Origin: Deltaproteobacteria bacterium
GTDB lineage: Bacteria; Desulfobacterota; JADFXK01
Direction: 5' to 3'
Assembly (NCBI GenBank): GCA_015233295.1
Contig: JADFYC010000003.1
Span: 1-39,722 of the forward strand
DNA: 39,722 nucleotides
Shown here: one piece after another, positions 1 through 39,722 of the stretch
How the letters are laid out: each line of letters starts with the position of its first letter
Position numbering within the stretch: the stretch's first letter is position 1
Program-made: the position numbers and the translations under genes
The notes under the pieces: generated by a model
Told to the model about the DNA's origin: nothing
What the model saw: only the letters and a program-made list of their open reading frames with translations
Databases searched by the model: none

Positions 1-1
1 T

Positions 2-514
2 AACCCAAAATATCCTTACTTACTCCGGGGGTTATCTGTAGATCGGCCGAATCAGGTCTGGGCTACCGACATCACCTACATCCGAATGGTTAAGGGCTTC
101 ATTTATCTTGTGGCGATAATGGATTGGTTCAGTCGTTATGTTTTATCTTGGGAGGTATCCGTCACCTTGGACGCTGGTTTTTGTTTGGCGGCCCTAGAAA
201 AATCACTTCGATCAGCAAGACCGGGTATATTCAATAGTGATCAAGGGGTTCAGTTCACGAGCCAGTCTTTTACTGATCGTCTGACATCCGAGGGGATACG
301 GATCAGCATGGATGGAAAGGGGCGAGCATTCGACAATATCTTTGTGGAACGGTTGTGGCGTTCGGTGAAATACGAAGAAGTCTATCTAAATGATTATACG
401 TCTGTTATTGAAGCTATTGAGAGCTTAAGGAGATATTTCACTTTCTACAACGAGGAACGACCGCATCAAGCGCTTGGATATGCTACCCCCAAGCAGGTCT
501 ATTTATCCATATAA
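2..514 (+). mobile_element. IS3-family transposase OrfB, C-terminal portion (5' end off-window)
   Basis: The frame is open from nt 2: KYPYLLRGLSVDRPNQVWATDITYIRMVKGFIYLVAIMDWFSRYVLSWEVS...DQGVQFTS...ERLWRSVKYEEVYL...YNEERPHQALGYATP. This is the DDE/rve integrase core typical of IS3 OrfB. No OrfA or left end is in the window. Confidence 0.85.
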
Positions 515-520
515 AACAAA

Positions 521-534
521 GCGGAAGGCTCCGC
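521..534 (+). terminator. Weak hairpin after the transposase stop
   Basis: GCGGA-AGGC-TCCGC starts 7 nt after the TAA at 512-514 and is followed by T-rich ATCTATTTATT. The stem is only 5 bp. Confidence 0.3.
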
Positions 535-890
535 ATCTATTTATTGGAAGAGTTTTTCGCCTTTCGGGGAATCCCATGTTTTATAAAATAAGGCAGGACA
601 AATAGCCCTGCCTCATGGTCTTCCCGCCCGCCTCGGCGCTCAGGTTGCTCTCCAGCATGGCCTTATCCTCCGAGCGGGCAAGGTAATTATATCAGGAAAT
701 AAAAACAGAGTGAACACAAATGTCGTCTCCATATTGGATACAACACCCAAACCAAAATCGAGATGACTTTCCACCTTAAAAAGACCCAAAATTTGTCTTG
801 ACGATGGGGAGCACCTCATAACAACCCTATAAAACGCTGGAGTTAACGTTTGGATGATTATAATCAGAGAATACCTTGAAAGGAATATAG

Positions 891-2066
891 ATGGACCCTG
901 CAAAAATCCCCACTCAGTTTGCATCAGCCGAGAGAAGTTCAGACGAAGAAATAAAGCACCACATTGAGCTCTTTTCTAACAAGCCGTTTTTAAATGATTT
1001 TTTAAACACTGTTCCTGATATTGTAATGGTTTTAAATAAGAATCGGCAGATTGTGTACTCTAATCAAATTTTGCTCAAATTCTTAGGGGCTAATGATTTG
1101 GGTTTTGTCTGCGGCCGGCGGCCAGGTGAAGCTTTTAATTGCATTCACTCAGATGAAACAGAAGGCGGCTGCGGCACTACCGAATTTTGTAAAACTTGCG
1201 GTGCTGTTAAAGCTATTTTAGCTTGTCAAAAAGGCATATCTGATATCCAAGAATGTAGAATTATAAGAAAAGGGACTGGAGATGCTTTAGACCTGAGAGT
1301 TTGGACCAGACCATTGAAAGAGGGTGATGAACTGTTTACTATTTTCTCGGTAACGGATATAAGCGATGAAAAACGCCGCCGGGCTTTAGAAAGGATTTTT
1401 TTTCATGATGTTCTTAATACTGCAGTCGGACTGAGGGGCTTCTCCCAACTTCTCGAGGACGCTACGGCGGATGATATGGCAGGATATCAAAAAATAATTA
1501 ATCAACTGTCCGAATGTATAATCGATGAAATAAATGCTCAAAGGCAGCTAACCGCGGCTGAAAACGATGAATTGGTTGTTGATCTGATTTCCGTTAACAG
1601 CCTTGATATACTGCAGGAACTAATGGTCATCTATATGAATCATCAAGTGGCAGAAGGTCGTCACCTCAGTATTGATCCTAAGTCTATAGGCGTTGTCTTT
1701 ACCTCTGACAGGACTCTTTTAAAACGCGTCATAGGGAATATGACCAAGAATGCCTTGGAGGCCGCCAAAGACGGTGAAACTGTCACTATCGGTTGCGAGA
1801 CCAGAGATGATGAAATTCAGTTCTGGGTGCATAATCCAAGGGTAATGCCAGAAGAAACACAGTTGCAGATGTTCCAGCGTTCATTCTCCACTAAAGGCGC
1901 CGGCCGTGGCCTTGGGACCTATAGCATGAAACTGCTAACCGAAAGATACCTCAAAGGAACTGTTTCCTTTACCAGTGCCCCAGGAAGCGGCACCGTATTT
2001 AGAGCATGTTACCCTTTAATTTTTGATCAAGAGACAATTCCCTCTGACTCCTCAAAGGCGTGTTAA
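891..2066 (+). CDS. Cytoplasmic PAS-type sensor histidine kinase with a Cys-rich insert
   Basis: PAS-like start (VPDIVMVLNKNRQIVYSNQILLKFLG). Candidate H-box FFHDVLNTAVGLRGF. HATPase_c motifs NMTKNALEA and GRGLGTYSMKLL. No TM segment and no adjacent response regulator. Confidence 0.85.
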   Translation: MDPAKIPTQFASAERSSDEEIKHHIELFSNKPFLNDFLNTVPDIVMVLNKNRQIVYSNQILLKFLGANDLGFVCGRRPGEAFNCIHSDETEGGCGTTEFCKTCGAVKAILACQKGISDIQECRIIRKGTGDALDLRVWTRPLKEGDELFTIFSVTDISDEKRRRALERIFFHDVLNTAVGLRGFSQLLEDATADDMAGYQKIINQLSECIIDEINAQRQLTAAENDELVVDLISVNSLDILQELMVIYMNHQVAEGRHLSIDPKSIGVVFTSDRTLLKRVIGNMTKNALEAAKDGETVTIGCETRDDEIQFWVHNPRVMPEETQLQMFQRSFSTKGAGRGLGTYSMKLLTERYLKGTVSFTSAPGSGTVFRACYPLIFDQETIPSDSSKAC

Positions 2067-2218
2067 GCTAGTCTATTGCTGATCTATAAGGCGAGGCAGT
2101 ATGATAAAAGATGCAAGCAACAAGGCACAATGCATGATTTGATTATATAAAACTCTATAGGAAGCCTTCTTCTATAAGTATTTTATATCAATAGTAAAAC
2201 TTGCGTTGCTGGGCTTCC

Positions 2219-2329
2219 TCAGAGATGGCCATGTTCCATGGAGGCCGCATAAGTTTGTGCGGAATTAAGATTGCTAAGAGAAACAGCGAAGAAAATTCCA
2301 ACCAGCAATCGATTCAATGCTGTCTTCAT
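2219..2329 (-). CDS. 36-aa signal-peptide-like small ORF (relic or leader of a third paralog)
   Basis: MKTALNRLLVGIFFAVSLSNLNSAQTYAASMEHGHL* resembles the signal peptide of the 791-aa protein (MKRALSLLFVGIFLAISFNFLHIATVYAEP). It lies directly downstream and co-directional with 2458..3759. The RBS is weak. Confidence 0.3.
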   Translation of the reverse strand: MKTALNRLLVGIFFAVSLSNLNSAQTYAASMEHGHL

Positions 2330-2457
2330 CGTAACCCCATTTCTATTTTGATGTTTGGTTATCTCAAAGGCCTTAACCGCCCTGTGATAGTTAATATCAC
2401 AGGTAGGTAAAACTAAGAGAAGGAGACAATAAGAGCTTCTGGAATGTCTTCCTTTTC

Positions 2458-3759
2458 TCAATCAGAAAGGAATGCCGAATCCGGGATGTTGGGCATCGGA
2501 ATGCGATCCGAGTACAAGAAGGCTGTCCCCTTCTCGTTGGTTTGGGTGTGGCGGAGGCTGCGAATGCTCTCCTTCTGTCCGGCATCCATGGTCTTGTAAG
2601 TTGATGCGAAGGCGGTCGCATATTCGTAGGCCAGCTCGCCGTCAAGCCGCCCGTAGCGCTTCCCCAGGGTTACAATCTCCTGTTCCGCAGGAATCTCGCC
2701 GCGCAGGAATCCCCGCAGCCTGGTAGAGATAGTGCGCCGGACTTCAACAATATCCCTAAGTGTTTTTCGCTGGCGGTCAAGCACGTCCGTGAGTCGGGAA
2801 CGCTGACTTGTATCCAGTACGTTTAAAAATGTGGCACCGGAGTCACCTGTGAGCGAGGTCGAAATGTCGTAATCCCTTCGCCCCATGGCCGGCATGTCTT
2901 TTAGATAAAAACCGCCGAAGTAGGTTCCATGGCGCTCGGGACAGAAATATGTGTCCGCCTCGATGGAGCCTGCATACCAACTGAAAAATTCACTGGCCAG
3001 AGTCATGTATCCAACGCTCACGAGCTTGGAGGAGCCGCGGGGAAGTAGACGGCGCACTTCCTCCCGATCTACATCCGGCCAGGTATTGAAGTCGCCGAAC
3101 TTTAGCCTACCCAGATTCCGTTTCTGTTCGGCCGTAAAAGAACGGACCAACTCCCCGAACACCTTAGCCCGGCGAAAGGCCAGAGTAGCGTCTAGGGCGA
3201 ATAGATCGGCGCAGTAGGCCATGACAGCCTCACGATTCAAACCGGTGTTGCCGACGAGCTGCTTGTGGAAGGCGGCGATCAGCGGGAAACGCTTGAGTGC
3301 AATATTCTTCATCAGGAGTTCCTGTTCTCGGGCGGCTTCGTAAAACCTCCTGCGCTGGTCTTCCGAGAGAATCCTGAGCACGTTGCCGGCAATGCGGTCG
3401 AGGAACATTGGGTTGTGTCCCTTGCCTGCTGCGTCGATGTCCCGCATGTACTGAAACCCGAAGAAATCTGACACCTTGCCGGGGGGAATGAAGGTGGAAC
3501 TGCCGAAATCGCCGGTGAGGAAGGCCAGGCCGTTGAAGGCGATGGTATGAAGCTGGGCCTGATCGGAGATAGCCTGCTCGATTGAGTATCGTTGTCTGTC
3601 ATCTCGTGGCTGCTGTCCCCGTCTGTCATCACGTGGCTGCAGCCCCAGCGGAGGAGGCCCTGCCCCCCTTGGAGATGGTTCCGGCGGCCTATCCTGGGCC
3701 ATGGCAACCGTCGCACACAGGCTCATGACCACAATAAGGAGCTTACTTGCTGTTTTCAT
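2458..3759 (-). CDS. Secreted protein of unknown function, paralog of the N-terminal domain of 3854..6229
   Basis: Signal peptide MKTASKLLIVVMSLCATVAMAQ and RBS AAGGAAA. Collinear similarity to the 791-aa neighbour: DQAQ..TIAF.GL, PPGKV.D..GFQY.RD.D, GHN..FL.R.A.NV, YFCPERHGTYFGGFYLKDMPAMG. I do not recognise the family. Confidence 0.8.
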   Translation of the reverse strand: MKTASKLLIVVMSLCATVAMAQDRPPEPSPRGAGPPPLGLQPRDDRRGQQPRDDRQRYSIEQAISDQAQLHTIAFNGLAFLTGDFGSSTFIPPGKVSDFFGFQYMRDIDAAGKGHNPMFLDRIAGNVLRILSEDQRRRFYEAAREQELLMKNIALKRFPLIAAFHKQLVGNTGLNREAVMAYCADLFALDATLAFRRAKVFGELVRSFTAEQKRNLGRLKFGDFNTWPDVDREEVRRLLPRGSSKLVSVGYMTLASEFFSWYAGSIEADTYFCPERHGTYFGGFYLKDMPAMGRRDYDISTSLTGDSGATFLNVLDTSQRSRLTDVLDRQRKTLRDIVEVRRTISTRLRGFLRGEIPAEQEIVTLGKRYGRLDGELAYEYATAFASTYKTMDAGQKESIRSLRHTQTNEKGTAFLYSDRIPMPNIPDSAFLSD

Positions 3760-3853
3760 AGTATCATTTCCTTATATGAGGTTATGCTGATCCGGCAGGG
3801 GCTGCTCCGGCAATCTTGCGCCATCACAACCCCTGCGGTCAGGCTAACGCCGA

Positions 3854-6229
3854 CTACTTGACGACAAGTGTCTTGCTCGTGGTGTTGGTACCCTGTGCAT
3901 TCTTGACCGTAAGAGTGACTTTGAACGTGCCGGCAGCCGAATAAATGTGGCCCGGACTCGGGAGCACACCTGTTGTTTTGTCACCAAAGTCCCAGGACCA
4001 CGATGTGGGTGTTCCCGTGCTGGCATCGGTGAATTGCACCTTCTGGTTATGGACAGGCGCCCTCGGCGTGTAGTTGAAAACGGCCGTAGGAGCGATTCCG
4101 GTGACAATTATAGTCTTGGTGACGGAGTTTGAGCCCAAGGCATTGCCAGCCTTGAGGGTGACCGTATACGTACCTGCAGCCGAATAGACGTGGTTCGGTT
4201 TCTGGATCGAACTGGTCATGCCGTCACCAAAGGTCCAGGACCACGACGTGGGGTTTCCCGTGCTTGTATCGCTGAAATTTATCGTTTGGCTGGTTTTGGG
4301 GGCGCTCGGGGAGTAGTTGAAAGCTGCAACAGGCACTATTCCTACGGTTATGGAGTTACTGTAGGTGCTGGTGCCCACCGCATTACCGACCTTGAGGCTG
4401 ACCGAGTACTTGCCAGCGGCCGAATAGATGTGGCTGGGGTTCTGGATCGTGCTAGTGCTAGTCGTACTGGTGTCACCAAAGGTCCAGGACCACGTGGTGG
4501 GCTTTCCGGTGCTGGTGTCCTTGAACTGGACTATTTGGCCGGGCTTGGGGGCGCTCGGGGCGCAGGTAAAAGCCGCGGTCGGCCCGGACCCTGTGGTGGT
4601 TACGGTTATGGACTTGGTTACGGTTTTGGAACTCGTGGCATTGCTGGCCGTGAGAGACACCGTGAACGTGCCTGCGGCCGAATAGGTATGGCTGGGGTTC
4701 TGGAGCGAACTCGTACTAGTAGCACTGCTGTCACCAAAGTTCCAGGCCCACTTTGTGGGTGTTCCGGTGCTGGTGTCGGTGAACTGGACCATCTGGCCCA
4801 CTGCCGGAGTAGCAGGCAAAAACGTGAAGGCCGCGGTTAAGGTGGTGGATCCTGTGTTAAACAGATAGTCGGTGTTGGCGATATACGGAGTGAGGAGACC
4901 AAGATTGGTGATGACATCTGAATACAGGAAAGGCGTCGTGCAGACTGAAAAGTCGAATGGGGTCCCATCCGCGTACTTGCCGGACAAGATGGATTTCCGC
5001 AGGGCAGTCAGTTTAGTCTTCTGGTCAGTCGTCAAACTGGCGTAGACCTGAGCAAAGACCGTGGCGTAGTTATAGTTGTTCTCGCCATCCAGGTCGCCGT
5101 AGGTTCCTGATAAGGCAAGCACCTGGGTTTTGACGGAATCAGCTGAGGCGGTTGAGGTCAAAAGGCTGCGCAATAAAGTGGAGATTTGCGTCCGAATCTG
5201 GACGATGTTGGAGGTACCCGCATAGAGATTGTTCCTCTGGGTGTCCACCAGGCTCGAAAAATATGCTGCCTGACTTTGGGTGACGTACCCCTTGGTACTG
5301 TCGCACAGGGCCGCTCCGGCGGTGGCGGTGAGCTGTTCACTGATGCTATATCCTTCGTGCCCGACCGCTGGAGCGTCTTTCATGTAAAAAGATCCATAGT
5401 AGGTTCCATGACGCTCGGGGCAAAAATACACATCCGCAGTCACGGATCCTGCATACCAGCTATAGATGTCACTGGCATAAGTCATCACGGCCACGGCTGT
5501 GCCTTGGGGCAGGCTGATCATCTTGGCGTTAATCTGAGCGCCCGTGATGTTGGGCCAGGAATTAAAGCCTTTGCCTTTCATGGCATCCAGATAGGCCTTC
5601 TGGGTGGAATCCATGGAGTTGAGGATTTTGGCGTACAGTAGGGCGCGGTCGAAGCTGATCTGACCGTCAATCAGGTACAGAGCGTTGGAGGCCGCCTTTA
5701 CGGCGGTGAGACTTAGACCCGTAGAACCGGAGGGAATGTTGCCGTCGACGAGACGCCGAAAAGCCTCCATCAAAGCGAAGCGTTTGTATCCGTAGAGACT
5801 GACCTGGTCTGCCTGGGCGAGGGCCAGCGTCACCATCTGTGCGAGTTGGGTGGAGTTCAGGATGTAAATGACATTGTTGGCCACCCTGGTCAGGAAGCTG
5901 GTATTGTGACCCATGTTGTCCGGGTCGTTGTCGCGCAGATACTGGAACCCGGTATAATCGGCCACCTTACCCGGTGGGAAGAAGGATTGGGAATCCAGGT
6001 TTCCGGTCATAACGCCCAAACCACCGAAGGCGATGGTTGTGACCTGGGCCTGATCAGAAAGAGTATCGGCCAGGGTGAAGGCAGGAGTTGTTGTGGTCGT
6101 ACTCGTAGCCTCAGTGCTTTGCAGGGTATCGTCAGGTGTGGGTTCTGCATAAACTGTGGCTATATGAAGAAAGTTGAAGGAAATAGCCAAAAAAATGCCG
6201 ACAAACAATAAACTCAATGCCCTCTTCAT
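3854..6229 (-). CDS. Secreted protein: unknown N-terminal domain plus four C-terminal PKD domains
   Basis: RBS AAGGAGG and a signal peptide. The N-terminal ~460 aa are paralogous to 2458..3759 (YFCPERHGTYYGSFYMKDAPAVG). The C-terminus has four repeats of the PKD pattern (F.D.STG.PT.W.W.FGD....S....P.H.Y..AG.Y.V.L...N..G), roughly nt 3857-4830. Confidence 0.9.
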   Translation of the reverse strand: MKRALSLLFVGIFLAISFNFLHIATVYAEPTPDDTLQSTEATSTTTTTPAFTLADTLSDQAQVTTIAFGGLGVMTGNLDSQSFFPPGKVADYTGFQYLRDNDPDNMGHNTSFLTRVANNVIYILNSTQLAQMVTLALAQADQVSLYGYKRFALMEAFRRLVDGNIPSGSTGLSLTAVKAASNALYLIDGQISFDRALLYAKILNSMDSTQKAYLDAMKGKGFNSWPNITGAQINAKMISLPQGTAVAVMTYASDIYSWYAGSVTADVYFCPERHGTYYGSFYMKDAPAVGHEGYSISEQLTATAGAALCDSTKGYVTQSQAAYFSSLVDTQRNNLYAGTSNIVQIRTQISTLLRSLLTSTASADSVKTQVLALSGTYGDLDGENNYNYATVFAQVYASLTTDQKTKLTALRKSILSGKYADGTPFDFSVCTTPFLYSDVITNLGLLTPYIANTDYLFNTGSTTLTAAFTFLPATPAVGQMVQFTDTSTGTPTKWAWNFGDSSATSTSSLQNPSHTYSAAGTFTVSLTASNATSSKTVTKSITVTTTGSGPTAAFTCAPSAPKPGQIVQFKDTSTGKPTTWSWTFGDTSTTSTSTIQNPSHIYSAAGKYSVSLKVGNAVGTSTYSNSITVGIVPVAAFNYSPSAPKTSQTINFSDTSTGNPTSWSWTFGDGMTSSIQKPNHVYSAAGTYTVTLKAGNALGSNSVTKTIIVTGIAPTAVFNYTPRAPVHNQKVQFTDASTGTPTSWSWDFGDKTTGVLPSPGHIYSAAGTFKVTLTVKNAQGTNTTSKTLVVK

Positions 6230-6365
6230 GGTAGGCCTCCTTATACTTTTTGATGTCTTGAGTAAATCGAAAAATATTGCGCCAAGAATGATTCTTCCAG
6301 GATCGATAGACCTAAAACCCTACCGTAAATCAAAACCGGACGAGATCCACCGATCTTTTAATGTG

Positions 6366-6398
6366 ATTATATTTTGCTTAAATGAACGCCAGATGAAC
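6366..6398 (-). promoter_or_regulatory. Putative OmpR/PhoB-type box plus -10 upstream of the PKD-protein operon
   Basis: The minus strand reads GTTCAT-ctggc-GTTCAT-ttaagcaaaa-TATAAT: direct hexamer repeats with an 11-bp period ending 10 nt before a perfect -10. It lies about 135-170 nt upstream of the ATG at 6229. A near-identical copy is at 8705-8737. Confidence 0.5.
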
Positions 6399-6431
6399 AG
6401 AAACCGAATCGTTGATGATTTCTTCTATTCT

Positions 6432-7880
6432 TCATCTATCGGTTGTTAGAGGCAGTTTAATATGGAAGGCGCTACCTTTGTCTACCTGACTTTCCACTTC
6501 AATTCGACCGCCGTGGATATCAACGATATACTTGCATATGGCCAGCCCCAGTCCACTTCCGCCTTCACTTCTGGAGCGCGCTTTATCGACGCGGTAAAAC
6601 CTTTCAAATATCAAAGGTAGATCATTGGAGGGAATGCCGATACCGGTATCTGCGACCGTTACGACGGCCATGGCATCTTCTTTTTGGAGGGTGATGAATA
6701 TGGATCCACCGGAGGGGGTGTATCGGATGGCATTGCTTAAGATATTGTACATCAACCGCTTCAGGCTCTTTCTATCGCCCTTAATGGTCATCGGGTCGGG
6801 TAGAGAAGAATCCAATTGAAGGACCTTCTCCCGGCACAGGATCTCCATATCAGAATAGATATCTCGAATGAATGTTTGTAACGGAATTGTCTCAAAGGTA
6901 AATTGCTCATTCCCGGCATCCGCCCGGGCGAGTGTGAGTAATTGATTGATAACGCCGGACATATGGTCAGATTCTTGAGAAATTAATTCCAAGGATCTTT
7001 GGTATGCTTCCGGCTTCCTGAGTTTTTGAAGGGCCAGAGTAGATTCTGCTTGAATAATGGCCAGGGGGGCCCGCAGTTCGTGAGAGGCGTCGCTGGTAAA
7101 CTGCTTCTGACGGTTAAAGGCTTTTTCCAGTCGTCCAATCATCTGGTTCAGGGTATCAGCAAGATGTCCCAGCTCATCTTTGGTCTTAACTATGATTCTC
7201 CGGTTTAAGTCATGCTCCTCAATTTCGCGGGCCGCATTGGTAATCTGTTCCACCGGTTTGAAGGCCTTCCCGGCCAGGAAAACCCCGCCGCCGCCAGCGC
7301 AGATCAGGGTCAATGGTACGGCGATTAGAAGGATATGTAAAAGCCAGTCCAGGGTCGAGTCTATATCCCTGACAGGTCGGGCCACAACCAGGGCCGATCG
7401 CCGGATTTCAAACTCTTCCAGATAGCTTTTGGATCTGCGGAATTTGTCTGGACTAATAAATGGATCATCAGGTGTATAACCTGTCGCATACAACCTAAAT
7501 TTCCGACCGGGGGATTCTTCAATAGTTACAAATGAGCTTGTTCCGTATATGGCTAGATCGATAACTTGTTTTGATACTGGAACGATCATGCCCTTGTGCG
7601 AAATATCCCGCAGAGTTTTCCCGGAATAAAAATAGAATGAGATAAGTTCTTCGACTTCTTCTTGAAATGTGCCGCTGGCGACGATTGAAATCACTTCTCT
7701 GAAGTTGCAAATCTGTTTCGCTCGCCTCCGAAGGGATTCGTCGAGGTTGTGATGTAAGATTTGGGAGAGGGATATATACACCCCCCCGGCTAACATTATC
7801 AGCAGGATACCCAGTATCATAAGATACCAGAGGGTGAACTTAAATTTTATGCTGTTGATAATATTCTTAATCTTGTTCAT
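6432..7880 (-). CDS. Membrane sensor histidine kinase (2 TM, HAMP, HisKA, HATPase_c)
   Basis: TM segments LMILGILLIMLAGGVYI and LLIAVPLTLICAGGGGVFLAG. HAMP (ELGHLADTLNQMIGRLE). H-box FTSDASHELRAPL. N/G boxes (NILSNAIRYT, DTGIGI, GGSGLGLAI). The start overlaps the RR stop by 4 nt. Confidence 0.9.
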   Translation of the reverse strand: MNKIKNIINSIKFKFTLWYLMILGILLIMLAGGVYISLSQILHHNLDESLRRRAKQICNFREVISIVASGTFQEEVEELISFYFYSGKTLRDISHKGMIVPVSKQVIDLAIYGTSSFVTIEESPGRKFRLYATGYTPDDPFISPDKFRRSKSYLEEFEIRRSALVVARPVRDIDSTLDWLLHILLIAVPLTLICAGGGGVFLAGKAFKPVEQITNAAREIEEHDLNRRIIVKTKDELGHLADTLNQMIGRLEKAFNRQKQFTSDASHELRAPLAIIQAESTLALQKLRKPEAYQRSLELISQESDHMSGVINQLLTLARADAGNEQFTFETIPLQTFIRDIYSDMEILCREKVLQLDSSLPDPMTIKGDRKSLKRLMYNILSNAIRYTPSGGSIFITLQKEDAMAVVTVADTGIGIPSNDLPLIFERFYRVDKARSRSEGGSGLGLAICKYIVDIHGGRIEVESQVDKGSAFHIKLPLTTDR

Positions 7881-8548
7881 AGAGCCCTTATCCTGTATCC
7901 TGCTCCCCTGACGGTTTGAATAATGTTTTTGCCCTGCTCGGGATCGATCTTTTGACGAATCCTTCGAATATACACATCCACCAGATTGGATATGCTGTCC
8001 AATTCATAATCCCATGCATGCGTTTCAATCATGGTGCGGGTAATGACGGCGTTCGGGTGACGCATCAGGTATTCCAGAATGGCGTATTCTTTGGTTGTTA
8101 GATCCACCGGTCGTTGCTTCCAACTGGCTTCCCGAAGCGATGTATTAAGAACCAGGTCTCCGACCTTGAGTTCCAGCGATTTGGATGTACTCTCCCGCCG
8201 CAGTAACGCTCGCACCCTGGCCGTCAGCTCCCCAAAAGCAAATGGTTTTATTAAATAGTCGTCTGCCCCTGTATCCAATCCTTTGACCCGATCTTCAACC
8301 GTGTCCTTGGCCGTCAACATTAAAATCGGAGTTTTGATGTTCTTCCGGCGAAGGTTTCGGCAAACTTCGATTCCGTTTTTCTTTGGCATCATAATATCTA
8401 AAATAATTAGATCATAGGAAGTGGTTTCGGCATAATACTCGCCGTCGTCGCCGTCATATACACAATCAACGGCGTATGAATCTTCTTCAAGCCCCCGTTT
8501 CACGACATCACAAAGTTTTTCATCGTCATCAACCACTAAGACTCGCAT
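7877..8548 (-). CDS. OmpR/PhoB-family response regulator
   Basis: Receiver (MRVLVVDDDEKL...DLIILDIMMPKKNG...LMLTAKD...KPF) plus winged-helix Trans_reg_C (LTTKEYAILEYLMRHPN...VDVYIRRIRQKID...IQTVRGAGYRI). Confidence 0.92.
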   Translation of the reverse strand: MRVLVVDDDEKLCDVVKRGLEEDSYAVDCVYDGDDGEYYAETTSYDLIILDIMMPKKNGIEVCRNLRRKNIKTPILMLTAKDTVEDRVKGLDTGADDYLIKPFAFGELTARVRALLRRESTSKSLELKVGDLVLNTSLREASWKQRPVDLTTKEYAILEYLMRHPNAVITRTMIETHAWDYELDSISNLVDVYIRRIRQKIDPEQGKNIIQTVRGAGYRIRAL

Positions 8549-8704
8549 AGGCCGTCTCCTTCCTGCTTGATAAAACTGTAAATCCGTCCTTCCAAAACCG
8601 GAAATCCGTCCGAAAACGACTTAAATCAAAAAGAAGAGTCACCCAAAACCGAAACTGAACAAGCTGCCTGACTTACCGGAGGACCATGCCATAAGCTTGA
8701 GAAA

Positions 8705-8737
8705 ATTATATTATGCCTAAATGAACGTCAGATGAAC
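8705..8737 (-). promoter_or_regulatory. Putative OmpR/PhoB-type box plus -10 upstream of the RR-HK operon (autoregulation candidate)
   Basis: The minus strand reads GTTCAT-ctgac-GTTCAT-ttaggcataa-TATAAT, with the same geometry as 6366-6398. It lies about 155-190 nt upstream of the RR start at 8548. Confidence 0.5.
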
Positions 8738-9103
8738 CGGAACCAACTTATTTATTATACTGCTCCAACTTTAGTTTCTTCAGACATAGTTCTTGCTTTT
8801 GATCCATTTTTGCTCAAAATAGTCATCGTATACTTATTTTCCGGGCCAATCTTAACATAAGTTTGTCAGAATTTGCTACTTGTTGATGACTTTCAAAAGT
8901 CGTGTCTGGCGAAACCATAGTTGGAGCTGTATAGGGGGGTGATGACACATAATTTGGCCTGGTCATAAGCTCAAACAAAGAATGCCTGGGATAGTCCTGG
9001 ATAAGGCAGTCGATTATCCCCTTTAGGCGGAATCAGGCAACTATATTTTTGGAAATAGGCGATGTGGTAAATTTGTTATCTATGGCATAAACATCAAGGA
9101 GGA

Positions 9104-9502
9104 ATGATGAAGAAGTCACTCATTGGAGCAATTGTATTGTCACTGGCATTGGCGGTACCTGCCTTCGCCGCCGGCGATAACGATTCAAGGAAAGGCGCAG
9201 GCCCAAGTTTTGAGGAAAAGAAGGCTGAAGATCTGAAACGAAACGAGGAACGAATAGCCAAAAACCAGCAGGAGAAGACCTGCATAGAGGCGGCAAAGAG
9301 TCACGATGATCTCCAGGCCTGCAGAGAAAAGTATGCTCCGCCTCGTGGTTCCGGCCAGCAAGGAGGGATTGGAGGGACTGATGGCTCAGGTGGACCTGGC
9401 ATGATGGGGAGGCCTGACGGAATGGGCCGGAGAGGTCAAGGCAATTCAGATCAAGGAAGTCAAGGCGGTCCAGGTGGCCAAATTCCTCCGCAGGGCCAAT
9501 AA
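9104..9502 (+). CDS. Small secreted protein with a Gly/Gln/Pro-rich tail
   Basis: RBS AAGGAGG, signal peptide MMKKSLIGAIVLSLALAVPAFA, a charged helical middle with two Cys (CIEAAKSHDDLQAC), and a low-complexity GGxG tail. Function unknown. Confidence 0.6.
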   Translation: MMKKSLIGAIVLSLALAVPAFAAGDNDSRKGAGPSFEEKKAEDLKRNEERIAKNQQEKTCIEAAKSHDDLQACREKYAPPRGSGQQGGIGGTDGSGGPGMMGRPDGMGRRGQGNSDQGSQGGPGGQIPPQGQ

Positions 9503-9682
9503 CAGGGTTAGCCCCTTGCGGTTTTGGGTAAGGCGTAGCAAGATGACCATGAGCTACGCCGTCGATATCTGGGCATGGAACACCGGTTCCGTAACTTCTA
9601 ATGGATACTTCTTCTGTAGCGAGCGAAACGGAACCCACTTAGGGGTTCCTCCCTGCAGGTTTGTATCTCAGAAGGCAGGGTC

Positions 9683-9922
9683 ATGTTGAAACTTTCAATT
9701 GAATATAGAAAATCTTGCTATGCCATGCTCGAATCATTGCTGAGTATCATTAAAGACACTCTGGCGTCTGGCGAGACAATGATGATCTCTGGTTTTGGCA
9801 AATTTTCAGTCAAACAAAAGAGAGCAAGAAAAGGTCGAAATCCTGTCTCTGGCGAAGAAATACTGTTTTCTAAGAGAAAAATCGTGACCTTCCAATACTC
9901 ATGGAATCTAAGAGAAAGCTAA
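9683..9922 (+). CDS. HU/IHF-family DNA-binding protein, apparently decayed
   Basis: SIIKDTLASGETMMISGFGKFSVKQKRARKGRNPVSGEEILFSKRKIVTF matches the HU/IHF beta-arm core (GFG.F....R..R.GRNP.TGE.I). The first helix is short or atypical. The C-terminus stops just before a Lys-rich tail that continues in another frame (see findings). Confidence 0.5.
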   Translation: MLKLSIEYRKSCYAMLESLLSIIKDTLASGETMMISGFGKFSVKQKRARKGRNPVSGEEILFSKRKIVTFQYSWNLRES

Positions 9923-10560
9923 ATCCTGCTCCCGTCGTTAAGCCGGAGACAAAGTCGAAGACAAAACAGAAAAAGACAACCTCAAAATCTGGCATCCAGA
10001 GAGGGTAACCAGTGGCAAAATAGTCCAAGTGTGAAAGGTGTGGGTTTGAAGCCAAGACTTTCGCTGGACTCAAGCTCCATATGCGCAAACATGATCAGGA
10101 TGGAGAAGAGGATCAACAAGGTATGGATTTTACTGCTACAACACCTGGCGAAGGAACAGAACTCCAACAGCAGAGCAGCCAGTCATCAAAACGAAGAAAG
10201 CCCAAAAAAGAGCTACCAGAAGCTGATTGTCTCTCATAATTTTAGAAATCATTGATACCTGGGAACGTGGCTCCAACACTGTCGAGACTCTATCCAAAAA
10301 GTATAAGGTCTCAACTGGAGAAGTCAATAGGGTCATCGGTATGCTGAGGAAAGCAGCCATGAAGCCAGAAGGAGAAGCAGCACCGGCTTTTCTTTGTCCT
10401 ATCACCTTAGAGGAAGTGGTCAGTTCAGCTTTAGCCCATCGGGGAATGAAGCTGCCGAAATAAGTTCTGAACGCGGCCTTCAGGACGGACACCCACCTTG
10501 AGGGAGGAAACTGGCAGCAACGCAGCAGAAAGGATAACAACCCCAAAAAGGATGATATAA

Positions 10561-10613
10561 GAAGGTGCCACGAACTGTATTAATAAATTATATAAACATC
10601 TCGTGGCACCTTC
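10561..10613. repeat. Perfect 13-bp inverted repeat (hairpin) with a 27-nt AT-rich loop
   Basis: GAAGGTGCCACGA (10561-10573) and TCGTGGCACCTTC (10601-10613). On the minus strand it is followed by TTATATCATCCTTTTT, so it could terminate leftward transcription. Confidence 0.75.
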
Positions 10614-10989
10614 CGATGGCAGTTGATCTATATTAGGTTGATCAACTGAGCTTGGCCGGCGTTGTCATTGTGGGGGGATCTTCCCAGCCCCCCAGAGTAG
10701 GGCATCATGCACATCAGATTGATGCCTGCTTGTTTCCTGAGAACCATCGTTTGCAGATTCCGTAGTGCTGCCATTGGAAAGATCAGCGCACCACGAACAC
10801 CAACATAGGTCATGCACTCCAGAAGTCCATGCATTGAAAGAAACGCTCTTCAATGGAGGTATCATTAAGACTCTCGGAGACGTTGGTATCTTCGCCCGGA
10901 ACAGCAAGGATTTCGGTTTCCATAATCTGTTCATTCCGGGGGGCCAGTCATGAGACTCATATGAAAACGCCATGGCCGTCTTGGATCGG

Positions 10990-11031
10990 CCTGGAAATTT
11001 CTGCCATGAATAACACCGGCCGCCGCCGGGG
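10990..11031. repeat. Copy A of a ~40-60-nt dispersed repeat carrying a GC hairpin
   Basis: CCTGGAAATTTCTGCCATGAATAACACCGGCCGCCGCCGGGG. Compare copy B at 36323-36363. Weaker similarity extends left to about 10970. Confidence 0.7.
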
Positions 11032-11355
11032 TCCCCTACTTATGTGTGCCATGATGAGACCCAACCAAATTCCGGAGTCAATAGGTCGTTCTTCTCCGGA
11101 TGTTCGTTCGCCGAAAATCGAGGATATGGGCTCTGGCTTAATTCAGCCGTCGCGAAAAACTCAGATAATGCAGTAGTCTCTTGTCAGTTCTTCAACATCA
11201 ACTTTGGCTGCACCCAAAATGATTCCACTGTCTTGACACGATTGTCACACCCTGGCTGTGGAAAGAAATGATTTAGACCATTGCTGGGCGCTGGTTGCGG
11301 AAATCTAAGCAGGCGCCCACAACAAGTCTCTGTACCAGGCAAGGAGGAGTATCAG

Positions 11356-11838
11356 ATGGACAGAGCTGAATACCAAGGCAAGGCGGATTCCGGATATGAG
11401 GCACCGTTTGACGATTCCTATTGGGTTATCCCGGAGCTTTTCCTGGCCGGCGCATTTCCTGATAAGTGGAAGCTGAGGACCTTGATGGAATTAGATTTCA
11501 AACATATAATCGATCTCACTGAAGAAAAAGAAGATTGTTATTTCGGAGATTATGATCTTTACATCGAGGTGTTATCTCGAAACCCGGGTCGCAAGCCAAT
11601 TCAACATGAGAAGATACCTATAGCGGCCTTTGACACCCCAGATATGGCCACAATGACAATGATTCTTGATAAAATTGATAGTTACATCAATATGAAGGAG
11701 AAGGTGTTTGTACACTGCCATGAGGGTATCAGGAGGACCGGGGCAGTTGTGGGGTGCTTCTTGATGAATCATGACTTGGCCAATGAAAATAATGTCTTAA
11801 ATAAAATAAAACAACTGCGACGGGGTGATTATTATTGA
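11356..11838 (+). CDS. Cys-based (dual-specificity/PTP-like) protein phosphatase
   Basis: RBS AAGGAGGA 7 nt before the ATG at 11356. VHCHEGIRRTG matches the P-loop HCxxGxxR(S/T)G. The size (~160 aa) fits DSP-like enzymes. Confidence 0.75.
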   Translation: MDRAEYQGKADSGYEAPFDDSYWVIPELFLAGAFPDKWKLRTLMELDFKHIIDLTEEKEDCYFGDYDLYIEVLSRNPGRKPIQHEKIPIAAFDTPDMATMTMILDKIDSYINMKEKVFVHCHEGIRRTGAVVGCFLMNHDLANENNVLNKIKQLRRGDYY

Positions 11839-12091
11839 TCTCTTTCCCCAGAGACAAGGTCTTGGCGGGAAATTCTAATGTCGTGGAACATCCAGAGGCA
11901 GGAATTGACCAGTTTATAGGTCAAATGGGCAGCCAATGAGAGATATATTTTGTGGATGTCAAGACAGACTGGAAAGGTAGCCATATTCAGAGTCAGTTCT
12001 GACTACCTTGGGCTTGGGTTATGGGCCACGTAGATAATGCCTCAATGATTCTTCTCCAGGCATACCTTGGGGGGCAACCCATCTGACCCAA

Positions 12092-12928
12092 TCAACCTAT
12101 ACATGTCTTCCTGAATTGACATCCTTGACACTGCCAGCCGGTTGACCTATAGAAGATTCGATTCTCAATGGCTCGGAGTAGCGTGTTTATCAGTTCAAAC
12201 AATCGGTTATAGTCCTCCCCAGACCTGGAAACGAAGTATCTCTCAAAGGCAGGCTCTTTTGTCTTGAGCAAAACATCGAATCTGATCAGACAGGAGCCAT
12301 CCGACATGGCTGGATTGAGCTTTGACGACGCATAGGAGTATATCGTGGATTGTAGGTCGTTCTCCAGTCTCAGGGTATTGAACCGTTGGGAGGCCGTCTT
12401 CAATTCACCGACAAGGATCGTTCCTTCGCTATCAGCTTCAATCAAATCAAAATATCCAACCAGTTTGATGGGGTGTTCTCCATTATCGCTGCTCGTGTCA
12501 GGAATCGGTACAGAGAACGGCATTTCAACGGCGACTATGTGCTGTGGTTCGATTTCGGTGTAGAACAACTTCAGCAAATTAATACCTTGGGTGGTCAGGC
12601 CATCAGCCTTCTCTCCCTCCTTGAAGCTGACTGGAATTTCGTTATCCATGAGCCCGTATTCAAACGAATGTCGGAAGAAATCGATCAGATGATCCAAGGG
12701 CAACGTCTCTTCTATATCCTTGAGGTAGAGATAATACTGTTCGACCGCCCTGTGGATGGCCTTGCCAAAGACCATGGCGACGGGGCGATGCTCCGGGACT
12801 GATCCGTAAACATAGGAATGGGCATATTTCATAGGGCACAGTAAGTAGGTGTTCAACTGTGAATAGGAGAAATGCAGCTCATTCCCGAAGTCGGCTCCCG
12901 AAACTTTACCCTGCGTTTGTGATCTCAT
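12092..12928 (-). CDS. PD-(D/E)XK exonuclease, Cas4/RecB-like, with a four-Cys cluster
   Basis: N-terminal CPMKY plus C-terminal CQGCQFRKTC gives C...C-x2-C-x5-C. Nuclease motifs are GYFDLIE...LVGELKT (D...ExK) and QSTIY (QxxxY). I prefer the start at 12928 (GGGAGG RBS); the ORF is open to 12979. Confidence 0.8.
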   Translation of the reverse strand: MRSQTQGKVSGADFGNELHFSYSQLNTYLLCPMKYAHSYVYGSVPEHRPVAMVFGKAIHRAVEQYYLYLKDIEETLPLDHLIDFFRHSFEYGLMDNEIPVSFKEGEKADGLTTQGINLLKLFYTEIEPQHIVAVEMPFSVPIPDTSSDNGEHPIKLVGYFDLIEADSEGTILVGELKTASQRFNTLRLENDLQSTIYSYASSKLNPAMSDGSCLIRFDVLLKTKEPAFERYFVSRSGEDYNRLFELINTLLRAIENRIFYRSTGWQCQGCQFRKTCIG

Positions 12929-13003
12929 TTGTGCCTCCCAAATAAGAAGGGGAAGGTAGATTGAATCTGCCCTCTCCATAGGTTATCTATTCCTGTTGCC
13001 CTG

Positions 13004-13786
13004 TCACTTGTTGGTTCGGTTCAGCCGATCGATGAACGAGCTGGCCTCGGAAATCTTCAGGTGGGCCACCTTGACGCCGAAACTCTTGATGCTCTCCTCG
13101 TCCAGGGCCTTGCTGTCCTGACCCATATTCTTGCTCAGGGTTATGATGTAATTGAGTTGCCGGTTCGTCAGCCTTGCTTCCTGCTTATCGCTGCGGCTGC
13201 TGTTTCCGTCCCCCTTATTGTCGGGAGGATTGCTGCCCTTACTTTCCGACGATTGTCTCTTTCCTTGCAGGTCAGGGCGAGGCGAGCCTCTTACGGCGGA
13301 TTGATCCTGTCGATCATTATCCCCGTCCCTCTTGTCACATGGTGAGTGAATTCCGTTCCCAGGAGGCGGTTTGGTCGAGGATTCATCTGCCGGGATGTTG
13401 GTCATCCCCTCCAGATGGGACACCTCCTCAGCACCACAAAATTCCACACCATATCCGGCAAAGCGCAAGGCACGGGCGATTCCCCTGGTCTCGGCCAATT
13501 CGAGGATTGCGACCGCAAGAAATCGATCCCGATCGACTGATGCCACACCGAGTCCAGTGAATTTTCCCTTGGCCGTGGTAACCGTGGCGCTGATGACAGC
13601 GAGAGACTGATCATATTGGATGATCTCAGTGGCAATGGAGAGCGTCTGGTTCTCTTCATGGGCCAGCCTGAGGCGACCTCCAATCTTCGGAAATATCGTG
13701 TTGATATATCGGCTCTCTCGCTTGTCATAGTGACTCAGTGTCACCAATTCATCGTCATGGAATTGATTTGGATTCTCTTTCCCCAT
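13004..13786 (-). CDS. Putative phage-type single-strand annealing protein (Rad52/Sak-like), tentative
   Basis: The N-terminal ~120 aa end in AILELAETRGIARALRFAGYG, reminiscent of the A..A.KRAL..FG.G signature of Rad52-like SSAPs. A long acidic/basic low-complexity linker follows, then a C-terminal helical module (LTNRQLNYIITLSK...ISEASSFIDRLN). It is paired with the nuclease downstream. Confidence 0.45.
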   Translation of the reverse strand: MGKENPNQFHDDELVTLSHYDKRESRYINTIFPKIGGRLRLAHEENQTLSIATEIIQYDQSLAVISATVTTAKGKFTGLGVASVDRDRFLAVAILELAETRGIARALRFAGYGVEFCGAEEVSHLEGMTNIPADESSTKPPPGNGIHSPCDKRDGDNDRQDQSAVRGSPRPDLQGKRQSSESKGSNPPDNKGDGNSSRSDKQEARLTNRQLNYIITLSKNMGQDSKALDEESIKSFGVKVAHLKISEASSFIDRLNRTNK

Positions 13787-14349
13787 GGGTACTTCTCCTG
13801 TGGTGCCTTGGGGGCCACAACAATTTATCAGTTAGGGTATCGGGGGGGATTCGACCTCCCAGATTTCCAATGGTTGTAACTTAATCTACGAATTAACCAA
13901 TAGGCTGATATGATGATCCAACAGACCAGACCGAAACAACGATCTTATCATTGACTCTTTGCCTCAAGATGCTCCTAATAGATAACGGGTTGGGATACTC
14001 CATATTTCGTTGATCTCATGATTCGCGCCGTCTGGTTGCAGGATATTGACCTTTCTCAGGTGCCTTGCCATGCTGAAGAGAAGCCTGTCATCGAAATGCC
14101 GAGGTGGTCCGGGGGGAGACGAAGTGTACATCATTGGGAGAGATGATGGTGACCGACCATTGTTCAAAAGAGGAAGATTTTGAAGGGGCTCTCGTCAGCA
14201 ACTATCTAAAGGGCGGTGGAATTATGAAAGTCGGTTCTCTTTGAATCTGGTGTAATGGTTGGCTTGGTGTTTTATCTCGGCAGTTAGGGCCAATATTTCT
14301 CCAGATACAATATAGGCTCCAATAGATGTATTGCCGTTAGCCATAGCGG

Positions 14350-17300
14350 CTACGTCCCTTGGCGTAAGGGTACCCGAATGACCTGATCCACAGTCAAGCT
14401 GACCGCTCTGTATTCTGTTTGCACCTGGCCTGTCAGAAGATGGGGACGGTCCATGTCCAGTTGTTGACAGAATCGTTTAAAGGCCTTGGGGAAGAACACG
14501 GTTTCGTAAATAGCGGTCTCGTCCTCAAAGGAGAAAAATTGCATCGGTTCACCCTCGCGGGTGGCCACCTCTTTTCGGGAAATAGGCCAGCCTTTGACTG
14601 TGACCCACCGGCCGTTCTTTCCAACCAACTCATCAGCGGAAGTGATGACTTGGCAACAAGTAATAAAATATGATTCATATAGTTTCAGCGGATGGACGGA
14701 CAGGACAAACCCCAGGGCCTCTATTTCCTGGGCGCATTTCTGGGTTAGAGATATATCCGACAGGGATGGGACCTGGATCTGATTCCTGGACGCGTTCAGA
14801 TGAAAAGAGGATTGCAGGGAACCAAGAGACTTTGATTTCGTTTCCCGACCCAACCGGCTTTCCACATACCACCTGATCTGGGGTCGATTGAATTCGGGAG
14901 CCAAGGAATCCAACGCCCCACTCCTGACCAGTATCGACCCGTTTTCCGAATGGAGCCTGACTCGCTTGATCAAGTCAGCTAACGAGGCAAAGGACCCCTG
15001 TTGGTGGCGTTCTTCTAAGATGTTCTCCACGGTTTCTCGCCGAATACCCTTGAGTTGTTGCAGCCCCACCCGAATGGTCCGGTCCCGGCCCAGGTAGGCC
15101 CAGTCGCTGGTGTTGATATCGGGTCCTAAGACGGTCAACCCCATCCGGCGGGCCTCTGAGATGTAAGCCGAGGTGGTATAGTATCCACCCTGATTGGAGA
15201 TCACTGCAGCCATGAATTCCGCCGGATAATGGGCTTTCAAATAGGCGGACTTGAAACTGACCAAAGCATAGGAGGCAGAATGGGGCTTGCAGAAAGAGTA
15301 GCCGGCGAATGAGGTGATCATATCCCAGACTTGGGCGGTGACTTCAGCCGACACCCCTCGACCGGCACACCCTTCAAAGAACCGGGTTCGATATTGGACC
15401 AGCTTTTCGGTTCCCTTTTTGCTCAAGGCCTTGCGTAATCCATCGGCCTCACCCCAATTAAACCCGGCCATGGCCATGGCCACCTTGACCACATCCTCCT
15501 GATAAACCATGATCCCATAGGTCTCGGACAGTAGATCGGTCAGGCTAGGGTGCAGAGGTTTATAAGCCGCTCCACGCAATCTATTAATATACTGATTAAT
15601 GTATCTATTGGCCGCTGGTCGAATTATGGATGAATGGATGACCAGGTGTTCAAAGTCACCCCGGCGGGTCTTTTGTTGGAGTTGACGCATGGCCGGTGAT
15701 TCGACATAGAACACGCCCATGGTCTCTCCCCGGCTGAGCAGCTTCAGAGTAGCAGAGTCTTCTAAAGGATTAAACAGGGCGTAGTCTATTTTCCGTCCAG
15801 TATTGACCGCCACCGCAGCCAAGGCGTCTCGAATTACGGCCAAAGAGCGATTCCCCAAGAGGTCGATCTTGATCAAACCGGCGTCTTCGGCCTGATCCTT
15901 TTCCCACTGGATGATATTGACGCCTTTGGCAGCCCGTTGCAAGGGCACGTATCTGGAGATGTGGTCCGGAGCCAGAATAACGCCCCCACAATGGACGGAC
16001 AGGTGACGAGGAATGGACTCCAATTGCGCGGCTAGTCGAAGGATCTCAGGCCAAGGCTGGGGTAAGGAGAAGTCTTGAAATTTAGGATGGGTTTCGATGC
16101 GCTGATCGATCCGATGAACGCCGACCCAGCCCAGGCGTTTGGTCACCTGGTTAATCTGGGCGGAAGGTATTCCATAGATTTTGGCCACTTCACGCACCGC
16201 CCCACGGGCTTGGAATCCGATATGGTTGGCCACCATAGCCATCCGGTCTGAACCATAATGTTCCCTTATTTCGGCTAACAGCCCATCCCGCTCATCCCAG
16301 GGAAAATCCACATCGATATCCGGAAAATCATTCCGATGGGGATTCAAGAACCGGCCAAACAAGAGATTGTGCCGGATGGGGTCCACATGGGTGATGCCCA
16401 ACACGTAACTGACCAGACTGGCCGCCGCACTGCCCCGACCGCAATGGATCAGGCGGCGTTTGACAATATCGGCCACGATCAGGAAATAATCTACAAATCC
16501 TTTGGATTGGATCAGGTTCATTTCTTCGGTCAGCCGGTTCTCAATGGTCGGGTTAGAACGACCGTAACGCCAGATGATTCCCTTCCGGCACATGGCCCGG
16601 AGCCGACTGAAATGATCCTCCGGCTGGTCATCAAAGCTGGGGAAAACCGGCTTAAAATGATCCCATTGGGTGTACAGATCCCCGGCTAACTTGACTGTAT
16701 TGGCCAGGGCTTCCGGGCAATAAGGGAAATGAGCTTATATCTCCTTTTCCGGTTGGAGCCATTGTCCGGGACTGACTGTTTCCGCAGGTGGTAAAGTGCT
16801 TAAGGTCTTGTTTAGGTCAATGGCCCGGACCAATCGGTGCAGGGGGTAGTCATCGGGCTGGGCGAAATAGACCGCATTGGTGGCCACCGCCGGTAGACCC
16901 AAGTCTCGGGACAGATGCCAGGCCCGACGGCCGACGGGACCAGGGACTACCTCCACCCAGCAGTCCGCTCGGGATCGCACGGCCTGCAACATCTCGGGAT
17001 CATTGCTTAAGACAGCCAGATGCTCATGGCAAACGGGTAATTCCACCTTGAGGGAGAAATCTGCGGTTAGATGCCGCCGGGTGATCAAGTCCGAAAGGAT
17101 CTCATAACCGGTCAAGGTCTTGATCAAAATCACCGCCGCCTCGGACGCCGTCTGGAGATATGCCCCGACCAGCGGGGTCAACCGAAGGGCTTTGGCAGCA
17201 GCCACGAAATTGATCAGACCGTAAAATCCGTTGGTGTCGGTCAAGGCGAGGTGAGTGGCTCCATTGGCGACGGCAGTCCGGCAGAGTTCGGCCACGGAGC

Positions 17301-17355
17301 TGACGCCCTGCATCAAGGAATAACAAGAATGAACATGTAAGTGGATAAAGGACAT
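14350..17355 (-). pseudogene. dnaE2: Error-prone DNA polymerase III alpha (DnaE2) interrupted by one in-frame TAA
   Basis: The PHP domain (FIHLHVHSCYSLMQG...) in ORF 16735..17355 and the Pol III alpha core in ORF 14350..16593 are in the same frame. The sequence reads ...[28 protein letters not shown]... and aligns residue-for-residue with the DnaE region [28 protein letters not shown]. Total length is about 1000 codons. Confidence 0.85.
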
Positions 17356-17372
17356 GGTTGCTCATGGCTCGG

Positions 17373-18533
17373 TTATATGGTCCGTCCCCAATTGAGAGCC
17401 TGCGACCCGAACCGGGTTCTGATCGTGTCCACGGCCTTCTGTAATTGCTCATCCCGGCGCAGATCGGTTTCTTCCCAGGGAAAGAGCGAGAGCTGGCGAA
17501 CCGGCATAGTCAAGTCCCAGATGATCAAGATCAGACGGCGGACGGCCATTCGTCTCTGCAGGAGATGATCCAGAGCCGGCAGCAGTGATTGAAACAGCAT
17601 CAGATCAAGATTGGATTTATTTTTGTGGAACCGGTCCCGGTGGTGGCCGATCCGGCCGTCGGCGTAGCGCCATTCCAGATCGAACCAGCCGGGATAACGG
17701 TTATGCCGACGGAGGGTCCATCCCGCTTCCTCCACCAGTCGAAACAAGGCGGCTGATAATGCTTCCTTGTCGATCTCATCTTTATCCAAATTGCGGACAA
17801 AACGGAGTTGAGAGGCGACCTGGAACGGCACGACCGGGGATGTGTCTTCCCCGTGGGCCAGCCGGGCCAATCTAGCGCCTTGTTGACCAAACACCCCGGT
17901 CAGCGTATCCACCTTTAAGGCGGCCAGTTGTTCCACCCGCTGGATATTGAAATCCGTTAAGGCGGCCATGGGCTTGGGACCGATCCCCGGCAGGCTGGCC
18001 ACTGGTAGAGGATCAAGGAAGGTTGGCTCCCCGCCGGGAAAGATGCGACATAATTCACCCGGAGACATAAACTGAGCCGCCACCTGGCTGATCAATTTAT
18101 TGGCCGCCAATCCCAACCTGCCGCGTAATTGCCGCCGTGTCCACAACTCCCGTTCCAAACGGCAAACAGCATCGGCCGCATGACCCCATAACCGCTGCGT
18201 TCCGCTGAAATCGACAAAATAGCGTCCCGGTGTGGTTCCTTCCACCAGCGGTGAGAATTGGTTGAGGTCCTTGAGTATTTCCAGGTGCTGATTTTTATAG
18301 AAGAATAGATCTGGTGGGGTGGTTATCAGGCGCCGACACCGTTGCCGAGCCAGGCTGACCGGCATCCCTTCATAAATTCCTTCCTGGCGAGCTTGGTGAT
18401 TGACGCCTTGGATGACAGACCGGGTATTCTGTTCGGCGATGGCCACCGGTTTGCCTTTAAGCTCGGGCTGCCGCAATTCTTCTATCGACATAGCGAAATC
18501 AGGCAGGTGTACATGAGCGATATACCGGATCAT
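17373..18533 (-). CDS. imuB: ImuB-like inactive Y-family polymerase paralog
   Basis: Y-family fold with the catalytic acids replaced. The N-terminus HVHLPDFAMSIEE aligns with DinB HVDMDCFFAAVE, and FVDFSGTQRLWG aligns with SLDEAYLD. Position between lexA and dnaE2. Confidence 0.75.
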   Translation of the reverse strand: MIRYIAHVHLPDFAMSIEELRQPELKGKPVAIAEQNTRSVIQGVNHQARQEGIYEGMPVSLARQRCRRLITTPPDLFFYKNQHLEILKDLNQFSPLVEGTTPGRYFVDFSGTQRLWGHAADAVCRLERELWTRRQLRGRLGLAANKLISQVAAQFMSPGELCRIFPGGEPTFLDPLPVASLPGIGPKPMAALTDFNIQRVEQLAALKVDTLTGVFGQQGARLARLAHGEDTSPVVPFQVASQLRFVRNLDKDEIDKEALSAALFRLVEEAGWTLRRHNRYPGWFDLEWRYADGRIGHHRDRFHKNKSNLDLMLFQSLLPALDHLLQRRMAVRRLILIIWDLTMPVRQLSLFPWEETDLRRDEQLQKAVDTIRTRFGSQALNWGRTI

Positions 18534-18554
18534 GAGAACCTCTGACTTTGATCA

Positions 18555-19202
18555 TTAAGAATTGTGGTGGTATGGGCTGGAAAATGGAGCCCGGTAATGG
18601 CGCAATAACCCAACCACTAGTCCAATAATGGCCACGTCTTCTTCGGATTTGAACAGAGGTTTCATTTTAGTGTTGGCCGGTCTTAGTTCGATTTGACTGC
18701 CCTGGCGGTAATATTTCTTAACCGTGGCCTCGCCAACCACCATGGCCACCACTGTTTGCCCGTTGTCGGCGTGATTTTGTTTGGTGATGATCAAGACATC
18801 ACCGTCCTTGATGCCTTCATCGATCATGGATTCCCCCCGGACCTTAAGTGCGAAGTTTAGCCCACCCCCGAGAAATGTTTCCGGCACTTCAATGGACTCC
18901 GGAATTTCCGGGGCCTCAATCGGTGTCCCGGCGGCTACCACCCCCAGAAAGGGAATGGACACCGCACCCAGCTTAAGAGGGACCAGTTCCAAGACGCGCT
19001 TTTGGTTGCCCCAGGGACTGGCCAAGTAACCGCGGCGTTCCAGTTGTTTCAGATGTTTGTAAACTGAGTTCAATGACTTATACCCAAAATTCCGTCTTAT
19101 TTCTTCATATGAGGGGGTGTATTCATGCTGCTTGATGTAATCTTGCAAGAAGCGATAGACACGTTCCTGAGCCGGGGTGAGCCCTTGGGGGGATTGGTCC
19201 AT
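18555..19202 (-). CDS. lexA: LexA repressor (S24 peptidase)
   Basis: wHTH (LTPAQERVYRFLQDYIKQHEYTPSYEEIRRNFGYKS), VAAG cleavage region, Ser/Lys dyad context (VRGESMIDEGIKDGDVLII ... EATVKKY). I prefer the start at 19202 (GGAGGA RBS); the ORF is open to 19247. Confidence 0.9.
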   Translation of the reverse strand: MDQSPQGLTPAQERVYRFLQDYIKQHEYTPSYEEIRRNFGYKSLNSVYKHLKQLERRGYLASPWGNQKRVLELVPLKLGAVSIPFLGVVAAGTPIEAPEIPESIEVPETFLGGGLNFALKVRGESMIDEGIKDGDVLIITKQNHADNGQTVVAMVVGEATVKKYYRQGSQIELRPANTKMKPLFKSEEDVAIIGLVVGLLRHYRAPFSSPYHHNS

Positions 19203-19398
19203 GGTCAATCCTCCATAATTATTGGCTGTCATGTTTATTAATAACAAACCTGTTTGGTTAAGCTGACCTGGTTATGTTGAACGTAATCAGCTTGAGGCTG
19301 CTGTTGGTATCTAATCGCACTATAGGTGAATAAAAGGTGAAAGTCAAGCAGAGAGCTTTCCGGAGGGAGTTAGGCGAAGCGGAGGTCGGCAAAATATA

Positions 19399-20414
19399 TC
19401 AGGCGGGATCGGATAAGCTGTCGAGAAATCCCTTTGACAGGAGTTGGGCGATGATCGGGGCGTTGCCTCCAGCGCGATTGTTGACGGCGACATTGACATG
19501 GCAGCCCTGGTCAATGGCCGAGCGCATGATGGCCGCCGTATCGTCAAGCATCCGAGAGCTGAGCAGGCCATCAATCATCTTATCAAACGGAAAAGTCTTC
19601 AGGTAGGCGTCTTCATATTTCATTTTCGGCGGGGTCAGCAACTGGATGAGGCATTGTCCCTCGAAATTAAGAAATCGACTCCCGCCCAGGGCAAACTGTC
19701 GAGAAAGCGGAGGCACCAGGTCCAATGGGACAGCACCTGGCCCAGACCGTGCTTTGCCAAGAGATCGAAGTAGGCCGGAGACAGAAACGATTCCGTCCTG
19801 ACTTCCAAATGATATCGATCATCCGGGGGAACTTGGGTGAAGAAATCATCGAGTCGGGCGCAGAATTCTCCTGCCGAAGATCGTTCCTTTTGGGTCTGGT
19901 ACTCCTGTTCAAAGATAAATCCCTGCAGGTGCTTTCCCAGCACATCAACCGCCGGCCGATAAAACCGGCGAATAAACATGTCTGGGTTTAGGTAATCGGG
20001 GTTATCGATGTATTTCCCAGCTCGTCAAAATTTCCGAGCAAAGACGGCTTGGGGAACCTTGAGCAGTAAGCGGTCGCCAGGGGCAAGATACTCTTTGTAT
20101 AGATTGAGCGTCCGGAAAGTAGGAGAGGGCTGGTCATGTAGGTCGGCCAGCCAGCCATAGAAGGTGAAATCCACTTCCAGGACGGAGAAATGCTTAAAGT
20201 ACTCAGCCGCACTGGATATGGGCAAGACCCGCTCGATCAGTGATTGGCCGCCAATTTTCTTGGTCCGGCTGGTGATTTGGGATTGATACCGTGCTTCAGA
20301 GTAAATCTGGCCCAGCCAACCGGCATACCTGTCACTGGCCGTTCCTAGTGAGACTCCGGGGTTCAGATCACAGAATATAAATCCGTCGATCTGAGATTGC
20401 TGTGTGTCAGGCAT
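19399..20414 (-). pseudogene. DUF72-family protein gene with an in-frame TGA and one frameshift
   Basis: Three ORF pieces read collinearly as DUF72: LGTASDRYAGWLGQIY...EYFKHFSVLEVDFTFY; ...KF*RAGKYIDNPDYLNPDMFIRRF...; ...LSHWTW/PPLSRQFALGG.... The TGA is at 20025-20027 and a -1 shift lies near 19714-19717. Confidence 0.75.
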
Positions 20415-20467
20415 GAGTGAATTCCGTTGCCTAATACTGGATGTCCGTGAGTTGAGGATAGAAAGTT

Positions 20468-20622
20468 ATTATAGTCATCCGAACATGAAACCTAACATTT
20501 CATTCTAGGTGTTTCGGTCGCCGCACCTGACGTGATCGACTAGCAATAAAGGGAATTGGTTCCAGTTTGGCCATGGTGAGGCATTATCAAAATGTTAGAA
20601 ATCAAAATCGGATGACTATAAT
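20468..20622. mobile_element. MITE-like element with ~33-bp imperfect terminal inverted repeats
   Basis: Left arm ATTATAGTCATCCGA(n9)CTAACATTT at 20468-20500. Right arm AAATGTTAG(n9)TCGGATGACTATAAT at 20590-20622. Blocks of 15 and 9 bp are perfectly complementary. The interior is 89 nt with no ORF. Confidence 0.5.
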
Positions 20623-20876
20623 GCTCGCATTCTACATCGAAAAGTGTGTAACAGCCGGGATGTGTTAAACTCCGTTGAGCGAATTAGCAGGCTGGGAATG
20701 GGACGATTAAAGGGCATAGGAATTTATCGATTCAATTTGAATACTCACCCGTGCTTACCGGGTGTATAATTCAGAGAAGTTAGCCGCTCGCGGATGGAGC
20801 AAATTCACCAGGGGTACCAGCCCCCCCCAAAAAAATATATAGCTCCTTTTATATGGCTATATTATGAATTAGTCCA

Positions 20877-23800
20877 CTAAACACCCAAAACGCTTCGGAT
20901 CAGCTTTGCTAGTTGCCTTCTTTCCAATGGTTTCATGATGAGCGCCTTAATTCCCAGCTCTTTTGCGGTCTCTTCCGTTACTTTTTTGTTGAATCCCGTG
21001 CAGAGAATGACTGGGATATCGGGCCGGACTTGGAGTATCTCTCTGGCCAATTCAATTCCTGTCAATCCGGGCATAGTATAGTCTGTGATGACCAAATCAA
21101 ACTCTTGAGGGCGGGATCTGAACAAATCGAGAGCATCAAGGGCGCTTGTTTTCGTCGTTACCTGGTACCCCAACTTCTTGAGCATCCTGGAGCCCATATC
21201 CACCAACATCTGTTCATCATCAACCAGGAGTATATTCCCCGAGCCCCTGGGCGAAGCTTCTAACATGGCAATCGATGCCGTGGACTCAACAACCGCCCTC
21301 GGCAGGTAGACGTCAAAGACACTCCCTTTACCAGGTTCACTCCTGACAACTATTTCTCCGCCGTGCCTCTTTATTATCCCATGCACAACGGCCAAACCTA
21401 ATCCAGTACCCTTTCCCACTTCCTTAGTGGTGAAATAGGGTTCAAAAATGCGCTGTATAGTCTCCCCGCCTATCCCATGGCCAGTATCAGAAACACATAA
21501 TTTTAGATATGGTCCCGGTTTAAAATTTGATGAAATTGGAAAAGAATTTAGGTCGGACTTCCCAAGATGCACCCTGGTCAGAGAAACATCGAGTACGCCT
21601 TTGTCTTCCATCGCATGAGCTGCATTTGTGCAGAGATTGACAATGACTTGATGGATTTGAGTTGCATCGACCACTGATACTCCCTTCTCCAGATTCTGCC
21701 TGATCTCTATCGTGGATGGGAGCGATGCCCTTAGTAACTTAAGAGCTTCCTTTACAATAGTGCTGATATCAATGCCGGTCATGGGTTGCTCCTGCCCCAT
21801 GCGACTGAAGGCTAGGATCTGCCTTACCAGATTCCTAGCTCGATGAGCAGCGGTAAGCACCTGCCCGAGATCATGGCGCAGAGCCTCTGATTCGTGCATG
21901 TCTTCCAAAACCATTTCGGTATAACCTATGATCGGTGATAGTATGTTATTGAAATCGTGAGCAATACCTCCAGCCAGAGTGCCTATGGCCTCAAGCTTTT
22001 GAGCTTCACGAAGCTGAGCCTCAAGCTTCTTGGTTTGGGTTACATTCCGCCCAAGCCGCAATATCTTGGTTATCTTTTTGGAATCATCGTTAATGGGGAT
22101 CAGTCTATATTCCCATGTTTCATTATCTCGAGAGATAATAAATTCATTTGGTTTCCCAGACTCAAGGACAGTATGAAGTGGGCAACTCTCGCAAGGCGCA
22201 CGTCGCATCAATTGGGCTTTGTAGCAATATTCTCCCTCGGTATAGGTCTCCTTTGCCTTCATTGTCTCCACGGCCTTCTGATTGGCCCAGATTATTCTCT
22301 TGTCGGCTGAAATTATTGAAATCGCATCTGGAATAGACTCCAAGACAGTTTTGAACTCGTGAGAGAGCGCTCTGTACCTTGCCTCACTCTCCTGTAATGC
22401 CTCTCTATCCAGTCTTCGCTCCGTGATATCCTGGGCGATACCGGCAGTTCCCGTCACTTTCCCTTGCTCAGTCAGGATGGGTGTCTTGAAGGTCATGAAC
22501 CAACGCATCTCTGTTCCAATTACGACCTGTTCCTCCACCTGCAATTTTTGGCCGGAAGAAATGGCCTGGACGTCATCGGTGCGATAAATTTCTGCAAACT
22601 CCAACGGCCAGACATCCTGGTCGGTTTTTCCGATCACATCTTCAACCCCACGTCCGCATGCTTTGGCAAACGCCTCGTTTACCATCTCAAACCTGCCCTC
22701 ACAATCCTTAAGCCAGGCAAGCATGGGTAGGTTGTCGAGGAAAGTTTGGAGCCGCCTGTGCGCAAAGGCCTGTATTTGTTCCGCCATATTTCTTTCCGTC
22801 ACATCGCGAGCAATACCGATAAGTCCCGCTATTTCGCCGGATTCATCACGAAACGGGGTTGTAATGGTCTCTGCCAGAATGGACCGCCCATCAACAAGTT
22901 TAATCCACTTATCATTCTTTATTGGCTTACCGGCAACAATCGTTTCCCTGTCCCTCTGACGGAAAAATTCCGCCAAGGCCATATCTTTTATGATATCAAC
23001 GTCTGTTCGACCAATAATACGTTCTTTAGGAAGGCCTATGAAGGCACTGGCGAAGAAATCGTTACAGCCTATATAGACACTATCCCGGTTCTTGAAGAAA
23101 ATTGGCTCGGGAATGGCGTCGATCATGGTCTGAAGAAAGACCCTATCGGCATCAAGCGTTCGGTTTAGACGGTGAATACCCACAAAGCGCCAGATAAGAA
23201 GAGCTAACAAGACAAGCGCAGAACAACCGCCTGAAGCAATGAGGACCCTCCCGACCGTCCACCAGGGTTCTGGTTTTCCGATCCAGCGTTCGTAGATTTG
23301 TCTTTGCTCCGTATCGTTCTCAAAGGATTCGATAGCATTATCCAATAGGTCCCGTATGGTCTTGCTGCCGGGACGTAAAGCGATGGAGCGCAACACCTCA
23401 AAGGCAGGTGGGGTTATAACCCGGACCTTCTCTCTCATGCCGGCCGCGCCTGCTAGTTTGAGTAAATTTTCCGTGGTGGTCATAATCAGGTCGATCTGGC
23501 CGGTCAAGAGGTCCATGAGAAGATGCTGCATTTTGGGGTAGGAAATGACTAATAAATCTCGGTTCTCTTTAAGCTTCTCATGGGCAGTGCTTCCTTTGAT
23601 TACTCCTACCTTCTTGCCGGGGGCCGGGCCTATGGTTGAAACATCGGAAGCACGGGCTATATAGTTCACCTGAAAGGTATCAAGTGTTCGAGTAAAGATG
23701 AAACGTTGCTTTGTCCTATCATTGATGGCCCTGAAGGGAATGAGGTCAGCCTGTCCAGTGAGGAGAATATCTTCTATCTCATCCCATGGTTCACCAAACC

Positions 23801-24062
23801 GGTATTCCACGCGCAATCCGGCCCTTTTAGCCAGTTCATTCATCACGTCAACTGCCAGTCCGTTTGGTTTCCCGTCCTTTGGATCACGGAAATATGTAGG
23901 GGGAAAATCGGATGGTATCACAGCCACTACTGTTTGCAGGTCTTTTCCTCCGGGATCGGCAGCAAGACTGACTGTAGGTACGAACAAAGGTGCCAAGCTT
24001 AGCGCTACAACCCAAAGAAGGATAGAGAACTTTCGTCCGGAAGGGCTATTCTTATTCTTCAT
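20877..24062 (-). CDS. Hybrid sensor histidine kinase (periplasmic SBP_bac_3 domain, TM, PAS x3, HisKA, HATPase_c, receiver)
   Basis: Signal/TM, amino-acid-binding-type SBP (VVAVIPSDFPPTYFRD...NGLAVDVMNELAKRAGL), PAS repeats, H-box GGIAHDFNNILSPIIGY, G-boxes (DTGHGI, GTGLGLAVV), and a C-terminal receiver (ILLVDDEQ...DLVITDYTMPGLTG...KPL). Confidence 0.9.
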   Translation of the reverse strand: MKNKNSPSGRKFSILLWVVALSLAPLFVPTVSLAADPGGKDLQTVVAVIPSDFPPTYFRDPKDGKPNGLAVDVMNELAKRAGLRVEYRFGEPWDEIEDILLTGQADLIPFRAINDRTKQRFIFTRTLDTFQVNYIARASDVSTIGPAPGKKVGVIKGSTAHEKLKENRDLLVISYPKMQHLLMDLLTGQIDLIMTTTENLLKLAGAAGMREKVRVITPPAFEVLRSIALRPGSKTIRDLLDNAIESFENDTEQRQIYERWIGKPEPWWTVGRVLIASGGCSALVLLALLIWRFVGIHRLNRTLDADRVFLQTMIDAIPEPIFFKNRDSVYIGCNDFFASAFIGLPKERIIGRTDVDIIKDMALAEFFRQRDRETIVAGKPIKNDKWIKLVDGRSILAETITTPFRDESGEIAGLIGIARDVTERNMAEQIQAFAHRRLQTFLDNLPMLAWLKDCEGRFEMVNEAFAKACGRGVEDVIGKTDQDVWPLEFAEIYRTDDVQAISSGQKLQVEEQVVIGTEMRWFMTFKTPILTEQGKVTGTAGIAQDITERRLDREALQESEARYRALSHEFKTVLESIPDAISIISADKRIIWANQKAVETMKAKETYTEGEYCYKAQLMRRAPCESCPLHTVLESGKPNEFIISRDNETWEYRLIPINDDSKKITKILRLGRNVTQTKKLEAQLREAQKLEAIGTLAGGIAHDFNNILSPIIGYTEMVLEDMHESEALRHDLGQVLTAAHRARNLVRQILAFSRMGQEQPMTGIDISTIVKEALKLLRASLPSTIEIRQNLEKGVSVVDATQIHQVIVNLCTNAAHAMEDKGVLDVSLTRVHLGKSDLNSFPISSNFKPGPYLKLCVSDTGHGIGGETIQRIFEPYFTTKEVGKGTGLGLAVVHGIIKRHGGEIVVRSEPGKGSVFDVYLPRAVVESTASIAMLEASPRGSGNILLVDDEQMLVDMGSRMLKKLGYQVTTKTSALDALDLFRSRPQEFDLVITDYTMPGLTGIELAREILQVRPDIPVILCTGFNKKVTEETAKELGIKALIMKPLERRQLAKLIRSVLGV

Positions 24063-24071
24063 AGTACTACC

Positions 24072-24462
24072 TTATTGACCTTGTTGTGATGGAGCGCAAA
24101 CTCCTTGTTGATATGTTGCAGCAAGCGCCTTTTTCAAATCAGACAACTGGTAAGGCTTATGTAGAAACGCTTGTGGTCTTTCTACGTGCTTTTCCTGCAT
24201 AATTTGTCCTTCGTCGTAACCGCTAGCCAGGATTACCGGAATGCTCGGCCGCAGCGCCCTGAGTTCGCTAAGGTTTGCCATCCGTTCATCCCAGGCATAC
24301 TTAGATCCAATAGAACCAGGCGGATTTCTTCTTTGTGAGAGCGGAAGGTTCTTACAGCTTCTAATCCGTCGTCGGCGGTTATCACCTTATAGCCAAATCG
24401 TCGTTCTAACAATGTCTGGTCATATCACCAACTAGTGGCTCGTCATCGACCACAAGGACCAT
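24072..24462 (-). pseudogene. Single-domain response-regulator receiver, split by two -1 frameshifts
   Basis: Three frames read collinearly: MVLVVDDEPLVGDMTRH / LLERRFGYKVITADDGLEAVRTFRSHKEEIRLVLLDLSMPGMNGWQ / LSELRALRPSIPVILASGYDEGQ...FLHKPYQLSDLKKAL. The span is 391 nt, so two added bases give 131 codons. Confidence 0.75.
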
Positions 24463-24495
24463 CCCGCTTCCATCAATCTGCACCTCATCTAGTAT

Positions 24496-27400
24496 TTAAT
24501 CGCTGTGAGGCTGTTCCTTCGATTCCGGCATTGGAAAATACACCCTAAACATAGCACCTTGGGCCGGTCGACTTTCGACAGTTATAGCCCCTTCGCAGGC
24601 TCTAACGAGCCCAAGAACGACGGAAAGCCCCAATCCACGTCCTGTAAACCTGGTAGTAAAGAACGGGTCAAATATCTTCTCGATAATTGCATCATCCAAA
24701 CCGGGACCGGTATCGATGACCGAAAGACAACTGTAGCATTTCTCCTTTGGCGTCCAGTCTATTGGGAAAAATTTCGAGTTCCTGATTTTATCTGAGGTCA
24801 CCACTCCTACGGTCAAGGTGATGTGGCCTTCCGCTTTCCCAATGGCTTCCACTGCGTTAGACACCAGGTTCGTCAAGATTTGCTTTATGTCCACGGCATC
24901 CGCCTGGATGATCGGTCCTTGGGATGGGAGGTCGCTTTTTAGGTGTACATTCACTGGCATGGATGAACAGATAAAGCCTTCAGCCTCTTCCACGGCTTCC
25001 GAAAGATCAATTGCCCTTTTCTTCCCGACGGCCTGACCAAGGTAGGTGAGCATGAATCGGCTGATTTCAGCGGCTTTTCTGGAAGCCTTCATGGCTTGGG
25101 CAATGCATGTGTGAGAGTCAGTCCCTTCAAGCAATTCATCCATGGCAAGCTCCAGATTGCCAATTACGACTCCCAGCATGTTGTTGAAATTATGTGCAAT
25201 AGAGCCAGCCATCCGGCCCAGACTTTCGGCCTTTTGGGCCTGCTGCAATCGATGTTCCAGTTCCGCTCTTTCAGCATCCGCACGTTTTTCGTCCGTAATG
25301 TCTTGCACTGTCCCAGTCCAGACAATGTCACCATTCTCCAATCTTTTTGGCAGGGATTCAATGTGCATGAACCGGACATGATCCTTGATGACGAATCTGC
25401 CCTCCCACAGAAACAGTTCCAGTTTTTTCCTTGCTTCTTCATTGGCCTCCACGAAATGTTGAATTTCTTCAGGATGTACGAGGTCAAAAGCCACCTTTGA
25501 ATCTCGCAATGCATCTTCGCACTGAAGATCCAAAATTTCGCACCAACGAGGACTTACATAATCGAAAACCATATGGCCCTCAGACATCATTCTGAATTTA
25601 TATATGCCGACCGGAACCCTGGCTACCATTTCGTCATAGGCGCGTTTACTATCTTGTAATGCCTTCTCCGCCTGCCTCCGGTCCGTGATGTCGTGGATAA
25701 TCGAATAAAGTAGGGTCCGTCCCTTTATTTCAATCGGTCCGGAGTGGACCTCCACGTCTCGTATGTCACCCGTGGCCACGCGGTGGCAAAAAATGAAGTA
25801 GTTTCGTCTTTCTGCTCTAGCCAGTTCCATTTCCGTCTGGACTTGCTCACGCGGAAGCATGTTGATATCCGTAATCCGCATAGTCAGAAATTGATCTCGC
25901 GTGTAGCCGTAAAAATTACAGGCAGCCGGATTAGCGTCCACCAAGAGTCCTGTTCCCGGCTCGATCAACAACATTACAGCGCGGTTCTTTTCAAACATAC
26001 TTCTGTAACGCCCTTCACTCTCACGTAACGCTTCTTCGATTCGTTTTCGCTCCGTTATGTCACGAATAGATTCTATCCCTCCAGTTACGTTGCCCAGGCT
26101 GTCTCGCAATACGGAACTCGTTGCCGACAGATATGCACCTTTGCCCTCAAATACCTCCGGAACAAATGATTCACCCAAGAAACTGTCACCCTCTCTTTGG
26201 ATGAGATCGTATTCCTCGATCTGCAACTCGGGATATGAGGCAATAGACAAGGCAACATCAATAAGTAAGGGCCTTCGGTCGCCGTAAAAGGGAAGGGCGT
26301 ACTCGTATTCTCCCTTATGGAGCATATCGGCCTTCAAAACACCGGTCATCTTTTCAATGGCCCTGTTCCAGTGGGTGACGTGTCCATTGGTGTCGATCAC
26401 AAATGTGGCATCAGGGAAAAATTCAATGATTTCATCAAGGCGTTTGTGGGCCTCCAGCGCGGCCTCTTCAGCCCTTTGGCGCTGGCTAATATCACGAGCT
26501 AAACCAAACATCACTTTTCTTCCCTGCCAAGTATAAGGACCTCCCACAATTTCTACAGGAAAGACTATTCCATCTTTTCTCTTATGAAATCTCATCGGAA
26601 TATATATGGTTCCCTCAGAGAGTATCTGCTGGATGGTGCTATCAGATTCCTGGTGTTGCACGGTGATGTCGTGAATGGTCATGCCGCCCATGAGTTCATC
26701 CCGGCTGTAACCGTAGAGCTTCACATAAGCGTCGTTGACATCCAAAAATTTTGACGTCTCCAAATCTAAAATATAAATCGCATAGAGTTCATTGTGGAAA
26801 AGAACCCGGTATTTTTCCTCGCTCTCCCGTAATGCCGCCTCAGACTGTCTACGCTCGGTAAGGTCACGGGCTGAAGCATAGAGGTATGAACGGCCCTGTA
26901 GCAACACCCCGACTCCGCTGATTTCAACATTGCGAATGTGTCCATCCTTTCTGCGATGCCTCGTTTCAAACACAGCGTTGAAGGTGATCAATTCGCGAAT
27001 CTTCTCCACGAGCTCCTCACGAGACCATTGCACGTCCCAGTCAGCTACATTAAGTTGTAGTATCTCTTCACGCGAATAGCCCAGCATATTGCAGAATGCA
27101 TCGTTGGCCTCCACGACGTTACCCTGTTCGTCTAAGACGTGGATGCCGTCACCGGCATTTCTTAAGAGTGTTTGATTGCGTATAGCCAATGCAGCGGCAG
27201 ATTCCTCGGCTTGCTTGCGGTCGCTGATGTTTGAATGTGAAATGACAAGACCGCCCCTATGTCCTCGCATAACAGCGACGTTCATCTGAAACCAGCGATG
27301 GTTATCGGGCGAGTGGCAGGGATATTCAAGGCTAAAAAATTGTTGTTCGCCATTTAGAACGGCACTAATACCAATGAATGCAGCTTGTGCACCTTCATCA

Positions 27401-28710
27401 TCAACTCTACCAATGCTCTCCTTGCAGAAAGCCAAATACTGGGCGCCGATATATGGCATGGTCGCGCCATTCTCTATCGCAAATTGCTGCCAGGACTTAT
27501 TCACGGAGATAATGTTCCCTTTCAAATCCAGTACACATATAATATCTTGAAGAGAATCAATTATATCCTTCGTAAATTCTTCACTTTCTCTCAACTCAAC
27601 GGTCAACTGATTGGCGATCTTGCGTGCATTGAAACTTGTATTGATAAGGGAACGGATGAGTGAAAACAGCAAAAAGCTGATAGCCATTCCACCGGCAAGA
27701 ATGAGCCAAACTCTACTGTATTCGATCGAAAATAATCCCCCCCCTTCTTGAGAGAAGTGTAGGGTCCAGGTTCGACCTTTGAAATTGATTAGGGCCTGCA
27801 TGGTAACCATAGACTGTGGCTCAAATGCTTTGCTACCAGTTGCTTTGCTGTCATAGAGTAGGGTATCGTGCGATAGGCTTTCGCCATCGTATACCTGCAG
27901 GCGGATACTCTTACCTTCATGCAAAGTCCATCCTCCCAGGATACCGTGCATGAGATCGTTCATCCGGTAGGGACTGTAAACCCAACCCTGAAGGGCTGCC
28001 CGACGTTGTTCTACGGTATCAGTGGGCATACCTCTTCGGTATACCGGGACATACATCAAGGTCCCTGTCTGAACATCTGTCTCAGTTTCTTGCACCAACC
28101 GGACCTTTCTGGTGAGGGCAGCGGTATCATGGTCCCTTGACTGTTCCATTGCGGACCTGCGAACCGACTCTGAGAACATGTCGTAGCCGAAGGCGCGAAG
28201 GTTCCGGCCAGAAAAAGGTTCCAGATAGATTATGGAAGTGTATATATCCCGCTCGCCATCAGGCCACAGCCGGTAATTGGGAAAGCCTTCGAGGCGAATC
28301 TCCTGAATGTGCTGAGCCAGACGCTCCGAGGGGATCAGCAGGGCAAAGCCGACGCCCTGTATGCCAGGGCACTGCCCCTCTACATGCAACCGTTTGATGA
28401 ACGTGCGCCATTTCTCACGAGTGACCGTATCCAAGGCATCGAAAAATGCCGCTCCACTTCGCAAGATATGTTCGTGGTTATCGAGTCTGTCATTGATCCT
28501 GGCCCGGATCTCATCGCAGGCGAAGGCGAACTGCCTCTTCGCCAAGGCCTCCACGGTTGCCTTCATATAGAAGGCGCCAATAGCAGTGGCAATCAGGCAT
28601 ACCAACAGCACGGCCAAGGCTAACCATACTCCATGGCGAACAGCGGGTTGAGGTGGGGCCGTTGCTGAATCACTAGACTGGTTCATTAGGACTTCTCCGA
28701 AGTTTGTCAT
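24496..28710 (-). CDS. Large sensor histidine kinase (TM-CHASE-TM, multiple PAS/PAC, HisKA, HATPase_c)
   Basis: N-terminal TM plus a CHASE-like periplasmic domain (GIQGVGFALLIPSERL...YLEPFSGRNLRAFGYDM), a second TM, at least six PAS repeats, H-box GSIAHNFNNMLGVVIGN, and G-boxes (DTGPGL, GRGLGLSVV). An alternative start at 28686 has the better RBS. Confidence 0.9.
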   Translation of the reverse strand: MTNFGEVLMNQSSDSATAPPQPAVRHGVWLALAVLLVCLIATAIGAFYMKATVEALAKRQFAFACDEIRARINDRLDNHEHILRSGAAFFDALDTVTREKWRTFIKRLHVEGQCPGIQGVGFALLIPSERLAQHIQEIRLEGFPNYRLWPDGERDIYTSIIYLEPFSGRNLRAFGYDMFSESVRRSAMEQSRDHDTAALTRKVRLVQETETDVQTGTLMYVPVYRRGMPTDTVEQRRAALQGWVYSPYRMNDLMHGILGGWTLHEGKSIRLQVYDGESLSHDTLLYDSKATGSKAFEPQSMVTMQALINFKGRTWTLHFSQEGGGLFSIEYSRVWLILAGGMAISFLLFSLIRSLINTSFNARKIANQLTVELRESEEFTKDIIDSLQDIICVLDLKGNIISVNKSWQQFAIENGATMPYIGAQYLAFCKESIGRVDDEGAQAAFIGISAVLNGEQQFFSLEYPCHSPDNHRWFQMNVAVMRGHRGGLVISHSNISDRKQAEESAAALAIRNQTLLRNAGDGIHVLDEQGNVVEANDAFCNMLGYSREEILQLNVADWDVQWSREELVEKIRELITFNAVFETRHRRKDGHIRNVEISGVGVLLQGRSYLYASARDLTERRQSEAALRESEEKYRVLFHNELYAIYILDLETSKFLDVNDAYVKLYGYSRDELMGGMTIHDITVQHQESDSTIQQILSEGTIYIPMRFHKRKDGIVFPVEIVGGPYTWQGRKVMFGLARDISQRQRAEEAALEAHKRLDEIIEFFPDATFVIDTNGHVTHWNRAIEKMTGVLKADMLHKGEYEYALPFYGDRRPLLIDVALSIASYPELQIEEYDLIQREGDSFLGESFVPEVFEGKGAYLSATSSVLRDSLGNVTGGIESIRDITERKRIEEALRESEGRYRSMFEKNRAVMLLIEPGTGLLVDANPAACNFYGYTRDQFLTMRITDINMLPREQVQTEMELARAERRNYFIFCHRVATGDIRDVEVHSGPIEIKGRTLLYSIIHDITDRRQAEKALQDSKRAYDEMVARVPVGIYKFRMMSEGHMVFDYVSPRWCEILDLQCEDALRDSKVAFDLVHPEEIQHFVEANEEARKKLELFLWEGRFVIKDHVRFMHIESLPKRLENGDIVWTGTVQDITDEKRADAERAELEHRLQQAQKAESLGRMAGSIAHNFNNMLGVVIGNLELAMDELLEGTDSHTCIAQAMKASRKAAEISRFMLTYLGQAVGKKRAIDLSEAVEEAEGFICSSMPVNVHLKSDLPSQGPIIQADAVDIKQILTNLVSNAVEAIGKAEGHITLTVGVVTSDKIRNSKFFPIDWTPKEKCYSCLSVIDTGPGLDDAIIEKIFDPFFTTRFTGRGLGLSVVLGLVRACEGAITVESRPAQGAMFRVYFPMPESKEQPHSD

Positions 28711-29609
28711 TTCAAGGATAAACTATCCCAGTTAAGATATTTTTTTGTGGAGATTCTTGATGTTGGTCCCAGGAAGATTGCAATTAATGTCGGTAAGACG
28801 ACCCTAAGGTCACAGCCAAATCTACTGGCCAGTCAACTTAGGTGACTGATGCGACCAGATAGCATAGAGAGTTGCCGGGCAAGGAAATAGAAAATTTGAT
28901 TAACTTATTCCAATAGATATAACTTTTGGAACGGCTTTTATCGTTCGTCCATTGCTCAATGGTTTCATGGTAAGCTACTCCCCCCTGGCTAATCCTTCCA
29001 TAATTGTTTCTATAACCTAAAAACCTTAAATCTACAATTGGCTTTCTCTGAAAGCGTCGGGGTTTCACTGATATTTCTTATGGCTGTATCTTGAAATATC
29101 TACGATACAGGGCCATGTTATATTGAACTGTTACCGATTCCATCCTCTCTACCGAACAGAGTTGACAATCCTCGCCATCCGGTCAATTTGGTTGGCCCTA
29201 CCTTTGGTCAAATGACCGGACCTTAGGGTGGCCAATGACTGCATCCTAATACGCCGAATATGCTTAATTATCATATTTCCAGATAAATTTTTCAGCACAT
29301 CATCATGAAGACAAAGTGATGACCAACTACTCATTTTGTCTTTCTCTCCTGTCAACCAACGAAATTTAAGGCTGCTCTTTCCGTTATCTAGAGGGCACAT
29401 CCCAGCAATCAGCAAGTGCCCCTGGGGTGCAAAAATAGCGGGGGACCGCCTGCCCATTTGATTGAACAATCGCAAACCGAATCATTGGGTATTAAATCAA
29501 TGGGGTGCTGGAATTGGCTTATAAATAGGGGTGCCCATTATCGGCCAACTGGGCCAAGTTAAATCTCACTTGTGCTCTGTATGCGGTAAAATTGTCCTTG
29601 GAGATAGTT

Positions 29610-29897
29610 ATGACTTTTAAAGAACATTGCGCCGAATCCACAAAGCTGTTTGGCCTGGCATACGAGGAAGTCCACCGTTGGTTGGACGAGTTTATGAATT
29701 CCCAGGAATATGGGATGCGGCATAGGAAGAAGAGACATCACGAGGCCGGGATAAGGCAGGTGATCACCCTATTTGGTGAACTGTCAGGACCGGTGGCCCG
29801 TCAGCATATTATCTCCGACCTGAAGCAGGAAGGCTGGACCGAACAAGACCCATTCCCCAAAGACGAGGATGATTTCGTCAAGATTGGGTTCTTCTGA
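29610..29897 (+). CDS. Small conserved-looking basic protein, unknown function
   Basis: MTFKEHCAESTKLFGLAYEEVHRWLDEFMNSQEYGMRHRKKRHHEAGIRQVITLFG...DLKQEGWTEQDPFPKDEDDF. A GGAGA RBS precedes the ATG at 29610. Confidence 0.55.
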   Translation: MTFKEHCAESTKLFGLAYEEVHRWLDEFMNSQEYGMRHRKKRHHEAGIRQVITLFGELSGPVARQHIISDLKQEGWTEQDPFPKDEDDFVKIGFF

Positions 29898-29973
29898 CCG
29901 CGGGATAATGCCCTGCCACAGCAAGGCCTGGTCTTGGTCTATATTCAACAATCACGAAAGGAGGGGTATCAAA

Positions 29974-30579
29974 ATGGAAATATTAAGGGTCAATGACGTA
30001 AGCGTGGCGGCACAACCGGCCATGGCCATAGAATTTCCCACGCTGGAGCAGGTGCGGCTTTCCGATCATTACTTTACGGAACCGAGTTCAGTGAAGTTGG
30101 TCCATTACATCCCGATCAAGAAACCGACCAGATATGAATACCTCACGGTGTGGGACCGTGACGATATGATCCTCCGGGTCCTCATCTTGGATATGAAGGA
30201 CGATTCAGGGATACACCTGGTGTCCCCCAGCTTATCGCCGACTCTGGAGGGATTAGCCAAGCCCACCGCCTTGTTCTTGTCTGTCAATCGGGCGGGAGAT
30301 CATTTCCTTTGGCCCGTTCAGCTTCCTGGGCCGGATGGTCGGTGGAATCCTTGGCACCAGTCGGCCATGGAGGCGGTCAATCTGGCTAAGACAAATTGGG
30401 TCCGGGTTCAGGCGAACCTGAGTCTCGGGGCATATGATATCTACAGGGCCACAGCAAGCATTCCGGACCCTGAATGGCCGGATATCACTCTTGATGAAAT
30501 CCTGAAGATGGCTTTCCGGGATCGGTTTATCAATTCCCTTGAACACCCCATCTTGAAACGGTTGCGGGGCGAAATCTAA
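29974..30579 (+). CDS. Unknown 201-aa protein translationally coupled to the PolA-like gene
   Basis: RBS AAAGGAGGGG before the ATG at 29974. The stop overlaps the polymerase start (TAATG at 30577-30581). No motif I can assign. The C-terminus reads EWPDITLDEILKMAFRDRFINSLEHPILKRLRGEI. Confidence 0.65.
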   Translation: MEILRVNDVSVAAQPAMAIEFPTLEQVRLSDHYFTEPSSVKLVHYIPIKKPTRYEYLTVWDRDDMILRVLILDMKDDSGIHLVSPSLSPTLEGLAKPTALFLSVNRAGDHFLWPVQLPGPDGRWNPWHQSAMEAVNLAKTNWVRVQANLSLGAYDIYRATASIPDPEWPDITLDEILKMAFRDRFINSLEHPILKRLRGEI

Positions 30580-32309
30580 TGACCGGGTGGGCTGGCTGCT
30601 TTGATGAGATTTGGGCGGTGGACTTTGAATTCCATTGCCCGCCGGGTGAGCGACCTCAACCGATTTGTCTGGTGGCTCAGGAAATCTACTCAGGGCGGAT
30701 TGTCCGGCTATGGGAGGATGATTTAGTCCAGATGAAGGGGTCACCATTTCCTGCTGGAGATAAATCCCTGTTCGTGGCCTTCTATGCCTCGGCGGAGTTT
30801 GGCTGTTACCTGGCATTGGGGTGGGCCATGCCGGTTTGGGTCCTAGACCTATTTGTAGAGTTCCGCTGCTTAACTAATGGTCGTGTCCTCCCGTATGGCT
30901 TCAGCCTGTTGGGGGCGGCCCTACACTTCGGATTACCAGAGACAGAGGCAGCAACAAAGGAAGATATGCGTGGTCTGGCCATCCGGGGCGGCCCATTCTC
31001 AGAAGAGGAGAAAGTCGATCTGCTGAATTATTGTGAGGCGGATGTCCACATCACCGCAGAGTTATTCCATAAAATGGTCGGGCTGATCGACTGGTCCAGG
31101 GCCTTGTGGCGGGGGCGGTACATGAAGGCAGTGGCCAGGATGGAATACTTTGGTGTTCCCATAGATACAGCGTTGTTGAGTTTGCTTAAGGCTAGGTGGC
31201 CGGACATTCAAACAAACTTGATCCAGGAGATTGACGTTGATTATGGCGTATATGAGGGCCGGACATTCAAGATTGACCGGTTTGAGGCATGGCTTTCCAA
31301 GAAGGGTATTACCTGGCCCCGGTTGCCGTCCGGCAGGCTCGATTTGTCAGATGATACCTTCCGGGAAATGGCCAGGTCTCACTATCGGGTGGCACCATTG
31401 CGGGAGCTGAGATCGTCGCTGGGGCAGATGAGGCTAAATGACCTTGCCGTGGGTGCAGATAGGAGGAACCGGACCCTATTGTCGCCTTTCCGGTCCAAGA
31501 CGGGGCGGAATCAACCAAGCAACAGTAAATTCATCTTCGGCCCATCGACCTGGCTTCGGTCCCTGATCAAGCCTGAGCCGGATCATGGCCTAGCCTATGT
31601 TGATTGGTGTCAACAGGAATTTGGAATTGCAGCTTATCTCTCCGGTGACCCGAACATGATCAAATCCTATGAAAGCGGAGATCCCTACCTTGAATTCGCC
31701 AAGTTGACCGGAGGTGTTACACTGGATGGAACGAAAGAGAGTCATCCCCGAGAGCGGGATTTGTTCAAGGCATGCATCCTTGGTGTCCAATACGGCATGG
31801 GATCCAAATCCCTGGGGTTCCGGATCGGGATGTCGCCTTGTTATGCTGAAGAACTAATCCGGATGCACCGGAGAGTGTTCAGCATCTTCTGGATCTGGTC
31901 CGATAATCTGTTGGAATTTGCCTTGATCCAGATGAAAATTAAGACTGTCTTCGGTTGGGAATATAGAATCACCGGAAAACCAAATCCCAGGTCAATCAGA
32001 AATTTCCCTATTCAGGCAAATGGAGCTGAGATGCTGCGGTTAGCCTGTGTCTTCATCACCGAAATGGGTATTGAACTCTGTGCTCCAGTCCACGATGCCG
32101 TCCTTATACATTTCCCGCTGGACAAAGAACAGCAGATTATTTCTGCAACACAACAAGCCATGAGTGATGCCTCGGCGGCGGTGTTGGGTGGCTATAGGCT
32201 GCGGCCAGACGTCAGCTTGGTCAGATATCCCGGCCGATATCAAGATGACCGTGGCGCCAAGATGTGGGAAACCGTGATGAGGATTATAACTGACCGCAAC
32301 GTGTCATGA
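30579..32309 (+). CDS. Family A DNA polymerase, 3'-5' exonuclease plus polymerase domains only
   Basis: Exo I AVDFEF and Exo III NYCEADV (YxxxD). Pol motif A LAYVDWCQQEFGIAAYLSGD, motif B RDLFKACILGVQYGMG, motif C PVHDAVLI. 576 aa with no 5' nuclease domain. Confidence 0.9.
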   Translation: MTGWAGCFDEIWAVDFEFHCPPGERPQPICLVAQEIYSGRIVRLWEDDLVQMKGSPFPAGDKSLFVAFYASAEFGCYLALGWAMPVWVLDLFVEFRCLTNGRVLPYGFSLLGAALHFGLPETEAATKEDMRGLAIRGGPFSEEEKVDLLNYCEADVHITAELFHKMVGLIDWSRALWRGRYMKAVARMEYFGVPIDTALLSLLKARWPDIQTNLIQEIDVDYGVYEGRTFKIDRFEAWLSKKGITWPRLPSGRLDLSDDTFREMARSHYRVAPLRELRSSLGQMRLNDLAVGADRRNRTLLSPFRSKTGRNQPSNSKFIFGPSTWLRSLIKPEPDHGLAYVDWCQQEFGIAAYLSGDPNMIKSYESGDPYLEFAKLTGGVTLDGTKESHPRERDLFKACILGVQYGMGSKSLGFRIGMSPCYAEELIRMHRRVFSIFWIWSDNLLEFALIQMKIKTVFGWEYRITGKPNPRSIRNFPIQANGAEMLRLACVFITEMGIELCAPVHDAVLIHFPLDKEQQIISATQQAMSDASAAVLGGYRLRPDVSLVRYPGRYQDDRGAKMWETVMRIITDRNVS

Positions 32310-32336
32310 GATAAGCCTGAGACCCAGTATCCCCCG

Positions 32337-32385
32337 GCACCCCTACCAGGTATTCTGTCGCAACATAGGGGTGCGGTAGAATACC
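32337..32385. repeat. Two interleaved inverted repeats (A-B-A'-B' order)
   Basis: A is GCACCCCTA (32337-45) and B is GGTATTCT (32349-56). A' is TAGGGGTGC (32366-74) and B' is AGAATACC (32378-85). It lies 28 nt after the polymerase stop. Confidence 0.6.
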
Positions 32386-32602
32386 GACTATCTATCTTTT
32401 TATAGAGTCTCTTCTTAATGTTATCGGATAAATTAAATGTTCTTGGTCCAGATGATTCCAAGATATAGTCCGGGGGGGATTGGATGAAAGGCAGAAGGAC
32501 AGAATCAGATGAACCACATATCCGCCCCTTGCCTAGCTCTATCCTGCCTCATGGCGCGACAGATAAAGCATAAGATTCCCCCCCCAACCAAGGAGATTAT
32601 CA

Positions 32603-32959
32603 ATGATGGCAATTGAATCATGGAGGTTACCGGAAGAGAAGGTTGATGGTACGCCATATTTGAGCAAGGTTCTCCCGGTCACCCAGACCCAAGGTTTCAT
32701 AAAGGGGCCTATTCCGCTATCCTGGGTGAAGGAGGTTTATAAAACTATTCCCAAGAGCGGAGCGAATATTATCCTGCTGTTGTTCTATTTGAGAGGGCTT
32801 AACCAGAATAGGCCCTTCAAAATAACCCGTGAACGAGCAAGACAATTCGGGTTATCCCGCTGGTCTTTGAGCAGGAGCCTCCGGACTCTGGCACAAGCCA
32901 AGTTAATCACGGTTGAACGGCTGCCCGGACAAGCTCCATTGGTGTATGTCTGTGTATGA
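32603..32959 (+). CDS. Small winged-helix/HTH DNA-binding protein (Rep- or regulator-like)
   Basis: RBS AAGGAG 7 nt upstream. The C-terminal half (ITRERARQFGLSRWSLSRSLRTLAQAKLITVER) reads as helix-turn-helix plus wing. It lies next to iteron-like repeats. Confidence 0.55.
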   Translation: MMAIESWRLPEEKVDGTPYLSKVLPVTQTQGFIKGPIPLSWVKEVYKTIPKSGANIILLLFYLRGLNQNRPFKITRERARQFGLSRWSLSRSLRTLAQAKLITVERLPGQAPLVYVCV

Positions 32960-33193
32960 GTCTAAGATAACTGACCATCTTGGACGTGCTTAGAGTTAAA
33001 CCCTCCTCACCCGAGAGTGGTTTAGCCAGCGGCGATTAAGGAAATGTCAAGACGACCTGCCCAAGATGACGATTCGATGACTTTATATTGAGCACCAGTT
33101 GACTTAAAACTATAAGAAGGATCATTCTTCTTTTATCTGGTGAGGGTTGACCAGCGCCTCCGGCTGCGGCCGCCCTCCGGTCCCAGGGAGAAA

Positions 33194-33355
33194 AGTCTTT
33201 AACAAATGCCGGAAGCGCCAGTCTTGGCTAATATGCCATAGATAGCCTGAAAAGGCAACGATTGCTCTTTATGGAGATGTACTTGGCCGGACGCCTCTGG
33301 CGGCTATTGACATCGTTGGGGGACAAGTCTTGGCTAAAATGCCGAAAGCGTCCGG
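33194..33355. repeat. Iteron-like direct repeats (candidate replication origin or operator array)
   Basis: AGTCTTTAACAAATGCCGGAAGCGCC (33194-), AGTCTTGGCTAATATGCC (33220-33237) and AGTCTTGGCTAAAATGCCGAAAGCGTCC (33326-). An AT-rich stretch (about 33085-33140) and a GC-rich CCTCCGG x2 / GCGGCCGC segment (33155-33185) precede them. Confidence 0.55.
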
Positions 33356-33707
33356 TGAATACAACCATGCCAGAATTGGACGTGGAAGGCAAGTCACGAG
33401 ATGCCTATTTAGGCCCGAAATGCTCCTCTGACTGGATTGATTACGTTCAGACAAGTTATGATGGTGTTAGTTCCACTGTTTCGGTTTCCGGAAAATTAAC
33501 CAAAGGATCCATAATGAAATGATGCAACAGTTACAAGTGTGGGTCGAGCAGAAAATATCCTCAAATAGACTGGTGAACCCGGCAAACATACGATATACTC
33601 GTGCCATTGAATCCGACCAGGACAGGGACTATCTTGGCCTTTTCCCTATTTGCTAGACGGTTCGGAGTCAAGGTAATGTATCCTTATAAATAAGGAAGGT
33701 GGACACA

Positions 33708-33950
33708 ATGATTAACGATCAATTTACCAACGCCATGGCCATGTTCGATAAAAGTGATTTGCAGGGCTGTGGAAAAGCATTAAAGGTCGGGATACTGAAC
33801 CTGACCGATGCAGACCGAGCAGCTATGGCCGAACTGGATCATGATGAGCTTTGCGATCTATGGGTTGCCTGTGACATGGCCAATCTTACCGACGTCAAGG
33901 AAGGCCCGATAAAAGACTTCTGCGACAAGGTGGACGCCCTGGGCAACTAA
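33708..33950 (+). CDS. Hypothetical 80-aa acidic protein
   Basis: RBS AAGGAAGG before the ATG at 33708. The ORF MINDQFTNAMAMFDKSDLQGCGKALKVGILNL... has no recognisable motif. Confidence 0.45.
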   Translation: MINDQFTNAMAMFDKSDLQGCGKALKVGILNLTDADRAAMAELDHDELCDLWVACDMANLTDVKEGPIKDFCDKVDALGN

Positions 33951-34084
33951 AAGACCCCTTCGGACATCCTAAAGATGTTCAAGAAATAGAAGTGGGATGG
34001 CGACACCTCCGTTCGGTGATTGGTGCTAAGGCCACCACCGGATGAGTCCATTCCCAGAGATTGAACCATATTGAGGTGACACCA

Positions 34085-34258
34085 ATGGACAAACCGACTT
34101 GCTCATTCTGCTTCTTCTTCTCACCAGGTGGTTGCCAGGGCCGTGGCCTTTGCCGACGGTTCGACAAACCAAAAACCCGGCTGTGGGTTCCCGGTTGGCC
34201 AAAAGTCCACCAGGCGGATCACTGCGAGGTCTTCAGGGTTAAGTTGAGAGAAAGATGA
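34085..34258 (+). CDS. Hypothetical 57-aa Cys-rich protein
   Basis: RBS GAGGTGA 5 nt before the ATG at 34085. MDKPTCSFCFFFSPGGCQGRGLCRRFDK...HCEVF contains CxxC and three further Cys. Confidence 0.4.
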   Translation: MDKPTCSFCFFFSPGGCQGRGLCRRFDKPKTRLWVPGWPKVHQADHCEVFRVKLRER

Positions 34259-34893
34259 CAATCCCAGCATTAGACACGTCCCCCCCCAGGTCAGGAGTTG
34301 AAATTATAAGGCTCGGACAGGCCCTGTCGCTAAGCCGGTTGCTGCAAGAGTCACCATGTAATATCGAGATAGCGATCAGATGCAGCACAAATTTTTCGAT
34401 CTTGGATTAATTTGACGTGACGGAAAAGTTAAGATCGTTTATTGCTTATTGAGCAGTGAGCTCCGAAATCATCAGGAAAGATACCGTGGCTGAAATCATC
34501 AAGAAAGGTGTAAAGGGACAGAAACCGCCCAAGAAGATAATTACACAGTAAGAACCGACCAAGGAAATAAGTTTACAAGACCCTGAACAATTACCTCGGG
34601 CTGAATGGGTCGGCCAGCAGATGATCTTTCAATCACGGTTCGGGGGGGGATTTACATCGGGAGGTACAGGGAAGACTACCAAGACTGGATTCTATTGGAG
34701 GAGCCGACTCTATCTGGAAAGGGCAATGTGGTTCAGCCGGAGTTCGTCGGGGAAGAGAGCAATTAATTTGGTAATGTTTATCCGGACTGTGAGGTCCGAT
34801 GAAAAGAGGAACATTGATTGGTAGCCACGCAGGAATTCTGACCAACAGGCCAAAATCACATAAAATTTATGGATTACCTCAGGAGGATTGGTG

Positions 34894-35859
34894 ATGAAAC
34901 TACGTCGAATAAAAGGTCTGACCATGCTCGACATTTTGGTGGTGGGCGCTGTCCTGATGCTATCGGCAACGGTCTGGGCAGCTACTCCAGTGACGCCCAA
35001 TGACAAAGCGTCTGCGCAATCCGGGACGCCGATTCACCAGCCCAGCAAAATGGTCCTCATTCCGGCTGGTGAGTTCAATATGGGTGATCCTTATAAAGAA
35101 GGCGACAAAAATGAACTTCCAGTGCGTAAGGTCTTTGTCAGCACTTTTTATATGGAGAATTACCTGGTTACCGGAAAACAATGGGAAGAGGTTTATAATT
35201 GGGCTAAAACACATGGGTATATATTTGAAAATACTGGATTTGCCAAGGCGGATGACCAGCCGGTTCAAGATGTGAGTTGGTATGATGTGGTTAAGTGGCT
35301 TAATGCCCGGTCGGAAAAAGAAGGGCGGACACCGGCTTATTATACAGACTCAGCCCAGACAGCAGTCTATCGGACGGGACAGAAGGATATAACCAAAGAT
35401 ATGGTCAGGTGGACGTCCAACGGATATCGGCTTCCGACGGAGGCTGAGTGGGAGAAAGCAGCCCGAGGTGGCATCGATGGACAGCATTACCCCTGGCCTA
35501 GCAAAGGCGGAAACTACAAAGACCATGTTGACTGCGGGAAGGCTAATTATCGAGTCTGTGATAAAAGGGGGACCACCCCGGTGGGGACTTATAACGCCAA
35601 TGGGTATGGCCTTTACGATACGGCCGGGAATGTCTCGGAGTGGGTCTGGGATTGGTATGACAGTGGCTGGTATGGTAAACCGAAGGCGACTGACGGCGAT
35701 ACACGTGGCCCGGATTTAGGCTCGCTCCGGGTTGCTCGTGGCGGTAGCTGGTATACCGACCCGTCTTACCTGAGGTGCGCTTACCGTATGACCTTATTCA
35801 ACACGGCCGCCGGCAAGAGCTTCCATTTGGGCTTTCGGGCTGCATCAGGACAGCTTTAG
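34894..35859 (+). CDS. FGE/SUMF1-sulfatase-modifying-factor domain protein with an N-terminal hydrophobic anchor
   Basis: RBS AGGAGGA. MVLIPAGEFNMGD...SWYDVVKWLNARSEKEG...NGYRLPTEAEWEKAARGG...NGYGLYDTAGNVSEWVWDWY...RVARGGSWY are hallmark FGE-sulfatase family blocks. Confidence 0.85.
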   Translation: MKLRRIKGLTMLDILVVGAVLMLSATVWAATPVTPNDKASAQSGTPIHQPSKMVLIPAGEFNMGDPYKEGDKNELPVRKVFVSTFYMENYLVTGKQWEEVYNWAKTHGYIFENTGFAKADDQPVQDVSWYDVVKWLNARSEKEGRTPAYYTDSAQTAVYRTGQKDITKDMVRWTSNGYRLPTEAEWEKAARGGIDGQHYPWPSKGGNYKDHVDCGKANYRVCDKRGTTPVGTYNANGYGLYDTAGNVSEWVWDWYDSGWYGKPKATDGDTRGPDLGSLRVARGGSWYTDPSYLRCAYRMTLFNTAAGKSFHLGFRAASGQL

Positions 35860-36022
35860 ATGATCGAAGCGGCGATCCCGGCCTGCGAGGTTAGGCGGAA
35901 GGAAGTTTGATGATTATTTACGCTGTACGGCTCTGCTGTCTGAGATAAGTTGGCCAAAATTAAAAATCATCACACTGGATAACATCCAGCACTTATCTTT
36001 ACGGAAGACGGCCGAGTTGTTG

Positions 36023-36256
36023 ATGAAAGCCAATGAGCCGTGGGAGGTCATCACCCTCAAACCAGCCGAAATTCTAATTGCCGACGATCGACGGGCGGGG
36101 ATAGCCAACGGGATTGACGCAGTTTGGGGTGACTGGGTGGAAGGCAATAATCGAGTAACCGACCACGGCTACCATTGGGGAGCACTGTGGCTGGACAGCG
36201 GAGGATTTGTTCAGGTCTGTTCCAACGAAATAGTCTTGAAAGATCAGGATGGCTAA
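36023..36256 (+). CDS. Hypothetical 77-aa ORF (weak)
   Basis: Open frame MKANEPWEVITLKPAEILIADDRRAGIANG... with a poor RBS. Overlapping antisense ORFs are equally unconvincing. Confidence 0.25.
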   Translation: MKANEPWEVITLKPAEILIADDRRAGIANGIDAVWGDWVEGNNRVTDHGYHWGALWLDSGGFVQVCSNEIVLKDQDG

Positions 36257-36322
36257 TGAGAAACTTCTTATAGATGTTAGTTTAGATAACTGATCATAAC
36301 ACCATGACGTCCTTGGGTCGGA

Positions 36323-36363
36323 CCCGGAAGTTTCTTCCATGAATAACACCGGCGGCGCCGGGG
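36323..36363. repeat. Copy B of the dispersed repeat seen at 10990-11031
   Basis: CCCGGAAGTTTCTTCCATGAATAACACCGGCGGCGCCGGGG. The CCGGC/GCCGG stem is kept but the loop differs from copy A (GGC versus CGCC). Similarity extends left to about 36302. Confidence 0.7.
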
Positions 36364-36738
36364 CTTGTTACAGGGCCTGGACACGTCTTTCTTGTGGTCT
36401 GAGATATCTCTCGCCCTGGAAACGAATGCTCGAATCCGACACAGGTTGAAAAACACATTTCGTTAAAGATGAGAACCGCCCAGGCCGTAAATGCAAGGCG
36501 TAAGCCTGGAGAACAAACCTTTTTCCCCCTTTACGCGTTGTTTTCTCACAAAGAGTATCCCCCTTCGGAAGGCGCCACCCTACCATTGAAGCGTTACACA
36601 TGATCCGGAAATTACGCAACACTTCCGTTGCATGCAACACTCCTTCGAATCAAACTCACACCTCTTGATGGTTCTCACTACACTGTAACTATATACACAT
36701 ATGAGATAAAATATAAACATGGCACCCCTCGATCCGGC

Positions 36739-36755
36739 AGGCACTAAACTTGCTT
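36739..36755 (+). promoter_or_regulatory. Candidate sigma-54 promoter
   Basis: aGGCAC-taaac-TTGCTt matches TGGCAC-N5-TTGCW with the correct GG-N10-GC spacing. It lies about 150 nt upstream of the ATG at 36905. No enhancer-binding protein gene is nearby. Confidence 0.35.
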
Positions 36756-36904
36756 GAATGAAGATACAGAATGGCTCTTTCATCTCCCATCTTGTTTCTC
36801 TTCTGCTAGTCCCCACGAGGTGAAAAAAGAGAATAGTGTAGTATGGGGAATCTGCAGACATACATTCAAAACGACTAAATTTCACAACAAAGAAGGAGAA
36901 GTTT

Positions 36905-37261
36905 ATGAACAGATTGATGTTGTACCTAATTTTATTAATCGTTCTGATTATGCCATGCGGTTTATTTGCTCAGGAGGAAAAGGTGACGGTCAGCACGGTC
37001 ACGAGGACTGAAACAGTGGGAACGATCAGTGAAGTTAGTCCCGACACCATTGTGGTCCGGTCGGAAACCAGCTCATCTCCGTCTCACTACAAACACTCGA
37101 AGACCACAACCTATGTAGACGACAGGGGGTTGCCCGTATCCATGGAGACTGTCAAGTCCGGCCAGCCGGTGACGGTTTATTACACCCGTGATGGCGATCA
37201 CATGATCGCTAACAAAGTGGTGATTCGGAAAACCACAACGACTACCGAGACTCGAGAGTAA
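36905..37261 (+). CDS. Small secreted protein, unknown function
   Basis: RBS GAAGGAGAA, signal peptide MNRLMLYLILLIVLIMPCGLFAQ, and a Thr/Ser-rich mature part. Confidence 0.65.
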   Translation: MNRLMLYLILLIVLIMPCGLFAQEEKVTVSTVTRTETVGTISEVSPDTIVVRSETSSSPSHYKHSKTTTYVDDRGLPVSMETVKSGQPVTVYYTRDGDHMIANKVVIRKTTTTTETRE

Positions 37262-37284
37262 TAGGAATCAGGCCGGTCCATGTA

Positions 37285-37866
37285 TTAGTTAGGTGCGGTA
37301 ATGCTGGTTGGATAGGTACGCCGCGGGCCTTCTGCTTTCTGCCCGTTGACATATCCAGGGTGAATTAATTGATACCAAACTTCAATCTGAAATTCCCTTT
37401 GGGGCGATTCCCGCAATTCCAGTTTAATCACCATTGGACCGCCGTAGCCACCTCGCTGCAGGAAGAATCTTCCGTAGCCTCGAATCAATTTCTTCTGATT
37501 AACGGCTTGAAAGAATCTCTTCACCTTGGCGATGTCCCCACGGGCCAGGTAAATTTTGACTATCTCTACCAACTCATTGATAAAGGCGCCATTCTTGAGC
37601 GGCACCAGAGGAGGTTTGCAATCGTCGTGACTCATATGGCTCGGGCTAAGAGATGGTTCTCTCGTTATGGACCGCTCCAAGGCATCCACATCATGACGGG
37701 AAAGGTACTGCCTGGCCGTCGCCGTCAATCCCTCCCGGTTCACACAGGAAACCTCAAACCAGGAGGGCCGAGTGGCACCCGCCGGGAAACTGATTGCCAA
37801 CCCGGCCAGTACCAAGCACAGCCAAAGGAGCTTCATTGGAGCCTTATGTGTTAAAATGTGAATCAT
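37285..37866 (-). CDS. Secreted protein, unknown function
   Basis: RBS GAGGAAA and a signal peptide (KLLWLCLVLAGLAISFPAGA). No recognisable domain. Confidence 0.55.
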   Translation of the reverse strand: MIHILTHKAPMKLLWLCLVLAGLAISFPAGATRPSWFEVSCVNREGLTATARQYLSRHDVDALERSITREPSLSPSHMSHDDCKPPLVPLKNGAFINELVEIVKIYLARGDIAKVKRFFQAVNQKKLIRGYGRFFLQRGGYGGPMVIKLELRESPQREFQIEVWYQLIHPGYVNGQKAEGPRRTYPTSITAPN

Positions 37867-38589
37867 GGTGATTTCCTCTTGTTATGTCGGTTAATGTTTG
37901 AATATTTCGTTTGTCGTGGAAGCGACTATTGAGGTCTCAATTTCTATATTAGCACTAACAGAGACAATCTCTCTGAGCCCTGTTTGCCGTATTCAGAACA
38001 TTTAGGCTCTTGCCCCAAGGCCGAGGCAACTGTGGCCGATGCTTGTAAGGCATCAACAAACCACCCTGATGGTTGAGAAACAGTCGAGAAAACCTTGAGG
38101 CAGAGTAATTTTGTCTGACCGGGGTGGTATGCTTTCCCACCGGCCATAATATTCTGATTGAGAATCACTTGTTTCAGTAAGTCCGCTATCATAAAAGAGG
38201 GTTTAATGCAAGCAAAACCCAAATAGCTATTTATCCGGTGGGGATGGTAGAATGGTTAAGGGCTTGAGGTGTCAGAATGGCTGATGGGGGTATCTCAGGC
38301 GCGATCGGGTAGAAATTTGTGCCATGCGCTTTGTGTGGGGGGAGCAACTCGCGTTGCTACGGAATGAAATGAAATCTTAGATGCCGGATGGCCCTATTGA
38401 CTCTCCTCGTTACCAGGTGCGGAGTAAGCCATTTGATAATCTCCAATCAACAGTCTGTTAACACATTAAATTAGGCTAATTATTAACAGCGTGTTAAAAG
38501 AAATCATGTGATCTGCGATATATCTCTATATAGATAACAGAATGAAATATTGCAGATTTCGTTCCTAAATCAGGATTGCAAAATGCAAT

Positions 38590-38868
38590 TGCACTAATGT
38601 TCCCAGCATTATTGTATCTGTTATCATTTTGGGAGGCTGTTCGGAGTCATTCGGACGGTGAAAATAGGAAACATTGGGTGCTGGATGTGACTTTTCGGGA
38701 GGATTACAGTCGCCTCGAAAAGGGAATTCCGCCGAGAGCATAGCCGTGATACCTCATATGGCGCTAAATCTCTTGTAGCAGTAGAAGACAGCAAAGATGA
38801 GCATGAAAATTAAACGGATGAGATGTGGTTGGGCAGACATAGAGTTATTAGTTGTGCTCCGTAGCTGA
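38590..38868 (+). pseudogene. 3' relic of an ISAs1-family (H-repeat-type) transposase gene
   Basis: ...FWEAVRSHSDGENRKHWVLDVTFREDYSRLEKG / NSAESIAVIPHMALNLL*Q*KTAKMSMKIKRMRCGWADIELLVVLRS* matches the conserved C-terminus R.HW.IEN.LHW.LDV.F.ED..R.RKGN.A.N.A..R..ALNLL....KR....W. It carries one frameshift (near 38722-38724) and two in-frame TAG codons. The N-terminal two-thirds are absent. Confidence 0.7.
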
Positions 38869-39104
38869 GATTTTCATGCGTTTGCCCTGCTGGCTGGTCA
38901 GGTGGAATTTCATTGACAATATTCCAGCCCTTATCTATAAGTTAAAGGTTAATTTGCTGTATGCCCGCCGCTCCACAAGGATACCTCGACCGGCCGACCC
39001 TGCCCCTGTTTGAGGCGACCTAATCACTCGTTGCCGGTTTTTTCAACATGCCGTGAGCATCAAATAGTAAACAGCACCCATCCTTAAAAGAGACAAAAAT
39101 TGAC

Positions 39105-39722
39105 ATGGTTATCTTGCATCTGAGCCTGATGGGCGGACAACTGTACCTGTGGGGTGAAAGCCCCATCCGGGAGGATGTTCCAGCCTCGAAGGACTCCCGG
39201 CTGACCAACGATGCCGTGCAGCCGGCCCATCGGACTAAGACTAAACCAGGATCCGGCCCAGCGGGACGCCATCCAAAGACGACCCAGGCCTGGGTTAGGA
39301 AAACCCAAGGCCGAATAGAATCCCAGAAAGGGCCGGACTGGTCCCCTTATGACGCCGGGCCTCCGGCTCTGGCCAATATATTCGGTATTGGCCGGGGAGA
39401 CATTGTGATCCAGCCCGCGTCCATTTGTCGCCTGGCGGCCTGGTTACCCACACGGGGTAAAGTTCCGGTCCCGTCCAACGCCTTGATCGGGGAGCCGCCC
39501 GATGCCCGGCTCAAGCTGAAGCTGGCTCCGTGGTCAATTACGGCCTATCGTCTAGAACCGGCTGAGGCTATTGATTTGGTCTGTGCCTGCGGAGACCGCT
39601 CCTTCCTGGCTCCGGGCGTGATCATCGGATCCGACCTGGCCTGCTGGGCCGGGGCCTTACGTCTGACCGGGAGTCTGGTGGCCCGCCAGCAGTATCTTCC
39701 GGGAATCTCCGCGATCGGCGAT
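39105..39722 (+). CDS. 5' part of a large gene, probably an SNF2-family helicase with its N-terminal accessory region (runs off window)
   Basis: The frame is open for 206 codons to the window end. It starts MVILHLSLMGGQLYLWGESP and later reads WAGALRLTGSLVARQQYLPG. From memory this resembles the N-termini of bacterial SNF2-associated helicases. No helicase motif is yet in view. Confidence 0.45.
   Translation, partial: MVILHLSLMGGQLYLWGESPIREDVPASKDSRLTNDAVQPAHRTKTKPGSGPAGRHPKTTQAWVRKTQGRIESQKGPDWSPYDAGPPALANIFGIGRGDIVIQPASICRLAAWLPTRGKVPVPSNALIGEPPDARLKLKLAPWSITAYRLEPAEAIDLVCACGDRSFLAPGVIIGSDLACWAGALRLTGSLVARQQYLPGISAIGD

Follow-up and report, generated by a model that had tools for sequence, protein, structure and literature searches.

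A P200-PolA-wHTH gene trio as the probable replication-type core of small integrative elements, with an apparently immobilised copy in a deltaproteobacterial contig

Three adjacent genes at positions 29974-32959 of the analysed stretch of DNA (39,722 nucleotides, hereafter the window) probably represent the replication-type core of widespread integrative elements of 4.5-7 kb, and the copy in the window is probably an immobilised derivative of such an element. The trio encodes a 201-aa protein (P200), a family A DNA polymerase (PolA), and a winged-helix protein (wHTH). The original prediction, in which the PolA block is a replication-like module that stems from a mobile element and does not encode a housekeeping Pol I, was borne out. 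The same is true of the view that the block could not be assigned to a described class of elements, as no fitting class was found and the family is apparently unnamed.

All of the predicted ORFs were present and co-directional on the + strand. P200 is encoded at 29974-30579 (+; 236 aa if translation starts at 29869), with a ribosome-binding site, AAAGGAGG, located 9 nt 5' of the start. Its stop codon overlaps the start codon of the PolA gene (TGATG), which extends over 30579-32309 (+; 576 aa), and the wHTH gene follows at 32603-32959 (+; 118 aa). The block is bordered by ORF-poor DNA (left, 899 bp; right, 629 bp) that gave no family match on either side, and the neighbouring genes are those of a CHASE/PAS histidine kinase, a hybrid kinase, and an FGE-sulfatase protein. 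The block had been regarded as a single unit, but only the 201-aa ORF, PolA, and wHTH recur as a conserved set in other loci. Counterparts of the DUF6915 gene (29610-29897, +; 95 aa, PF21866 match) and of the 86-, 83/80-, and 65/57-aa ORFs were absent in 95 related loci. The DUF6915 protein, previously described as basic, has a pI of 5.8 and is basic only in a local RHRKKRHH patch. Among Desulfobacterota, homologues of this protein (62-76% identity) are found in settings that vary and in part resemble mobile elements, and no relative of P200 was among the genes next to them. From these comparisons, the DUF6915 gene adjoins the conserved module but does not belong to it, and it and the surrounding small ORFs are regarded as unrelated neighbours of the trio.

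PolA consists of the exo and pol domains only, as had been proposed. The protein starts directly with the exo domain, and its AF2 model (pLDDT 90.4) was aligned by Foldseek over the full length with the large fragments of the Bst, Taq, and Aquifex enzymes (TM ~0.7), while the 5' nuclease domain is absent. The Pfam model DNA_pol_A was matched at 2.6e-19, and the catalytic motifs are kept (D15/E17, Y151/D155, D342, R393/K397/L401/Y405, and H505/D506), including DxE and YxxxD. Motif B reads RDLFKACILGVQYG, in which L401 aligns with F762 of Klenow, and a long C-terminal helix is present in the AF2 model. Bacterial Pol I (Klenow, Bst, and Taq large fragment) shares the exo/pol fold and the catalytic motifs, but its identity to PolA is only 16-20%. 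Canonical Pol I was accordingly rejected as an assignment, as the N-terminal 5' nuclease domain is missing and TIGR00593, with a cut-off of 600, scored only 46 bits; as a group, the NCBIfam Pol I models have cut-offs of 600-720, far above the 46 bits reached. Within its own family, the window PolA retains 178 of the 186 columns conserved at >=95% and is off consensus at 8 highly conserved columns, compared with a median of 2. Many relatives were found at 56-66% identity in several phyla, whereas PolA proteins of plasmids or cultured phages showed only 21-26% identity to the window protein. No relative at >=90% identity was found.

P200 matched no model of Pfam, PHROG, NCBIfam, or PADLOC, yet its family comprises 5,230 cluster representatives (50% identity clusters, E<=1e-3). 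No relative was found among 72,556 plasmid and 50,697 phage records. The family has the invariant, aromatic residues W113, W127, W142, Y154, W168, F181, and H191 and no invariant acidic residue, and the window copy deviates at several near-invariant positions. The AF2 model of P200 (pLDDT 87.7) has a beta-rich core with helices. The structure search gave no significant match (best PDB E = 0.18), and the weak PDB fold matches were enriched in OB-fold ssDNA binders, namely, PrgE, IF1/aIF1A, RPA, and gene V protein. These top matches had E = 0.18-2 and TM <=0.25 for the AF2 model, and the best BFVD matches, with a TM of 0.44 at most, were uncharacterised phage proteins. As the structural matches are not significant, the reading of P200 as an OB-fold/SSB-like protein is only suggestive.

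Conservation of the neighbourhood of PolA, the 201-aa ORF, and the wHTH gene had been proposed as a check, and the result was strongly positive. Of 57 loci, 56 have PolA directly 3' of P200. Among 50 junctions between the two genes, 30 show an overlap of stop and start codon, and 43 have a gap of <=12 nt. From this gene order, P200 appears to be an obligatory upstream partner of PolA. Likewise, 35 of 40 loci have a wHTH homologue <=500 bp 3' of PolA. The wHTH protein is basic (pI 10.4), has a conserved N-terminal FxKGPIPxxW motif, and is recognised in the window by the family HMM at 5.7e-35, while the MarR, GntR, and Crp-type wHTH models gave sub-threshold matches only. The trio is present in delta-proteobacterial, Planctomycetes, and Verrucomicrobia genomes, and one complete element (L004) is found in the cultured Verrucomicrobium sp. 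BvORR034. Decayed copies also exist, namely, locus L003, in which P200 is split, and L001, where a tandem copy is partial. No Walker A motif was found in P200 or in the conserved accessory families F8 and F4, and an ORF of >200 aa with this motif was nearby in only 4 of 48 loci. Moreover, no accessory protein of the trio elements gave a Pfam helicase match.

The mobility of the related elements is indicated by their flanks. A tyrosine or serine recombinase was located within -5/+4 kb in all 12 fully flanked, non-redundant trio loci and in 19 of the 28 partly flanked loci. A tRNA gene directly adjoins the integrase in L006, L011, L025/L033, L038, L042, L056, L065, and L079. In two cases, nearly identical segments were found between different flanks: positions 8471-14058 of L042 match L043 (94% over 5.6 kb), and positions 4102-8667 of L038 match L054 (99.5% over 4.6 kb). 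The right ends of both pairs lie within a tRNA gene, in its 3' part, and the ends of L009/L010 fall in tRNA-like fragments. These sequence comparisons delimit two mobile units, one of 5.6 kb and one of 4.6 kb. A search for att direct repeats at the far ends of the elements adjoining a tRNA gene was negative.

In the window, no recombinase, tRNA, or Rfam RNA was detected over the whole length, and no att or flanking repeats were found. The position of the integrase in related elements is occupied here by the window-specific 80-aa ORF (33708-33950, +) and Cys-rich 57-aa ORF (34085-34258, +). Neither gave a family match in profile searches, and the 80-aa ORF is a called gene in the NCBI record and forms a singleton cluster. 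HMM search of the six-frame translation revealed no integrase remnant at 33708-34258. As recombinase, tRNA, and att context are all lacking, the window copy is most likely unable to excise, that is, an immobilised derivative with an intact core. Thus, the statement that the block has no other mobile-element hallmarks is true for the window, but not for its relatives, which have a recombinase and often a tRNA gene. Since a recombinase lies beside the trio in every fully flanked relative, the window copy is better seen as descended from a small integrative element, without its integrase, than as the minimal self-sufficient replicon first suggested. It had also been argued that the block would be a decayed fragment if its homologues were always embedded in complete prophages or ICEs. 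The present case comes near to this condition without matching it, as the parents are units of 4.5-7 kb rather than complete prophages or ICEs.

For a complete element, the following mechanism is proposed. The recombinase would excise a circle, and the basic wHTH protein would bind element DNA as an origin binder or autoregulator. The Klenow-like PolA, together with P200, would then copy the circle with displacement of strands, which is expected because PolA has no 5' nuclease. Translational coupling would set a fixed proportion of P200 to PolA. By analogy to the MP/SSB subunit in CcPol-MP, P200 may bind ssDNA and/or PolA and thereby support priming or processivity. As the elements encode no helicase, unwinding would occur via strand displacement or the host. 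Expression of the three proteins, and DNA synthesis by them, would still be possible from the window copy, but mobilisation of the locus would not, as the recombinase is missing.

A more far-reaching version, which we regard as doubtful, is that P200 and PolA form a new two-subunit replicase, either as a self-starting primase-polymerase that evolved independently of CcPol-MP or with P200 as a protein primer through its invariant Tyr154. If this were true, 5-kb tRNA-integrating elements would replicate without a helicase, primase, or Rep protein, and they would form a widespread PolA-based equivalent of pipolins in Gram-negative and uncultured phyla.

For the mechanism proposed for a complete element, there is a precedent of a primase formed by PolA and a small partner on mobile elements, namely, the PolA-SSB (CcPol-MP) modules (Bebel 2020, PMC7581432; Rice 2023, PMC10061031), which are found on SCCmec and on further genomic islands of Bacillota. 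Similar to these modules, the trio combines a family A polymerase with a small, adjacent, co-expressed, beta-rich partner without a recognisable sequence family, and it sits on integrative elements with a site-specific recombinase. This recombinase is absent beside the module in the window and present in 12 of the 12 well-flanked relatives. The catalytic residues of the family A domain are intact (D342, R393/K397/Y405, and H505/D506), and some described PolA-SSB polymerases also retain the full 3'-5' exonuclease domain (PMC7581432, PMC10061031). However, P200 is located upstream of the polymerase, whereas MP is encoded downstream, between the polymerase and the helicase. Compared by description, P200 (~200 aa) is about twice the size of MP, which is a minimal OB barrel. 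Every described PolA-SSB case has a COG3378 or DUF927 helicase (PMC7581432, PMC10061031), but the trio elements have no COG3378/D5-type or DUF927 helicase, and they carry a wHTH gene after the polymerase. Their recombinase is mostly of the tyrosine type and tRNA-targeted, in contrast to the large serine recombinase of PolA-SSB elements at rlmH or ssrA, and their hosts belong to Gram-negative phyla and uncultured lineages.

Pipolins are self-replicating integrative elements that encode piPolB (PMC5695915, PMC11551731). The trio elements are similar to pipolins in having their own DNA polymerase, tyrosine recombinases, and tRNA-gene insertion without their own helicase. However, the trio polymerase belongs to family A, while piPolB is a primer-independent family B enzyme, and the trio elements are far smaller (4.5-7 kb), with little or no cargo and with P200 and wHTH as additional obligatory proteins. 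Regarding the tRNA integration with direct repeats found in pipolins, the window shows neither, and the relatives show the integrase-tRNA arrangement without a repeat at the far end.

The polymerase itself shares features with the CHEAPs, cluster 15 of the family A polymerases (Czernecki 2023, PMC10201439), the reference members of which include I. dechloratans WP_151124575. CHEAPs are active polymerases and exonucleases and are reported to be the closest relatives of CCPols (PMC10201439). The original description calls them "cellular" enzymes, gives "no known partners" for them, and places them in no mobile-element context (PMC10201439). By motifs and description, PolA shares with CHEAPs the exo and pol domains, all catalytic motifs, Leu at position 3 of motif B, and the C-terminal helix, and it likewise coexists with Pol I rather than replacing it. 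The trio PolA differs in having the partner P200 and, in relatives, a mobile-element context.

This resemblance bears on an unlikely alternative, in which the host keeps the trio as a domesticated auxiliary polymerase for replication or repair, similar to the CHEAP and APEX subfamilies of PolA, which are found alongside Pol I (PMC10201439), and the link to mobile elements is only historical. The motif B Leu and the long C-terminal helix, as in CHEAPs (PMC10201439), are consistent with it, as is the ordinary chromosomal neighbourhood of the block. The trio genes are all intact despite the missing recombinase, which fits domestication and recent integrase loss equally. However, the recombinase in every fully flanked relative and the decayed copies elsewhere argue against domestication, the 56-60% identity of PolA between different phyla suggests horizontal spread, and vertical retention is unsupported in view of the lack of relatives at >=90% identity.

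A polymerase-based system for anti-phage defence or an accessory function, with the trio as the cargo of a small island, is very unlikely. PolA matched 'RTasPolA' of PADLOC at 1.9e-25, the relative L011 adjoins a type I-C CRISPR-Cas locus, and DUF6915 homologues lie near WYL regulators and AAA ATPases. However, the PADLOC match covers the generic polymerase domain only, the other five proteins matched no defence model, and no effector-like domain (nuclease, toxin, or NTPase) is conserved in the trio elements. Moreover, the trio and the integrase nearly fill elements of only 4.6-5.6 kb, so the trio is to be read as backbone and not as cargo. The defence option raised originally was therefore left unsupported.

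Least likely is a decayed fragment of a prophage replication module, as suggested by the terminase large subunit and small serine recombinase 1-3 kb 3' of PolA in L013 (an IMG/VR contig) and by the matches of PolA to phrog_17 and of F8 to phrog_37634, but countered by the presence of only 4 loci in 2.9 million IMG/VR contigs, the lack of P200 in 50,697 phage genomes, the absence of capsid, portal, and terminase genes in the other well-flanked loci, and the small size of the delimited elements (4.6-5.6 kb).

Regarding the non-coding features of the probable integrative-element core, the interleaved inverted repeats reported in the PolA-wHTH spacer (32310-32602) were found again at 32327-32345/32366-32384 and 32349-32362/32372-32385. 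In the window, 297 nt separate the PolA stop codon from the first wHTH residue of the alignment, compared with a family median of 34 nt, and this distance is the longest of 20. As RNA, the spacer folded no better than shuffled sequence (z = -0.5), and its segment 32370-32489 has 35-37% GC. The spacer is a candidate operator, origin, or promoter region. The AT-rich segment of the original prediction is present but modest, with 35-39% GC over ~80-120 bp. Of the iteron-like repeats, an 18-nt word in two copies was confirmed but not an array, and TRF returned nothing. The word, AGTCTTGGCTAAWATGCC, occurs at 33220 and 33326 (two matches, where 0.03 are expected by chance), and a degenerate third copy was seen by eye near 33193. 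Shorter repeats 132-137 bp apart are also located in the region 33193-33350, 3' of the wHTH gene, which overlaps the 86-aa ORF without homologues in the 95 loci. These direct repeats may possibly be protein-binding sites.

All six plus-strand ORFs that the original prediction had grouped around a family A polymerase were recovered by an ORF check, namely, a 95-aa DUF6915 gene (29610–29897; Pfam), a 201-aa ORF (29974–30579), the 576-aa polymerase itself (30579–32309; Pfam DNA_pol_A), a 118-aa winged-helix protein (32603–32959; sub-threshold Pfam wHTH signals), and ORFs of 80 aa (33708–33950) and 57 aa (34085–34258). The second, third, and fourth of these are called P200, PolA, and wHTH, respectively, and together the trio. 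The FGE-sulfatase neighbor was confirmed by Pfam, and the left-side neighbors are a CHASE/PAS histidine kinase and a hybrid kinase. Thus, the earlier observation was largely real, with some details in need of correction. The 95-aa protein had been described as basic, but its computed pI is 5.8, and it is therefore not basic. The AT-rich segment exists but was overstated, its stretches being mild; likewise, the iteron-like repeats are present but amount to two copies of one 18-nt word and one degenerate copy. No tRNA gene, Rfam RNA, or recombinase signal was found anywhere in the window.

The original prediction had proposed examining whether PolA, the 201-aa ORF, and the wHTH gene are neighbors in other genomes, and this arrangement was indeed conserved. 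Five reference-genome loci were obtained from delta-proteobacteria, Planctomycetaceae, Verrucomicrobiae, and the cultured Verrucomicrobium sp. BvORR034; a P200 homolog lay directly upstream of PolA in all five and a wHTH homolog directly downstream in four. A metagenome search with a P200 profile, which was independent of PolA, yielded at least 550 confirmed stretches. PolA was located immediately 3' of P200 in 56 of the 57 loci with enough sequence, and a wHTH gene was found within 500 bp of the PolA stop in 35 of 40 loci. Moreover, of 50 non-redundant junctions, 30 had the P200 stop overlapping the PolA start (by 1 or 4 nt), and the gap was at most 12 nt in 43; spacing of this kind is the hallmark of translational coupling. 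The relatives of the window PolA were many (56–66% identity; metagenomic and MAG proteins from several phyla), the closest to the window copy being the protein P0002 (66%). PolAs in 72,556 plasmid and 50,697 phage records shared only 21–26% identity with the window PolA, and P200 was absent from these records. No counterparts of the DUF6915 gene or of the ORFs of 86, 83/80, and 65/57 aa were found in 95 related loci. Two of the related loci hold decayed or rearranged copies of the module: L001 (5949–9674) has a partial tandem duplication, with P200 and the first ~176 aa of PolA followed by a full P200–PolA, and in L003 (7280–7956) P200 is split into two ORFs.

Clustering of the flanking ORFs gave one recurrent neighbor, a protein of ~367 aa with a Phage_integrase match. 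A large serine recombinase was present in a few loci, and a diverged integrase was found in L001 and another, using a broader integrase HMM, in the related locus L071. Among non-redundant loci with ≥4 kb upstream and ≥3 kb downstream of PolA, all 12 had a recombinase within −5/+4 kb, as did 19 of 28 partly covered loci. In at least eight loci, a tRNA gene abutted the integrase. The complete element of Verrucomicrobium sp. BvORR034 (NZ_BATQ01000041.1; L004) is located next to tRNA-Met. In addition, two pairs of loci shared a block between different flanks: L042 (8471–14058) and L043 were 94% identical over 5.6 kb, and L038 (4102–8667) and L054 were 99.5% identical over 4.6 kb. The shared block of both pairs ended within the 3' part of a tRNA gene. 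Because of the recombinase linkage, the tRNA adjacency, and these pairs in different flanks, the trio is the backbone of compact integrative elements of 4.5–7 kb. The view of the window block as a replication-type mobile-element module of no described class was upheld, whereas its standing alone was not, since its relatives are integrase-bearing and often tRNA-associated elements.

The boundaries of these elements were also considered. L009 and L010 share an element of 6.9 kb with tRNA-like fragments at its ends, which is exactly where a contig from another sample breaks off. At 5641–5700 and 12470–12530 of L009, a tRNA-Arg(CCT)-like 5' part lies on the integrase side and a tRNA-Thr(CGT)-like 3' part lies opposite; these halves do not come from one tRNA, and neither was called as a gene by ARAGORN. 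Ten tRNA-linked elements were searched at their far ends for a repeat of the tRNA 3' part, by exact matching or short BLAST, and none carried one. No locus had the terminal overlaps of a circular contig. In a separate set from several samples, L100–L104 were 100% identical to L098 from position 3744 onward, while their positions 1–139 were an inverted copy of L098 3490–3631 (84–87% identical). An inverted repeat at the left boundary of the element could account for this, as could an invertible or alternative flank there.

Upstream of P200, some elements (L006 6988–9140, L070 3886–5850, L079, L065, and L058) carry two accessory protein families, F8 (~400–450 aa; phrog_37634 match at E = 2e-18) and F4 (~150–370 aa), which recur as a pair; neither Pfam domains nor Walker A motifs are present in either family. 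In this position, unrelated proteins of 366–416 aa are found in other elements, and no conserved P-loop protein was found in the elements. Only four loci came from IMG/VR. In one of them, L013 (5359–7492), P200–PolA lies 1–3 kb upstream of a small serine recombinase of the invertase type and a terminase large subunit; therefore, at least one lineage of the module resides in or beside a phage genome.

In the case of the window itself, the HMMs for integrase, serine recombinase, F8, and F4 gave no match in a six-frame translation of all 39.7 kb, and the att search gave no flanking repeats. The simplest reading is that the window holds an element copy from which the recombinase end has been lost and which is now fixed between a kinase gene and the FGE gene. 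All three core genes are intact. PolA retains 178 of 186 family columns conserved at ≥95%, including every catalytic motif, and deviates at 8 columns, a high number for the family (median 2, maximum 11); the window P200 deviates at a few near-invariant positions. That the host domesticated the trio, genes intact as they are, is unlikely. As an element deprived of its recombinase end, the window copy is probably an immobile remnant. The practical point for the window is one of annotation: the locus should be labeled as a probable mobile-element remnant, and the gene is not polA.

The PolA had been described as carrying exonuclease and polymerase domains only, which was correct, as its model (pLDDT 90.4) aligned end to end with the large fragments of Bst, Taq, and Aquifex at a TM of ~0.7. 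The enzyme is predicted to be a proofreading, Klenow-like polymerase. Polymerases of this architecture that lack the 5' nuclease carry out strand displacement, as is well documented for the large fragments of Bst and of Pol I (Klenow).

P200 is a family of 5,230 cluster representatives (50% identity, E ≤ 1e-3) present in several bacterial phyla, and no sequence match was found in Pfam, PHROGs, NCBIfam, PADLOC, or PDB sequences. In its confident model (pLDDT 87.7), five strands form a beta core, after which come a helix, two strands, and two more helices. Every invariant position is a Trp, Tyr, Phe, or His, and no acidic residue is invariant; this pattern favors a binding function over metal-dependent catalysis. 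A Foldseek search of the model against the PDB gave nothing significant, the best matches being OB-fold ssDNA/RNA binders at E ≥ 0.18, and BFVD gave only marginal matches to uncharacterized phage proteins. Two of these matches, in phages KPP25 and P70, were followed and then dropped, as the candidate genes, picked by matching length only, are not beside the polymerase. A P200–PolA fusion, sought as a sign that the two proteins touch, was absent from 81 PolA ORFs. The metagenomic protein P0283 (448 aa) has a P200 domain at 41–218 and 68 residues 56% identical to the PolA N-terminus; it was rejected as a natural fusion, as the sequence diverges after these residues, and it is probably a frameshifted assembly.

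The wHTH protein is a basic, generic winged-helix protein with a family-specific N-terminal motif. It was rejected as a recognizable replication initiator because its matches, of the MarR, GntR, and Crp types, were generic and below threshold. In the window, 297 nt separate the PolA stop from the first wHTH residue in the alignment, versus a family median of 34 nt, and the spacer (32310–32602) exceeds those of all 19 relatives compared by ~260 bp. Overlapping inverted repeats sit in this spacer, which might be a small insertion with its own inverted repeats. Repeat scans of five complete elements gave no shared iteron pattern; L042 alone had a small CCTGTGCG cluster at the PolA–wHTH junction.

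Casposons and pipolins are integrative elements with their own polymerase, of family B. The closest functional analogs of the trio are pipolins and the PolA-SSB primase islands of Bacillota. Those islands also encode their own polymerase, to which a helicase is always added, and in them MP gives CcPol ssDNA binding, priming, or processivity (PMC7581432, PMC10061031). Unlike these islands, the trio module has no helicase, its gene order is reversed, and its partner P200 is larger, with an OB fold that is only putative. Unlike the piPolB of pipolins, the polymerase is of family A. Thus, defining features of both are missing from the module. PolA and the CHEAP subfamily (PMC10201439), for which polymerase and exonuclease activities were measured, have in common a C-terminal helix and the diagnostic Leu at position 3 of motif B. 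A search of a limited body of literature gave no description of the trio element family, which is not proof of novelty. By analogy with MP and CcPol, P200 may supply ssDNA binding, priming, or processivity. Excision of the element would precede copying, wHTH would mark the origin or repress the operon, and PolA with P200 would copy the circle by strand displacement.

With the trio family, polymerase-carrying integrative elements would gain a helicase-less PolA type whose compulsory partner protein has no recognized fold; P200 is abundant, yet no protein-family library names it. Moreover, the family offers a testable route to new priming or boosting of a family A polymerase, gives a mobile-element context for the "auxiliary" PolAs now labeled DNA polymerase I, and, as a compact replicon and polymerase pair, has possible biotechnological use.

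DUF6915 is a small gene frequently found in Desulfobacterota, a distribution that suggests the host lineage. Its surroundings in other genomes vary and in some cases are clearly those of mobile elements. It was rejected as a module member because none of its neighbors elsewhere is related to P200. The Desulfatibacillum alkenivorans DSM 16219 contig L112 carries a D5-type helicase followed by an 856-aa Zn-ribbon-primase/exo/PolA fusion (1–4049), and a DUF6915 gene 6 kb downstream of the fusion (10001–10288), along with DUF932, PDDEXK, and an integrase fragment. The PolA of this fusion shares only 25% identity with that of the window and is unrelated to it; L112 is a different kind of mobile-element region.

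Elsewhere in the window, an SOS-mutagenesis-type cassette lies on the minus strand (14350–19247). It encodes a LexA-like repressor (18555–19247), a Y-family ImuB-like protein (17373–18533), and a DnaE2-type Pol III alpha. The dnaE2 frame is broken by one in-frame TAA (16735–16737) into ORFs of 206 and 747 aa, which could mark a pseudogene, a sequencing error, or a recoding site.
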